In this document: positions 1 through 64,000 of the stretch, piece after piece
Position numbering within the stretch: the stretch's first letter is position 1
Layout of the letters: every line of letters begins with the position of its first letter
Assembly: GCA_965226055.1 (NCBI GenBank)
Contig: CBDDCA010000006.1
Coordinates: forward strand, 384,001 to 448,000
From: Spirochaetia bacterium
GTDB taxonomy: Bacteria > Spirochaetota > Spirochaetia > WTKD01 > G963693115
Length of the DNA: 64,000 nucleotides
Direction: 5' to 3'
Notes under the pieces: generated by a model
Database searches by the model: none
The model's input: the letters and a program-made list of their open reading frames with translations, nothing else
What the model was told of the DNA's origin: nothing
Position numbers and translations under genes: made by a program

Positions 1-50
1 AGTTTTGTAAAGAGCATCTCACATTTTTTAGTAGCCTCTGTTATATTCAT
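1..50 (-). CDS. 5' end of probable TRAP transporter small permease (runs off window)
   Basis: ATG at 50 with AGGTGA SD-like site; directly downstream of dctP; identity inferred from context only. Confidence 0.45.
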   Translation of the reverse strand, partial: MNITEATKKCEMLFTK

Positions 51-77
51 ATCACCTATTTACTTTTCAATATCTTA

Positions 78-1088
78 TTAATTTTTAATGGCTTCTTGGG
101 CTCTTTTTATGTCTTCTTGAGAAAAATATCCTTTTGCTACCAATTTATTCCATACAGGTTGTAGCATTTTTTTATACTCTTCTCTAATATCCCCTTCCAC
201 CATATTTACATTAGCAATCTGTGCCTCCAAGTTCTCAAGAGCAACTTCTTCTCCTGCAATTCTTAATTCATCACTTTTTATCATTGTGTCTCTTGCAACC
301 TCGTCAAATATATCTTTTAGATCCTGCGGAAGAGCATTATACCACGCTTTGTTCACCATAAATGGATCTGCACCATTGACATAATTGATAACAGTGAGAT
401 AATCAGTAACCTCTGCTACTTTCCATGTATCTAAATCTCCATTGCTACTACATGCTCCATCAATAACACCAGAACTCAATGCTAAATATACTTCTGAGCT
501 TGGCATTTCTTGTGGGTTTGCACCTAAGGCTTTATAGAATTCAATAATAGGAAATTGAGAGGGACTTCTAAAACTAATTCCCTTAAAATCACTAGGATTT
601 TCTAAGGCACGCTTTGTATTTACAATATTTCTAAAACCAGAACTTCCTACTGCAGGAACATAAACAGCACCACTTTCAGATGCCTTCTTATTTACCTCTT
701 TCATAAAATCGCTATTATTCAATTTTATAACTTCCTGTGCATCTGCAAATAAAAATGGTAAATTATATAAAAAATACTGCGGATTCAATAAATCATAATA
801 TGCTCCTCTATATCCATGAATGATACCTGTTGAAAGTTGATCAAACTGCTCTTTTTCGTTCCCTAGCACTCCACTATGATATATTTCAACCGTAATTCTT
901 CCGTCTGTTTTTTCTTCTAACTGTTCCTTAAAGTACATCATAGATTGAGTTCTTGGATGTGCTTCTGTCTGAGCATTTGAATACTTAAACACATAGCTAT
1001 CTTTATCATCTGATTCTGAACCACCATTTGCATATAGAGATATAGCCATTGCTATACATATCATAAAAACTAATAATACCTTTTTCAT
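78..1088 (-). CDS. dctP: TRAP transporter solute-binding protein (DctP family)
   Basis: Signal peptide ending ANGGSE; DctP motifs 'GRITVEIYHSGVLGNE', 'YKALGANP..M...EVY.AL..GVIDG'; AAGGAGG RBS. Confidence 0.9.
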   Translation of the reverse strand: MKKVLLVFMICIAMAISLYANGGSESDDKDSYVFKYSNAQTEAHPRTQSMMYFKEQLEEKTDGRITVEIYHSGVLGNEKEQFDQLSTGIIHGYRGAYYDLLNPQYFLYNLPFLFADAQEVIKLNNSDFMKEVNKKASESGAVYVPAVGSSGFRNIVNTKRALENPSDFKGISFRSPSQFPIIEFYKALGANPQEMPSSEVYLALSSGVIDGACSSNGDLDTWKVAEVTDYLTVINYVNGADPFMVNKAWYNALPQDLKDIFDEVARDTMIKSDELRIAGEEVALENLEAQIANVNMVEGDIREEYKKMLQPVWNKLVAKGYFSQEDIKRAQEAIKN

Positions 1089-1121
1089 ATAACCTCCTTT
1101 AGGTTTACTTGTTTATTCTTG

Positions 1122-2000
1122 TTATCTTTCACGAAATATTTTCTTAAAGACTTCTATAGATTCATTAAATCCATCAATATAGTTTCCTCCATGCGGTCTG
1201 TATACACTTTCAAAACTGATAACACCACTATAAGAATCTTTTCTTAAGGCATCTGCCAATGGCTCTAAATAGTGAGCCATATCCCCCTGCCCAAGCGGAC
1301 AACATCGTACTGTAGCCTGTGGAATATTGACTTTAACATCCTTTATATGAATATGCCCTAGAACATCCTTGATTTCCTGATATGCATCGGGAAATGGAAC
1401 ATCATTACAAAAAAGTGAGTTAGCAGGATCCCACATCACTTTGAGATTATTTGTTCCTAAATCTGTAATTAATTTTTTTGCCAAATACCCCGAAGTTACC
1501 ATAGCATTATTGCCTGTTTCAACCGCTAATGTCACCCCATGTTCCTCTGCATACCGTACAGGAACTTCCATTAATTGCAATAACTTATTCCAAGATGTAT
1601 TATTACCAGCATTCCATTCATCAGCCCCATCGTATCCATGAATAATCATTGTCTTAGCGAAACTCATAGTTCTAATTATTGGACACGAAAGAATGTCTGC
1701 AAAGTGGATCAGCTTTTTAAGATACTCCATCTGTACACGCATAAAATCAGAATCAACATCTACCGTTGCCACATTAGGTCCCTGAAACAAATGCCTCGTT
1801 AATGAACATACTTGCATATCAAAAGAATCCACCAATTTCTTTAGTGCATATATTTCCTCTTCTCTTTGATTTCCTATTTCACCATCTGGTTTGCTCCCAA
1901 TAAACTGTAGTTCAACCTGAGTGAGCTCATGTTGTTGCATTATTTCCAGAGCTTTTTTTATGTTATAATCTATTCCGTTTGTTATTACCCCTAACTTCAT
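1122..2000 (-). CDS. Sugar phosphate isomerase/epimerase (xylose isomerase-like TIM barrel)
   Basis: Metal-binding motifs 'LAVET', 'WDPAN', 'HIHIKD', 'SFES'; ATG at 2000 overlaps the upstream stop (TAATG). Confidence 0.8.
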   Translation of the reverse strand: MKLGVITNGIDYNIKKALEIMQQHELTQVELQFIGSKPDGEIGNQREEEIYALKKLVDSFDMQVCSLTRHLFQGPNVATVDVDSDFMRVQMEYLKKLIHFADILSCPIIRTMSFAKTMIIHGYDGADEWNAGNNTSWNKLLQLMEVPVRYAEEHGVTLAVETGNNAMVTSGYLAKKLITDLGTNNLKVMWDPANSLFCNDVPFPDAYQEIKDVLGHIHIKDVKVNIPQATVRCCPLGQGDMAHYLEPLADALRKDSYSGVISFESVYRPHGGNYIDGFNESIEVFKKIFRER

Positions 2001-2881
2001 TACCACTGAACCTCAGCTTTTGTAATTTGTTCTAAAAATTTTACAATAATCCAGTTATCTCCTTGAGGAAACATAGCACGAGCTGCTTCAAATAACTGAA
2101 ATGCTGTATTAGCAGTGAATACAGGCACTTTCATTTCTCTTGCTAACTGTGTCGATATTCCTAAATCTTTATGCATTGTATCAATATGACTCCCTGAGTT
2201 TTCAAACATTCTATCATTGATAAGTTTCATACAATTTTCCAGTATAGGAGATCGTACAGCACTAGTAGTGAACACATCAAACATCACCTTACCAGATACA
2301 CCAGCTTTCGCACCTAATGCCATTGCTTCAAATATACCAGCATAGCTTACTCCAATTAACACTTGAAGAGCAGCTTTCACTGTCTGTCCTAATCCTGCTT
2401 CTTCGCCTACACAGTGAATTGTACTTGATATAGCTTCTAAGAACTCTCTATTCTCTTCTATCACTTCTGATTTTGCTGCCACCATAAGTGTCAATGTTCC
2501 GTCTCTTGCACCGTTTAAGCCTCCGCTCACAGGAGAATCAATAATCTTAATAGCTCGAGACTGCACTTTTTCTGCCACTGACATAACTACTGAGGGCTCA
2601 ATAGTTGCAGTGATAATTATAGTCTGATGCGATTGCATAACCTGTACTAGCTCATCAACTATAGCATGAACCTGTTGTTTGTTCATCACCATAATAAAAA
2701 CAGTATCACACTTTGTAGCTAGCTCTTGTACTGTTGAAGCAACAATACCTCCATATGATTGAAATTCTGCAATACGTTCAGCTGATATATCAAAACCATA
2801 TGTTTCAAAATTGGCATTACATAAATTCTTAGCAATTCCTCCCCCCATATTCCCAAGTCCAATTACACCTACCTTCTTCAT
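2000..2881 (-). CDS. NAD(P)-dependent beta-hydroxyacid dehydrogenase (3-hydroxyisobutyrate/L-threonate dehydrogenase family)
   Basis: 'IGLGNMG' Rossmann motif, 'DSPVSGG', catalytic K in 'GQTVKA', 'HKDLG'. Confidence 0.85.
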   Translation of the reverse strand: MKKVGVIGLGNMGGGIAKNLCNANFETYGFDISAERIAEFQSYGGIVASTVQELATKCDTVFIMVMNKQQVHAIVDELVQVMQSHQTIIITATIEPSVVMSVAEKVQSRAIKIIDSPVSGGLNGARDGTLTLMVAAKSEVIEENREFLEAISSTIHCVGEEAGLGQTVKAALQVLIGVSYAGIFEAMALGAKAGVSGKVMFDVFTTSAVRSPILENCMKLINDRMFENSGSHIDTMHKDLGISTQLAREMKVPVFTANTAFQLFEAARAMFPQGDNWIIVKFLEQITKAEVQW

Positions 2882-2971
2882 ATAACCATTAGCACTCCTT
2901 TTTATATATATTTACTTAATAATACAGTGAATACACAATAACATCAATGTTAATAGCACATATACAATATA

Positions 2972-2996
2972 TGCTATAATAACCATATAATGGTTA
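2972..2996 (+). promoter_or_regulatory. Extended -10 (TGCTATAAT) followed by palindromic operator candidate TAACCAT-ata-ATGGTTA
   Basis: TGnTATAAT at 2972-2980; 7-bp inverted repeat 2980-2996 in the divergent gap before the regulator. Confidence 0.5.
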
Positions 2997-3036
2997 CTCA
3001 TAGATACCATACTTAATAGTACATACTAGCAATGCT

Positions 3037-3957
3037 TTGAAGAAATTAAAAAAAGAAATTATTGTTCAAGAAATATTTGCTATTCTCACCAAAAAATGCT
3101 TAGAGTCTAGTATTGGTGATACCGATAATGTGTACCTATCATTCAAGACCATTATAGAGCATCTCAATAGCAAATATAATATTGATTATCATTCTGAAGC
3201 ACATCTTTACCACCAATTAAAAAATTATGAAAAAGAGCATTCCATATATCTCTTTAGTAGAAAAGAAAATCATGGCATTATAGTATTGCTTCATCAATAC
3301 ACTACTTTTAAGAAACGCCTTTACTTAAACAAAAATATAAAAATTTTTCTTGCCAATGGATGTTTTGATATTATACAACAACTGAAAAATACACAAGATT
3401 TCCATATCTACCTTGGAACAGGCACCGAATGCTATTATGTAGCAAAACTTTTATTTGAAAAGTGGGACACAGACACCCTCCACATATATACACAAAATTT
3501 AGGCATTATACAATTATACTGTGAATCTGATTACAAACTCAATCATATTACCATACACACAAAAAACGGTACTATTGATAAAACTACTTTTACTCTCATA
3601 GACGAACAAAAAGATTATTTCTTAAGTACAAACTTTAATGCAATCATACAATCTCCAACATATATTATTGATACTGTCGGATATGTTGTATCCCATTTAG
3701 AAAGAAATATCAAAAAGAATGTCGCAAAAAAATCGAAAGGCAAAAAGATCATTCTTCTCACTTTATTTGAGTTTCTTACTCCTGATACATCAGAAAAAAA
3801 CGATTTACATGCATTTTGTAACATTGCAGAATATGACTATGCTATCACTCCACCAAAAAATATCAATCAACAAATTCACGATATTTATATTAAAAATCTT
3901 CCCCTTGAAGAATATATCAATTACTTTTCATATACAATATATAAAATAAAGAAATAA
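3037..3957 (+). CDS. Divergent DeoR/GlpR-like transcriptional regulator
   Basis: 'KKRLYLNKNIKIFLA...IYLGTGTECYYVA...IYTQNL' resembles the DeoR C-terminal sugar-phosphate domain; divergent from a catabolic operon. Confidence 0.55.
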   Translation: MKKLKKEIIVQEIFAILTKKCLESSIGDTDNVYLSFKTIIEHLNSKYNIDYHSEAHLYHQLKNYEKEHSIYLFSRKENHGIIVLLHQYTTFKKRLYLNKNIKIFLANGCFDIIQQLKNTQDFHIYLGTGTECYYVAKLLFEKWDTDTLHIYTQNLGIIQLYCESDYKLNHITIHTKNGTIDKTTFTLIDEQKDYFLSTNFNAIIQSPTYIIDTVGYVVSHLERNIKKNVAKKSKGKKIILLTLFEFLTPDTSEKNDLHAFCNIAEYDYAITPPKNINQQIHDIYIKNLPLEEYINYFSYTIYKIKK

Positions 3958-4005
3958 TATCTCAGCATATTCTTTTTCTTCATTAAATACATACGTATAC
4001 TCTAT

Positions 4006-5040
4006 TTACTTTCCTTTATTCTGTAGTATAGGGATATTATTTTCCTTGCTTACCGAATGAGAAGAACCTCGTGATGTTGCAGAAGGTAACGATTTTTTTG
4101 CATGTGCCCCAAGTGTATGAACAAACGACTTCCCTTCCATTACTCCTGAATATCCTGTAACTGCAGACATCACAAGGCTTGTCATCTGTTGTAGAAGAGC
4201 TGAACCTGTAGATATTCCTGGCATAAACGCTTGAATAATCGTTCCTGATTGAAGTATTAAGTACAATCCTAACACTATATGGATAGTCATATATAACAGT
4301 AACGAAAAAGTGATTTCATCAGCAACGATAGATTCAGTGATAACTTTCTTAAAACTTTCAATAACAAGCCCAGTAACCAATGATATACTGAGTATCCGTA
4401 TTCCTTGAAAAAAAGTAACTGATAGAGCTTTACTTCCAAGAAACCGTGTATGATCATAAATATTAAAAGGAATCAACAATATTGCAAGTACCATAATAAA
4501 ATAAAATTCTATTTTAACAAGACATAACAAGATAACAATAACACCAATACTTATAGTAAAACAGAGTAACGCAACAACCAATAATAACAATGGCACTATT
4601 ACTGTCATTATATTCCATATACTAATATCTACTATTTCTTTAATTTCTGCAATAAAATGAACAAATACTGTTTTATAGGCAAAATCAAAAAGCTCAAAAG
4701 GATTCTGCAAATAATTAAAGTTATAAGAATGTATATTTCCACTCATTTGCTGTAATGTATCAGTAAAGATAAGTGCAAGCGAATCTAAATTTTGTGCTAT
4801 ATAAATCCAAGCTCCCAAGAAGAGTATTTTCTTTACAATGCTTGCTAGTGTCATATATTCACCGAGCATCATTTTAATGCCAATAAATATAATTTCAAAT
4901 AAAAGGCATGCCCATAATATTACATTTGCCATATTATGGGCATTTGTAAAATATGACTGCAATGTGTCTGTATAAAATTCAAGTGAATCATAGAGCTTAT
5001 CAAGCCCCAGATGCTGTATAGCAATATTTTCTTTTTCCAT
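4006..5040 (-). CDS. trbL: Type IV secretion inner-membrane protein TrbL/VirB6
   Basis: Polytopic; 'IEFY......LLIPF....TRFLG.KA' TrbL motif; last gene of the trb cluster. Confidence 0.8.
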   Translation of the reverse strand: MEKENIAIQHLGLDKLYDSLEFYTDTLQSYFTNAHNMANVILWACLLFEIIFIGIKMMLGEYMTLASIVKKILFLGAWIYIAQNLDSLALIFTDTLQQMSGNIHSYNFNYLQNPFELFDFAYKTVFVHFIAEIKEIVDISIWNIMTVIVPLLLLVVALLCFTISIGVIVILLCLVKIEFYFIMVLAILLIPFNIYDHTRFLGSKALSVTFFQGIRILSISLVTGLVIESFKKVITESIVADEITFSLLLYMTIHIVLGLYLILQSGTIIQAFMPGISTGSALLQQMTSLVMSAVTGYSGVMEGKSFVHTLGAHAKKSLPSATSRGSSHSVSKENNIPILQNKGK

Positions 5041-5046
5041 ATGTAT

Positions 5047-5688
5047 TTATTGAATTCCCCAAAAAGCCTCTGCTTTCTCTTTTGTAAGCACTCGTTCTGC
5101 TTCACGCAACTGTGCCTCAAGTGCTTCACCTTTTTGTAACACTCTTGTTTCATATACCATTTGAGATAACTGCTTATTTGCCTCTAATAAACTGACATTT
5201 AATAATTGAATCTGTTCCATCACAGAATCTTCTGCTTCTACTTTTTCTTGTATCCATGTATACATGTCATGCTGCTGTACTATTGGCTGGGTGATATTCT
5301 CTGCTATTTTCGCGATTTGTAAATCGTGTATTACAGTACGCATATTTTCCAAGCTCTTCTGTTTTAAGGAAGAAGAAATATCACTTTGTATAATAGCAAT
5401 ATTATCTTGTAAAAATGAATCTAACTCAAGCATTTTTACAACTTCTTTTACTATAGTATCTTTCAGTGAATGCATACTTTCGTCTATTGTATCTTTTAGA
5501 ATACCAGTATCAAATTGCTTATATGTGTTTATAAGAAATTCAAACTCCTTATTGAGATTCTCTATCTGTAACACTTGATTATTTATCATAGTAATGAGAT
5601 ATGCAATCTCATTACCAATACTTTGTGACCAAGCCCCATATGTACTGGTACAAAATAACAATATGCTTACTATATACTTGTATTTCAT
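5047..5688 (-). CDS. TrbJ/VirB5-like secreted helical protein
   Basis: Signal peptide, 'INNQVLQIEN', C-terminal 'QIQLLN......QLSQM'; lies between trbE and trbL. Confidence 0.6.
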   Translation of the reverse strand: MKYKYIVSILLFCTSTYGAWSQSIGNEIAYLITMINNQVLQIENLNKEFEFLINTYKQFDTGILKDTIDESMHSLKDTIVKEVVKMLELDSFLQDNIAIIQSDISSSLKQKSLENMRTVIHDLQIAKIAENITQPIVQQHDMYTWIQEKVEAEDSVMEQIQLLNVSLLEANKQLSQMVYETRVLQKGEALEAQLREAERVLTKEKAEAFWGIQ

Positions 5689-5706
5689 ATACTATCCTTA
5701 TAATTA

Positions 5707-7995
5707 CTATGTATCAATAGATGATGATAACAGCCTAAGCATTTCATCATTAATATCTAACGAAAATAACGCACGCTTATTTGATGAGCATATATAATAT
5801 TCTTTCTTAGGAATTGCTCCTGCTATTGTGCTTATTTCAGTCTCATTTAAGCCAAACTTTGTATACATGCTTCGCATCTGATTATTTGTAGCAGATATAT
5901 CTGGCAAGAAAATTTTGCTATGACATGCACTCATGATAGTATCTATAAGCTGAGAATTAACAACATCTGCCAATTCCTGTGTAGCAAGAATAACAAACAC
6001 ATGTTTTTTACGCAATGTTTTTAGCCATGTACGAAACCGTTCAGCAAAATATGCATTCTTTAAGAACAACCATCCCTCATCAATTATAAGCAAAGTAGGA
6101 TGCCCATCAAAATGCATCTCAATACTGTAAAACAAAAATAACAAAGCTGGTATCAATGCTTTTTCTCCCATATCCATGAGAATACTCATTTCAATAAACA
6201 ACCACCGTGCATTATAATCATCGTTCATAACACCATCAAACACTGTACCATAGATACCATCTTTTGTATATTTTTCAAATATTCTTTTTATCGAAAAAAA
6301 CTGGAGCAGATCCTTAAATGTGGACATAGTTCTTTGCTGCTTCTCAACAGTACCAAGAATTTCTAAAGAACGTTTTAAGTCATCAATTTCATCCACTGAT
6401 ACCTCATGATTATTTACATAGAGTAATTGCTCACAAAACTGCAAGCCCCAATTTCTTTCTTTAGCAATATCCATATAACAAAAGGGTTGAAAACTCATAG
6501 AGCTATCTTTCGCTCCAGGAACATATATTTCTCCGTTTACATTTTTACTTATTTGAAGTGCAGAAAAATCTTTATCAAAAATAATTACCTGTGCATGACT
6601 ATATCGTAAAAATTGCAATGCTAACATACCCAACAAAGTAGATTTTCCAGCACCTGTGGGACCTACAATTAAACTATGTCCTACATCTTGTACATTTAAG
6701 TTTAGATAGAACACATTTTGTTGTGAGTTCGCAATCATATGTGCATGAGAATTATCTGCTATCTTTTGCATAAAATCATTGTCTTTATTACCATTCCAAA
6801 GCGATGACAGTGGTAATAAATGAGCAAAATTAACTGTATGCATCAAAAATTTTCTTGTATTTGCATATACTTGTCCAGGTAAAGACGATAACCATGCCTC
6901 CATAACATTTATGCTTTCTTCTCTCACTATAAACCCTTTTTTCTGAAACACTTGCTTTATTCCATCCACTTTCTTTTCCAGCGTATCTTTCTCTGTATCC
7001 CTTACAATTATTACACTCGTAAGCAATCCAAAATGCACAGTCCCTTCTCCTAAAAGCTGTAATGCTTCATCTGCATTCATTGCTTTTGTAACTGCTTCGG
7101 TATTCTCTAATGCTCCTTCTCCACTTTGCTGTTCTTGTATAACCTGCATAGTACTTTTTCTCTGTGAATAATACTTTCTACGCACTTGTTTAATCTTTGC
7201 CAATGTATGCTCTTCATCCATACATATAAACCTTTGTTGCCACCGAAAATCAATATTCATAGTTTGTAGTTCATCCAGTATATTAGCATGAGTAAAGTGA
7301 GGAAAATCATTTACTGATATAACAGAATAAAATGTATCTCCTATAAGAAAATTTTCTTCAATACTTACTGATTCATCTACAAGATACTCGTCAATATCAA
7401 TTCCTTCTGGTGGCACCAATACCTTATGGCAAGTATTTGAAATACATGAATGAAGATATGTAAGCAAAGATGAATCACGTAAAAGTGTTATAGATGAAAA
7501 ACAGTCTTGCAGTAAGCCTTTCATCTCATACACTTGTTTTAGAAACTCTTGTAAAGAATCTTCTAAGGAAAAGGAATCAGTATTAAAATACTGAGACATC
7601 TTTTTTCTATTCTGTTGTTGAAAACAAAAAGTAATATAGTATTCCATACAATACAAAGGATTTTTTTCAAAATACTTTTTCCTTTCGTATTCCATTGTTT
7701 GTGCTACAGCAACATCCCAATTATCTTGAAATTCTAGTACTGTTTTTTCTCTTCTAGATTCAAAAAAAACAGACCATCCTATACCAAAACGTATCATTAC
7801 ATTATTGATTGCCGCTACAACACCATCCACTTGTTCACTTGTACAATAGCTAAGATTCATAGGATGCACCACAAATGTACTTTGAAATACACAGTCTTTC
7901 TGCATAACTACTTCAGGAGCAACCAAACAGCACCATGGTATAAAATCATGAAGATAATGCTGTTTATGGGCATGTTTCAATCTTAAATTTAGCAT
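5707..7995 (-). CDS. trbE: Type IV secretion ATPase TrbE/VirB4
   Basis: 'DVGHSLIVGPTGAGKST' Walker A, 'LLIIDEGWLFL' Walker B, 'WLKTLRKK', 'AWLSSLPG'. Confidence 0.93.
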   Translation of the reverse strand: MLNLRLKHAHKQHYLHDFIPWCCLVAPEVVMQKDCVFQSTFVVHPMNLSYCTSEQVDGVVAAINNVMIRFGIGWSVFFESRREKTVLEFQDNWDVAVAQTMEYERKKYFEKNPLYCMEYYITFCFQQQNRKKMSQYFNTDSFSLEDSLQEFLKQVYEMKGLLQDCFSSITLLRDSSLLTYLHSCISNTCHKVLVPPEGIDIDEYLVDESVSIEENFLIGDTFYSVISVNDFPHFTHANILDELQTMNIDFRWQQRFICMDEEHTLAKIKQVRRKYYSQRKSTMQVIQEQQSGEGALENTEAVTKAMNADEALQLLGEGTVHFGLLTSVIIVRDTEKDTLEKKVDGIKQVFQKKGFIVREESINVMEAWLSSLPGQVYANTRKFLMHTVNFAHLLPLSSLWNGNKDNDFMQKIADNSHAHMIANSQQNVFYLNLNVQDVGHSLIVGPTGAGKSTLLGMLALQFLRYSHAQVIIFDKDFSALQISKNVNGEIYVPGAKDSSMSFQPFCYMDIAKERNWGLQFCEQLLYVNNHEVSVDEIDDLKRSLEILGTVEKQQRTMSTFKDLLQFFSIKRIFEKYTKDGIYGTVFDGVMNDDYNARWLFIEMSILMDMGEKALIPALLFLFYSIEMHFDGHPTLLIIDEGWLFLKNAYFAERFRTWLKTLRKKHVFVILATQELADVVNSQLIDTIMSACHSKIFLPDISATNNQMRSMYTKFGLNETEISTIAGAIPKKEYYICSSNKRALFSLDINDEMLRLLSSSIDT

Positions 7996-8225
7996 ACAAA
8001 ATAATTAGGGTATCTAATTGCTTTCATAGCAACATCAAAAAAATGAATATCTGATTTTGTAAAAGCAATACATATAGTATGTAAAACAATGCCTAAGGGG
8101 AATACCCACCACTGTCCTGCAGCTAAAACACTTACCAACACAGAGAACCAAATAAAATAACATGCCTTCTCATGTATCCCTGCAATAACCACAGGGTATA
8201 ATAAGGATTTATATACACGTGTCAT
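7989..8225 (-). CDS. trbD: TrbD/VirB3 small membrane protein
   Basis: 'VYKSLLYP..IAG', two TM segments, 'KSD..FF'; between pilin and VirB4; ATG 8225 with GAGGTG RBS. Confidence 0.8.
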   Translation of the reverse strand: MTRVYKSLLYPVVIAGIHEKACYFIWFSVLVSVLAAGQWWVFPLGIVLHTICIAFTKSDIHFFDVAMKAIRYPNYFVC

Positions 8226-8240
8226 ATTCACCTCTCACAT

Positions 8241-8555
8241 CTAAGGTAACAGCAACCCTGCACCGGAATTAAACAACAAGGACAATACGCGAGGAGCATT
8301 CATCGCTATTCCTATGCCCATGACTATAAAAAATATCTTTTGCTTTGAAGCTCCTCCATCTGAAGCAGCTAACATTATTCCTGCACCTGCAATCAAAATG
8401 ATGCCAATAATCATAACCGTCTTCCCAGTAAGAGCTTTTTGTATTTTTTCAAGAGGAGAATCCCATGGCATTTCCTCTCCTGAACCAGAAACCGCCCATA
8501 CAGACGCTAATGATAGAAACAATAAAACAAAGCAACATAGTATTGTTTTTTTCAT
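8241..8555 (-). CDS. trbC: TrbC/VirB2 pilin
   Basis: Signal peptide, 'MPWDSPLEKI..ALTG' TrbC motif, two hydrophobic helices; AGGAGG RBS. Confidence 0.85.
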   Translation of the reverse strand: MKKTILCCFVLLFLSLASVWAVSGSGEEMPWDSPLEKIQKALTGKTVMIIGIILIAGAGIMLAASDGGASKQKIFFIVMGIGIAMNAPRVLSLLFNSGAGLLLP

Positions 8556-9478
8556 ATAACCTCCTTAGTTATAAATGATTGATTTGAATATTCCAATATT
8601 TCTTTTATTTCAAGTACCTTTCGTGTAGATTTTCTTCTTCCAACATATACGCAAATATCTATAATTTCTGCAATCAATGCCCTTGGTGCTTCCTCTATCC
8701 TCTCTTCTATCAGTTGTGCAAGTCGTTCAAGAGCAGCCACCGCAGAGTTTGCATGCAATGTACTTATCCCTCCATTATGCCCTGTATTCCATGCTTTCAA
8801 TAAATCTAATGCTGCCGAATCTCGTAATTCTCCAATAATAATTCTATCTGGGCGCATTCGTAACACATCTTTAATAGCATTTGTATAGGAATACTCTTTA
8901 CTTGTTAAAAGACGAAACCCGTTTGCTGGATTACAATATAGCTCTGGGGTATCTTCAATAATCACTATACGTTCTTCCTCAAGCACACTATCAGAAAGTA
9001 ATGCATTTACAAGTGTAGTTTTTCCTGAACCTGTACCTCCTGCTATCAAAATATTCTTTTTAAGAGCCACACTGTTTTGTAAATACTGCTTCTGTGCATC
9101 ACTCATAGTATTACATGCCACTAAATCATCAATACTCATGGTGTACTTTCGTTGTTTTCTAATACAAAAAACAGGAAATTCTGATGCAGGAGGGATAATA
9201 CCTTGAAAGCGAAATCCATAGGGACCTACTTTTGCAGAAACAGAAGGAGATTGAGTGTTTACATAAAAATTATTATTACTAGCAATCACTCGTATAATAG
9301 ATTCAATTTGCATACCAGAAAGATATGTTTCTGTTTCTTGCAATATATTTTCTTTTTCAACAAGCACCGCACCTTTTTTATTCACCATAATCTCAGTGAT
9401 AACATCGTCTACAAGGTACTGTGTTATTGGCTGTAAAACTACATCTTGAAAATTATTATTCTGTATTTCACCCATCAA
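8552..9478 (-). CDS. trbB: Conjugative-type ATPase TrbB/VirB11
   Basis: 'GGTGSGKTT', 'IEDTPEL', 'LRMRPDRIIIGELRD', 'WNTGHNGGISTLHANS'. Confidence 0.92.
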   Translation of the reverse strand: MMGEIQNNNFQDVVLQPITQYLVDDVITEIMVNKKGAVLVEKENILQETETYLSGMQIESIIRVIASNNNFYVNTQSPSVSAKVGPYGFRFQGIIPPASEFPVFCIRKQRKYTMSIDDLVACNTMSDAQKQYLQNSVALKKNILIAGGTGSGKTTLVNALLSDSVLEEERIVIIEDTPELYCNPANGFRLLTSKEYSYTNAIKDVLRMRPDRIIIGELRDSAALDLLKAWNTGHNGGISTLHANSAVAALERLAQLIEERIEEAPRALIAEIIDICVYVGRRKSTRKVLEIKEILEYSNQSFITKEVI

Positions 9479-9579
9479 TTAGTAGTACTTCATCTACAGA
9501 GTTTTGCTTGAAGAAACTATACTATTTTACTCCATAATTACAGATTACTGTGTCTAAACAAGATATGAAGGACAATACT

Positions 9580-11265
9580 CTATCTTACTTTTAAGTACAT
9601 AGCATATCTTTTTGATTGTATCTGTGATATACAGATAAATAAAGAAAACATGAGTACAAACAAAGCAAGTAATCCGTATCCCAATATGCTAAAATAAGCT
9701 ATTGACACAACCTGTGATATATACAATATAAGAGATACCATAAACACCGAAAAAGGAATAATTGACATACTGATACATATAATCCCAAAAGATGCCTGTT
9801 TTCTTTTTTCTTTTCGTTGTTGAGCTTGTATTAAAACAGAATAAGCAAATATCATTGCTCCATATCCACCAAAAATAAAAAGAGCAACAGAAAACAGTAT
9901 GAGTACAACATTGACAAACAACACATTGATAGGAAAATAATATTTTTTCCAAACAGGGTAGATACGCACTTGTGCCCACAAATTTACTTTAAAAGGATCA
10001 ATCATAAGATACGCTATATCTTCAACGGATACAGCACTAGGCATATACCATATATTCTGTGCATATTCTCCCTCCGCTATCTGTGGATGATATGTTACTA
10101 TTGAGTTTTCTTCTATAGCATAGATATGTATCTTATTCTTTGTAAGTTTAGCATACGGAGTTTTTATATGCCATTGTAATGTTTCATTATCATCTAATTG
10201 AAGTAATTCAATATCCTTAAAATAAACAGAACCTGCAGACACAGACACATTCTGAGCAGAAATTATCAATTTTCCTTCTTCATTTTTATCTATAAAATGA
10301 AGCGGTTTCTTTTGTCTTCTTTCAAGCATATCAACAAGAAATACTTTACGTGCTTCTCCTGCAAAAAAAGTAAAGGTATCTAAAGTTTCCTTATACTTCG
10401 CTAACAACCCTTCAATATCTGCATGAGAAGAATAAGTATTCTGTAAAGCTACTAATGTTCTGTATCCTGCAAGAATATCCAATTCCAAACTATCAGAAGA
10501 ATAAAGAACATCACGCAAATATACTAGATGTGATTCAAGCCCAATAAGAGATCTTTGTTCTCTACTAAAAAAATTGTCAATATATCCTTGAATACGGTTA
10601 CGTATAAGCTCTGTTTCACTATTTATTCCAAAAATAGTAATATACCGAAAGAGTAGATACTGTGCAGCATAGTATTTTTCTGCCACTATGAGATCATCAA
10701 TAGCCCTTGCCATTTTTCCTGCATCCAAATTATAAAAATTAAGTACTGTCAACTGCTCTACTCTTTCTATGCTTTCATTGATAGTATCACTAAGCGATTG
10801 TATGTACTGTGTATCTTTACGAGAAATACTAATTTTCGAAACACTATCAGATAATAATCTCGTATCTTCAGGAAAAAAATTTTCAATAACATCTACATAA
10901 AAATTAGCTTCGTTACTCTCTCTACTCTCATGTGCAACAACATATGCATCATATACTTTTTGTAAGAGTTCATATTGTTCTTGATGAGATATATCATTGT
11001 TCTTATTACCCCTCAATAGAGGCACTAATACAAATAACAACAAGATGGTACCGCTTATTAACATATGAATAGTTGATACAAAAAGAAAAGAAGACTTGTT
11101 TTTTAATAAAAAGATAAAGATATAATATATGAAAAATGTATACAAAGGAGCAACAAAATAATTGATAAGTATCCTGCCTTGTTGCTGTTCCCCATATATG
11201 CTCATAACCACATATACCCAAAAAGCAGAGAAAATAAACACAAATATATACTTGACTATTTTCAT
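9580..11265 (-). CDS. Hypothetical membrane protein with large periplasmic domain
   Basis: 561 aa; three N-terminal and three C-terminal TM segments. Confidence 0.65.
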   Translation of the reverse strand: MKIVKYIFVFIFSAFWVYVVMSIYGEQQQGRILINYFVAPLYTFFIYYIFIFLLKNKSSFLFVSTIHMLISGTILLLFVLVPLLRGNKNNDISHQEQYELLQKVYDAYVVAHESRESNEANFYVDVIENFFPEDTRLLSDSVSKISISRKDTQYIQSLSDTINESIERVEQLTVLNFYNLDAGKMARAIDDLIVAEKYYAAQYLLFRYITIFGINSETELIRNRIQGYIDNFFSREQRSLIGLESHLVYLRDVLYSSDSLELDILAGYRTLVALQNTYSSHADIEGLLAKYKETLDTFTFFAGEARKVFLVDMLERRQKKPLHFIDKNEEGKLIISAQNVSVSAGSVYFKDIELLQLDDNETLQWHIKTPYAKLTKNKIHIYAIEENSIVTYHPQIAEGEYAQNIWYMPSAVSVEDIAYLMIDPFKVNLWAQVRIYPVWKKYYFPINVLFVNVVLILFSVALFIFGGYGAMIFAYSVLIQAQQRKEKRKQASFGIICISMSIIPFSVFMVSLILYISQVVSIAYFSILGYGLLALFVLMFSLFICISQIQSKRYAMYLKVR

Positions 11266-11269
11266 ATAG

Positions 11270-12145
11270 CTACCCCCTACTCCTACGGTAAGACAGAGAA
11301 AGAGTAACTATCAAAACAATATTTGTTACTAAGAAAAACGCTGTACCTCCTACTAGCCACCAAAATCCCTGTGTACTGTGATGAAAAGCATAAAAGAGAA
11401 AGAGTAGCCAGACAAAAATAAAGGAAAATCTTACAAAATATAATTCTATACCATATCCTACCAAAAATAACGATACATACGCAAGTAATATCAAACACAA
11501 AAATAATAGCAACTGAACATAGGCATTACTACTATATGATTTTGTGAGAATATTTTTATGCACTAACAGCTTAGGGAGAACACTGTCACTAAAAAACGAT
11601 ACGCTAGATACATCTTGCCATTGCAAAAAAATACCCTCTGTATGTGTTTCTGCATCTTCATCCTGCACTTCACGCAATACGATGGAATCATCAAACAACA
11701 CCGTATACATAGTACCATCCAAGCGTTGTCCAAAATAAGCAAATCGTGAAGCATACTCCTTTTTATCATCAGGAGATGATACAGGAATAAATAGCTCAAT
11801 ATTATCACTTGGACGCAACCTTTCTATTATTGCACCACTCTCTGTATCCACCACTTGTGATATATCCATTGTTGGAGAACGAACAATACTCACCCAATAA
11901 AAAACACAAAGAAACATCACGACAAAACATAAAAATATATATGGTAGCTCTTTTTTCACTGCGGATACCCTAAAAGAAGAACATGCTACTGAAATAGCAA
12001 TAATAATGCCCATTACATATAACAATGAATTCCAAAAAAGAATATGTATAAATGGAGGCACTATGGTAAATCGTGTTATTATAAAAAACAACAGAAACCA
12101 TAAAAACAATAGAATTGGAAACAGAATAGTTGATCTTACATTCAT
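11270..12145 (-). CDS. Hypothetical membrane protein
   Basis: 291 aa; 3+3 TM layout like the neighbouring gene; 4-bp gap to it. Confidence 0.6.
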   Translation of the reverse strand: MNVRSTILFPILLFLWFLLFFIITRFTIVPPFIHILFWNSLLYVMGIIIAISVACSSFRVSAVKKELPYIFLCFVVMFLCVFYWVSIVRSPTMDISQVVDTESGAIIERLRPSDNIELFIPVSSPDDKKEYASRFAYFGQRLDGTMYTVLFDDSIVLREVQDEDAETHTEGIFLQWQDVSSVSFFSDSVLPKLLVHKNILTKSYSSNAYVQLLLFLCLILLAYVSLFLVGYGIELYFVRFSFIFVWLLFLFYAFHHSTQGFWWLVGGTAFFLVTNIVLIVTLSLSYRRSRG

Positions 12146-12334
12146 TTTTTATTGACTACTTACTGTATCGTCTTACTACTAGCATTACATAACATACAAT
12201 TTAATTACAATTATAAATATATAGTATTTATTTAATAAATTATTATATAGCAAGCATTTACATTTTTATCTTATCAGTATTCTACGAAAGAATACAATAT
12301 ATATTACAATTAAATTACAATTTACAGAGATAGT

Positions 12335-12766
12335 ATGCAATCATTACTTAAAATTAACAACGTGGTACTCTTTTTTTATTGTTTACTCCTATTTGGTATG
12401 ATTATACTTATTGACTATTATATCTTCTGGGTTACTATTAACTATATAAAAATACAATATTTACTTCTCAGCTTAGCGTTGCTATCAGGAATACTCACTC
12501 TCATCGTATTAAATAGTATTATGGATCTCATTAAAACAATAAAAAAGAACGCTACATTAGGTATTATGTCCTATACACTATTTTCTTTATTACTCGTTAC
12601 AATAGTACTAGGAATGTTTCTCATCATTCCCGGATTTGTAAGCACTAGCATAGCACTCATTCTCTATATACCCCCTATACGAAAAGGAATAGCATTTGTA
12701 CTGTATAAACTGCATAAAAACAAAATTATATCACTGTTTTCTATTTTCCTATACGAACATATGTAA
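12335..12766 (+). CDS. FxsA-like membrane protein
   Basis: 'GMFLIIPGFVST.IAL.L.IPPIR' resembles the FxsA 'LL..PGF.TD..G.LLL.P..R' motif. Confidence 0.6.
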   Translation: MQSLLKINNVVLFFYCLLLFGMIILIDYYIFWVTINYIKIQYLLLSLALLSGILTLIVLNSIMDLIKTIKKNATLGIMSYTLFSLLLVTIVLGMFLIIPGFVSTSIALILYIPPIRKGIAFVLYKLHKNKIISLFSIFLYEHM

Positions 12767-12770
12767 CATA

Positions 12771-14204
12771 CTATAAATCTCCTTTTTCTATAAGCTCTAC
12801 AGTTTGGTTGAGTACAGTATCAGTTTCTAAATTATATACAGTGATAACATCATTAAAAACATTTGCCTGTCGTACTAATAAACTAGTAATGGCTCTAAAA
12901 TCCTGAAATTCCATATTCATTTCTTTTAATCGTTGCCTAAACTCTTCAATCTCTTTTTCTCCAATCTTTCCTAGTTTTTCTTCTACAAATTTTCGTACTA
13001 AATCATCATCAGCAATCTGAGATATCCATATTCGTTCTTGCATGTTACTTCCAAAGCTAATTCCTTCTATTTCTACATCTGGAGCTATCCCAACCCCATT
13101 TATATAGTTATCACCAGGAGTGTAATATTCTGCAATGGTCAATGTAATAAACCCTTCACCAAAGGGCTGCACTGTCTGCACTAAGCCTTTGCCGTATGTA
13201 TCTTTTCCTACAAGCGTGGCTCTTCCATTGTATTTAAGCGCTCCTGCTAAAATTTCTGATGCCGAAGCAGATCCTCCATTGACTAACACAACAATTTTTT
13301 TATCGTAGGGAACTATTGATGCATTACGTGCAAAGTACTGATAACGATTATTTTCTATTCTTGAATCAGTACCCACTATCAACTCTCCCTTATTAAGAAA
13401 AAAATCAGCAATTTTTAATACTGCAGCAAGAGAGCCTCCTGGATTGTTTCGCAAATCAATAATTAAATGCTGATACCGTTCTTTCTCTAATTCTTGTAAT
13501 ACAGACTTAAATCTTTCGGGGGTATTATCATTAAATGACAACAACGAAATATACGCAATATCATCAGTTATTTTTGCGTGTTTAAGATAAATTACTTTTA
13601 TGATATCCCGCACAATAGTGATTGGAACTATTAAATCATCTCGTTTTATTGTAATATCTACACTTGATCCAGGTTCTCCTCGCATAATATGTATAGCATC
13701 ATTTGCACTCATTTCTGCAGTACTCATATCATCAACAGAAATAATTAAGTCTCCCGTTTGAATGCCTGCAAAATACGCAGGTGTCCCTTCTATGGGAGCA
13801 ATAACCTGAATATAATGTACTCCACTCTCTACATCAAGACCTTCATCTATGGTGATACCAAGCCCTCCAAACTCCCCTGTTATAGATTCTTGGTATTTCT
13901 CACTCTCCTCTTTTGTTACATAAGTTGAATACGGATCACCAAGATTCTCTAACATACCTTTCAATGTACCATCTAACGATTCTGTGCTATTAGGATTTAC
14001 ATAGTAACTTTTTTCTATAAAATCATACAGCTGTGTAACCTTATCAATAAACTTCTTTCGCTCTAACTTTTTATTAACTTCAGTATCTTCTGACTCAGAA
14101 CTCTTAGCAAACACTCCTTTTGAAAACAAAAACGGTTCACTCGTTAGAAAAAATACTAATAACAAATACAGGAGTATCTTATATTTTTTTGATATAATCT
14201 TCAT
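12771..14204 (-). CDS. ctpA: Carboxy-terminal processing protease (S41A)
   Basis: 'LGDPYS', PDZ 'FGGLGI', 'IDLRNNPGGSL', 'SASASEI', 'TYGKGLVQ'; start at 14204 chosen for its AGGAGAAGGA RBS. Confidence 0.92.
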   Translation of the reverse strand: MKIISKKYKILLYLLLVFFLTSEPFLFSKGVFAKSSESEDTEVNKKLERKKFIDKVTQLYDFIEKSYYVNPNSTESLDGTLKGMLENLGDPYSTYVTKEESEKYQESITGEFGGLGITIDEGLDVESGVHYIQVIAPIEGTPAYFAGIQTGDLIISVDDMSTAEMSANDAIHIMRGEPGSSVDITIKRDDLIVPITIVRDIIKVIYLKHAKITDDIAYISLLSFNDNTPERFKSVLQELEKERYQHLIIDLRNNPGGSLAAVLKIADFFLNKGELIVGTDSRIENNRYQYFARNASIVPYDKKIVVLVNGGSASASEILAGALKYNGRATLVGKDTYGKGLVQTVQPFGEGFITLTIAEYYTPGDNYINGVGIAPDVEIEGISFGSNMQERIWISQIADDDLVRKFVEEKLGKIGEKEIEEFRQRLKEMNMEFQDFRAITSLLVRQANVFNDVITVYNLETDTVLNQTVELIEKGDL

Positions 14205-14286
14205 TCCTTCTCCTAATCGATATCTTTGCATAAAAAACTGTATATAGAATATGCATAGTTATTACACATTATTGTATAATTATATC

Positions 14287-15309
14287 ATGTTATATATTAA
14301 TTATCCACAATGGCTCAGCCCTGAAGTTATTCCCGGAATACCTATCCGATGGTATAGCTTAGCGTATATTTTTGGATCTCTTATCACATATATGCTTGTT
14401 GCAAATATCAGTAAAAGATCAGATAAAAATCTCCACGAACACTTACCAAATTTATTTATGTGGATGATTCTCTCTATGTTTATTGGAGCTCGACTATTTT
14501 CAAAATTAGTATATAGCAGAGATCTATCAATATTACTTACCCCCTGGGAAATGTTTTGGCCTTTTGAAAATGGAAGGTTTGTAGGCATACAAGGATTAAG
14601 CTATCATGGTGCATTGATAGGAACTATCATTGGAGGATGCATATATACAAAATTAAACCATTTACATTTTAGAAAAACAGCAGATCTTATTACTGTTTGT
14701 GTTCCACTAGGATACACATTAGGTCGCTTAGGAAATTTTGCAAACGGAGAATTATATGGAAGAGTAACAACAAGTGCATGGGGAATGATATTCCCGTACG
14801 CTGATCCTCTCCCCTATGGAGACGAAAAAGTAAAACAAATTGCAAACTCCTTAAACATAGAACCCAATGCACAAGGGCTTGTAAACCTTCCTCGACATCC
14901 ATCGCAACTATACGAAGCTTTTTTAGAAGGAATAGTCTGTTTTGCCATTCTCTATACTCTGTATAGAATCATTGTTAACACAAAATACTATTTTCCTGGT
15001 CTATTCGTTTGTCTTTATGTTATACTCTATTCTATTGCTCGATTCTTTGTTGAATACTTTCGGCAACCAGACGAAGGACTTGATTTTGTCGTAAGTTTTT
15101 CTGAAACTTCACAACCACGTTGGATTTTACTCAATTTTAATGAGTTTAGTACGGGACAAATTCTTTCTCTCATCGCTATCATCATTGCATTACTAGGGCT
15201 TATTGCATTCTATATGTTCGAAAAGCATGCAAAACAACATACAATACCACCACAACCACAGCCTCATAGGGTTTCTAAAAAACATCGTAAACATGCATCA
15301 AAAAGATAA
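14287..15309 (+). CDS. lgt: Prolipoprotein diacylglyceryl transferase
   Basis: 'IRWYSLAY', 'GLSYHG', 'GRLGNFANGELYGR', 'HPSQLYE', 'RFFVEYFRQPD'. Confidence 0.95.
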   Translation: MLYINYPQWLSPEVIPGIPIRWYSLAYIFGSLITYMLVANISKRSDKNLHEHLPNLFMWMILSMFIGARLFSKLVYSRDLSILLTPWEMFWPFENGRFVGIQGLSYHGALIGTIIGGCIYTKLNHLHFRKTADLITVCVPLGYTLGRLGNFANGELYGRVTTSAWGMIFPYADPLPYGDEKVKQIANSLNIEPNAQGLVNLPRHPSQLYEAFLEGIVCFAILYTLYRIIVNTKYYFPGLFVCLYVILYSIARFFVEYFRQPDEGLDFVVSFSETSQPRWILLNFNEFSTGQILSLIAIIIALLGLIAFYMFEKHAKQHTIPPQPQPHRVSKKHRKHASKR

Positions 15310-16111
15310 ATCTCAAACACTCCCTACAGACACCATATCTATTCAGCATTATTCTTCTCCACAATATCGCCCTTTGCCATCATCAGAACCAGTGTTACAA
15401 CTACTTATAAAAGTATCAAAAAACCATTCCCATATTGAAAAAAAAAGCAACATATCATTTCATTCGATCACTCCTCCTCTTACACTCCCTGACATCACTC
15501 AAAAGCCTATACTAAAAAACATACAAAAATATATGAAATTATACTTTTTTTTCTGCCCTGCATGTTTTTCTTTTGATACCATTGATACAAAAAAACAGTT
15601 CTGTTACTGTCAAAGTTGTGCTACCATATGGGATATATTTTCCTCTGTGTATCATATGCCTCAAGAAACAGATACCAGCTTAGTATATGAAGCACTACAG
15701 ACATGGTATGTGTGGCAATATGCTTGTTTACTCACATTCATTGATAACAGAGTACCCACCAATGAATGCATCATCACAATAAACGATGTATCCGTTCAAA
15801 TATCCACAACACATTCAAAGCATAACAACACAGAAAAGCATACACAAATACAGTTATACCCCGATAACCTTATATGGCAACCACGCAATAGTGTAAGCAA
15901 CATACTGTATCACACCTTTGTAAGCAAACAACACATATCAAACATATCGCTACAAGATATACATACCATTGATTATAGCAATGAAATTCCTTTACATACA
16001 GTACATATACATACACACAATAATGTACTGACTTTTCATGGAACAAAACACAATAGTATACTTTCGTATTTCTTTGCCTTACACTATCTTGTCAATACTA
16101 TACATACGTAA
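15293..16111 (+). CDS. Hypothetical protein with CxxC...CxxC zinc ribbon
   Basis: 'FFCPAC' and 'CQSC', 'WYVWQ'; start uncertain. Confidence 0.45.
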   Translation: MHQKDKSQTLPTDTISIQHYSSPQYRPLPSSEPVLQLLIKVSKNHSHIEKKSNISFHSITPPLTLPDITQKPILKNIQKYMKLYFFFCPACFSFDTIDTKKQFCYCQSCATIWDIFSSVYHMPQETDTSLVYEALQTWYVWQYACLLTFIDNRVPTNECIITINDVSVQISTTHSKHNNTEKHTQIQLYPDNLIWQPRNSVSNILYHTFVSKQHISNISLQDIHTIDYSNEIPLHTVHIHTHNNVLTFHGTKHNSILSYFFALHYLVNTIHT

Positions 16112-16126
16112 CTATACCACTTGATT

Positions 16127-16984
16127 TTACTGGCTATTTATCCAATCAAAAAACCCTACCATTCTACTTGTAAAGCTATTATTGATAATGCTTCCAAAGA
16201 AAATTCCAAAGCCACTTATTCTCACTGCCCCTAGCCCATAGATAAGCACCCCTTCACTTGTCCTTGCAATTTGACTTGTTATAAACATATCACGTGGTAT
16301 GACCGCAGCAAAACCACGATAACTTATATAAGTAAGATTTTCTCCTATAAAGGAAAGATCATTAGCATTATACACATACTCATATTGAGACACTACATCC
16401 CCAAAAGGCGGCATATCCTGTAAAATAAATGAAGATTCTTCTGTTGTTGTATATGGAAATGAACGAATAAGAGGAAGAGGAGAAATAATAGTTCTCTCTT
16501 CTTTACTTATAATTCTATGAGAAGTATTGAAAAGAGGATGTACATTTTTATCTTTAAGGTTTGTATATCGTATTTCTGAAAAGAGCGTAATATTCCGCAA
16601 TAAATTATAATAATGCATCATGATACTATCTTGCTGTGAAGAGAACGATGTAATATCAGAAAGAGCATTCTCTTGTTTTGATTGCATAACATCAATCTTC
16701 TTTTGTAGCATATCATTAGGAATAAAAAAAAGTATTTCATACAAAATGGTAGGATTCGTCTTTTTTACATAACTCCGTATTGTATCCGCATGTTTTACAT
16801 GAGGCAGAAATTGTAACTCTTTATTTGATGATGATTTAGATGCTCGGCTTACTGGAGTACCATCTAATAGAGTAGCTCTCTCTTGCACAGAAAGCTGTGG
16901 CAACACTTGTTCAAACTCATATACTTGGCTATATATGTATCCATGTACTATAACAAAAATAAAAATGATACTCAATATTCTCAT
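16127..16984 (-). CDS. Exported hypothetical protein (spirochaete-type)
   Basis: Signal peptide MRILSII...; C-terminal 'NNSFTSRMVGFFDW'. Confidence 0.6.
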   Translation of the reverse strand: MRILSIIFIFVIVHGYIYSQVYEFEQVLPQLSVQERATLLDGTPVSRASKSSSNKELQFLPHVKHADTIRSYVKKTNPTILYEILFFIPNDMLQKKIDVMQSKQENALSDITSFSSQQDSIMMHYYNLLRNITLFSEIRYTNLKDKNVHPLFNTSHRIISKEERTIISPLPLIRSFPYTTTEESSFILQDMPPFGDVVSQYEYVYNANDLSFIGENLTYISYRGFAAVIPRDMFITSQIARTSEGVLIYGLGAVRISGFGIFFGSIINNSFTSRMVGFFDWINSQ

Positions 16985-17039
16985 ATTAATAAGTATATAC
17001 AGAAACAATAAATAAATATTGTATAATATAAGTTATTAT

Positions 17040-18455
17040 ATGAATAACAGAAAGATCCTTAAACTATGCCTTGCTCTTACTGATTACTTTCTTCTTGCTC
17101 TTTCGATGTATATTGTACTACAAATACGACTTCCAAACGCTTCTTATTATATTGATTTGCATTATACTATTTTCTTTCCTTTATTTAGCTTTTGGGTACT
17201 CATTTTTTATCTCTTTGAATTATATACCATTGGTCTGCCACAACAAATTACGCGCTTATATTTTGCACTCATTGTATGTGTTTTGCTAAGCTCTCTTCTT
17301 TTCTATCTTTTTAGTCTTTCCTTTATTATCACCCCAAAAACAAACCTTGCATTGATTGCTGTATTGTTCACCTTTCTTCATTATCTTTTTCGCCAATTAT
17401 TTGAATACATTTATGTCAGATTTTTCAAAGGCCATACGATAATAGTAACAGTATCAGATATCGTTTCCTTAACATTAGTAGAAAAATTACAAAGTAATCA
17501 TTACATAAAATACAATATTATCTCAGTTATCACTACACAGGAGTTTTATGATTCGGTATGTCAAGTAATCAATAAGGAAAAAGTCTTTACCAATATAGCC
17601 ACTTTTGAAAAAGAAATAAAAAAATATCCAGAACTAAAAAGTATTATAGTAACTGGTCACTGGTTTGTACACTTATCAAATATATTATATGAAGCACTTC
17701 ATCATTCTATCAATATAGTAAATGCAACAAATTTCTTTGAACAACTGTTTCATTCCATTCCTATCAGAGGAGCAAACCACTACTGGATTATAAATAACTT
17801 GAATAGCATTTCGCAAGGAGCGTATTCTTTTTTTAAGAGAATACTAGACATCATCGGAACATGCATACTTATTCCTCTTTTTGCTCTCCCTATGATAGCA
17901 GTAGCTATAACAATAAAACTGTTTGGAGGCAAAGGTGCCATACTCAATTCTCATACACAAATAGGGCGACATCTGAAATTATTTCATCGATATAAATTTA
18001 GAATTACAAAAACAAGTAAACAAGAAAAAATACATCATACACATATTGATATAAAAAGCACCCCTGCTTTCGAAGCTCACATACATGAAATATTAGAAGA
18101 AGACAATAAACATACTACAAAATTAGGAAAATTTTTAAGAGCCACTCGACTAGACGAATTACCTCAACTTTTTAATATATTAAAAGGTGATATGAGTTTT
18201 ATTGGACCTCAACCAGAATCAGTGGAAATTGCAGAGTTACTTGCAAAAAAGCTCCCACATTATCAATTACGCTATCTCACTAAACCAGGGCTGTTAGGGT
18301 GGGCCCAAGTGAATGCTCACTTTAAGCATTCTGTTAATGACTTTGAAAGAAAACTCTGCTATGACTTGTTCTACATAAAACATATGGATATTGTTACCGA
18401 TACAAGCATAGCAATAAAAACACTACGTACTCTTGTCACTACATTTGGAAAATAA
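17040..18455 (+). CDS. Polyprenyl glycosylphosphotransferase (WbaP/WcaJ-like sugar transferase)
   Basis: Four N-terminal TMs; 'KRILDI', 'LDELPQLFNILKGDMSFIGP', 'KPGLLGWAQVN', 'YDLFYI'. Confidence 0.88.
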   Translation: MNNRKILKLCLALTDYFLLALSMYIVLQIRLPNASYYIDLHYTIFFPLFSFWVLIFYLFELYTIGLPQQITRLYFALIVCVLLSSLLFYLFSLSFIITPKTNLALIAVLFTFLHYLFRQLFEYIYVRFFKGHTIIVTVSDIVSLTLVEKLQSNHYIKYNIISVITTQEFYDSVCQVINKEKVFTNIATFEKEIKKYPELKSIIVTGHWFVHLSNILYEALHHSINIVNATNFFEQLFHSIPIRGANHYWIINNLNSISQGAYSFFKRILDIIGTCILIPLFALPMIAVAITIKLFGGKGAILNSHTQIGRHLKLFHRYKFRITKTSKQEKIHHTHIDIKSTPAFEAHIHEILEEDNKHTTKLGKFLRATRLDELPQLFNILKGDMSFIGPQPESVEIAELLAKKLPHYQLRYLTKPGLLGWAQVNAHFKHSVNDFERKLCYDLFYIKHMDIVTDTSIAIKTLRTLVTTFGK

Positions 18456-18491
18456 TACAACATATAGTTTTTTTACACATAGAATACACTT

Positions 18492-19385
18492 TTACATATA
18501 GAACAACAGAAAGAAGGAAAGAGGGATAAGATATAAAGAAAATATCCAAAGTATTCCTTTCTTTACTATGTACCGTAATGTATATAACATAAGCAGTCCA
18601 GATACAAATGCCGTTATCATTCCAATGAGTATGTACCACAAAGAAAATACTGTTCCTACCTCTTGTAATTCATCAAGACTAAACAAAAAAGAGGCAAGAA
18701 TCGTTGGTATCGATATAAGAAACGAAAAATACATTGCATCATGTTTCTTTGCTCCTAATAGTAAGGCTACAGATATAGTAATACCTGAACGCGAAATACC
18801 GGGTAATGCAGCAAACCCTTGTACAATACCTACTATGATAGCTATCTGCATTGTAATACTTCCTATGCTGTATGTGGTATTTTCCTTTTGAGAATAATTA
18901 TTACTAAAATACAATGAAGCGGTACTATCTCTCACAGGCTGTACTCTATTATATCTATTTACAAAATAAAAATATATGTTTGGTAAGATCAGTATGATAG
19001 CAGTCAACAAAAAACTCCCTCCTATCATAAGGCGTTCATGTTCTATAAACCATGTACTATCAAAGACTGCAAACTTTATGTAAAATGCAACAGGAGCAGT
19101 AAAAAAGGTACTTATGACTATCATACCAATAATTTGCATATCCTTTTTACAATTACTATCTGCTTTTCCACTAAAAAAATGGAAAAGAGACTGTATCAAA
19201 GACCATACAATAGTACGAGTAAAAAATAATACTGCAAATAGTGTAGCAATATGCAGTATAATATCAAATACAAATGGCACAGGCTCTTCAGAAAAGAGGA
19301 GTGCAAATACACGTAAATGTCCAGAACTTGAAACAGGAAGAAATTCTGTTATCCCTTGTAAAAATCCCATAAGTGGTGCTAACAT
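18492..19385 (-). CDS. uppP: Undecaprenyl-diphosphatase
   Basis: 'QGITEFLPVSSSGHL', 'PGISRSGIT'. Confidence 0.95.
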   Translation of the reverse strand: MLAPLMGFLQGITEFLPVSSSGHLRVFALLFSEEPVPFVFDIILHIATLFAVLFFTRTIVWSLIQSLFHFFSGKADSNCKKDMQIIGMIVISTFFTAPVAFYIKFAVFDSTWFIEHERLMIGGSFLLTAIILILPNIYFYFVNRYNRVQPVRDSTASLYFSNNYSQKENTTYSIGSITMQIAIIVGIVQGFAALPGISRSGITISVALLLGAKKHDAMYFSFLISIPTILASFLFSLDELQEVGTVFSLWYILIGMITAFVSGLLMLYTLRYIVKKGILWIFSLYLIPLSFFLLFYM

Positions 19386-19397
19386 ATTCTCCTCCTA

Positions 19398-21626
19398 TTA
19401 TTTTCTCACTGTACTGACATATGCTATTATATCTTTTGGATCTACATCATAGTAAAGTATGCCATATATCATAGCAGAACTTAGCACTTTTCGTACATAA
19501 CGCCTCGTTTCTCTAAATGGCACTCTTGCAGAAAACAAAAACAAATTACTGGTATCAAATGCCTTTTCCCATTTCCATACATTCCCAATTCCTCCATTGT
19601 ATGCAAGTATAGCTTTCATAGGATTTTTCAACACTCGTATTAAGTACATAAAATACTCATACCCTAAAGTGAGATTATCTTGGGGATTCACCAAAGAAAA
19701 TGAGCCATAATCAATACGCGTTGCAATATCTTCTGCAGTAGCAAACAGTAGTTGTGTCAACCCTACTGCGTTCGCTGACGATCGTATAGTAGGAGAATAA
19801 CTGCTTTCTTCACGCATAAGACCAAACAATAATGAACGTTCAACAGTATTTTCAGTGAGAGAATGTATGATATCTTTATACGCTTGGGGATATATAAGGC
19901 GTACATCCTCTACATGAGAAAAAACATGAGGGGTAAAATAAGCAGCTTTATTTGCTAATACATACGCTTTATAGTACTCATTATTACGTTCCATAACGGC
20001 ATAGACTTGCTTTATCTTTTCAAATGATACAAGGCTGATATTAGCCAACATCACAGAATGAGCATAATCAAACAAACCAAATTTGATATATCCTTCCACT
20101 AAGAGATCAATAGTCTGTGTATCAGAAGGTTGCAAAGCATCTTCATGTTCTTCTTCTGAATTAGCAAACCAAGTTTCAAAAAATACATCTGCATCAATAT
20201 CCTCACTTTCTGGTGTAAGAAAAAAATCATAGGTAAAAATATTCTTATAGATATCACTATCAGGCACCGATACCGTAGGCACATCTTTCTCTGCAATGCG
20301 TAACATACTACGCCAATGTGATAGCTCTAACTGTATGGCAGGCTCCCGAAATACATTGCTCAATCTTTTTAGATCCCTTTCTAACTGATCATATTTATGT
20401 TGACGAAGCATCTCATATAAATATTCCTCTAATGTTGCTGCAAATAATTCAGGACGCAATGTTAAAGAAGAAAACTGCAAGTACCTATCAACAAAACGAT
20501 GAGGTTCTCTCTTAATTGTGATATATAAAAAAGTGCGAAAAGAAAGAACATACAGAGTTACATTATTATGCACTATGGTATCAGCATGTTCAGGAAGAGA
20601 CGAAAAAAGTCTTTCATAATATCTTGCACTTGTATCATACTCACCCTGTAAGTACCGCACATACGCAAGATACGCAAGCACATACATTGTATACTGTTCT
20701 GTTATATCAGTATTGTTCAATGCACGCAGTAAATACCTATGCAGCTGCTGCAGCCCTTGCTTTGATTTTCGTGCAAGAGAAAGAACTTCGGACAAAGTCT
20801 TTTGATGTAACAGGTATGTTATTGGTAAACTAAAATATGCTTCTAACGCAGCATTTGTATCATCCAACAACAAGACCTTTGCTTTAATAAGCTGGTATAC
20901 CTCATCAGGTATGCTTATAGTATCTGGTACTCTCTCCAAGAAAAATGGAATAGAATGCATCAATGAATATGCACTGCTTTCAAGCAATAATGTTTCTATA
21001 CTCGTAATTGAATCTTGCTTGTTATTAAAACTATCAAGAAGGTACTTCCAAAACTGCAGAGCAAAGCGTGCTTCTAACACAGTCACTCTGTTTCTCGGAG
21101 TACGCTTCCATGTTGCTCCCTGTGCTTTTTGTACTAACTGTGCTAACACATCATATTCACGCAAAGACCACATACTCATGGCATAGTAATAAAATAACTC
21201 AGAATCTGATGCAAAAAAATCTAAAGAATTAAGGCTTTCATAAAAATCAAATAAAGGACCGTACTCAAAAGTACTGCTATATATTGACCCTACAAGACGT
21301 GCAGATTCCTTGTTCCATGGATCAGCAGAAGTCCGTGCCGAACGCTTAAACGCAATAACCGCTTTTTGTCTATCATCCTGAAAATACCACAATAAGCCCG
21401 CATAATACAATGTGCCATATTGAGAATCATTTGCTGTTCTCAAATTTTTTTCTGAAATAGAATGTAATATTCCTACATTCCCTGACTGAATTATCTCTGA
21501 ATTACTTTCAATCTCTTTAGCAATGTCACCATACCCAGCACAAGAAGTATAAATAATCAGTAACACCGTAATGAAGATACTGTGCAACAACAGAGTCCGA
21601 TGCTTGATAAATACGAAAAAAGACAT
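19398..21626 (-). CDS. Soluble lytic transglycosylase (Slt-like lipoprotein)
   Basis: C-terminal SLT domain 'MREES', 'AVGLTQL', 'AYNGG', 'PFRETRRYV'; lipobox-like 'YTSC'. Confidence 0.85.
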   Translation of the reverse strand: MSFFVFIKHRTLLLHSIFITVLLIIYTSCAGYGDIAKEIESNSEIIQSGNVGILHSISEKNLRTANDSQYGTLYYAGLLWYFQDDRQKAVIAFKRSARTSADPWNKESARLVGSIYSSTFEYGPLFDFYESLNSLDFFASDSELFYYYAMSMWSLREYDVLAQLVQKAQGATWKRTPRNRVTVLEARFALQFWKYLLDSFNNKQDSITSIETLLLESSAYSLMHSIPFFLERVPDTISIPDEVYQLIKAKVLLLDDTNAALEAYFSLPITYLLHQKTLSEVLSLARKSKQGLQQLHRYLLRALNNTDITEQYTMYVLAYLAYVRYLQGEYDTSARYYERLFSSLPEHADTIVHNNVTLYVLSFRTFLYITIKREPHRFVDRYLQFSSLTLRPELFAATLEEYLYEMLRQHKYDQLERDLKRLSNVFREPAIQLELSHWRSMLRIAEKDVPTVSVPDSDIYKNIFTYDFFLTPESEDIDADVFFETWFANSEEEHEDALQPSDTQTIDLLVEGYIKFGLFDYAHSVMLANISLVSFEKIKQVYAVMERNNEYYKAYVLANKAAYFTPHVFSHVEDVRLIYPQAYKDIIHSLTENTVERSLLFGLMREESSYSPTIRSSANAVGLTQLLFATAEDIATRIDYGSFSLVNPQDNLTLGYEYFMYLIRVLKNPMKAILAYNGGIGNVWKWEKAFDTSNLFLFSARVPFRETRRYVRKVLSSAMIYGILYYDVDPKDIIAYVSTVRK

Positions 21627-21647
21627 ATATATACTATAATATATTAT
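21627..21647. promoter_or_regulatory. Bidirectional overlapping -10 boxes serving two apparently leaderless genes
   Basis: TATAAT (+, 21635-21640) 7 nt before ATG 21648; TATAGT (-, 21633-21638) 6 nt before ATG 21626. Confidence 0.6.
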
Positions 21648-22970
21648 ATGAAAATAGGTATTGTAGGCACTGGATATGTAGGACTGATTAGCTCGGTATG
21701 TTTCTCAGACATAGGGCATACTGTTATCTCATATGACATAAACGAAACAACCATTACTACCCTACAACAAGGAAATGTCCCCATCTACGAAAAAGATATT
21801 GAACAGAAACTAAAACATAATTTACAAAGAAAAACAATAACATTTACCACTGACATTACAGAACTCAGTGACTGTGAAATAGTACTCGTAGCAGTAGGAA
21901 CTCCCTCGCTTCCTAATGGAGATGCAGATCTATCACAAGTATCTGCTGCCATACAAGATATTGTATCTGTCATATCCCCTACCACATTGCTCGCCTTACG
22001 TTCCACTGTTCCCATCGGAACAACAAGCTCCATTCGAAAGACATTAACAGAACAAGGAAAACAAGATCAATTACTCGGCTTTTGTCCAGAATTTTTACGC
22101 GAAGGAAGAGGTATTGATGATTTTTTACATCCTAATCTCCTTGTGTTTGCAAGTGATAATGACAAAGGCTTAGAGTTACTCCAAAAAATGTACCAACCTA
22201 TCATAGAAGAGCAATCTACTTCAATCAAACTCATACATACCCATAGCTTTGAAACTGCTGAACTCATAAAGTATAGCATCAATTCTTTTCTTGCAACAAA
22301 AATAACATTTATAAATCAAATAGCCCAGTTTGCCTTAAAAACACATGCTGATACAGACAAAATTATAGAAGCAATGGCTTCCGACAACAGAATCAACAAA
22401 GAATTTCTCACTCCTGGACCGGGATTTGGAGGCAGTTGTTTTCCAAAAGATACCATAGCATTCTTTCAACGAGGACTTGACTATCATGTCAATCTCAGTC
22501 TCATACAAGAAGTAAACATAGCAAACCGAAAACACAAAAATTTCATTGCAACATGGATAATGAACACGCTTACTACACATTATCGTACACAAAAACAACA
22601 ACATCGTATAGGAGTATGGGGGCTTACCTTTAAGGCAAATACAGATGATGTACGAGAATCAGCATCATTAAACATTATTCAATATTTACTAGAAGAAAAC
22701 TTTATTATACATGCACATGATCCTAAAGGAATACCTAACTTTCAGCATTTTCTTACTCACAACAATCTCTCTTATACCACAGACGCTTTATCTATGATAC
22801 CCAATGTTGATGTGCTTATTATTCTTACAGAGTGGGAAGAATACAGACAACATGCCTCGCACAATATAGCCAAACATTTTGCAAATACCATTGTATTTGA
22901 TACGCGTGGTATTTGCTCTGCCTCATTGTTCTCCCAAGCAAATATTCCCTTATATAAGTTTGGGGTGTAG
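21648..22970 (+). CDS. ugd: UDP-glucose 6-dehydrogenase
   Basis: 'GTGYVGL', 'AVGTP', 'PEFLREG', 'GFGGSCFPKD', 'FKANTDDVRES'. Confidence 0.95.
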   Translation: MKIGIVGTGYVGLISSVCFSDIGHTVISYDINETTITTLQQGNVPIYEKDIEQKLKHNLQRKTITFTTDITELSDCEIVLVAVGTPSLPNGDADLSQVSAAIQDIVSVISPTTLLALRSTVPIGTTSSIRKTLTEQGKQDQLLGFCPEFLREGRGIDDFLHPNLLVFASDNDKGLELLQKMYQPIIEEQSTSIKLIHTHSFETAELIKYSINSFLATKITFINQIAQFALKTHADTDKIIEAMASDNRINKEFLTPGPGFGGSCFPKDTIAFFQRGLDYHVNLSLIQEVNIANRKHKNFIATWIMNTLTTHYRTQKQQHRIGVWGLTFKANTDDVRESASLNIIQYLLEENFIIHAHDPKGIPNFQHFLTHNNLSYTTDALSMIPNVDVLIILTEWEEYRQHASHNIAKHFANTIVFDTRGICSASLFSQANIPLYKFGV

Positions 22971-23084
22971 GTTTGGAGTACATATCTATGCAGCTTACAT
23001 ACCTACATTTTTTAGCATCTGCTAAAACCTTTGATATCGCATTTATTGAATTAGCACATTGAATATTGTACCTATAATCTTCTC

Positions 23085-23483
23085 TTAAATAAAATTGAAA
23101 ATAGTTATCAGTGTTGCTAGTGATGTAAATCCTATGCCTATGATAACTAACAATGTGCTATGTTTTTTTTCTATCTTTTCATCTAATGTATTTACAGATG
23201 CCCTTAGCTGTATGGTATCTTTTTGCAAATGTTCAATATCACTCTCCATTTTCCCTATCTTTTCATCTAATGTATTTACAGATGCCTTTAGCTGTGTGGT
23301 ATCTTTTTGCAAATGTTCAATATCACTCTCCACTTTCCCTATCTTTTCATCTAATGTATTTACAGATGCCTTTAGCTGTGTGGTGTCTTTCTGCAAATGT
23401 TCAATATCACTTGCCATTTTCCCTATCTTTTCATACATATAGTAATCAGTGCCTATTATAGAAGTGCTATTTTCTGTTGCCAT
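23085..23483 (-). CDS. Bdr-like coiled-coil repeat protein with C-terminal membrane anchor
   Basis: Three 28-aa repeats (EKIGKxESDIEHLQKDTTQLKASVNTLD) then a hydrophobic tail. Confidence 0.65.
   Translation of the reverse strand: MATENSTSIIGTDYYMYEKIGKMASDIEHLQKDTTQLKASVNTLDEKIGKVESDIEHLQKDTTQLKASVNTLDEKIGKMESDIEHLQKDTIQLRASVNTLDEKIEKKHSTLLVIIGIGFTSLATLITIFNFI
23171..23434. repeat. 84-bp tandem repeat, about 3.1 copies
   Basis: ctatcttttcat recurs at 23171, 23255, 23339 and 23423; units nearly identical. Confidence 0.95.
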
Positions 23484-23585
23484 TTCCTCCATTATAGCAC
23501 ATTTCTCTGCGGAGAGTATGAAAAGGGAATTACATACTATTTGACATTAAATAATTGTGTATTTCTATTGGTGAAATATTGAACA

Positions 23586-24164
23586 TCAAGTGTTATTAGG
23601 ATCATGCTTATCAACTTCAGCAGTATCAATATCTAAGGCAGATAATACTTCTTCTCTTAAATATAATCCTAAAATAGAGTATACATCTTCAGGCAGAAGG
23701 CCTTCATTATATGCTTCTTTATGAAAAATTTCTAACTCATCTTTTTCTATGTATTTCTTTAAATCATTTTTAGCCCATTCTATAGCACTTTGTTGAATTT
23801 CAAAAGCACTTTTTCCTTTACTTTGTTCTATAAAATCTTTAATAAAATTATCTTTAATACGATTAAATATTTCTTCTCCATGAATCTTTTTTGAAATTTC
23901 CTTCCCTTTAGAAGTTAATGACATTGGACTACCAGATCTTATTGTAGAGTTTGGATTTACATATTTATAAATTAAATCTACTTTTGTACTCACAGAAACT
24001 ATTAAATCATGATATTTTTCTATTCGTTCTTTATGAAGAGAAGATTCTTTTACCCATCCCCCAAACTTAAACAAAAACCACCCTACAAGGATGAGTATAC
24101 CTAACAAGACAAATACGCTACTATTAAGATATTGTATAAGTGTACCAAAAATCTTTTCCATCAA
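23586..24164 (-). CDS. Hypothetical protein with N-terminal TM helix
   Basis: 192-aa ORF with AGGAG upstream; Lys/Glu-rich. Confidence 0.7.
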   Translation of the reverse strand: MMEKIFGTLIQYLNSSVFVLLGILILVGWFLFKFGGWVKESSLHKERIEKYHDLIVSVSTKVDLIYKYVNPNSTIRSGSPMSLTSKGKEISKKIHGEEIFNRIKDNFIKDFIEQSKGKSAFEIQQSAIEWAKNDLKKYIEKDELEIFHKEAYNEGLLPEDVYSILGLYLREEVLSALDIDTAEVDKHDPNNT

Positions 24165-24314
24165 AACTACTGGCTCCTAACACTATTATAGTCAATCTAT
24201 AATATTTATGTTAATATAAAAATCATCAGTTGCGGATTCAAGGAGTAAGTGCAAAACAAAAGGATTTTACAAAACAGAACTCACATAATGGCTATATTGC
24301 TATACTACTATTAG

Positions 24315-24446
24315 ATGAGTAACAAGACAAAAAATCAGCGTCTACCCCCCATACGTTTCAAGCAGGACGATGGCTCTGATTTTCCTGACTGGGAAGAGAG
24401 GAAGTTGGGGGATATTTTAGAGTATGAACAACCTACAAAATATATA
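24315..24446 (+). pseudogene. hsdS: 5' remnant of a type I restriction-modification specificity subunit (HsdS)
   Basis: '[34 protein letters not shown]' matches the HsdS conserved region; similarity ends after ~44 codons. Confidence 0.75.
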
Positions 24447-24490
24447 TACTCCCCCTTGCATCCCAGCAGCATTTCCTTTATACTATTTGC

Positions 24491-25024
24491 ATGCAAATAT
24501 CATGTATAAAAGAAGACATAACAACACTAGATGTTGATGCAATAGTAAATGCAGCAAACTCGTCATTATCGGGAGGAGCTGGTGTAGACGGGGCTATTCA
24601 TAAAAACGGAGGTCCTACCATTGCAGAAGAGTGCAGTATAATTCGTGCAAAACAAGGAGGCTGTCCTCCTGGAGAAGCGGTCATTACTACAGCAGGTAAG
24701 CTCAAAGCAAAGCATATCATACACACAGTAGGTCCCATATGGAACAAGGATAAACATGCAGAAAAAACACTCGCACAATGTTACTATAACTCACTTACAC
24801 TCGCTCACAAACATAGCCTTAGCAGTATTGCTTTTCCAAACATTAGTACTGGAGTATACGGGTTTCCGAAAGAACTAGCAGTACAAACAGTAAAAAAAGT
24901 GTTTAATACAATACAAGACGAAATAGCCAAAACAGGAAAATTGCAGTTCCCTACAATACAAAAAGTATTGTTTTGTTGTTTTGATACAGAAAATTATCTG
25001 CTATATACTAACGCATTCTCTTAA
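24491..25024 (+). CDS. Macrodomain O-acetyl-ADP-ribose deacetylase (YmdB-like)
   Basis: 'DIT...[22 protein letters not shown]', 'HTVGP', '[12 protein letters not shown]'. Confidence 0.93.
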
Positions 25025-25076
25025 AACAAGTATATACTCAGAGAAGATACTCTATAAAATGTGTGCTGTATACCAC

Positions 25077-25721
25077 TTACTCTATATGTTCCATAAGATG
25101 TGGATAATACGGAGATTTTAAGAACTCTTTCCATCGAAAATAGAGTATGATAGGGGTAGTAATAAAAAGAATAATGGCATAGCCTGTGCTTATTGCAACA
25201 AAAAACTGTGGCACTATACATACAACAAGACTATACACAATAGTTTCTGCCCCCTCTACTATATTAGTAGCATAGTATAAAGCCTTGTTAGGAAAAGCAT
25301 AGCTTCTTAAGTGGAGTTTTGCTGCTGCTGCTGCACTTGCCATAAAATTGACTCCAGTAAATGTATATGCAGCTAATACAAAAGCACCAGCCACTGCATT
25401 ATGAGAATCAGCAACAACAAACCCTAATGGAATACTTATATAAAAGATATAATCAACCATTATATCAAGATACCCCGATGCAGGATGACTACTATGTCTC
25501 TCTCGGGCTATTGCTCCGTCCAAACCATCCAAAAACCTACTAAGAAGAATCAGTACAATAGCAAGCCCATACCATTTAGCCCATATACAAAAAAATATGG
25601 ATATATTTACTGGTATATTACTCACTGTCACTGCATTTGCACTAAGCCCCTTATTTGAAACAAACCTTGCTATATTCTGCAGTGGTTTTCTACATAGCTT
25701 ATTTAAGTATACATCAAACAT
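25077..25721 (-). CDS. CDP-alcohol phosphatidyltransferase family protein
   Basis: 'DGLDGAIAR...GYLDIMVD' signature. Confidence 0.88.
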   Translation of the reverse strand: MFDVYLNKLCRKPLQNIARFVSNKGLSANAVTVSNIPVNISIFFCIWAKWYGLAIVLILLSRFLDGLDGAIARERHSSHPASGYLDIMVDYIFYISIPLGFVVADSHNAVAGAFVLAAYTFTGVNFMASAAAAAKLHLRSYAFPNKALYYATNIVEGAETIVYSLVVCIVPQFFVAISTGYAIILFITTPIILYFRWKEFLKSPYYPHLMEHIE

Positions 25722-25733
25722 AACACAACATTT

Positions 25734-26639
25734 TTACCAAAGAATGTTAGGTATCTCTCCTGATTCAATCAATGACAAAATACCGTCTTGAACTTTTTCT
25801 TTATCTTCCTTATAGGTAATACCATACCACTTTGCAGCAGTTTGCATAACATGTATAGTAATTTTGTGTTGCATAGAAAGTTCCCCTAAATATGCAGGAA
25901 TAAGAAATTCAGCTTTTTCTTCGTGCAGATGCTCTTTAAGAAAATCATTAAATCCTTCTTCAAGCAGAGAAAAAATAGTAGGAGTAAAGGACATAAGATT
26001 CATGGACGCAATAGTATCTTGCTGCAGCTCTTTCTTTTCTGTGTCAGTAATACTATATATCTTCTTTCCATCTTCTGCATATTCTATTTTTTTATGCTCT
26101 TCAAGATGTAATAGTATATTATTACTATCCACTTCACACACCCCTCTTGAAACCGAACCATTTCGAGATAACGTATTCCCTAATTTATAACATAAGTTTA
26201 AGTAATGGGTACTATGCACATCACTTGATTGCAAAAAATCATGCGATGCTTGTAATGCTTCATAAGCATAATAATCATCACCATTGATCATAGTAAAATT
26301 ACCAGCAACACACTCTTTGCTTAATACCACTGCATGACCTGTACCCCATGGTTTCTTTCTCCCAGAAGGAACAGAATAGCCCGAAGGCAGTGCATCAAGT
26401 TCTTGGTATACATATTTCACTTGAACATGTGAAGGCAATCTATCCTTAAAAAAATGATGAAATTGCTCCTCAGTCTCCTTTCTGATAATCATGACAATAG
26501 ATGCATATCCAGCTTTTAGTGCATTATAAATAGAATATTCTATCAGAGATTCACCATGAGGACCAACTTTTTCTAACTGCTTTAAGCCACCATATCGACT
26601 GCCTACCCCTGCAGCTAGAATAACAAGACTATTTTCCAT
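25734..26639 (-). CDS. Sugar-phosphate nucleotidyltransferase
   Basis: 'ILAAGVGSRYGGLKQ', 'KPWGTGHA', 'INGDDYY', 'WYGITYKED'. Confidence 0.9.
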   Translation of the reverse strand: MENSLVILAAGVGSRYGGLKQLEKVGPHGESLIEYSIYNALKAGYASIVMIIRKETEEQFHHFFKDRLPSHVQVKYVYQELDALPSGYSVPSGRKKPWGTGHAVVLSKECVAGNFTMINGDDYYAYEALQASHDFLQSSDVHSTHYLNLCYKLGNTLSRNGSVSRGVCEVDSNNILLHLEEHKKIEYAEDGKKIYSITDTEKKELQQDTIASMNLMSFTPTIFSLLEEGFNDFLKEHLHEEKAEFLIPAYLGELSMQHKITIHVMQTAAKWYGITYKEDKEKVQDGILSLIESGEIPNILW

Positions 26640-26673
26640 ACTCCCTCATATCAAAAAAATAAGTTATACGATA

Positions 26674-27369
26674 TTAACGCCAAGAAAGAGTCTCTACCAT
26701 ATAGTATATATTGTATTCATTTCCCTTTCTTTGGGAAACACTATGCTTTTCAATTACAAATACAAGCGATCTGTTATCTAAGCTCGTATAGATTGAACGT
26801 AAGACATATTTCTCTACCAAAGGTCTATAAAAATTTTGATTGCCAACAATAAAAGAATAGCGTCTTCCTTGATACGATATAGTTACATCCACTAGCATCT
26901 TAGCTTCTGGCTGACGCACACTGCTCATACGCGTATGTTGTTGGAGAGAAACTGTGTAGTTTGTATTTGTATTAAAGTCGGTAAAACTCAGCTCTGATGA
27001 GGGTTCTTTTCCATCCAACAATATATATATTAACTTTCCTTTATTCAGCGAATTGATATTATATTGTTTTAGTACAAAACTCGCTTGTAATAATGTAGAA
27101 AATAAAGCACCAATACCATTTTCCTCTAATTGTGTCTTTACATTATACTTATTCTGGAATATTCCGTTATTGACAAAATCATTTTGCCGAACATCCACTA
27201 CATACAGATTTGAAAAAGGCTTTGTATCTTCAGCAAGCCCGTATTCCGCAAATGAAAAGTATTTCATATCATCAGAAAAGCCTACAATTTCAAAATTTGC
27301 CAATTCTCCTGAAAACACATAGTAGTGAATAATAATGAGAAAAGTGAACAAAAATATATTCTTCTTCAT
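26674..27369 (-). CDS. Predicted secreted protein (DUF2259-like)
   Basis: Signal peptide; 'GFSDD.KYFSFAEYG', 'YVVDV..NDFV'. Confidence 0.7.
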   Translation of the reverse strand: MKKNIFLFTFLIIIHYYVFSGELANFEIVGFSDDMKYFSFAEYGLAEDTKPFSNLYVVDVRQNDFVNNGIFQNKYNVKTQLEENGIGALFSTLLQASFVLKQYNINSLNKGKLIYILLDGKEPSSELSFTDFNTNTNYTVSLQQHTRMSSVRQPEAKMLVDVTISYQGRRYSFIVGNQNFYRPLVEKYVLRSIYTSLDNRSLVFVIEKHSVSQRKGNEYNIYYMVETLSWR

Positions 27370-27502
27370 ATTACTTTAATTATTATCGTATATTTTTAAA
27401 ATATAATAAAGGCTTTATCATTACTTTATGTACTACTTTCCCTATTTTGCAAGAAAATAACAGGAAAAATACAAATAAAAAATATAATACAATAGTCGTA
27501 GT

Positions 27503-28267
27503 ATGAACAACACTGTACTGAGAAATATCATCTTTTTCTATGCATCGCTTATTTTTATATCAATGATTTCTTTGATATACACCTTTTTTAATTATGTCAA
27601 TACCTCAGCTCCCTTTATATCTCAAATATTTCTCTTCTTAAAACCCATTCTTAGCTTATTACTTTTTATTTTTGCAATAGTACTTATTTACTTCTTTAGA
27701 AACACCATGCGACCTCAACAGTTTTTCTTTTCTGCATTTCTCTTATCTTCATCAATACTCCCTCTCGTATCTTCAATACTAGAGCATTCACATACATTTA
27801 TTTCTACAGGAACCCTTGTTGTACTAGTGTTCAACTTTTTTTACATTGTCATGCTACTCTTTCTCTTCTGTTCTGCAATAACATATCATTACAGTAACAC
27901 TCCTCTTGCAATGATGCTATTCTTTTTTATTCTTATTATATCAGCTATCTTTGTACGATATGGACTGCTAGTATCCACAACATTAAATGAACAAACATGG
28001 TATTTTTTAGGAGGCATTACACTTTTTACTACTATTGTAATCATACTATATGCAATTATTATCGTATTGTATATATTTGGACTACGAAATTTTGAAATAA
28101 GAAAAACAGCAGCATATATTCAAACTACATTTCTTTTCTCATCTATACTTCTTATCAATATTATTACATTCTCTATAAAATCTCCCTATGTATTACTGGG
28201 AACGACATTATTACTTATTATTTCTCTTTGTAAATACTTACAAGGATATTTTTATCATGTGCTATAA
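27503..28267 (+). CDS. Hypothetical multi-pass membrane protein
   Basis: 254 aa, roughly 7-8 TM segments. Confidence 0.6.
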   Translation: MNNTVLRNIIFFYASLIFISMISLIYTFFNYVNTSAPFISQIFLFLKPILSLLLFIFAIVLIYFFRNTMRPQQFFFSAFLLSSSILPLVSSILEHSHTFISTGTLVVLVFNFFYIVMLLFLFCSAITYHYSNTPLAMMLFFFILIISAIFVRYGLLVSTTLNEQTWYFLGGITLFTTIVIILYAIIIVLYIFGLRNFEIRKTAAYIQTTFLFSSILLINIITFSIKSPYVLLGTTLLLIISLCKYLQGYFYHVL

Positions 28268-28301
28268 AATCTCATCTAAATATGGAAATTATCTTTTACT
28301 G

Positions 28302-28883
28302 CTACATCACAAAGTACGGTACTGCTCCAACAGAAAGGGGTATCATTAAATTATCCACATGTTCAAGCTGAAGACTTTCAATAAGGCCAGATACTATCCC
28401 CACTATAACAGCAAGATGAACAGGCACTGGTAAAAACAGACACCATACTAACACAGCTATAATATTAAAGATAGTCCCTACAAAAGACTTTTTTTTATTC
28501 CAAAATACCTTAGGGCTTGGAAATAATGTCCCCATAATAGCCGCTATACTATCTCCCAAAGTAGTGGCAATAAATGCAATTTTCGCATACAGAGGAGCAT
28601 AAATTTCCAGTACCAGCACAAACCCAAGCATAAGAGTGAGAGGAGCAAACGCTATAGTGGTAACCTCTTTCTCACGTAATACAAAACGAGTAATATTACT
28701 GAGATATGGTATATATATTTTTCTTAACCGAAGTTCTTCTAAAAGATAATAGCAAATTCCTAGTATCACCAAACTTAACTGTAACACACGAATAGGCACT
28801 CTATCAATAAGAAAAACATATACAATAAATAGCATATGTATGGATTTACGTATTAGCTCATTTATTAACGTAAATTTACTCAT
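28302..28883 (-). CDS. Polyprenol/diacylglycerol kinase family (phytol/dolichol kinase-like)
   Basis: 'ELIRKSIH', 'GDSIAAIMG', 'KKSFVGT', 'DNLMIP'. Confidence 0.85.
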   Translation of the reverse strand: MSKFTLINELIRKSIHMLFIVYVFLIDRVPIRVLQLSLVILGICYYLLEELRLRKIYIPYLSNITRFVLREKEVTTIAFAPLTLMLGFVLVLEIYAPLYAKIAFIATTLGDSIAAIMGTLFPSPKVFWNKKKSFVGTIFNIIAVLVWCLFLPVPVHLAVIVGIVSGLIESLQLEHVDNLMIPLSVGAVPYFVM

Positions 28884-28904
28884 AAATTAAGTATAATAAA
28901 AAAA
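28884..28904. promoter_or_regulatory. Bidirectional overlapping -10 boxes serving two apparently leaderless genes
   Basis: TATAAT (+, 28892-28897) 7 nt before ATG 28905; TATACT (-, 28890-28895) 6 nt before ATG 28883. Confidence 0.6.
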
Positions 28905-30158
28905 ATGGATACAGTAAACAAATCAACATGTTCATATAAAAAATATGTAATATCTCCTCTCTACTGGTTATATGTAATAGTTATTTTTACCAGTTGTACA
29001 ACATATTCAAAGCCTCATATAAACACTATTGACAAAGAAACATCAGATACAGAAATATCCGTTCCTTTGCCTCCTACCAATAGAGAAATACTAGAGAAGA
29101 AATACCCACATATCATAAGCAACATTATAGAACAATACATTGCACTCTCAGATGAAGAAAAAGTAGCACAGCTACTTATTATTCAAGCACAAAACAAAGA
29201 GAATGGATCGTTATTACGGACTATACAAAATAAACAAGAATTTCAAACCCACTTTCCGTATTCTGCTGGAGGATACATTCTGTTTAAGGATAACATTGTC
29301 AGCATAGAACAACTACAAATGTTTATAAAACAGCTAAAAGCGTATTCAACTATAGCACCATTTATTTCTATTGATGTAGAAGGAGGAGCAGTAAATCGTT
29401 TTCGTCACCTTTCTCATCCATTGCTTTCTACGATACCTTCGGCAAGACAACTTGCTATGTCAAAGACTACACTTGAAACAAGAACGTATATGACACGTAT
29501 TGGACATGCTTTAAGAGAGTTAGGCATAAATATGAACTTTGCTCCTGTAGCAGATATTGAGTACCCTCGCACTCATCCTTTTCTTTTTTCTCGTATTTTT
29601 TCAGATGATCATCGTACTACAGCAAGCTATGTAGTTGCAGTAGCAACAGGACTACATGACGCGGGCATTATCTCAGTACTTAAGCATTTTCCAGGACACG
29701 GCTCTGCAGCAGAAGATAGCCATTTCACATTACCGCATGTTCCTGTTAGTACAGACACCCTTACACAAAAAGATTTACTTCCGTATATGTCACAGATACC
29801 ATTAGGACTTGACGCAATAATGATAGGGCATCTTTCAATACCAAGTTTAGATACACAGTTTGCTCCTGCATCACCTGCAGTAATACAAATAGCCAAAGAG
29901 TACTTACATTTTACTGGATTATTCATCACCGATTCACTGAGAATGAAAGCAGTACAAAATTGGGATCATCAGACAGATGCAAGCATTGAAGAATTACTCT
30001 TTCAGGCAGGTGTTGATATACTCCTAGATCCAACAGAGTATGTACAAACAGTACATACTCTTACACAACGATTTAAGAATGATAGTACATTTAGAAACAT
30101 GATTACAGCAAAAGTATTAAAAACGCTTCAAATAAAATATAAGTACAATATCCTATAA
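28905..30158 (+). CDS. nagZ: GH3 beta-N-acetylhexosaminidase (lipoprotein)
   Basis: 'IDVEGG.VNR', 'NFAPVAD', 'KHFPGHG...DSH', 'ITDSL.M'; lipobox 'FTSC'. Confidence 0.88.
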   Translation: MDTVNKSTCSYKKYVISPLYWLYVIVIFTSCTTYSKPHINTIDKETSDTEISVPLPPTNREILEKKYPHIISNIIEQYIALSDEEKVAQLLIIQAQNKENGSLLRTIQNKQEFQTHFPYSAGGYILFKDNIVSIEQLQMFIKQLKAYSTIAPFISIDVEGGAVNRFRHLSHPLLSTIPSARQLAMSKTTLETRTYMTRIGHALRELGINMNFAPVADIEYPRTHPFLFSRIFSDDHRTTASYVVAVATGLHDAGIISVLKHFPGHGSAAEDSHFTLPHVPVSTDTLTQKDLLPYMSQIPLGLDAIMIGHLSIPSLDTQFAPASPAVIQIAKEYLHFTGLFITDSLRMKAVQNWDHQTDASIEELLFQAGVDILLDPTEYVQTVHTLTQRFKNDSTFRNMITAKVLKTLQIKYKYNIL

Positions 30159-30171
30159 TGTATTATTGTTA

Positions 30172-32091
30172 CTACATCTTTGAAAATGTACATTGTACAG
30201 AATAATCTAACTCTTCTGACAATTTCATTGACAAAGGAACTGAGAATAAAAGACTCGTATATTGATAAGAAACAGTTTCCGGTAACCGCTGACTCATTTC
30301 ATGAACAGGAGCAATACTAATATCTGTTTTTTTTGAAAAGTAAAAATGCAATTCTTCTTTTTTATATGTATGCTGTATTACTAGCTCCTCTGTAGTGAAA
30401 TGGGAAAATGCTCCTGCTACATATGTTTTTCCATTTGCTATAATAGTACAAAACGCTTTGTCATCCGAAAAAAAAGAAAGGTTCACCTCAATAATATGTT
30501 GTACAGAACAAGGGATGCTAAGGTTATTGTTATAATCATAGTGCAATGTTACGGTATTTCCTCGTACCTGATACTGCTTTTTTATTCCTATATCCATATG
30601 CGTACTATCATTCTCTTCAAGTATTGATGTATGCGGCTGACTCACCTTTTTTTTCGACTCATAAGAAACAGAAGCATGTGATTCAGAAGCGGATAAAAAA
30701 CCATACTGTACAGGTACATGTGTATATTCATTATTAAGCACTTTTTTATGCCATGTATCAATAGATACAGTATCCTCACATAAAAAATCCTTAAAGCTCC
30801 ATGGTGCGTACTGAGGCTTTTGATACGGCACAAAACAAGAAGAATAATTCCATCGTTTGAGATTTGATGTTCGCTCTAAAAGACACACCGAAGCCCATAA
30901 AGGTTCTATGAGTACATTAAACGATGCAGTGTTAATAAACTGTTCATCAACACTATCCAGATTCATATCCACATTGCTTACTTTTGTCACTTTGTTTTTT
31001 ATTGTTTGCTTTATAATTTTTTCAATGGCATTAAGTGCTTTATATGCATTTTGGCGTATTGTTTTATGATGGATTCCCCATTGCGTAGTTGCTTTCCAGA
31101 GCGAAAAATGATTTTGTTCTATCCAAAGGCTGAGATTCATAGACGCATAATCTATATTCTTATGTTTTTTACATGCCTCAATTAAACGCATCACATATTG
31201 AAGACGTCCATACAGCAACCTACTTTCAGGCCGCGAATTTACAAACTTGCTAAAAGTAGCAATTTCTCCATCTCCCCATGGAGCGATTCGTATTCTACAC
31301 ACATCTTTAGAAACTACATTACTCTTTTTAATAAAGTATCGAGGTAACGCAGAGTGTTTTGTCAGATTATTTTCTTCCATTTTTTGCTGAAATAGCTCTA
31401 GCTCATCGAAAAAACTTGGAGAATCATATAAAATACTACTATCACAAAGAAAAATAGATATTTTTGCATTTGATTGATTATTGCGTCCTTGAGAATAAAA
31501 GTACATATTATCATGTAATACCACCGTATTTTTATACGAATGAAAATACGGTAAAGCAATAAGTGTTTTTCCTAGCTGTTCAAGAAGCCCTATATTTTCT
31601 AATACTGGTTCAGGTTCAACATATGTTCTATTCACCATAAGAAAGCGAATACCACTTTGTCTCAACGTATGTATAATGGAACTATCAAAAGTGCCGGGAT
31701 GTATCCACACCCCATTCACATGTGTCCCATAAGTCTTGGTAATAAAATGATGTAATTTTTCTAACTGGCCTCTTTGATCCTTTTTTGCTTGAATAAGTGG
31801 AGCAGCATCATAATACATACCTCCTAATAACTCAACTTGATCCCTATGTATCAATTCAAGCAATACATCTTTATACTCTTTTCCTTTGCTTTCAAAATAC
31901 TCTAACACTCGTCCTGATATATATATATAAAATTTTATTGACGGATGTGTGTATACTACTTTCAAATAAGGAGATACCCATTGCAAACAATACCGCTCTA
32001 TTTCTTTCTCTCCAATATTAACAGGAACAGAAAATATTGCACCTTGTAATATCAGATCTTGCACTATGTACTGAGACAAACTTATCTCCAA
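30172..32091 (-). CDS. GH57 alpha-amylase/4-alpha-glucanotransferase-like protein, probably degenerate
   Basis: 'QVELLGGMYYD', 'DQRGQL', 'RPESRLLY.R', 'DMNLD..DE' resemble GH57 plus its C-terminal domain. Confidence 0.65.
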   Translation of the reverse strand: MEISLSQYIVQDLILQGAIFSVPVNIGEKEIERYCLQWVSPYLKVVYTHPSIKFYIYISGRVLEYFESKGKEYKDVLLELIHRDQVELLGGMYYDAAPLIQAKKDQRGQLEKLHHFITKTYGTHVNGVWIHPGTFDSSIIHTLRQSGIRFLMVNRTYVEPEPVLENIGLLEQLGKTLIALPYFHSYKNTVVLHDNMYFYSQGRNNQSNAKISIFLCDSSILYDSPSFFDELELFQQKMEENNLTKHSALPRYFIKKSNVVSKDVCRIRIAPWGDGEIATFSKFVNSRPESRLLYGRLQYVMRLIEACKKHKNIDYASMNLSLWIEQNHFSLWKATTQWGIHHKTIRQNAYKALNAIEKIIKQTIKNKVTKVSNVDMNLDSVDEQFINTASFNVLIEPLWASVCLLERTSNLKRWNYSSCFVPYQKPQYAPWSFKDFLCEDTVSIDTWHKKVLNNEYTHVPVQYGFLSASESHASVSYESKKKVSQPHTSILEENDSTHMDIGIKKQYQVRGNTVTLHYDYNNNLSIPCSVQHIIEVNLSFFSDDKAFCTIIANGKTYVAGAFSHFTTEELVIQHTYKKEELHFYFSKKTDISIAPVHEMSQRLPETVSYQYTSLLFSVPLSMKLSEELDYSVQCTFSKM

Positions 32092-33218
32092 TATTTCTTT
32101 TGTTTTCTAAATTTTTTATACTGCTTTTCACTAAGAACAAAAAAATGCGTTGTATTTTTAGCCACAGGCATTGAAAAATTAGATATTTTATTATTGTCAT
32201 GTAAACCATCATAAAAAAAATACTTTGCATCCGAAGTTATATCATCTAAATGTAAAAAAATATCAAATATCAATGTACCTAAATATACCTTAAGAAAATA
32301 TGAAATATCATAGGCAGTAATAACTTGAATATATTTCTCTATGTATGGTTTTCTCTTAAAAAGAGCATCATATACCATAAGAAGTATAGAAGGCTTTAAC
32401 ATAAGTATTTTCTTAGTAGCAGTATTTGCATTTACATTAAATTTTGCATGAAAAGCCTCTAAAAATTTTACATAACTATTCTGTTGATCATCAGCATCAA
32501 ATTTAGAATAAAAATAAGTGCCTTTTACTTTTGCTCCAGAATAACTTTGGTAATATTGTTTATATAAATTTGCAATAGTGTAGCGACTAGACCAGTACTG
32601 ACTGTTACAAATAATATCTATATTATTATTTTCCTCATTTAATCTACTCATTTCTATAAGGAGGAGTACCACTCGCATAATTTCTTTGCTGTGCAATCGC
32701 AATATATTTTCTTCAATAATACTATACGGCTCAAGCTCCACAGCATTTATTACTATTTGATCAATACCAGTACTCAGCTTAGAATGTAATAAAGCACTAA
32801 TATTTGATATTCCGTACATATCATTATCTCTAATACCAGCATCATGGATAGCATCAATAATTTTATTAAAATGCTTCTTAGTTACCGATACCTGATAAAT
32901 ATCGTTATAGGTTTTATGCTTTCCACCAAACGTAACTTCAACTACTGTTTCCTGATTAGTTTCAGGGCTATCATCATGATGATACATATCCATAGTATGC
33001 ACACGAGATACATGTCCTCCTACTGCACTATGCAACAGTATTGAATTGCTACTACTTCTTTTAGAAAGAGCATCTCCTGTTTTAATTTTTTGTCCTTCCT
33101 GTACTGCTAACATTTCTTCCTCTTGTATCCCTTGTCGTAACGGATAAAAGTACACAGGAGAGCATTCATAAAATTTTAAGTATTTAACATTAGAGATATT
33201 AAATTGATGCCGTTTCAT
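32082..33218 (-). CDS. RnfC-like protein lacking Fe-S clusters
   Basis: 'V.EGQKIKTG', 'LHSAVGGHV', 'INAVELEPY', 'VYLGTLI'; no C-terminal ferredoxin Cys motifs. Confidence 0.6.
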   Translation of the reverse strand: MKRHQFNISNVKYLKFYECSPVYFYPLRQGIQEEEMLAVQEGQKIKTGDALSKRSSSNSILLHSAVGGHVSRVHTMDMYHHDDSPETNQETVVEVTFGGKHKTYNDIYQVSVTKKHFNKIIDAIHDAGIRDNDMYGISNISALLHSKLSTGIDQIVINAVELEPYSIIEENILRLHSKEIMRVVLLLIEMSRLNEENNNIDIICNSQYWSSRYTIANLYKQYYQSYSGAKVKGTYFYSKFDADDQQNSYVKFLEAFHAKFNVNANTATKKILMLKPSILLMVYDALFKRKPYIEKYIQVITAYDISYFLKVYLGTLIFDIFLHLDDITSDAKYFFYDGLHDNNKISNFSMPVAKNTTHFFVLSEKQYKKFRKQKKYWR

Positions 33219-33243
33219 ATAGTATTCCTTTATATATCATTTC

Positions 33244-33765
33244 TTAATAAAGGATTGAAAATAACCAAGCTATTATCATCCCTAAAATAACTCCCACAAA
33301 CGCTTCAGATGGAGTATGACCATATATTACTTTTATATGAGGTAACATATTATCTGGTGTATCTGTCTGTAAACATTGTTGATTATGTTTACTCACTATA
33401 GAGTTCATCGCGTCTCCAATAATACCAACCTGCCTACGAACCCCAATAGCATCAGAAACCAGCACACTTGTAAAAAAGAGAGCTACAAGAAAAGAGCTTG
33501 ATGTAACACCCTCAGATAAAACAAACGATATACACAAAGCACTAGCACTGGCACAATGACTAGACGGCATTCCTCCATTTCTTATAATATAAGAAGCAAA
33601 AGTATTACTATTTACTTTAGCATCAAACATATGTTTTTTTTCTCGATTTGAAAATTTATACAGTATCACGCTAATGACATATTTTAATATCTGTGCAATG
33701 ACATACGCAAAAAAAGCCGTTTGAAAATGTATATTAGTAAATAGAACAAGTAAGCCTTCTATCAT
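33244..33765 (-). CDS. Divergent PAP2 family (DUF212) protein
   Basis: 'GGMPSSH', 'DAIGVRRQVG', 'GHTPSE'. Confidence 0.9.
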   Translation of the reverse strand: MIEGLLVLFTNIHFQTAFFAYVIAQILKYVISVILYKFSNREKKHMFDAKVNSNTFASYIIRNGGMPSSHCASASALCISFVLSEGVTSSSFLVALFFTSVLVSDAIGVRRQVGIIGDAMNSIVSKHNQQCLQTDTPDNMLPHIKVIYGHTPSEAFVGVILGMIIAWLFSILY

Positions 33766-33806
33766 ATTATTTATTATACTGTATTTAATGCTATACTTTC
33801 TACAAT

Positions 33807-35165
33807 ATGCAATTTACATCTCTATATATACACAGCGATAATAATCATAAGAGAGTTGACGCTCTTTGCAAGGCGATGACATCACTTTCATATACTACAA
33901 TTATGACTTGCATACGAAAAAAACGTATTCGCATCAATGGAAAAGCATGCAAAATTGGTGACATAGTATATACAGGAGATACTATAGATTTTACCAATTC
34001 CTTATGTAAATTTTTACATACAAGCATTATACCACAAACTATACAACAAAAAACAAGCCATGATACATACAGAATATCCTCTCATCGTACAACGAAAGCT
34101 CTCCATATCAATGATATAAAAAAATACATACACAATACAATACTGTATCATAACAGAGATTTTATTTGCCTCAACAAAATGAAAGAAGATGCAGTCTTTG
34201 GAAAAAACAGCATAACACAACAATTACAAACACTGTACAGGCAAACATTCAAGCAAACACCTTCTTCATTATTTGGGTTTACAGCAGCTCCATGCCACAG
34301 ATTAGACAGAAACACAAGCGGTATACTGGTATGTGCATGGAGTATCAATGCAGCCCGAGAAATGCAGCTACTACAAAGTAACAAATACATCTCAAAACTT
34401 TACTTTGGTATTGTTAGCGTACCACATACAATGCATGAAACAATAAGAGATACTCAACTACATGCAAATCACATCAATAGTGTTATCCACCAACATGCCC
34501 TGTACCGATACAACAATACTACCACAGCAGTACCATGTTCCTATCAACATACATACGCTCAAAATCCTCATTATACATATCTCGGCACAGCGTCATTAAA
34601 AATATCATTCCTCTTTTCATTGCTTGCTCCTTCTCAAAAAAACAACACACAAAACATATGGTGTGTAGCAATACAACCACTTGGAACAGGAGGAAAAACG
34701 CATCAAATTCGGGCACAATGCAAACAAATACATATTCCACTATGGGGAGATACAAAGTACACTTACACTCGCAACAAAAAAATATCAGCAACACAACAAA
34801 GAAAGCAAGCACCACAACACTATTTTTTACATGCTGCTGTACTTCTTAACAAGTACGCCTTAATGAAAAATACTAATACCAATGACATACCAGCACAGCT
34901 GCAATCAAAAAAAATCTCTCATTTTTCTCTCCCTCGTATGTTACATGCACCATTCCCTTCATCATGGAACGAACTATTTCATTCTAAACAAAATACATCC
35001 AACTTTTTAGATATAGAAACAACAATAAAAAAGATGAAGGAAACTTATCGATCTCTTACAATAAACTCTGTAGTATCTTCTAACAATGCTTTGTCTGACA
35101 CAGAAGATGACAAAATAGATCTTATCGACTGCTTTAACTCTATATTTGGAAGAGTAAGAGGATAA
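33807..35165 (+). CDS. RluA-family pseudouridine synthase with S4 domain
   Basis: N-terminal S4; 'HRLDRNTSG', 'GKTHQIR', 'PLWGDTKY', 'FLHA'. Confidence 0.88.
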   Translation: MQFTSLYIHSDNNHKRVDALCKAMTSLSYTTIMTCIRKKRIRINGKACKIGDIVYTGDTIDFTNSLCKFLHTSIIPQTIQQKTSHDTYRISSHRTTKALHINDIKKYIHNTILYHNRDFICLNKMKEDAVFGKNSITQQLQTLYRQTFKQTPSSLFGFTAAPCHRLDRNTSGILVCAWSINAAREMQLLQSNKYISKLYFGIVSVPHTMHETIRDTQLHANHINSVIHQHALYRYNNTTTAVPCSYQHTYAQNPHYTYLGTASLKISFLFSLLAPSQKNNTQNIWCVAIQPLGTGGKTHQIRAQCKQIHIPLWGDTKYTYTRNKKISATQQRKQAPQHYFLHAAVLLNKYALMKNTNTNDIPAQLQSKKISHFSLPRMLHAPFPSSWNELFHSKQNTSNFLDIETTIKKMKETYRSLTINSVVSSNNALSDTEDDKIDLIDCFNSIFGRVRG

Positions 35166-36121
35166 AGCCATTCTTTTACCTCTTGTAAATACTGATTGAT
35201 TGTCTTTTTATTTTTTGCTTGCATTTTTTTCTCTACAATAAAATGCTGAAGCAAGGCCTGTATCCCTAATTTCTTCACTTTATATTGTGAAGATTTTTTA
35301 CTCAGTTTTGCCTGAATGCGTATAAAGTTCTGTTGGTATATCTTTAATCTTTTTTTATCTTCAAGAAACCACTGATACAAATTTGGAATCATATACTTTA
35401 AGAGCTTATATGAAAAACATTTAATCATGACATCAGCACTCTTTGGTAACATAACAATCTTCAAAAACTCTTCTGTTTTTCTACTGGACGATACTAGTGC
35501 AATTTTTTTTCTGGACAAAAAAATCATACAGGCGTCTAAAAACGGAAGAGAAAATCCAGTATTAACAGAAAATTTAATAGCTCTCAGCATACGAATAGGA
35601 TCTTCTGAATAGTTTTTATAGACAGAAATTATTTTTTTTTGTTTTATATGTTTTATTCCGTCTAAAAAATCAATGATAATGTTTCGTATAGGACAATAAT
35701 ATAAGCTATTACAGGTAAAATCACGACGCAATACATCTTGACTAATAGAGCCGTACTCATTACTATCATTTGGATTGGCACTACGAAATGTACTGATTTC
35801 TATGTAATGATTTTTTACAATGGGAACTAACACAATGGTAAAACGTTTTCCAATAACCTTCGCTCTTCTGAATAATTTACAAATTTGATTAGGACGTGCA
35901 TTTGTAACTAAATCGAAATCTTTAGGTGTCTTTCCAATAAGAAAATCTCGCACTGCCCCACCAACAATATACGCATCGTATCCAGCTTTTTGTAATGTTT
36001 TTAGAATGAAAATAACTCTGCTATCTACATCTTTTCGCGGTATAGAGTACTCTTCTTGCTCATAAATTTTAGCAACTTTCTGTAGTGTCCCACTACGTTT
36101 TCGACTATATAGATATTTCAA
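35045..36121 (-). CDS. pcnB: Poly(A) polymerase / tRNA nucleotidyltransferase family
   Basis: 'VGGAVRD..GKTPKDFD', 'IGKRF', 'RRDFT.N', 'EDPIRMLRA'. Confidence 0.88.
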   Translation of the reverse strand: MKYLYSRKRSGTLQKVAKIYEQEEYSIPRKDVDSRVIFILKTLQKAGYDAYIVGGAVRDFLIGKTPKDFDLVTNARPNQICKLFRRAKVIGKRFTIVLVPIVKNHYIEISTFRSANPNDSNEYGSISQDVLRRDFTCNSLYYCPIRNIIIDFLDGIKHIKQKKIISVYKNYSEDPIRMLRAIKFSVNTGFSLPFLDACMIFLSRKKIALVSSSRKTEEFLKIVMLPKSADVMIKCFSYKLLKYMIPNLYQWFLEDKKRLKIYQQNFIRIQAKLSKKSSQYKVKKLGIQALLQHFIVEKKMQAKNKKTINQYLQEVKEWLYPLTLPNIELKQSIRSILSSSVSDKALLEDTTEFIVRDR

Positions 36122-36130
36122 AAGCCAGTA

Positions 36131-37123
36131 TTAAAACACCAATCTTGTACCAACGAACCCACCAAAAACACCATGAAAAGGTTCATACGATATACCACTA
36201 TCTAAAAACAAGAAAAATATTTTAAGAGAAAATCCTCCGTATAGTCTCAGTCCTCCTCTGAATACATCTTGTTTAAATGTTATTTTTGAACCAGAGAAAA
36301 AATCTGTCTGTAACCCAAACTGATCTATATAATCCGTAAGAAAATAATCTTTCCCGTTCGTTTTTACTACTATATCCCCACTTGAGCTTACCCGTAAGTT
36401 AGTAAGACCAAAATAGGGTTCTATTCCTCCTGTAAGTTCAATAATTCCTAAAAATAATTGACTGTACTGTCCCTTAAAACCAAATGTATGAGAATTAAGA
36501 TCAGCTTTTACTTTGTAATCACCTACTATAGATACAAAATCCCCTATAGTATTCTGTACTTTAAAACTGGGAATAGGAAACCCAACACCAAATGACTGAT
36601 AAAAATAGGTAAAACTTGTAATCAATCCTCTATTTTTGTGATTCTCAAAAAAATTCCAACGCATATCAAAGCCTAGAGATAAAAAATCATCATATACCAC
36701 CGATGATGTATTAGATGACTGAAAATTCATATTAAATCCGTACAAACCAATATCAAAAGGCCAATCTACCAGAGGAACAGGAGCACGAATATGAAACAAA
36801 TAATTCAGGAACAAGCCTGGAGTAGTATCTGCAGTCAATGATGAAAAATTCTCTGTAAAGTCAGAAAATTTATAAAGATACTGTGGTTTATTGAGAGAAA
36901 TTGTGGTATTAAATCCAATGCCAACAAATTTCGGTTTATATGCAGTATTCCATGTCGATGCAGTCAAGGTATTGGCAAAAACAGTATCTGATAATGCATC
37001 ACTAATAGTCCTAATACTTTTTTTAACATTATCTACATCAATATTTTCTACTTGCGCACTTAACGAAACTATTGAATAAGAAAAAAGATATAGGATACTT
37101 ATCAATAATAGTAACTTTTTCAC
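36131..37123 (-). CDS. Putative outer-membrane beta-barrel protein
   Basis: Signal peptide, aromatic/Gly-rich amphipathic strands, C-terminal 'GTRLVF'; GTG start with AAAGGAG RBS. Confidence 0.55.
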   Translation of the reverse strand: MKKLLLLISILYLFSYSIVSLSAQVENIDVDNVKKSIRTISDALSDTVFANTLTASTWNTAYKPKFVGIGFNTTISLNKPQYLYKFSDFTENFSSLTADTTPGLFLNYLFHIRAPVPLVDWPFDIGLYGFNMNFQSSNTSSVVYDDFLSLGFDMRWNFFENHKNRGLITSFTYFYQSFGVGFPIPSFKVQNTIGDFVSIVGDYKVKADLNSHTFGFKGQYSQLFLGIIELTGGIEPYFGLTNLRVSSSGDIVVKTNGKDYFLTDYIDQFGLQTDFFSGSKITFKQDVFRGGLRLYGGFSLKIFFLFLDSGISYEPFHGVFGGFVGTRLVF

Positions 37124-37245
37124 ATTAAAACTCCTTTACATCTCCTCGTATACATAGTAGGAAAATAATAATATTTATTCAAGGTCCATTTTCCTTGTAT
37201 ATAAATTATAGCATAGAGTAACATATCACAAATAGTCTATTATAG

Positions 37246-37282
37246 TAGTATGAGCTATCACTCGTTATGATAGCTCATACTA
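37246..37282. terminator. 15-bp perfect stem-loop downstream of the DUF285 gene
   Basis: tagtatgagctatca / ctcgtta / tgatagctcatacta. Confidence 0.7.
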
Positions 37283-37295
37283 TACTATTATCTCC

Positions 37296-39464
37296 TTAAC
37301 GAGATGTAGGACCTGTGTAGCTTCCTCCTGCCCAATCTGGCTTTTTACCATTTCTCTCCAAAGCAGTACCCTTAAATGCATCTTTATAATAAACCGATGG
37401 CATAGACAAATGATCTTTCCATTCGTATATATCCTGATTAAACGCTGTTGCTCCGTTCAATATATCCCTTATAGTAAAAACTCTACTTAAGTTCCAGTTT
37501 GATATATCGCTATTAAATGCTGTACTCCCTTTAAACATCTCACGCATGTTTGCAACATTACTCACATCCCACCCCGATATATCACTATTAAATGCCGTAT
37601 TATCATTAAACATACCAGTCATGGCAGTTACCTTGCTTACATCCCACTTTGATATATCTCCATTAAAACGTGAATTAGAAAACATATCTTCCATATTCTT
37701 CACATTCCCTACTTTCCAATCTGCTATGCCCCCATGCTCTCCTGTAAAGGCAGAACTGGCAAACATATATCGCATAGTTGTAACATTGCTTACATCCCAT
37801 TTTGATATATTTCCATTAAATTTACTACTACTCCAAAACATACCTTCCATATCAGTAACATTACTTACATTCCACCCTGATATATCGCTATTAAATTCTT
37901 TAGTATCAAAAAACATATTATTCATAGTAGATACTATACTTACATCCCACTTTGATATATCTCCATTAAACTGCGATCCGCCAAACATGGCCTCCATATT
38001 TTGCACTTTACTTACCTTCCAATTTGATATATCCCCATTAAATGCTTTAGCTTCATAAAACATAGCTTCCATATCTACAACATTACTTACATCCCACTTT
38101 GATATATCTCCATTAAACTGCGATCTAAAAAACATCCTACTCATATTCAAAACACTACTCACATCCCAGCCCGATATATCCCCATTAAACTTACTCAGCA
38201 CCCCATTACGAAACAAGCCACTCATATCATTAATATTACTTACATCAATATCATTCAACGATACTGTCGCTTTATCTATGACCCCATCTCCATCAGTATC
38301 CACTATTTGCTTAAGAAGTGCTACTAACTCCTCTTTTGTCCTAAGAACATCCTGAATGAGTACAAAGAATGTTCCTGTCACATTGGTATTCTCAGGTTTC
38401 TTAAACGCTCCTGTCCCAGTAAAAGTAACTGTAAATTTTATCGGCCTCTTTGATGCAGTAGTAATTGCTCCTGCGCTTGCCGTTATTGTTCCTGTCGCTG
38501 TATCAAACACCATGCCTGTAGGAAGACTATTTGGCGTGAGTGCAAAGGTCCCTGTCGCTGCTACTGGGTAGCGGGAAATAGAAAAACTGACCGCTTGTCC
38601 TACTACTGCAAAAAATGTTTCTTTTTGCCCTAATGTTACCTTTAATGTCAACCAATGAGGCTCCTGTGATACCCCAGAGTCCTTAAACACATTTTTACTG
38701 TTTGTCGCTACTGATGGTGGTATTTTCCATAGCTTCGTATCTTGATTAAAGCCCCTTGCTCCTTCAAACATACTGTTTATCTGTGTTACGCTACTCATAT
38801 CCCATTTTGATATATCTGCATTAAACAACACTGCTCCCTGAAACATGCTACTCATATTCATAACGGCACTCACATCCCATTGTGCCACATTGCCATTAAA
38901 GGCAGTTGCCTGCTTGAACATACTACTCATATCTGTAACCTTACTCACTTTCCACTTTGATATATCTCCCTTAAAACTTGTTGCTCCTTCAAACATACTG
39001 CTCATATCCGTGACGACACTCACATCCCATTGTGCCACATGCCCGTTAAAGGCAGTTGCTTGCTTGAACATACTGCTCATATCTGTAACCTTACTCACTT
39101 TCCAATCCGATATATCCCCATTAAAGCTTGTTGCTCCTTCAAACATACTGCTCATATTCACAACATTACTCACATTCCACTTTGATATATCGCCATTAAA
39201 TGTAGGATATTTGACAAACAAACTACTCATATCACTAATCTTACTTGTATCAATGCTATTTAAGTTTGCTCTACTATCTTTTCCTACCCGTTCAGAGATA
39301 AGCGTAAGTAACTGTGCCTTTGTTTCAGGCTGTGTACCTCCGCCAGGATCAGTGCCTCCCCCCGATGAGCTACCAGATGAACTACTACTTGGCTCTTCAC
39401 AGCTAGTAACTATTACTGTCATTACAAACAGTATCATTATAGAGAACAATACATATTTTTTCAT
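37296..39464 (-). CDS. BspA/DUF285 (PARCEL)-repeat surface lipoprotein with central Ig-like domain
   Basis: Lipobox VTSC, Ser/Gly tether, two blocks of ~25-aa 'FNGDISKWDVSNV.DM..MF' repeats around 'LPTGMVFDTATGTIT'; AAAGGAGGAG RBS. Confidence 0.9.
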   Translation of the reverse strand: MKKYVLFSIMILFVMTVIVTSCEEPSSSSSGSSSGGGTDPGGGTQPETKAQLLTLISERVGKDSRANLNSIDTSKISDMSSLFVKYPTFNGDISKWNVSNVVNMSSMFEGATSFNGDISDWKVSKVTDMSSMFKQATAFNGHVAQWDVSVVTDMSSMFEGATSFKGDISKWKVSKVTDMSSMFKQATAFNGNVAQWDVSAVMNMSSMFQGAVLFNADISKWDMSSVTQINSMFEGARGFNQDTKLWKIPPSVATNSKNVFKDSGVSQEPHWLTLKVTLGQKETFFAVVGQAVSFSISRYPVAATGTFALTPNSLPTGMVFDTATGTITASAGAITTASKRPIKFTVTFTGTGAFKKPENTNVTGTFFVLIQDVLRTKEELVALLKQIVDTDGDGVIDKATVSLNDIDVSNINDMSGLFRNGVLSKFNGDISGWDVSSVLNMSRMFFRSQFNGDISKWDVSNVVDMEAMFYEAKAFNGDISNWKVSKVQNMEAMFGGSQFNGDISKWDVSIVSTMNNMFFDTKEFNSDISGWNVSNVTDMEGMFWSSSKFNGNISKWDVSNVTTMRYMFASSAFTGEHGGIADWKVGNVKNMEDMFSNSRFNGDISKWDVSKVTAMTGMFNDNTAFNSDISGWDVSNVANMREMFKGSTAFNSDISNWNLSRVFTIRDILNGATAFNQDIYEWKDHLSMPSVYYKDAFKGTALERNGKKPDWAGGSYTGPTSR
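38841..39160. repeat. 150-bp internal duplication (two-repeat block) in the DUF285 gene
   Basis: Near-identical units start at 38841, 38991 and 39141. Confidence 0.85.
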
Positions 39465-39603
39465 ATGCTCCTCCTTTCATCATAAATATATCATAGATGC
39501 TTTTTATATACAACATCCATACTTGCGATCTGTAAGAAAAGAACTTCTAATAATAAATACTACTATGAATTTACTTTGGTGATTAGGAGAGAAATAAAGG
39601 CTA

Positions 39604-39618
39604 CCCCCCCCCCCCCCC
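39604..39618 (-). repeat. Poly-G tract (G15 on coding strand) 140 bp upstream of the DUF285 gene
   Basis: 15 consecutive C on the + strand in an AT-rich genome. Confidence 0.9.
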
Positions 39619-39843
39619 AATTTCCCCGCTCCAACACTGTAACCCTTTGCGTTTGACTATATATGTATCATCATATGTATAATATATATGTATCATCGTA
39701 TTCATATAATATACTCCATATTTATAGTAGCATATTACCGTAAATAATGTTGAAGTACAATATTAAGATACTTGGTATCTACAGATACTTTTTGTATACT
39801 AATATCAGATGAGCAGCTTATATATGGGTGTTATTATAATTAT

Positions 39844-40512
39844 ATGCATGAAATAACACCATCACATACATATCTCTTTCAGAAAGATACCATCACAGTT
39901 GCACAACAGTTATTACACTATGCCTTTGTGTGTATTGAGAAACATGCTGTCACTGGAGGAGCTATTGTAGAAACTGAAGCGTATACAAAAAATGATCCTT
40001 GTTCTCATTCATATAAAGGCAAAACATATCGCAATAGAGCTATGTTTCTCAGTGCTGGACATATCTATGTATATCGCATATATGGAATACACCTTTGCGT
40101 AAATATAGTAACAGAAAAAGAAAACTGTGGGGAAGCAGTACTTATACGTGCATTAGAACCTTTATGGGGAATAGAGAACATGAAAACACAAAGATCTAAA
40201 CATGATATTTATTCTCTTTGTAATGGACCAGGAAAACTTACACAAGCACTTTCAATTACTATGCACTACAACACACTTTTATGTCCTCTGTTTCATTCAA
40301 TACCAGAAGCACAACAATACACAAAAGATACACGCAATGCTATACTTTGCCTAGTGCCATTATATCCAACACTCCCTTCATTCATACAATCTAAAAAAGA
40401 TAGCCTTTCACACTCCATAGCTTGTAGTACTCGCATTGGAGTACAGGAAGATAATCCACAACTACATCGCTTTTACCGTAAGCATAACATGTATGTATCT
40501 AAAAAAAGATAA
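39844..40512 (+). CDS. mpg: 3-methyladenine DNA glycosylase
   Basis: 'IVETEAY', 'YVYRIYG.H.C.NIV', 'AVLIRALEP', 'NGPGKL'. Confidence 0.92.
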   Translation: MHEITPSHTYLFQKDTITVAQQLLHYAFVCIEKHAVTGGAIVETEAYTKNDPCSHSYKGKTYRNRAMFLSAGHIYVYRIYGIHLCVNIVTEKENCGEAVLIRALEPLWGIENMKTQRSKHDIYSLCNGPGKLTQALSITMHYNTLLCPLFHSIPEAQQYTKDTRNAILCLVPLYPTLPSFIQSKKDSLSHSIACSTRIGVQEDNPQLHRFYRKHNMYVSKKR

Positions 40513-40524
40513 TAATCGATCATG

Positions 40525-41679
40525 CTATGTTTTCTGTTGTAATATGTACATACTCTTTTCCCACTGTATCATTTCATATGTAGTAAAAAAAGCTGGTAAG
40601 GTAATATATGCATACATGTTGTTATTATGTGTAAACAAAGATTGAGAGGACACATAAAACCCATGTGCAAAAAATACTTCTCGTATATACTGATACTGTA
40701 ACATATCATTCACAGGAAAGCTAATGTATATTCCTTGTTGTTTCCATGACTTATTAGGAAGAGGAAGCAGCATAGCATCTTGTGTATGTTTATTGTTATG
40801 CCATTTTCCCTGAACATCAGTACTATTATTTGCATGGGGAGAAATATTATTACTGTCTTTATTATTACCACAATCAATAACAAGAATATCTTTTCTGTTT
40901 CTTGTATGCGTAGGAGGCATACGAAATACCATACCATGTTTTTGTAATAGAATAAGAGAATACGTGAGTCCTGTAAGCATTACTGGATTGATAGAAGATA
41001 CTATAAGATTAAAAATAGTCTTTTGTTTTGTAGATACAGTATCAGATACCGTTATTGCTCTCATAGTGTCAGCCATATCTTGTGAATGTACTCCATTTTT
41101 TTTCTTGCATAAAAACAAAGGACTATTGTGCCACGCAAAGGGAATCAATGGACTGACAATACTATCACAGCTTTTGGGAGTAGCATATACTGTATTGTAA
41201 AGATCATCAAATGATATACCGCAATATGGACGCCATGTATACCCTCTTGGCACAATATCTTTTGTGTCCATCGCAGTATCTTGTTCAGTATGATGAGAAA
41301 GAAAAGCAAGCGTATCAATGATATCAATATCTTTGGCTTGTTTTTTTTCAAATTTATTTTCAAACAATGCATCACAAACAGATTCAGTATACATTCCATA
41401 GTTAGCATGAAACCCGTACTGATAAAAAGCAAGGCCTTGAATTTCATAATAGGGAAATACCTTATCAAAAGTTCTTAGAAACTGTTTTATATATCGTGTT
41501 GTTATAGTTCCCCATATTCCCTGAGAAAGTGTATTCTTTATTTTGTTTGATACTGCACAAGGCGTATGTCCCCATACTGCTCGTCCATTACAGAGATCAA
41601 GATCGACAAAACGCTTACCATGTGCATATACATAATATCCCCTTGCTCGTGTAAACTCAGTATCTATGGGTAAGTTCAT
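40525..41679 (-). CDS. Hypothetical protein, N-terminus resembling class III aminotransferases
   Basis: 'RARGYYVY..GKRFVDL...G.AVWGH'; remainder highly diverged. Confidence 0.5.
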   Translation of the reverse strand: MNLPIDTEFTRARGYYVYAHGKRFVDLDLCNGRAVWGHTPCAVSNKIKNTLSQGIWGTITTRYIKQFLRTFDKVFPYYEIQGLAFYQYGFHANYGMYTESVCDALFENKFEKKQAKDIDIIDTLAFLSHHTEQDTAMDTKDIVPRGYTWRPYCGISFDDLYNTVYATPKSCDSIVSPLIPFAWHNSPLFLCKKKNGVHSQDMADTMRAITVSDTVSTKQKTIFNLIVSSINPVMLTGLTYSLILLQKHGMVFRMPPTHTRNRKDILVIDCGNNKDSNNISPHANNSTDVQGKWHNNKHTQDAMLLPLPNKSWKQQGIYISFPVNDMLQYQYIREVFFAHGFYVSSQSLFTHNNNMYAYITLPAFFTTYEMIQWEKSMYILQQKT

Positions 41680-41732
41680 ACATTATAGAGTAGGATTACC
41701 AGTATCCTCAGTATTATTTCTATAGGGACTCA

Positions 41733-43889
41733 TTATTCTTCCTTTCTCAATTTCGGAGTATATTTAGGAATAAACAATGCCTCATAATCATTTGTAAATT
41801 CAACTTCAACAATTTGGTGCTTATTAGTACGTTTTACCTTTTTAACATACCCACCACCATATTCTTCATGATACACTTTTTGTCCCACTTTCCATTCATC
41901 ATCATTTTCATCTCCTTGATACCTATCACTACCATACGAAGAAGGAGTACTGCTCATAGCAGCATACTGACTCTTCCACACTAAAGATGTATCTATTTGA
42001 GACAAAAATAATGAAGGAGCACAATGCCTGAAATATCCGTATTGCCTACGTTGAAGACAATAACTCAGTACTAAGTGTTTTTTTGCTCTTGTAGCTCCTA
42101 CATAGAATAATCTGCGTTCTTCTTCATAATCAGGAATTTCTGCCTCTCTCTCATATGGCAACACTCCTTCTTCTATCCCACAGATAAGTACCGTATCAAA
42201 CTCAAGTCCCTTAGAACGATGTAAACTCATAAGCTGTACAGAAGCGTTTTGTGTACGAGCTCTTTGTTCTACTAAAGAAATTTGTTCAAAAAAATGGCCC
42301 CATTGCACTTCAGTATTTGCAAAATCAGAAGCAAAGCTTATTATTTCCTCCAAGTTACGTACTTTGTCTGTACCCTGTTGTATATCTTGTTTGCGATAGT
42401 GTTCTTTTAGCCCACTTTTATCCAACAAAACAATAAGGCATTCCCCTATTGATGAACTTGCATCAATATCAGAAACAGCAAATATATCTCGAAATGCACT
42501 AAATCCTTCCTGTGCCTTTTTTGACAATGTATGCAACAAAGATTCATCTTCAATAATATCGTACCATGTACACCCTTCTTTCATATATTGCACTATTTGT
42601 TTTACCGATGCTGCTCCAATGCCTCGCACAGGCTTGTTTATTATTCTTTGAATACTTATAAAATCATTACCATTTTTTAATACACGTAACAAAGAAAGTG
42701 CATCTTTTACTTCTTCCCTATCATAAAAGGAAGTTCCTCCCACAATCTCATAAGGTATTCCTGCTTGAATAAGTGCAGTCTCATATCCACGTGAAAAAGA
42801 ATTTAAACGAAAGAAAATACCTACATTACTATTAGTATCCAATGCTTGTTGTGCTAATGCAGTAATACAATGTCGTTCTTGACTCTCATCTAAAAAACAG
42901 AGTACTTCTGGTTTGTCTCCATCCTGCAAGTGAGAATATATCTCTTTTTTATGTCTTCCTTGATTATGAGAAACAATATCATTTGCAAGTCGTATTATTT
43001 GATTTGTAGAACGATAATTTTCTTCAAGACGTATCAGTGAAGCATTGGTAAAATGTGATGTAAAGGTAAGAATATGTTCAACAATAGCTCCTCTAAATTT
43101 ATAAATAGACTGATCATCATCTCCCACCACACATATATTTGCTGTATGGCTACATAATAAATCTAACAAAAGAAATTGAATGGTGTTTGTGTCTTGATAT
43201 TCATCCACAAGATACCAGCTCCATAAGGCATGTATTGCTTCTAACGTATCTTTATTTTCTCGTAACAGTAAATATGGTTTTAGCAACAAATCACCAAAAT
43301 CAACATTTCCTGTCTTCTGCTTTGCCTCTTCATACGCTCTATAATGATACCTATCGAGCTTAATATGTTCTATCAAGGCATCCTCTGATTGAGGAGTAAG
43401 CCCTCGTTCTTTTACTATAGAAATTTTTCTTAAAGAGCTTTCTGCTGTTTTTGCATCTACAGAAGGCAGAGCTTCTTTAATAAGTGCTTTTTGATCACTA
43501 CTATCATAGATCTGAAAGGTTTGAGGTAAATCCACCAAATTATGAAACAAGCGTAAAATATATGCTCCAAAAGAATGAAATGTGCTAATAAAGGGCCGTT
43601 GTGAGTAATGAACATATGTTCCTATACTCTCTTTTACTCTCTGACTCATTTCTTTTGCAGCTTTATTTGTAAAAGTCATCGCTAATATTTTAGACGGCTC
43701 TACATGTGCCTCTTCTATAAGCCATGCTATTTTTGTGGTAATAACTTTTGTTTTTCCTGACCCTGGCCCTGCCAGAATAAGCAAAGGAGAGCCTGTATGC
43801 ACCACCGAACGATACTGTGCATCATTAAGCTGTTCTAACTGTGTCTGAAGCATATTAACACTCTCTGTAGCATTCTTCATAGAAGACAT
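41733..43889 (-). CDS. ATP-dependent DNA helicase UvrD/PcrA
   Basis: 'AGPGSGKT', 'VDEYQDTN', 'VGDDDQSIYKFRGA', 'LEENYRS', 'SKGLEF', 'EERRLFYVG.TRA'. Confidence 0.95.
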   Translation of the reverse strand: MSSMKNATESVNMLQTQLEQLNDAQYRSVVHTGSPLLILAGPGSGKTKVITTKIAWLIEEAHVEPSKILAMTFTNKAAKEMSQRVKESIGTYVHYSQRPFISTFHSFGAYILRLFHNLVDLPQTFQIYDSSDQKALIKEALPSVDAKTAESSLRKISIVKERGLTPQSEDALIEHIKLDRYHYRAYEEAKQKTGNVDFGDLLLKPYLLLRENKDTLEAIHALWSWYLVDEYQDTNTIQFLLLDLLCSHTANICVVGDDDQSIYKFRGAIVEHILTFTSHFTNASLIRLEENYRSTNQIIRLANDIVSHNQGRHKKEIYSHLQDGDKPEVLCFLDESQERHCITALAQQALDTNSNVGIFFRLNSFSRGYETALIQAGIPYEIVGGTSFYDREEVKDALSLLRVLKNGNDFISIQRIINKPVRGIGAASVKQIVQYMKEGCTWYDIIEDESLLHTLSKKAQEGFSAFRDIFAVSDIDASSSIGECLIVLLDKSGLKEHYRKQDIQQGTDKVRNLEEIISFASDFANTEVQWGHFFEQISLVEQRARTQNASVQLMSLHRSKGLEFDTVLICGIEEGVLPYEREAEIPDYEEERRLFYVGATRAKKHLVLSYCLQRRQYGYFRHCAPSLFLSQIDTSLVWKSQYAAMSSTPSSYGSDRYQGDENDDEWKVGQKVYHEEYGGGYVKKVKRTNKHQIVEVEFTNDYEALFIPKYTPKLRKEE

Positions 43890-43901
43890 ATATATACATG
43901 C

Positions 43902-44981
43902 CTATGGACGAGGCACAAACTTCAATACCTCATTACTCTGTTCTGTTACCCAAAGCAGATCAAATACAAAAGGGAGTGCATTTTTCGATATATTCAAAGC
44001 AATATCGTTAATAGAAATAGTAACATTTGCGTCATTCGAAAGATATATTGTTCCCTGATCCTGTACAGTAGTAACATACGACTCATTATTGAGCGAGCGT
44101 TTTTCTACTACTACTGTATTATTTGAAACTATACGAAAAAATGTTTCTGCCGTAAAATCTAAAGAAATCTTAATAGGCTCACGGTTTTTTGTAACAAGAA
44201 TATTCTCTATTTCAGTATCACTATCTATGCTAGGAAACTCTGACTGTAACTGAAAATTACCGTTTACTAAATCTTGATTGTTTACCCTAGGATCTATCCG
44301 AATAAGTAATGTACCATCTTCTTTATTTTGTTCTCTCATAATCAGTAAATAATCAATACTCCCATCATTATCCACATCAATTTGATTTGGAACATTCCGT
44401 TCTAATTGTAAAGTGTTACTCCCAATAGTTACTACTGCATCATCCACAGAGACAATAGTAAATTTTCTTGTAAGACTTGAACCAATAATGGCTACCTCTT
44501 CTCCTTCCGAAAATATCCTCTCATATAGCCCTCCTATTTGTTCAAGATTCTCTACCGAAACTTCTTCTTTCACATCTTGTGTTGGTATAACATCTTGTAT
44601 CATAACAACAATTTGTTCTCGATAAAAAATTACTATTGCTAACAATGAAACAACAATAAACAAAAACGATAGCCGAGACAATATCTTTTTACGTTTCTTT
44701 TTCTTATTTTGTTGTAAACTGATTAAATCAAACTCTACTGGTTTCTCATGCATTGCATTTAATTCAAGCAGTTCAAGTACTTTACTGGGATCTAATCGAA
44801 GATACCGAGCATACAACATAAGAGTTCCTTTTAAGTATGTCTCAGCAGGAAAGGACTCTTTTTGCATTGTTTCAAGTGCTATCAATTTTTGAACAGAAAT
44901 TTTAGTATCTTGCGATGCTTTTTCAAGAGTGATGCCTAACTTTTCTCTTGTTATCCTTAGTATTGTTCCATACTCATTCAT
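43902..44981 (-). CDS. RodZ-like helix-turn-helix membrane protein
   Basis: N-terminal HTH 'G..LR..RE..GITLE...DTKIS', 'YLKG....YA..L.LD', single TM. Confidence 0.75.
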   Translation of the reverse strand: MNEYGTILRITREKLGITLEKASQDTKISVQKLIALETMQKESFPAETYLKGTLMLYARYLRLDPSKVLELLELNAMHEKPVEFDLISLQQNKKKKRKKILSRLSFLFIVVSLLAIVIFYREQIVVMIQDVIPTQDVKEEVSVENLEQIGGLYERIFSEGEEVAIIGSSLTRKFTIVSVDDAVVTIGSNTLQLERNVPNQIDVDNDGSIDYLLIMREQNKEDGTLLIRIDPRVNNQDLVNGNFQLQSEFPSIDSDTEIENILVTKNREPIKISLDFTAETFFRIVSNNTVVVEKRSLNNESYVTTVQDQGTIYLSNDANVTISINDIALNISKNALPFVFDLLWVTEQSNEVLKFVPRP

Positions 44982-45855
44982 TATTTACTACTTCCTCTTT
45001 TATTTCAGATTCTTTATAAAACAAATTATCAATAACTGGTGCAGTTGCTGGTGCTTCAAAAACAAAAGTTGAATCTGGAATACCTTCATTCACAAATATA
45101 TTTATAAAATCAAACTGTATATTCTCATTATTAAATGTCACTGCCTCAACCCGATAAATAAGATTGTCTCTCCCTATTGATAACACAATATCTCTAAAAC
45201 TTTGTACTGACGATTTTCTTCTGAGACGAATTTTCACTACCTTGCGCTCTTCAAAACTGGTTCTTCGTGAAAACAATGTATTAGCTCTACTTATTACTTC
45301 TTTATCATTTTCTAAAGCAACGTACTCTGGAGTATCAAAATAGGAAACAGAATAATTTTTCAATAATATATCTAGTCCTGTACGTGTCACAAATGTTCCT
45401 GCGGAACTTTGTGTTTCGCTTCTCTTTTGATGAAGTACTACATTCTCAGTAGGAAGATATACATAAAAATCTTCACCATCACTGTTAATAATCTGCCCTT
45501 GAGGCTTACGATATGCAATATGCAATTTTGTAGGAGGCTTTATATATATTTCACAATATGCAACTTCTCCATTATGGGTAATAATCAACAATGACTGTAA
45601 ATCGTCCATCTGCCCATAACGAGCAGCAACAGTTTCCATAAAATCTCTCGCAGTAACAATGTACTGAGCTTGTTCATTCAAAGCATCGTTCTCTTGCTCT
45701 TGAACAAGCTCCTGTGTTTCCTGTGCAGTTACCACTATAGGAGAAATATACGACACTATACCCATAAAAAACAGCATATGAGTACATTTTTTTATTATAT
45801 ATGAAACAGTGTGCAGTATATTCATACGGCTTTTCACTCTATTTAGCATTGTCAT
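44974..45855 (-). CDS. Outer-membrane lipoprotein carrier LolA-like protein
   Basis: 'KPP.KL.I.Y..P.GQ.I.SDG...YVY.P', 'N.GIPDS.F.F..P'; start uncertain. Confidence 0.75.
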   Translation of the reverse strand: MTMLNRVKSRMNILHTVSYIIKKCTHMLFFMGIVSYISPIVVTAQETQELVQEQENDALNEQAQYIVTARDFMETVAARYGQMDDLQSLLIITHNGEVAYCEIYIKPPTKLHIAYRKPQGQIINSDGEDFYVYLPTENVVLHQKRSETQSSAGTFVTRTGLDILLKNYSVSYFDTPEYVALENDKEVISRANTLFSRRTSFEERKVVKIRLRRKSSVQSFRDIVLSIGRDNLIYRVEAVTFNNENIQFDFINIFVNEGIPDSTFVFEAPATAPVIDNLFYKESEIKEEVVNNE

Positions 45856-46011
45856 TCTATCTATAGTAAGTATAGTGAAAATAAAGAATAATTTCTAATA
45901 CTCATACTCTATGAAAAGTAATTATATACTTATTATAAATAAGGGGATATACAAAGAAAAAAGAGTGAATTTAGAGTATATAAGCTACTTTATAAAAATC
46001 TTTCCATATGT

Positions 46012-46506
46012 TCAATATAGTCCTATTCTAACTTTCATTGCTGGAACAGAAACCTTAAAATCATCTGCTAGCCTCTTTACTATTTTATCTTGACCTCTTA
46101 TATTTTCATATGTATCTAATGCTTTTTTTATAGTCTCAGCTGGCATAATTATATCAGAAGCTAAGCGATTTGCTTCAATTTCTATTTTATTTGATAAACC
46201 ACTACGATATAAGGTATCATCTTCTATCCCATCCCCAATATGTTCTTTATGTAAGAAAAAATGTGCTAGTTCATGTGCTAGCGTAAATCTTTTTATTTCT
46301 TCAGGATGTAAAACACTAACATATATGGTATATCTACCTTTATTATCATTTTTGAAAATTTTTCCTGCTATGTTGCCCATCCATTTATACTCTACTTCTA
46401 TATCATATGTATCAGCTATAGCACGTAAATCAATAGGATAATGTGATAATAATTGCTTATCTGTTAAGTCCTGTAATATTTCTTGCATATGCCTCACCAA
46501 TTTCAT
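46012..46506 (-). CDS. ImmA/IrrE family metallopeptidase
   Basis: 'RFTLAHELAH', 'EIEANRLA..I.MP', 'FKVS..AM.VR'. Confidence 0.9.
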   Translation of the reverse strand: MKLVRHMQEILQDLTDKQLLSHYPIDLRAIADTYDIEVEYKWMGNIAGKIFKNDNKGRYTIYVSVLHPEEIKRFTLAHELAHFFLHKEHIGDGIEDDTLYRSGLSNKIEIEANRLASDIIMPAETIKKALDTYENIRGQDKIVKRLADDFKVSVPAMKVRIGLY

Positions 46507-46513
46507 TATTATA

Positions 46514-46768
46514 CTATAAGTATTTATCTTTTGTTTTATCTAAGATTTCTTTTTTTGTTATTGTACTGATATTCCTTTCAGCAAAAGCCTCATTTATCGA
46601 TTCATCTAATAGGTATTTACTCTGTTCATAATATTGTGTTTTTACACGCTTTTCTATTTTTTCTTCTATTATATCTTGTATTTTTTGCCAACCAATAAAT
46701 CCAAATACTGCAATTCCTACTGACATTGCAGCTAAAATAATATAGAGAGAAAAACTACTGCTACTCAT
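46514..46768 (-). CDS. Small single-TM hypothetical protein
   Basis: Hydrophobic segment 'IAVFGFIGW' then a charged tail; start uncertain, overlaps the apbE end. Confidence 0.5.
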   Translation of the reverse strand: MSSSSFSLYIILAAMSVGIAVFGFIGWQKIQDIIEEKIEKRVKTQYYEQSKYLLDESINEAFAERNISTITKKEILDKTKDKYL

Positions 46769-47873
46769 CCATCGTGTACTCTTTGCTCGCAAGCTCCACA
46801 TTATCTTTTAGCCCCGAACTGACAACAATAGTTTTATTACGAGTAATAAAAATTGCTTCAGCTTCAGGTTGTGCTTCAATAAATGAGTAAGCTTCCTCAA
46901 ACCCCATCACAAACACCGCTGTCGCTAATGCGTCTGCCACAACACTCTTACTATGAACAATAGTCACACTTAACAAAGTATTGCGTGCAGGATACCCTGT
47001 CCGAGGATCCAGTATATGAAAATACTCTTTTCCGTCTACTTCAAAGTAACGCTCATATACCCCACTCGTAACAATAGACATTCCTGCAGTATTGAATATT
47101 TTTAAGACAAGCACATACTCACCAGGAGCATATGGTTTTTGAATACCTATGTTCCATGACTTTCCCTGTTGCTTTTCACCAAAAACAACAATATTTCCTC
47201 CAAAATCTAAGATAGCTGCTGTTACCCCTTGATCTTGCAAGTATGTTTTTACAAGATCAGCCGCATACCCTTTCGCAATAGCCCCTACATCAATACTCTG
47301 TCCCACTCCTAAACGTAATACATTCCCTTCAAGAGACATAGACTGCCAATGTACCTTTGCAAGCTGTAATTGTATTTCATTATCGTCTGGAACAAAGGCC
47401 TCTCCTGAATTAAACCCCCACACATCCACTACAGGACTTATAGTAGGATCAAACGCTCCATTGCTCATCCGTGCTATATCAATACTCACCGCAAGCACCT
47501 CTGCAAGCTCTGCAGGAACAACATAATCACGCATATTACGAATATCTGTATAGTCTACTCCTTTTTCACTCAATGCCTGGCTCATATTTTCTCCACGATA
47601 GAATTGTGCCAGTGCATCTTGAGACTGTCTATTGATGTCTAGTAATACAGTAGAATCATAATCATCACTTGACACCGACATCATTTGCTCTATACTCTTT
47701 ATTGTACGAAAAGACTGTTGAATAAGATTCTGTGTTCCACCCTCTATAAGTTGTATTGACACTACTGTACCTAAAAGAAGCTCTGCGTCACTATAATTAC
47801 TCTTTTGACAAGATAAAATGAATACAGATATAATAAAGATAATAAAGATATTTTTTCTTATTGTAAATCGCAT
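46761..47873 (-). CDS. apbE: FAD:protein FMN transferase (lipoprotein)
   Basis: Lipobox ILSC; 'GAFDPT', 'DVGAIAKGYAAD', 'TSGVYERYF', 'HILDPRTG', 'ADALATA'. Confidence 0.95.
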   Translation of the reverse strand: MRFTIRKNIFIIFIISVFILSCQKSNYSDAELLLGTVVSIQLIEGGTQNLIQQSFRTIKSIEQMMSVSSDDYDSTVLLDINRQSQDALAQFYRGENMSQALSEKGVDYTDIRNMRDYVVPAELAEVLAVSIDIARMSNGAFDPTISPVVDVWGFNSGEAFVPDDNEIQLQLAKVHWQSMSLEGNVLRLGVGQSIDVGAIAKGYAADLVKTYLQDQGVTAAILDFGGNIVVFGEKQQGKSWNIGIQKPYAPGEYVLVLKIFNTAGMSIVTSGVYERYFEVDGKEYFHILDPRTGYPARNTLLSVTIVHSKSVVADALATAVFVMGFEEAYSFIEAQPEAEAIFITRNKTIVVSSGLKDNVELASKEYTMDE

Positions 47874-47929
47874 AATTTGTACTATATTTTAATAATAGTA
47901 TACTATCTTTATAGGAGCTTGCCATTATT

Positions 47930-49366
47930 ATGAAACTTCCAGAAAATGAAAATCATTATCCAATCCTTCATTACTTTGAATATGATTTCTTACATATGTA
48001 TGAAAGAACATGGACCAGCATAGAGAATAGTTGGGAAACACTCAATGTAGATCCCGAACACTCTTTTGGGTGCATACACTATGAAAACATGAAAAGCATT
48101 AATCTTGTTGATGCTGCCTGCGCTCAATTTTACCTACTGTATTCAAACGATAGATTCAATCCTACCAGCACATTAGATTTTTTCTATGCTCATCAAGAAG
48201 AAAATGGAGCTATACGTGCTAACTACGACATACAAACTTTTAAGCCAATACTGAAGAAAGATAACCCCGAAGGCATATCTTGCCCTATTATATTATGGGC
48301 AGAATATAATCATTTCAATAAGACAGATAACAAAAAACGCCTCAAAGAAATTATTCCTAAACTGGACAATTATCTTAATTGGCTTATATCACTTACTAAA
48401 AAACCCAATGGCTTATTCCATGCTCCATTGAGTGCTACATTCCTGCCTGGTCCTGCACGAAAAAATACCTATTATCCCATAGACTTTAATGTATTCATGG
48501 CAGCAGCATTTAATTTTATGTCAAAGCTCACCAACTTTACTAACCATCGCAATTTAGTTATCAAATACACAAAAATGTTCTATCAATTAAAATCGCTTAT
48601 TAACAATCACTTTTGGGACAACAGCGATAAAATTTACTACGATTTAGATGAACATATGAATCATATAAAAGTGAAAACAATACTTTCCTTTTTTCCATTG
48701 CTTGCAAATATACCAAAAAGTGATAAATATAACTCTTTAATGAGATACCTCAAAAGTCCAGAACATTTTCAAACAGATCATCCTTTCCCTTGCATATCTC
48801 TTAGTGATTCTCATTTTTCATCTTCGGGACAAATATACAAAGGAAGTGTTCATTTTCTCCTTAATTTCATTCTTATCAAAGGACTAGAACAATACGAAAG
48901 CCATGAATTTTTACGAGAATGTATTATCAAACATCTTTACGGTGTACTTTCTGTATTTGAATCGGAAGACAAAGAGCTATCTGACACATTTTGGGAAGCA
49001 TATCATGCAAAAAAAGAGCTTCCTGCAAAATCAACAAAAGCTATTACTGTTCGTCCTAACTTTACTATTCATGCAGCCTTAGCAACTATTGTGTTAATGA
49101 TAGAAAATATTATTGGAATAGAAATTAATTTACCAAAAAAAATGTTACATTGGGTTATCCCTAACCTTGAAGAACTCGGCATCGAATACATTCAACTCAA
49201 AAAGAACTATATCTCAACATTATTGGTAAAAAATAAACGAGGGTGGGAGATACGCCACAGCTCTGAAAAACTCTATTACTTTTCGGTAGATGTGCTAGAG
49301 ATGAGCAAGAAAAAAACACTCCCTTTTCCTTCGGGAAAATGCTCTTTGTTATTAGAAAAGCTATAA
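47930..49366 (+). CDS. MGH1/trehalase-like glycoside hydrolase domain protein
   Basis: 'LDFFY..QEENGAI', 'WAEYN', 'INNHFWD..DKIYYD', 'KTI.SFFPL.A', 'YKGSV'. Confidence 0.7.
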   Translation: MKLPENENHYPILHYFEYDFLHMYERTWTSIENSWETLNVDPEHSFGCIHYENMKSINLVDAACAQFYLLYSNDRFNPTSTLDFFYAHQEENGAIRANYDIQTFKPILKKDNPEGISCPIILWAEYNHFNKTDNKKRLKEIIPKLDNYLNWLISLTKKPNGLFHAPLSATFLPGPARKNTYYPIDFNVFMAAAFNFMSKLTNFTNHRNLVIKYTKMFYQLKSLINNHFWDNSDKIYYDLDEHMNHIKVKTILSFFPLLANIPKSDKYNSLMRYLKSPEHFQTDHPFPCISLSDSHFSSSGQIYKGSVHFLLNFILIKGLEQYESHEFLRECIIKHLYGVLSVFESEDKELSDTFWEAYHAKKELPAKSTKAITVRPNFTIHAALATIVLMIENIIGIEINLPKKMLHWVIPNLEELGIEYIQLKKNYISTLLVKNKRGWEIRHSSEKLYYFSVDVLEMSKKKTLPFPSGKCSLLLEKL

Positions 49367-49396
49367 CAAGAGAGTGCATAACACTCTCTTGTTATA
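49362..49396. terminator. Bidirectional terminator between convergent genes
   Basis: 15-bp perfect stem tataacaagagagtg / cataa / cactctcttgttata. Confidence 0.8.
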
Positions 49397-49404
49397 TGTA
49401 TACC

Positions 49405-52400
49405 CTACGATGAGGGACATGCTACTTTATCAGTTTTATCCTTTGGCCACTGTGATCTTTTGTTGGCCATAGCTGACAATCTGAAAACAAAATTATCTAA
49501 AGCTACTTTACACACTTTCCATGATGATAAATTTTGATCAAATGCAGAAGCACTCTCAAACATTGAATTCATGCCTGTAACGCTACTCAAATCCCAGCTT
49601 CCTATGTCTTGATTAAAGTCACTTGCTTCAAAAAACATATAATTTGTACTAGTTACTCCCTTAACATCCCAATTTCCTATGTCTTGATTAAAAGTCATAC
49701 TACGAAACATTGAATTCATGTTTGTAACGCTACTCACATCCCAGCTTCCTATGTCTTGATTAAAAACTCTTGCGTTATTAAACATAGAAAACATAGTAGT
49801 AACTTCTCCCGTATCCCAATCTCCTATATCTTGATTAAAAGAAGTTGCTAACCAAAACATCTCACCCATATTCATTACATTACTGGTATTCCAGTTTGTA
49901 ATATCTCCATTAAAGGTGCTATCTTTAAAAAATAAACTACTCATATCAGTAATAGCACTGGTATCTATCATGTTGAGGTTGGGGCTATTGGTGTTTTGTC
50001 TGCCTGCTCCTCTTTCTGCAGTGATAATATCTTGCAATGCTTTCTTCGTTGTTGGTCTGTAATAGCTAGCTACTTGTCCTGCTAGTTTCACAAGCCCTGT
50101 CTCTATATTGATAGTTGCAAGTACCTTTTGTCCCGAGTATGCTCCTGAAGAAGTAATCGTACATTCCACTACTCCATAGTTATAGTCAGTTATAGCAGTA
50201 TCATGTATGTTTGATTTATTTGCTGTGCCTGTTATTGTTATTGTATTGGTATTTTTTGCAAATGTTACTGTTAAGCCTGTTTCTTCTTTGAGTGTGCTGT
50301 CATCTAAGGTGCTTTCATCACAGGTAAAGGTAAGTCCGCTAGGACTGATACTGGTAAGTACTCTCGTTGTATTTTGTGCAAGTGCTGTGCCTACTGTTGC
50401 TGATACCTTTGTGGCATTTCCTATCGCTACTGCTGGGGTGCTAGCAGATACTGCTGTTGCTTCTGCTGATACTTTTGTCTTTTTGAGGCTGTTTACTGCT
50501 ACTGCGGTGATATAGTACTTTGTATTCAATCGTAGGTTGCTTATTGTATAGCTTGTTGCTCCTGTTGGCACATCGTCTTTTTCTGCTCCTTCTTGTGCAT
50601 CGCTTGCTCCTTGTGCCTGTGTTTTTACTGTTGCTCCATCTATGTTTGTTTTTGAGGCTGCGTAGTATACTATATAGTCTATTTGATTATCTCTTAAATC
50701 AGTTCCTTCTGCTGTCGTTCCTTTTACGGTTGGGGCTGTTATGGTAAGTACTATAGTAGCTCCTTGTGCATTTGCTTGTATGGTGGGCTTTCCTGGTGCG
50801 GCATAGGCTTCTTTTGCGATAAACTCCTTGCGTAGTCCTGTTGCTTCTTTGCTGGTATCGGTGCTGTTTACTGCTTGCACTACTATTTCGTAAGTTGTGC
50901 CTACTGTCAATCCTGTCAGAGTGCTATTGGTTGTGCCTGCTGCTACTGTTGTGGAACTTCCTGCTGCTGTTTTTATTTGTGCTACTGTCCTTGTTGTACT
51001 GCCACTTTTGGCTACTTTGTATACTTTGTACGATACTTGTGCGGCTGTTAGGGTGTCTCCTTTGTTTGTTTTGTGGCTTGCATTGAGGCTGGGGGCTGTC
51101 CACGATATTGTTGCACTCCCTCCTGTTACTCCTCCTACTTGTATGTTGCTTACTTCTGCGGGAGCTGTCGCTTGTGATGCGGTTGTTACACTTGCCACTG
51201 TCGATACTGCTTTTTTGCTTGTGTCTGTTTTTACTGCTACTTCTACCACAAAGTGATACTTTGTTGCTCCTTTTATTGCTACTACTGGTGCTGTTTCGCT
51301 AGACAAACCTAAACTGCTAAGGGCTGATACTGTGTACACTCCGCTACTTGCTGTGCCTATGTTTACTTTTCTGCCTCTTTGTACTTCTGCTACTGTAGGG
51401 GTTGTGTCTTTCTGTAAGCCGTACACTGTGTATACTAGCTCATCATTGCTTGTTACTGTTGTGCCATCTTTGTTTTTTGCTCCTGTTATTGTGCTTAACT
51501 GTGTGAGTACGAGCTTTATTGTTCCTACTGTGTTTGTTGAGGGTGATACTACCAGCTTGCCTGTTAAGGACGATGTAGGGGCTGTTGCTTTTGAGGTGGG
51601 GATAGTGCTTAATTCTAGTTTTTGTATCAGTGAGGGATCTTTACTTTGTGCTTTCTTTGTTGCATAGGGATTGAGGCTGTTTATTGCTTCTATGCCTATG
51701 GTGTACACTGCTCCCTTTGTTCCTATAAATGTTCCTCGTAAGCTGCTGTTTCCTGCTATCTCTTGCGTTTGTACTCCTCCCATTGCTTTTATTTCTGCTA
51801 TGCTTTTAGTACTCTGGTCTCCTGCTACTATGTATACTTTGTACTGTATTTGTGCCTGTGTGAGTTGTCTGTCATTGGGTGCTTTGTGCTTACTGGTAAT
51901 TGTTCCTTTTTGAAACTCATACTGTACTGTATCGCTTGTTTGTGTTGATGTTTCGATAAACAGAGTGAGATTCTCTGGTGCGGGTGGGACAGTGGATACT
52001 GCATCATATACTGCTACTTTATCAGTGAGCGTTGTTGGGGGACTTACTCTGTTATTTTCTACTGTGAGAAAGGTAAAGCTATAGCTTTTTGCATTTGCTT
52101 GTGTTGAGGATACTTCTACGCCATCTGCTATACCAAAGCTAATGGTGGTAGCTGTACTTGTTATGCTCTTTTCTGCTACCAAGTTTGTGCCATCTAACAT
52201 ACGCAGGGTGTAGTATCGCCCTATGCCTGGAGCTTGCTTAAATGTTGCTTTTATTTGTATTGCTCCTGTACTTGTGTCTAGGGCAGGCTTGCTTTGAAAG
52301 AGATCTTCTGAGGGAGCTGTGAGTGAGTTGGGGGTGGTTATGTCTTTTGTTGCTTGGGTGCTTTTGTTTCCTGAGTAATCATAAGTCAGTATTGTTATGG

Positions 52401-54115
52401 TGTATGTTTTGCCTTGCGTGAGTTCTTCAACAGAGAGTGATGTTGTGGGATAAGCTACTTTTTTCTCATTTACTACTGCAGTACTTGTGCCTTTCTCTGC
52501 TATGCTTATGCTGTATTCTTTTATGTCTTTGTTATTGGCTTTTGTTACATCGGGGGCTGTCCATGTTATCTGTGTGCCTATCTTTGCTGCTGATACAAAA
52601 GGATAGCTTGCTTGTATGTTTGTCACTGCATCGGGGGCGGTGCTATCGTCTGCGGTGGTTACTATGGCTGTTGCCTCTGTTCCTTTGTTGCCTGCACTGT
52701 CCATTGATACGACTGCCACTGTATACTCGGTAGTGGCTTTGAGGCCTGGTATTTGTGTGTTGCGTACTGCTCTCTCTGTTATTGTCACTGTCTTTGCTGC
52801 TGTTGTGCTATCCTTTTCTGTTGCTGTTATAGTCACTCCTGCATAGTCTCGTACATCGGGGGCTTGCCAACCTACTACTATGCTTGTTGCTCCTCCTACT
52901 ACACTTACATTGGTCGCGGGCTTTGTTGTTTTGTCTGTTGTTGCTTGTTCTTTTGACACTGCAGTGGAGTACTTTCCGTTTTTAAAAACATACACTTCTA
53001 CTTTGTACGTAAGCGTGCCATAGAGTTTTGTGAGTGCTATGCCATCTTTTGCTACATACACAGTAGCATATTCTTTGTTTTGTGCTGTTGCACTGCTGAG
53101 TGTTGCAGTACTGCTATTGTTCACAGTTTCCTCTGCTACTACTGTATTTGTTGCTTTTTCTGTGACTCGTACTAAAAGACTTTTGTCTGTAAAAGTAAAG
53201 CTCCCCCACTTGATAAGCAGGCTCTCATCGGCTGGGCTATTGCTTTTATCGTTTGCTGTTACTGTAAGGTCTGCCTCTGGCAGTGGCGTTACTGTTTGTG
53301 AAAGCTGGGATACTTGCACACCTGTCAGTACTGTTGCGGGACCGCTTGTGTTATCATTTCTGTCTTTGTAGCGTATTTCTACATCATAGGATATGCCTGC
53401 AAGCGTGGAGACATTTGAAAGTATAACTTCTCCTTGCTGTAGGTTCTGCACGGTAGCTTGCGCAAGCACTATGCCACCAGTCGTGCTTTTTACCACTATT
53501 GTGGCTTCGGCTATGTCTGTCTTGCCTAGTGCAAGTCGCTCTTTGTCCCATGTTATCTTTATACCATCTCCCGACTTCTCTACTCCTACCTGTGTCAATG
53601 TGTCCTGTGGTGCAGTAGTATCTATCAGTGTTGTAACAGAGCGTGTTGTTTTTGGTGATACTTCTGTGTCTTTTTGTGCCTCTATCTCTACAGTGTAGTC
53701 GGTGAGTGCTTGTAAGCCTTTGAGTTGGTACGATTGTCCTTGTTGAAAGAGTGTTTGATATTCTATTGCAGGAACACGCACTTGTATAGACTGTGCTGGT
53801 GCAGTTGATGTAGCTTTTACGACTACATGCGTGGCTTCGCTGGGAGCTTCCCAGCGTAACGAGAGTGTCCCATCGTTGCTTGCTACTTGTATCTGCACAT
53901 TGGACACTGATGCGAGTGTCGGGGTTACTGGCGTTCCCCCTCCGCCTGATGAGGAACTGCTACTGCCCTCCGAACATCCTACGAGTACGAGGGTAGTCAT
54001 TGCTAACACTAAAAATAATGCTACTAGAGTTATGTTTTGCTTATATCGAGAGTGTACCCCCCCCCCCGATTTTTTTCACGCTGTGTAATTCCTTACTCAA
54101 CCATATTTTTCTCAT
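49405..54115 (-). CDS. Giant FN3-like stalk + DUF285-tip surface lipoprotein, frameshifted at a G11 tract (candidate phase-variable gene)
   Basis: ATG 54115 with AAAGGAGA RBS stops at TAA 54043-54041 with G11; G10 or G13 fuses it to the 1534-aa ORF and gives a full signal peptide ending LVGC; FN3-like 'W.AP...Y.V.V.A' repeats; C-terminal DUF285 repeats. Confidence 0.85.
50013..52080. repeat. ~2.1-kb direct repeat, copy 1 (paralogous to 61864-64000)
   Basis: Near-identical by eye, e.g. 51254-51501 = 63174-63421; offset changes by 69 bp (66+3 bp indels). Confidence 0.95.
54057..54067 (-). repeat. Poly-G tract (G11) in the signal-peptide coding region
   Basis: 11 consecutive C on the + strand, beginning at codon 17 from ATG 54115. 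Confidence 0.92.
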
Positions 54116-54326
54116 AATGATCTCCTTTATTGTATTATCGTGTACTTATCAGCATACACAATAGTTATTGTAGTACATATTATAATTTTTGTTATTTCCA
54201 TAATAGCACAATTACTATTGTATAGAAATTCTTATAATATAATATACTAAATATATACTCGCTAGTGTACGATACATATGAACAGTGTACCGTTACACTA
54301 TTGAAAAAACGAAAAGGAGTTACTGT

Positions 54327-56228
54327 ATGTCTCTAAAAAAAATATTGGAAGCATTTACCTTAGACAAGGAAATAGTTGATATATTACAAGCAAGCCCTGA
54401 ACTATTATTTGTAAAATCAAAGAGAGAAATTATTGAAAAAATTTTTGAAGGCAACACTAAAGATAAAGTAGATGTAACATTTGATATAGGAAATGGAAAA
54501 TCGTATAAAGAAATCAGTGTTGTTCGCTGTAAAAATGGACTCTCTGTTAATTTTTATGATACCTATATGAGACGCAGAGATCCAAATGCAATGGTTATTG
54601 CTGATAATAATCCAACGAATAAAAAAACATACAAAGAAATATTTTCAAAAGATTTTTCTGTTACAAGAAAAGAAACATTTGATTGGTTAAAGAAACAAAA
54701 ATTATATGTAGTACCATTTTATTCAGGCACCAAAGAAGCAGGATACCTTTCGCTTGCTCTTGTGCCAAAAGATGCTGCTTTTTTTGCCCTCACTTTAGGC
54801 GATCTTCAAGGCTTTGTTCCTATACAAAAATTACCTGCAGAAAACAAAGCTCCCAGAGGAATAATATTTGTTGCTCCTCCATTTAGACATACACACTTTG
54901 AAGGAAAACAAGTGGTAGTACATAACCGAAAAGAAAAAACTCATGAAGTATTTTCTTACAATCTTTATCCCGGACCAAGTGCTAAAAAAGGAGTGTACAG
55001 TATACTACTCAACATAGGAGAAACTGCAGAAGAAAAATGGACAACGCTTCACTGTTCAACAGTAAAAGTGGTAACTCCATATGAATGTGAAATAGTCATT
55101 ATGCATGAAGGAGCATCAGGCGGAGGAAAAACAGAAATGACACAAGATGCCCATACAAAAAAAGGAAATCTTTTACTTGCACGTAATCCCGATAACCATG
55201 ATAGTACTGTTCTCAGCATGAACGATACTTGTACCCTTTATCCGCTTACTGATGATATGGGACTTGTACACCCTTCAAAAAATAAAGGAAGCAAGCTAGT
55301 GGTTGAAGATGCTGAAAACGCATGGTTCTTACGAGTAGATCATCTTAAAAGCTATGGCACAGATATTATTTTAGAAAGTCTATGTATATCTCCTCCTGAA
55401 CCACTGGTATTTCTTAACATTGACGGAAAAGCTGGAGCAACTGCATTATTATGGGAACATACGCTTGATGCTCCTGATAAACCTTGCCCTAACCCAAGAG
55501 TAGTTGTTCCTAGGAAAGATATTCCTAACATTATAAATAAACCTCTTGAAGTAGATATTCGCAGCTTTGGTGTACGCACACCTCGCTGCACAAAAGAAAA
55601 TCCTACCTATGGTATAGTTGGTATGCTTCATATATTGCCACCTCCACTTGCTTGGCTATGGCGATTAGTAGCTCCACGTGGACACTCTAATCCTAGTATT
55701 ATTTCTGCAGGAAAAGGACTTGCAAGTGAAGGGGTAGGATCTTACTGGCCATTTGCTACAGGAACAAGAGTAGAACAGGCAAATATTTTGCTTCATCAAA
55801 TACAAGAAACCCCTGATACAAAATTTGTACTCATCCCCAACCAATTCATAGGAGCTTACTATGTAGGATTTAGTGCACAATGGACATCACGAGAAATTCT
55901 TGCGAGAAGAGGAGGAGTCAACTATAAACAACATCAGCTTATCCCTGCTCGTTGTAGTTTGCTAGGGTATACCCCAACAACACTTCGCTTTAGTAATACT
56001 CCAATTCCACGAGGACTCTTACGAGTAGATGAACAAGCAGAAGTAGGACAAACAGCATACAATGAAGGAAGTGATCAGATAATAGCTTTCTTTAAGGAAC
56101 AGTTAGATCTCTATTTACAAGATAATGCGTTAGATCCACTAGGAAGAATGATTATTGAAATGTGCCTCCGTGATGCTTCACTTGAAGACTATAATTCTTT
56201 CTCAGAGCGTTTCTTTCATAAAAATTAG
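54327..56228 (+). CDS. DUF4914 family protein (PEP carboxykinase-like P-loop)
   Basis: 'YMRRRDP', 'YNLYPGPSAKKGVY', 'HEGASGGGK', 'SEGVGSYWPFATG'; AAAGGAG RBS before ATG 54327. Confidence 0.85.
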   Translation: MSLKKILEAFTLDKEIVDILQASPELLFVKSKREIIEKIFEGNTKDKVDVTFDIGNGKSYKEISVVRCKNGLSVNFYDTYMRRRDPNAMVIADNNPTNKKTYKEIFSKDFSVTRKETFDWLKKQKLYVVPFYSGTKEAGYLSLALVPKDAAFFALTLGDLQGFVPIQKLPAENKAPRGIIFVAPPFRHTHFEGKQVVVHNRKEKTHEVFSYNLYPGPSAKKGVYSILLNIGETAEEKWTTLHCSTVKVVTPYECEIVIMHEGASGGGKTEMTQDAHTKKGNLLLARNPDNHDSTVLSMNDTCTLYPLTDDMGLVHPSKNKGSKLVVEDAENAWFLRVDHLKSYGTDIILESLCISPPEPLVFLNIDGKAGATALLWEHTLDAPDKPCPNPRVVVPRKDIPNIINKPLEVDIRSFGVRTPRCTKENPTYGIVGMLHILPPPLAWLWRLVAPRGHSNPSIISAGKGLASEGVGSYWPFATGTRVEQANILLHQIQETPDTKFVLIPNQFIGAYYVGFSAQWTSREILARRGGVNYKQHQLIPARCSLLGYTPTTLRFSNTPIPRGLLRVDEQAEVGQTAYNEGSDQIIAFFKEQLDLYLQDNALDPLGRMIIEMCLRDASLEDYNSFSERFFHKN

Positions 56229-56270
56229 AGGTAACATATACTATTAAAAATCATATAATATACATATACA

Positions 56271-56308
56271 CAGAAATTGACATTAGTATTAACTAAAGTC
56301 AATTTCTG
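56271..56308 (+). terminator. Stem-loop downstream of the DUF4914 gene
   Basis: cagaaattgac...gtcaatttctg inverted repeat. Confidence 0.6.
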
Positions 56309-56364
56309 GCATCAGATTATTATAGACACAATACTACTTAGCTGCACATGGCTTAAAGGTAATT

Positions 56365-57774
56365 ATGTATAGTATAGGGCTTGATATTGGCACTAGCAAT
56401 CTCTCCGTTGTGCTTATAGACAAAGACAGCACTATTATCACTACAAAAAGTGTTAAAAATGACAGTACAGTAAAAGGAAAGCATTTTGAAGCATTACAAG
56501 ATCCTTTCTCTATATTTCTTACAGCACAAACACTTATTGATACAATACTACAAAGCGTTGATGTCAGTACATTACATGGTATAGGAATATCTAATCAGAT
56601 GCACGGTATAGTATATGTTGATACAACAATCAATGCACTCAGCCCATTGTATACATGGCAAGATAAACGAGGAGATGAAGCATATAATCAAGACTACTCT
56701 TTCTCTGAGTATGTGCATATCCATACTGGGTTTCAAGTACCAACAGGATATGGATTGCTTACACATTTTTATAACATACAAAAAAAATTAGTACCTTCCA
56801 ATACCGCATGCATACTGGATATAGGGAGCTTTATTGCTGCAAAATTAGTAACATCGCATTTACACACTGATAGCCTTGCTAGTACAAACTCTAACATAAA
56901 CCCTAACACAAATCATAGTTCTCTTCCATTTTTAATACATACAAGTAATGCACATGCGTGGGGATTTTTTGATATTGTAACACAAAATTTTAATCAAAAT
57001 GCTTTACATACATTAGGCATAGACACTGCCATCATTCCAAGCATATGTAATGATCCTATGCCAGTGGGAGCATACAAAAATATTACTGTGTATCCTGCAC
57101 TTGGAGATAATCAAGCTGGAGTACTAGGAAGCATAGGAACAAATACAGAGGCAGTACTGATTAACATTGGTACCTCTGCACAATTATCCTTTATTGATAG
57201 TAGCATTCCTCTCTTTTCTGATACACATACATGGGAGATGCGCCCTTTCATACAAGATACAATACTCTATGTTGCTAGTAGCCTCTGCGGAGGAAAAACA
57301 TTAGATATTTGGACCTACTTTATTGCACATGCTATACATACTATTCAAGATAGTACCGATACAATAGAAAATATACAAAAAACAGTCTATACATTTCTTT
57401 CATCGCTTAGCCATAATACACAAGAGAAAGAACATCAAAAAATAAAAACTGACCTTACAGTTACTCCCTATTTTTATGGTACAAGAAATACCCCTAAGGC
57501 TCGTGCTGCAATTACTGATATTTCTCCTGACAATTTTAATATACATACAATGAGTAAGGCAATGATGCAAGGAATAACAGATGAATTACTTGCGTTTTGG
57601 AACAAAGTACCTCCATCTATTCAAAATAACAAACACAAACTGTTTCTCACTGGTAAAAGTACTACTATTCCTTTTCTCCAACAGCAGCTCAAAAAAGCAT
57701 TCTCTCCCTTACAATTATGTTTGCTAGCATCTACAGAATATAGTGCTATAGGAGCAGCAATGTGGACTCAATAA
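56365..57774 (+). CDS. FGGY-family sugar kinase (sedoheptulokinase-like)
   Basis: 'GLDIGTS', 'GISNQMHG', 'LYTWQD.RG', 'LGDNQA', 'INIGTSAQ'. Confidence 0.85.
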   Translation: MYSIGLDIGTSNLSVVLIDKDSTIITTKSVKNDSTVKGKHFEALQDPFSIFLTAQTLIDTILQSVDVSTLHGIGISNQMHGIVYVDTTINALSPLYTWQDKRGDEAYNQDYSFSEYVHIHTGFQVPTGYGLLTHFYNIQKKLVPSNTACILDIGSFIAAKLVTSHLHTDSLASTNSNINPNTNHSSLPFLIHTSNAHAWGFFDIVTQNFNQNALHTLGIDTAIIPSICNDPMPVGAYKNITVYPALGDNQAGVLGSIGTNTEAVLINIGTSAQLSFIDSSIPLFSDTHTWEMRPFIQDTILYVASSLCGGKTLDIWTYFIAHAIHTIQDSTDTIENIQKTVYTFLSSLSHNTQEKEHQKIKTDLTVTPYFYGTRNTPKARAAITDISPDNFNIHTMSKAMMQGITDELLAFWNKVPPSIQNNKHKLFLTGKSTTIPFLQQQLKKAFSPLQLCLLASTEYSAIGAAMWTQ

Positions 57775-57851
57775 ATTACATACCTATGTATGGTTATCAT
57801 CGCTATGAGAATATCCATTATCATGCATATGGTAAGGATGTGTCATTATAA

Positions 57852-59282
57852 CTAATACGCTTTTGCATACACTACCATATGTTTTGCTTCTTTTCCACTA
57901 AATATACAAGTACTTCCTACAGGAGGTTTCTGTGGCAACACAATCCGAATAGTGCTTTTCGTTTCATTTTTTATTGCCGTTTCTGTCTCTTGCAAACCGT
58001 CCCAAGGAGCTATGATATACCCAGAAATCTCTTGCTGTAACTGTTGTTTCATTTCATCAAAGTCTGTGATAGTATGAGTATGCTGTTCCCTAAATTGTAA
58101 TGCATGTTGATATAGTCTTTTTTGAATAGTATGCAACAGAGACTCTATTTCTTTTTCTGCTGAGGCAACAGGCACTTGTATTTTCTCTCCTGTATCTCTT
58201 GCTACAAGCGTAAGTACTTTATTTTCTATATCACGAGGACCTAACTCAATACGTATAGGAACACCACGCAATTCCCATTCAGCAAATTTCCATCCAGGTT
58301 TCTGTTCATAATTTCTATCTAATTCTACCCTAAACTGACCAGATAACATATCTCTCAGTTTTGTTGCTTCCTGTATCACCATGCTTTTAGAGTCACTTTT
58401 ATAGATAGGTACAATAACCACCTCATCAGGAGCAATACGAGGAGGAAGAATAAGCCCTTTTTTATCAGAATGTGTCATAATAATAGCTCCAATAAGACGA
58501 GTAGAAACTCCCCACGATGTTGCCCATACATATTCTAGCTCCAAGTGCTCATTTTGAAACTGTACATCAAACGCTTTCGCAAAATTTTGCCCTAAAAAAT
58601 GAGAAGTACCTGCTTGCAATGATTTTCCATCCTGCAATAACGTTTCAATAGCATAGGTAGCAACAGCTCCAGCAAACTTTTCTTTTTCGGTTTTCACTCC
58701 ATCAATCACTGGCAATGCTAGTTCATTCTTTGCAAAATCTTTATAAATTTCCAATATAGTGAGCGTTTCCTCTTCTGCTTCTTGTTGTGTTTGATGAGCA
58801 GTATGACCTTCTTGCCATAAAAATTCAGTGGTACGCAAAAAAAGACGAGTCCGTTTTTCCCAACGAATAACATTTGCCCACTGATTGATAAGCAAAGGTA
58901 AATCACGATACGATTGTATCCATTTTTTGTACATGCTCCAGATAATAGTTTCAGAAGTAGGACGAAGCACAAGCGGTTGTTCCAGTGTTTCTCCTCCTCC
59001 ATGTGTCACTACTGCTAATTCAGGAGAAAATCCTTCAACATGTTCTTTTTCCTTAGAGATAAAACTCTGTGGTATCAGTAATGGAAAATAAGCATTTTTA
59101 TGCCCTGTTTTTTTTAATCGTACATCTAATGCCTGTTGCATATTTTCCCATACTGCATACCCACGTGGACGTATTACCATGCACCCTTTTACAGGACTAT
59201 AATCCGCTAACTCAGCTTTCGTAACTAAATCTACATACCACTCAGAAAAATGATCTTCTTTTACACTTACCGTTTCTGCCAT
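57852..59282 (-). CDS. proS: Proline--tRNA ligase (archaeal/eukaryote-like type)
   Basis: 'RPTSET', 'QWANVIRWE', 'FLRTTEFLWQEGHT', 'SWGVSTR', C-terminal 'AKAY'. Confidence 0.97.
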   Translation of the reverse strand: MAETVSVKEDHFSEWYVDLVTKAELADYSPVKGCMVIRPRGYAVWENMQQALDVRLKKTGHKNAYFPLLIPQSFISKEKEHVEGFSPELAVVTHGGGETLEQPLVLRPTSETIIWSMYKKWIQSYRDLPLLINQWANVIRWEKRTRLFLRTTEFLWQEGHTAHQTQQEAEEETLTILEIYKDFAKNELALPVIDGVKTEKEKFAGAVATYAIETLLQDGKSLQAGTSHFLGQNFAKAFDVQFQNEHLELEYVWATSWGVSTRLIGAIIMTHSDKKGLILPPRIAPDEVVIVPIYKSDSKSMVIQEATKLRDMLSGQFRVELDRNYEQKPGWKFAEWELRGVPIRIELGPRDIENKVLTLVARDTGEKIQVPVASAEKEIESLLHTIQKRLYQHALQFREQHTHTITDFDEMKQQLQQEISGYIIAPWDGLQETETAIKNETKSTIRIVLPQKPPVGSTCIFSGKEAKHMVVYAKAY

Positions 59283-59384
59283 ACATTTATTATACTCTAT
59301 ACAGAACTTTACATACAAATAGTACAAGAGATAAGAAATATGCTATCCAGAAAATATATAACTACTAATACTCTTACTATAAGG

Positions 59385-59833
59385 TTACTTCAATCTCTCA
59401 CCACTAAATTCAGTATATGGAGACTTTACTTTTTGTTTATTAATTTCAATAGTAGACGGCAATCTTGATATAGCCATTGCTCCTCTTTCTATTCTTTGAA
59501 TAGTTATTTGTTCTTTATTCTCTTTATATATGTCAGAAAAAGCACCTCCTGTTTTCCTAGTTCCTAATGGTGTTAATAAAATGATACTTTTTTCTGTGTA
59601 CTCAATAATATACCGCATTATTGGAATAAAATCCGTATCATTACTCACTAACACAATTTTTTCTATTTCTTTTTCATTTTTCTTACAAATATCATGCACT
59701 ACCTGTATTCCAATAGCAACATCTGTTTCTTTCTCTTCATATCCCTCAGCGATAAATCATACTGATTTTCTTTTAAGAATCTTACAAGAGAATGATATAC
59801 ATTAAGTCCATCAATATACACAAAAGTATTCAT
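59385..59833 (-). pseudogene. NYN/LabA (PIN-like) nuclease pseudogene with internal deletion and frameshift
   Basis: ATG 59833 gives 'MNTFVYIDGLNVYH' then stops early; another frame carries 'EEKETDVAIG' and 'VSNDTDFIP'; the central part is missing at ~59750. Confidence 0.8.
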
Positions 59834-59861
59834 AAAAAAAACCTATCCATATAGGATAGGC
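59834..59861 (-). terminator. Intrinsic terminator abutting the NYN start codon
   Basis: Minus strand GCCTATCC-tatat-GGATAGG-T8-ATG. Confidence 0.75.
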
Positions 59862-59945
59862 ATGTGATGACTTAAAGTTGTATAGATATATCTATCTAAA
59901 ATAAATTACACAGACATCCTAAAACAACGCATCTGGCTATAATCT

Positions 59946-59974
59946 ATTATTGTAAATTTTGTAAAAAAAGTCAA
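59946..59974 (-). promoter_or_regulatory. Sigma70-type promoter for the NYN leader
   Basis: TTGACT (59974-59969), 17-nt spacer, AATAAT (59951-59946). Confidence 0.6.
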
Positions 59975-59990
59975 GTACTTTTTTAAGTTA

Positions 59991-61228
59991 TGTAACGAAA
60001 ACCTGAAAATGTCACCTTCTTAAAAAAGCTGAAAATGTCACTTATGATGTATGTATGAAACACATTATTATGAGTGACAAAGAACTTTTATATGAAAAAG
60101 TATGTATTGCATACCACAAAGGAAACATCCCTGTTTCTCGTGCTGCTCAACAGGCTTCCATCAGTATTCGCCATATGCATCGTATCTATAAAAAATGGCT
60201 TGCAGGAGGGACTCCTTCCCTCTGTCATGCTTCTCGTGGATCTCAGGGCAGAACTCAATACGACCCTGCTACAAAACAACATATCCTTTTTCTTTTTCAT
60301 ACACAACTCTCCAATCATACCATCTCTCATGCTGTAGCCGTACTCAAACATCAGTTTTCTCTCTTTGTTTCTGCTCCTACCCTTCGTAAGTGGCTTGGTA
60401 TCCCTCAACAATCCCAAAGAACTCCTGTGAAACGAAAAAAACGCCCTCGTATGTCTCATTTCGGTCACATGCTTCAATGTGATAGCAGTTTTCACCAGTG
60501 GTTTGGCTCTCAGCATCCTCCTTGTTGTCTCATTGCCCTTATTGATGATGCCTCCAGTACCATCCTCCTTCGCTTTGCAGAACAAGAATTTATCCGTGAT
60601 GTCCTGCTTTTACTTAAACAATGGTGTACTTCTTATGGTATTCCTGCCTCTTTGTACTGTGATAGACGCAATGCTTATGTTCCTGCCCCTGATCTTTCCC
60701 GTCATATTCCTCAAGTCTGTCAACGTCTGGGAGTCGATTTGATTAATGCTCATTCTCCTCAGGCGAAAGGCAGAGTAGAACGACTGTTCCGTACCCTCCA
60801 GTCTCGTCTTTGTGCTGAACTCTCTCGTCATGCTATTCATTCTATCTCTCACGCTAATGCTTTCCTGCCTTTTTTTATCAAACAACACAATACAGAATTT
60901 GCTCTTCCTCTTGACGCTCTTCCTTCTGCTCATGTCCCTCTTGTTGATGCTGCTTCTCTTGATACTCCTTTTGCTTACCATACTACTCGTGTCCTCAGAA
61001 ATGACTGGACTATTTCTTTTCGTGGTACTGCTTTGCAGATTGTTCCTCCTCCTCATTCTGTTGCTCTTCGTCCTCGCAAAGCTCTCTCTTGCCATATTCA
61101 TTTAGATGATTCTCTTCATTTATTCTATAATGGCTATAGTATCAATTTTACGGAGATCCCTTCATCTTATGCCTATCAGTGACATTTTCGGCTTTCCTTT
61201 TTTGTGACATTTTCAGGTTTTCGTTACA
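59991..61228 (+). mobile_element. IS1202-family (ISTde1-like) insertion sequence, 1238 bp
   Basis: Perfect 25-bp IRs TGTAACGAAAACCTGAAAATGTCAC (59991-60015, 61204-61228), inner repeats of GAAAATGTCAC, 16-bp direct repeat GTACTTTTTTAAGTTA (59975-59990, 61229-61244). Confidence 0.92.
60055..61182 (+). CDS. DDE transposase (ISNCY/IS1202 family)
   Basis: N-terminal HTH; 'QCDSSFH.W', 'IDDAS', 'YCDR', 'SPQAKGRVERLFRTLQSRL'. Confidence 0.93.
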   Translation: MKHIIMSDKELLYEKVCIAYHKGNIPVSRAAQQASISIRHMHRIYKKWLAGGTPSLCHASRGSQGRTQYDPATKQHILFLFHTQLSNHTISHAVAVLKHQFSLFVSAPTLRKWLGIPQQSQRTPVKRKKRPRMSHFGHMLQCDSSFHQWFGSQHPPCCLIALIDDASSTILLRFAEQEFIRDVLLLLKQWCTSYGIPASLYCDRRNAYVPAPDLSRHIPQVCQRLGVDLINAHSPQAKGRVERLFRTLQSRLCAELSRHAIHSISHANAFLPFFIKQHNTEFALPLDALPSAHVPLVDAASLDTPFAYHTTRVLRNDWTISFRGTALQIVPPPHSVALRPRKALSCHIHLDDSLHLFYNGYSINFTEIPSSYAYQ

Positions 61229-61387
61229 GTACTTTTTTAAGTTATTTGTACTTTTACCATCTGGTGTGAACCCCAAAATCCATGATAGTAATTATACTAT
61301 CATGGAAATAATAAATAAAAATAAAAAAATACAGGCATATGATTCCTTCTCAGCGTATATCTATTATTAGCTTTGCTTATGCTCCTA

Positions 61388-64000
61388 CTATGTGCTACAC
61401 TGTGGAGATCCCTTAAATTTTGGGTGTTTGTTTGAAACTCCTGCTAAAGGTGAGAATATAAACATAGAATTAATATCAGATTTATCTGGTTTAAATTTAC
61501 ATATCCTCCACGATGATAAATCTTGATTAAATACAGTGGCACCAGTAAACATCCTGGATGGATTAGTAACACTTCCGACATTCCACCCACTTATATTTTG
61601 ATTAAACTTTTGAGCTCCAGAAAACATATCTGCCATATTAGTAACCTTACTTACATCCCAACCTCCTATGTTTTTATTAAAGGCGTCTGCTGCTATAAAC
61701 ATAGTAGACATATCCGTTACATTACTGGTATTCCACTGTGTTATGTCTCCATTAAAAGTACTATCATCATTGAATAAATCACTCATATCAGTAATGGCAC
61801 TGGTATCTATCATGTTGAGGTTGGGGCTAGGGTTACTGTTCTCTCCTGAACCTTGCCTTGTTTTTTCTGCAGTGATAATATCTTGCAGTGCTTTCTTCGT
61901 TGTTGGTCTGTAATAGTTAGCTGATTGCCCTGCTAGTTTCACAAGCCCTGTCTCTACATTGATAGTTGCAAGTGCCTTTTGTCCCGAGTATGCTCCCGCA
62001 GAAGTAATGGTACACTCCACTACCTCATAGTTATACTCAGTTATAGCAGTATCATGTATGTTTGATTTATTTGCTGTGCCTGTTATTGTTACTGTATTGG
62101 TATTTTTTGCAAATGTTACTGTTAGACCTGTTTCTTCTTTGAGTGTGCTGTCATCTAAGGTGCTTTCATCACAGGTAAATGATAGTCCACTAGGACTGAT
62201 ACTGGTAAGTACTCTCGTTGTATTTTGTGCGAGTGCTGTGCCTACTGTTGCTGATACCTTTGTGGCGTTTCCTATCGCTACTGCTGGCGTACTGGCAGAT
62301 ACTGCTGTTGCTTCTGCTGATACCTTTGTGGCGTTTCCTATCGCTACTGCTGGCGTACTGGCAGATACTGCTGTTGCTTCTGCTGATACCTTTGTCTTTT
62401 TGAGGCTGTTTACTGCTACTGCGGTGATATAGTACTTTGTATTCAATCGTAGGTTGCGTATTGTATAGCTTGTTGCTCCTGTTGGTACATCGTCTTTTTC
62501 TGCTCCTTCTTGTGCATCGCTTGCTGCTTTTGCTTGCGTTTTTACTGTTGCTCCATCTATGTTTGTTTTTGAGGCTGCATAGTATACTATATAGTCTATT
62601 TGATTATCTCTTAAATCAGTCGTTCCATCTTCTGTCGTTCCTTTCACGGTTGGGACTGTTATGGTAAGTACTATGGTTGCTCCTTGTGCATTTGCTTGTA
62701 TGGTGGGCTTTCCTGGTGCGGCATAGGCTTCTTTTGCGATAAACTCCTTGCGTAGTCCTGTTGCTTCTTTGTTGGTATCGGTGCTGTTTACTGCTTGTAC
62801 TACTATTTCGTAAGTTGTGCCTACTGTCAATCCTGTCAGAGTGCTGTTGGTTGTACCTGCTGCTACTGCTGTGGAGCTTCCTGCTGCTGTTTTTATTTGT
62901 GCTACTGTCCTTGTTGTACTGCCACTTTTGGCTACTTTGTATACTTTGTACGATACTTGTGCTACTGTTAGGGTGTCTCCTTTGTTTGTTTTGTGGCTTG
63001 CATTGAGGCTGGGGGCTGTCCACGATATTGTTGCACTTCCTCCTGTTACTCCTCCTACTTGTATGTTGCTTACTTCTGCGGGGACAGTCGCTTGTGATGC
63101 GGTTGTTACACTTGCCACTGTCGATACTGCTTTTTTGCTTGTGTCTGTTTTTACTGCTACTTCTACCACAAAATGATACTTTGTTGCTCCTTTTATTGCT
63201 ACTACTGGTGCTGTTTCGCTAGACAAACCTAAACTGCTAAGGGCTGATACTGTGTACACTCCGCTACTTGCTGTGCCTATGTTTACTTTTCTGCCTCTTT
63301 GTACTTCTGCTACTGTAGGGGTTGTGTCTTTCTGTAAGCCGTACACTGTGTATACTAGCTCATCATTGCTTGTTACTGTTGTGCCATCTTTGTTTTTTGC
63401 TCCTGTTATTGTGCTTAACTGCGTGAGTACTAGCTTTATTGTTCCTGTCGTGTTTGTTGAGGGTGATACTACCAGCTTGCCTGTTAAGGACGATGTAGGG
63501 GCTGTTGCTTTTGAGGTGGGGATAGTGCTTAATTCTAGTTTTTGTATCAGTGCAGGGTCCTTGCTTTGTGCTTTCTTTGTTGCATAGGGATTGAGGCTGT
63601 TTATTGCTTCTATGCCTATGGTGTATACTGCTCCTTTTGTTCCTATAAATGTTCCTCGTAAGCTGCTGTTTCCTGCTATCTCTTGCGTTTGTACTCCTCC
63701 CATTGCTTTTATTTCCGCTATGCTTTTAGTACTCTGGTCTCCTGCTACTATGTATACTTTGTACTGTATGTTTGCTTGTGTGAGTTGTCTGTCATTGGGT
63801 GCTTTGTGCTTACTGGTAATTGTTCCTTTTTGAAACTCGTACTGTACGGTATCGCTTGTTTGTGTTGATGTTTCAATAAACAGTGATAGGCTTTCTGGTG
63901 CTGGAGGGACAGTGGATACTGCATCATATACTGCTACTTTATCAGTGAGCGTTGTTGGGGGGCTTACTCTGTTATTCTCTACTGTAAGAAAGGTAAAGCT
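61388..64000 (-). CDS. Paralogous FN3-like stalk + DUF285-tip surface protein (5' part beyond window)
   Basis: Frame stays open to the window edge, aligned to the 49405 gene; shorter, divergent DUF285 tip. Confidence 0.9.
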   Translation of the reverse strand, partial: SFTFLTVENNRVSPPTTLTDKVAVYDAVSTVPPAPESLSLFIETSTQTSDTVQYEFQKGTITSKHKAPNDRQLTQANIQYKVYIVAGDQSTKSIAEIKAMGGVQTQEIAGNSSLRGTFIGTKGAVYTIGIEAINSLNPYATKKAQSKDPALIQKLELSTIPTSKATAPTSSLTGKLVVSPSTNTTGTIKLVLTQLSTITGAKNKDGTTVTSNDELVYTVYGLQKDTTPTVAEVQRGRKVNIGTASSGVYTVSALSSLGLSSETAPVVAIKGATKYHFVVEVAVKTDTSKKAVSTVASVTTASQATVPAEVSNIQVGGVTGGSATISWTAPSLNASHKTNKGDTLTVAQVSYKVYKVAKSGSTTRTVAQIKTAAGSSTAVAAGTTNSTLTGLTVGTTYEIVVQAVNSTDTNKEATGLRKEFIAKEAYAAPGKPTIQANAQGATIVLTITVPTVKGTTEDGTTDLRDNQIDYIVYYAASKTNIDGATVKTQAKAASDAQEGAEKDDVPTGATSYTIRNLRLNTKYYITAVAVNSLKKTKVSAEATAVSASTPAVAIGNATKVSAEATAVSASTPAVAIGNATKVSATVGTALAQNTTRVLTSISPSGLSFTCDESTLDDSTLKEETGLTVTFAKNTNTVTITGTANKSNIHDTAITEYNYEVVECTITSAGAYSGQKALATINVETGLVKLAGQSANYYRPTTKKALQDIITAEKTRQGSGENSNPSPNLNMIDTSAITDMSDLFNDDSTFNGDITQWNTSNVTDMSTMFIAADAFNKNIGGWDVSKVTNMADMFSGAQKFNQNISGWNVGSVTNPSRMFTGATVFNQDLSSWRICKFKPDKSDINSMFIFSPLAGVSNKHPKFKGSPQCST
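61864..64000. repeat. ~2.1-kb direct repeat, copy 2 (reaches window edge)
   Basis: Matches 50013-52080. Confidence 0.95.
62249..62395. repeat. Perfect 66-bp tandem duplication (22 aa)
   Basis: tgctgatacctttgt at 62249, 62315 and 62381; single unit in the paralogue. Confidence 0.95.

Follow-up and report, generated by a model that had tools for sequence, protein, structure and literature searches.

What could the pilin, stalk and motors of a type IV secretion system (T4SS) do in a spirochaete chromosome, at a locus that holds neither a core complex nor genes for DNA transfer? The question is raised by six intact, tightly packed genes on the minus strand of the 64-kb stretch of DNA analysed here (the window), which run from 9478 to 4006 in the order trbB-C-D-E-J-L. 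The first, trbB (8552..9478, 308 aa from a TTG at 9478, with an ATG at 9475), encodes a VirB11-type hexameric ATPase and overlaps by 4 nt with trbC (8241..8555, 104 aa), encoding a VirB2-type pilin with a signal peptide and two hydrophobic helices. After a gap of 9 nt comes trbD, the VirB3 gene (7989..8231; 80 aa from a GTG at 8231, or 78 aa from an ATG at 8225), which overlaps by 7 nt with trbE (7995-5707, 762 aa), encoding the VirB4 ATPase. A gap of 18 nt separates trbE from an ORF in the TrbJ/VirB5 position (5047..5688, 213 aa), and 6 nt further on lies trbL (4006..5040, 344 aa), encoding the VirB6 polytopic membrane platform. The earlier note on this DNA had described six coupled, uninterrupted genes, and the ORFs do lie at these positions with overlaps or gaps of at most 18 nt. 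The GC content of the block (0.32-0.35) resembles that of its surroundings.

Pfam gathering scores are passed by five of the six proteins (TrbB, TrbC, TrbD, TrbE and TrbL), and none in the block reaches an NCBIfam equivalog cut-off. TrbB matches PF00437 (T2SSE; 1.2e-38, 133 bits) and falls just below the cut-off of 304.6 for TIGR02782 TrbB_P (1.4e-88, 297 bits); alignment with three conventional TrbB proteins shows 38-39% identity, the Walker A, Walker B and His-box regions being conserved. TrbC (PF04956; 6.9e-15, 55.5 bits) aligns with two conventional TrbC proteins at 32-37% identity and shares with them both the motif after the signal peptide and the Gly-rich C-terminus. The match of TrbD to PF05101 is closer to threshold (7.3e-6, 26.6 bits against a cut-off of 23.9), with 19-31% identity to two aligned conventional VirB3/TrbD proteins. 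TrbE matches NF010447 (1.1e-202), PF03135 (3e-20, 73.5 bits) and, in PDB, TrwK/VirB4 of R388 (1.3e-19). The motifs that we take to be Walker A and Walker B are both present in TrbB and are invariant in all eight aligned TrbE sequences, which bears out the claim that the Walker motifs are intact. Conventional TrbE has a final stretch of about 35-55 residues that is missing here, and this C-terminal truncation is shared by three others of the eight aligned sequences (P0002, P0003 and P0004). TrbL covers the full PF04610 domain (2.4e-16, 60.6 bits), matches TIGR02783 (5.7e-16) and is 23% identical to the TrbL of plasmid pPAES01 (E=2e-17); compared with three conventional TrbL proteins, it lacks the Gly/Ala-rich linker and the conserved C-terminal tail. 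A PDB sequence search with TrbL returned no relevant match.

The ORF in the VirB5 position is harder to place. It belongs to no Pfam or NCBIfam family, and among 1.84 billion representative sequences its three matches are itself and two relatives at 38% and 25% identity, in which the termini are conserved. Comparison by hhalign with six conventional TrbJ proteins was weak (E=0.15 and 0.094), as was BLASTP against pPAES01 TrbJ (E=0.41). The AF2 model has five helices at low confidence (pLDDT 49), and a fold search with it gave no match at E<=0.001; a PDB sequence search returned nothing relevant, and tblastn against 72,556 plasmids found no plasmid trbJ, the one match being irrelevant. Of two conventional TrbJ proteins scanned with Pfam, one had no match and the other only DUF4141 below the cut-off. 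Judging by its two relatives, the ORF is a real gene. The label "B5-like" comes from its position, its size, an N-terminal signal peptide and the prediction of an all-helical protein, and is not a family assignment.

Conventional trb loci show where the block stops short. A contig search gave at least 80 such loci among the matches listed, all proteobacterial, at 31-40% identity and with no spirochaete among them. The expectation that trb operons continue with trbF-trbG-trbI was borne out by all 69 loci that were informative among the 80 matches listed, and also by the closest plasmid match, pPAES01 of Prosthecochloris aestuarii. Upstream of trbB, 50 of the 80 listed loci have traG, as does pPAES01. 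In the R388-type architecture, VirB5 and VirB6 form the stalk, VirB3 and VirB4 the inner-membrane complex, VirB8 the arches and VirB7/9/10 the outer-membrane core (as described in the sections of PMC12624023 used here). The reading of the retained genes as pilin, stalk, inner-membrane complex and VirB11 agrees with this scheme, and the set missing at the locus is the arches (VirB8) and the outer-membrane core (VirB7/9/10).

The Pfam scan covered 51 ORFs of the window (14, plus 37 of at least 110 aa, with re-scans; beyond 20 kb the scan was of ORFs of at least 110 aa). Among these 51 there was no VirB8 (TrbF), CagX/VirB9 (TrbG) or TrbI/VirB10, and no VirD4/TraG coupling protein or relaxase; nor was a VirB7 or VirB1-type gene seen in the 64 kb. 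As a positive control, the same Pfam models match conventional loci at 1e-59 to 1e-104, those for VirB8/9/10 matching L001 and L002 at 1e-59 to 1e-67. The window holds no integrase apart from a weak, sub-threshold rve_3 match in an ORF at 60055-61182, 50 kb from the operon; it holds no tRNA, no Rfam match and no att-like repeat, a repeat search giving only weak, chance-like AT-rich pairs. The earlier note's statement that integrase, relaxase, VirD4, att-like repeats and tRNA are absent nearby is thus borne out across the window. Its phrase "without a core complex" is good only for these 64 kb, which make up about 3% of the roughly 2.4-Mb genome.

Native-looking genes of the same composition flank the block within 50-100 bp on both sides; the flanks are housekeeping-like, with Lgt, BacA, UvrD and ProRS further out. 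At its downstream end, 48 bp separate trbL from a convergent gene of 306 aa. The operon does end against a convergent gene, as had been claimed, but the "regulator" comes down to a sub-threshold DeoRC match (E=0.011), and this gene more likely belongs with the sugar-acid/TRAP genes that lie beyond it. At the upstream end, a 101-bp spacer (9479..9579) lies between trbB and the gene of a permease; the operon may have its own promoter there, or transcription may enter it from the upstream genes. A scan for promoters and terminators was uninformative, with 45 promoter-like sites seen against 57.5 expected, i.e., below shuffle expectation, and no terminator in the spacer.

Beyond the spacer lie two membrane genes (9580-12145; 291 aa and 561 aa). 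LptF/LptG would be recognised as a permease of six TM segments that has a periplasmic beta-jellyroll inserted between TM3 and TM4. In a Foldseek search with the AF2 model of the 561-aa protein (pLDDT 49), the top five matches were LptG chains (E 4.8e-4 to 3.5e-3), at probabilities of 0.63-0.99 but TM-scores of 0.14-0.28, and LptF_LptG is annotated on 13% and 27% of the members of look-alike clusters in the Atlas. Neither gene has a Pfam match at E<=10; a comparison by hhalign revealed no relation between the 561-aa family and the 291-aa protein, the profile of that family matched nothing in PDB, and PADLOC on four proteins found nothing. Tentatively, the two genes look like LptF/LptG-type permeases and not T4SS parts. 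They had been considered as novel substitutes for VirB8-10, a reading rejected because of this LptF/G likeness.

Relatives bear on whether the block is maintained, and the placing of the host among the spirochaetes is supported. Protein matches to TrbE stand at 98% (on a contig of 2.36 Mb), 82%, 48% and 47% identity. A sister genome has TrbE, ProRS and the upstream permease at 82%, 88% and 52% identity, respectively, all three genes lying on one contig of 975,373 bp. The relatives at 48% and 47%, which come from small metagenome contigs, are full length, with intact Walker motifs and the same derived C-terminal truncation, so that this truncation is common to four TrbE lineages, the most distant of them at 47% identity. 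The composition of the block is fully ameliorated, and the genes would therefore have stayed open through much divergence. This conservation of TrbE fits a locus that is not a decaying remnant, in line with the earlier view that it is no decaying integrative and conjugative element (ICE). Alternatively, the 82% identity in the sister genome could be due to a recent transfer from one lineage to the other and not to long purifying selection.

The reading that we favour, tentatively and with somewhat less than even confidence, is a chromosomally fixed, selectively maintained P-type (Trb, MPF_T-derived) T4SS block whose partners lie at a second locus. A conjugative element would have been the source from which an ancestor acquired the block, and the locus has since lost its mobility genes. 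One tightly coupled operon would then make the TrbC pilin together with an inner-membrane engine for pilin recruitment and extraction, composed of TrbD/VirB3, TrbE/VirB4 and TrbB/VirB11; on the R388 model, TrbE/VirB4 would form a hexamer of dimers with TrbB/VirB11 docked beneath. TrbL/VirB6 would serve as the platform and the secreted, helical VirB5-position protein as its cap, and this set would draw pilin from the membrane and polymerise it, or gate a substrate, at the inner membrane. VirB8/9/10-type partners from another locus would carry the assembly across the periplasm and outer membrane, and the split system might be used for DNA uptake or transfer, or for contact-dependent secretion. 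A filament or uptake function for the block is pure inference.

Divided systems of this kind are described elsewhere: the Rickettsia rvh T4SS is split over five islets (PMC2653234, in the part used here), and in H. pylori ComB, comB2-4 and comB6-10 are separate operons (PMC7366825, likewise). VirB10 and VirB8 organise assembly of the stalk and inner-membrane complex (PMC12624023, sections used here), so that a pilin, a VirB5-position gene and a VirB11 kept under selection suggest a complete apparatus. The five Pfam-passing genes in canonical order, with intact motifs, tight junctions and native GC, speak for a split system, as do the housekeeping flanks, the retention of TrbE in the sister genome, the shared truncation and the relatives of the VirB5-position protein. 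Against it stands the lack of any VirB8/9/10, VirB7, VirB1-type or VirD4 gene in 64 kb, where the same models do match conventional loci, and the second locus is an assumption because only the window was covered. The tail losses of TrbE and TrbL and the unrecognisable VirB5-position protein would also fit loss of the usual partners.

It is less probable, though a serious possibility, that the genome has no VirB7-10 at all and that the six genes form a domesticated, autonomous inner-membrane machine, much as the earlier note, whose interpretation is supported in part, had read them. [quoted passage not shown] In a diderm, this machine would be the equivalent of the archaeal Ced/Ted or the Mycoplasma minimal systems. 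The absence of core genes from 64 kb and the clean end of the operon at trbL, 48 bp from the convergent gene, where trbF follows in 69 of 69 informative conventional loci among the matches listed, point this way. So do the clade-wide loss of the TrbE tail, the loss of the TrbL tail and the unrecognisable VirB5-position protein, which suggest changed partners, while conservation argues for function. Machines built on VirB2, VirB4 and VirB6 exist (Ced/Ted; PMC9905601), as does a VirB8-free one (Mycoplasma ICE; PMC12857230), as far as the parts of these sources used here go. However, the known systems lacking VirB8 or the outer-membrane core complex are all from monoderm or wall-less cells, the sections used of two reviews giving no diderm example (PMC12857230, PMC12624023). 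A pilin together with VirB11 is the mark of diderm systems that form pili, and these need a conduit through the outer membrane; moreover, the window is only about 3% of the genome. To our knowledge, every well-studied diderm T4SS depends on a VirB7/9/10 core and VirB8 arches.

A functionless remnant is improbable. The six genes would in that case be the stranded remains of an integrated conjugative element, not yet broken but left behind after a deletion or rearrangement took away trbF-G-I, traG, relaxase and integrase. The break does fall exactly inside the canonical operon, no gene reaches an equivalog cut-off, and a T4SS locus that is incomplete is generally taken for an element in decay (PMC3548315, in the part used here). 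However, none of the six ORFs is broken, their junctions are coupled and their composition is fully ameliorated; in the sister genome TrbE is at 82% identity, ProRS at 88% and the neighbouring permease at 52%, and TrbE at 47-48% identity is still full length, with the same derived truncation and invariant Walker motifs. It is very improbable that the block belongs to an element that is still mobile and extends past the window, or to an ICE of tripartite or split type, with integrase, relaxase and other Trb genes beyond the 64 kb: the data are confined to the window, tripartite ICEs exist (PMC5882170, in the part used here) and there is the weak rve_3 ORF at 60055-61182, but native-looking flanks lie within 50-100 bp on both sides and give way to Lgt, BacA, UvrD and ProRS, there are no repeats or tRNA, and TrbE, ProRS and the permease share a contig in the sister genome too.

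Returning to the favoured split system, its counterparts in organisation are rvh and ComB, which are chromosomal, vertically kept sets of vir/trb-type genes at loci without mobility genes (PMC2653234, PMC7366825); the spirochaete block is likewise chromosomal and without mobility genes, and may likewise be vertically kept. Their genes are divided between loci, whereas for the spirochaete block a second locus is only assumed; as described in the parts of these sources used, rvh lacks VirB5 and ComB lacks VirB5, VirB11 and VirD4, while the spirochaete block keeps VirB11 and a VirB5-position gene. With the P-type Trb systems (IncP/Ti/Tn4371-type, MPF_T; pPAES01) the block shares gene families and the order trbB-C-D-E-J-L, with 39% identity to pPAES01 in TrbE and 23% in TrbL. 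It differs from them in being chromosomal and of native composition, in a locus that lacks trbF/G/I and traG, a relaxase and genes for replication or integration, in the missing conserved C-terminal regions of TrbE and TrbL, in a TrbJ-position protein that is unrecognisable, and in scores that all fall below the NCBIfam equivalog cut-offs. On a conservative reading, a Trb-type system has become fixed in a spirochaete chromosome, its TrbE, TrbL and VirB5-position protein altered in ways specific to the clade; Spirochaetota are not among the phyla in the parts of the T4SS surveys and reviews consulted.

The T4SS of Gram-positive and Mycoplasma ICEs also work without an outer-membrane core, and those of Mycoplasma without VirB8 and VirB1 as well (PMC12857230), but they are described there, in the sections used, as having VirD4 and no pilin, VirB5 or VirB11, and they are carried by mobile elements, in hosts that have no outer membrane. 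Ced/Ted, like the spirochaete block, is chromosomal, lacks mobility genes and has a pilin, VirB4 and VirB6 core without VirB7-10 (PMC9905601, in the part used here). Its hosts, however, have a single membrane, and its proteins lack sequence similarity to bacterial Trb, whereas the spirochaete block is plainly Trb-derived, belongs to a diderm and also has VirB3, VirB11 and a VirB5-position gene. Ced/Ted serves DNA import (PMC9905601), which for the spirochaete block is a conceivable function. If the six genes do work without a core, they would show what a sub-assembly of pilin, VirB3/4/11 and VirB5/6 stalk does on its own, and would be a second domesticated conjugation machine after the archaeal Ced/Ted.

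The Trb block is a real, intact, and chromosomally fixed Trb-type half-system of a spirochaete lineage, conserved as judged from protein matches. It comprises six uninterrupted minus-strand ORFs (9478-4006) of 308, 104, 80, 762, 213, and 344 aa. In this order, neighbouring ORFs overlap by 4 nt, are 9 nt apart, overlap by 7 nt, and are then 18 nt and 6 nt apart. This arrangement confirms the six intact, tightly coupled genes described in an earlier note. GC content is 0.32-0.35, the same as in the surroundings (~33% for the window). Family scans named five of the six products: TrbB/VirB11 (308 aa; T2SSE, 1.2e-38; TrbB_P, 1.4e-88), the TrbC/VirB2 pilin (104 aa; 6.9e-15), VirB3/TrbD (80 aa; 7.3e-6), TrbE/VirB4 (762 aa; NF010447, 1.1e-202), and TrbL/VirB6 (344 aa; 2.4e-16). 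All five passed the Pfam gathering scores, but as none attained an NCBIfam equivalog cut-off they count as divergent members of their families. In alignments, identity to conventional copies was 38-39% for TrbB, 32-37% for TrbC, 19-31% for TrbD, 36-40% for TrbE, and 19-24% for TrbL. TrbB and TrbE both retain intact nucleotide-binding motifs, which we take to be Walker A and Walker B, and TrbE matched the solved VirB4 of plasmid R388 (TrwK; 1.3e-19).

The remaining ORF (213 aa, between trbE and trbL) is a genuine gene. When 1.84 billion representatives were searched exhaustively, the ORF itself and two relatives (38% and 25%) came up, with termini conserved among the three. The position, a signal peptide, and an all-helical prediction suit the B5-like label given to it earlier, but no search places it in TrbJ/VirB5, and the label is positional. 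It had no Pfam or NCBIfam match even at E<=10, no match in a PDB sequence search, and no trbJ hit by tblastn over 72,556 plasmids. Comparison with six conventional TrbJ by hhalign gave E=0.15, or E=0.094 with a three-sequence profile, each over a short N-terminal stretch only, and BLASTP against TrbJ of the closest plasmid gave E=0.41. A fold search with its AF2 model (pLDDT 49) returned no matches at E<=0.001. The missing Pfam match is no evidence against membership, because of two conventional TrbJ scanned as controls one also lacked a match and the other reached DUF4141 only below the cut-off.

Conventional trb operons do continue into trbF-trbG-trbI, as had been stated. Among at least 80 proteobacterial trb loci from a genome scan, TrbF came after TrbL by tblastn in 69 of 80 among the matches listed; the other 11 (L004, L005, L008, L010, L012, L040, L042, L046, L047, L053, and L059) end before that position, so the order holds in 69 of 69 informative loci. 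The same listed matches put TrbG in 67 of 80 loci, TrbI likewise in 67, and TraG in 50. Pfam scans of two such loci recovered TraG, TrbB, TrbC, VirB3, and TrbL, then VirB8, CagX/VirB9, and TrbI/VirB10 (1e-59 to 1e-104). The closest plasmid TrbE (39.4%) is that of Prosthecochloris pPAES01, which carries an annotated traG-trbB-C-D-E-J-L-F-G-I array and a MOBP relaxase, whereas the Trb block stops at trbL. This stop is a real departure from conventional operons.

VirB8, VirB9, VirB10, VirD4, relaxase, and integrase were absent from the 51 window ORFs scanned (beyond 20 kb, only those of at least 110 aa) and from re-scans, a weak rve_3 match aside. The proposed lack of a core complex therefore stands for the window, but this is only ~3% of the genome. 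No tRNA or Rfam match was found in the window and no att-like repeats flank the Trb block, so the reported lack of mobility features nearby is borne out at that scale. The sole mobile-element-like signal is a plus-strand 375-aa ORF (60055-61182) with sub-threshold matches to rve_3 (integrase core; E=0.018) and an AraC HTH, which may be a degenerate transposase. ImmA/IrrE-type peptidase genes are often regulators of prophages or ICEs. One such M78 peptidase gene (46012-46506, minus) lies ~1 kb from an HTH_25 protein gene (43902-44981, minus), with a LolA-like gene (44974-45855) between them, amid housekeeping genes 36-42 kb from the Trb block. On the minus strand are also the genes for three very large DUF285 (leucine-rich, BspA-like) proteins: one at 37296-39464, with an Ig-like (He_PIG) domain, and the others at 49405-54009 and 61388-64000. 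At least the latter two have fn3 domains, and there GC rises to 0.43-0.45 (vs ~0.33), AT skew falls to -0.46, and the otherwise negative GC skew is reversed.

The host is a spirochaete with no named organism close to it: the nearest named relatives of its ProRS, at only ~61-65%, belong to Alkalispirochaeta and to Spirochaetales and Spirochaetia MAGs, in agreement with the earlier assignment. Close relatives of TrbE were very few among 5.8 billion proteins (98%, 82%, 48%, and 47%, then <=41%). The first lies on a 2.36 Mb contig, the second on a 975,373-bp contig (the sister genome), and the last two on small metagenome contigs. A contig of this same length, 975,373 bp, also carries relatives of ProRS (88%) and of the 561-aa permease (52%), so TrbE is preserved nearly as well as an aminoacyl-tRNA synthetase and much better than the gene product next to it. 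All four TrbE lineages have lost, as a derived trait, the final 35-55 residues, a stretch conserved in conventional TrbE; the Walker A and B motifs do not vary across the eight aligned TrbE. TrbL is without the Gly/Ala-rich linker and the C-terminal tail of conventional TrbL. Recent transfer may be an alternative source of TrbE identity between lineages. The identities of five genes, and the integrity, coupling, and conservation (by protein matches) of the Trb block are established in this analysis.

A convergent plus-strand 306-aa gene (3037-3957) ends 48 bp from the trbL end. The convergent gene reported earlier is thus present, but its regulator label depends on a sub-threshold DeoR C-terminal/sensor-domain match (E=0.011), its sole family signal. 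It is divergent from minus-strand genes for a TRAP solute-binding protein, a TIM-barrel isomerase/epimerase-like protein, and an L-threonate-dehydrogenase-like protein (78-2881), a placement suggesting that it more likely regulates these TRAP/sugar-acid genes than the T4SS. At the other end, 101 bp upstream of trbB and on the same strand, are two polytopic membrane genes without family matches (561 and 291 aa; 9580-12145, minus). In the protein Atlas both products fall among spirochaete hypothetical membrane-protein clusters, with LptF_LptG on 13% and 27% of members in some look-alike clusters. The five best PDB matches of the 561-aa model (pLDDT 49) were LptG chains of LptB2FG (E 4.8e-4 to 3.5e-3; probability 0.63-0.99), at TM-scores of only 0.14-0.28, and LptC was also matched. 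These two independent, weak lines suggest that the two genes probably encode a permease of LptF/G type rather than unrecognised periplasm-spanning T4SS parts, a candidacy set aside on the same likeness. Despite its LptG matches, the 561-aa protein has an extra helical domain of ~220 residues ahead of its beta-rich part. It is fast-evolving (52% in the sister genome against 88% for ProRS), and only 3 homologues were found among 5.8 billion proteins. A gene for an S41 C-terminal processing peptidase (CtpA-like; 12771-14231, minus) is located 3 kb upstream of that for the pilin; in IncP systems, P-type pilins undergo C-terminal trimming. A plus-strand 302-aa ORF (15203-16111) with a weak PARP catalytic-domain match (E=0.011) overlaps the lgt end. 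The rest of the window holds Lgt, BacA, UvrD, ProRS, ApbE, and similar genes.

In the architecture that a 2025 review gives for R388, the inner-membrane complex consists of VirB3 and VirB4 with VirB11 docked beneath VirB4, VirB6 and VirB5 make up the stalk, and the VirB2 pilin is recruited by VirB3 and VirB6 and extracted by VirB4 and VirB11; VirB8 forms the arches and VirB7/9/10 the outer-membrane core, and VirB10 organises assembly (PMC12624023). By this layout, what is retained corresponds exactly to the inner, pilin-handling half and what is missing to the periplasm-spanning and outer half, as the earlier note had read them, with VirB5 assigned by position. The products would assemble and polymerise a pilin or gate a substrate. 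No described spirochaete Trb or T4SS cluster was found in the excerpts searched, mostly outside subscription journals, and each match listed for trbBCDEJ or truncated trb was either a full trbBCDEJLFGI operon or text on other subjects. No word beginning 'Spirochaet' occurs in two broad T4SS papers (PMC12857230; PMC3548315), non-proteobacterial MPF_T in the 2011 data came only from Chlorobi, Acidobacteria, and Fusobacteria in the portion available (PMC3548315), and the available 'Spirochaetes' passage of the TXSScan preprint deals with T1SS (10.1101/031039).

The reading we tentatively prefer, at somewhat less than an even chance, is a split system in which a second locus encodes VirB8-10. Precedents are Rickettsia, where 18 vertically inherited vir genes lie in five islets (PMC2653234), and H. 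pylori, which has separate comB2-4 and comB6-10 operons (PMC7366825). A truly core-less derivative is somewhat less likely; changed partners would fit the clade-specific TrbE and TrbL losses and the unrecognisable VirB5-position protein, and functional analogues are Ced/Ted (VirB2, VirB4, and VirB6; PMC9905601) and Mycoplasma ICEs without VirB8 (PMC12857230). In its core-less form, the domesticated T4SS-derived device proposed earlier ranks behind the split system. A remnant is the usual reading of incomplete T4SS loci (PMC3548315), but we consider it improbable here because of TrbE conservation; intact long ORFs across such divergence argue against neutral decay, in line with the earlier view that this is not a decaying ICE. 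A larger, still-mobile element is very improbable. In Rickettsia and H. pylori ComB, T4SS genes are spread over separate loci, whereas one locus was read here; the analogues in Ced/Ted and Mycoplasma ICEs occur only in single-membrane cells, whereas the Trb block belongs to a spirochaete.
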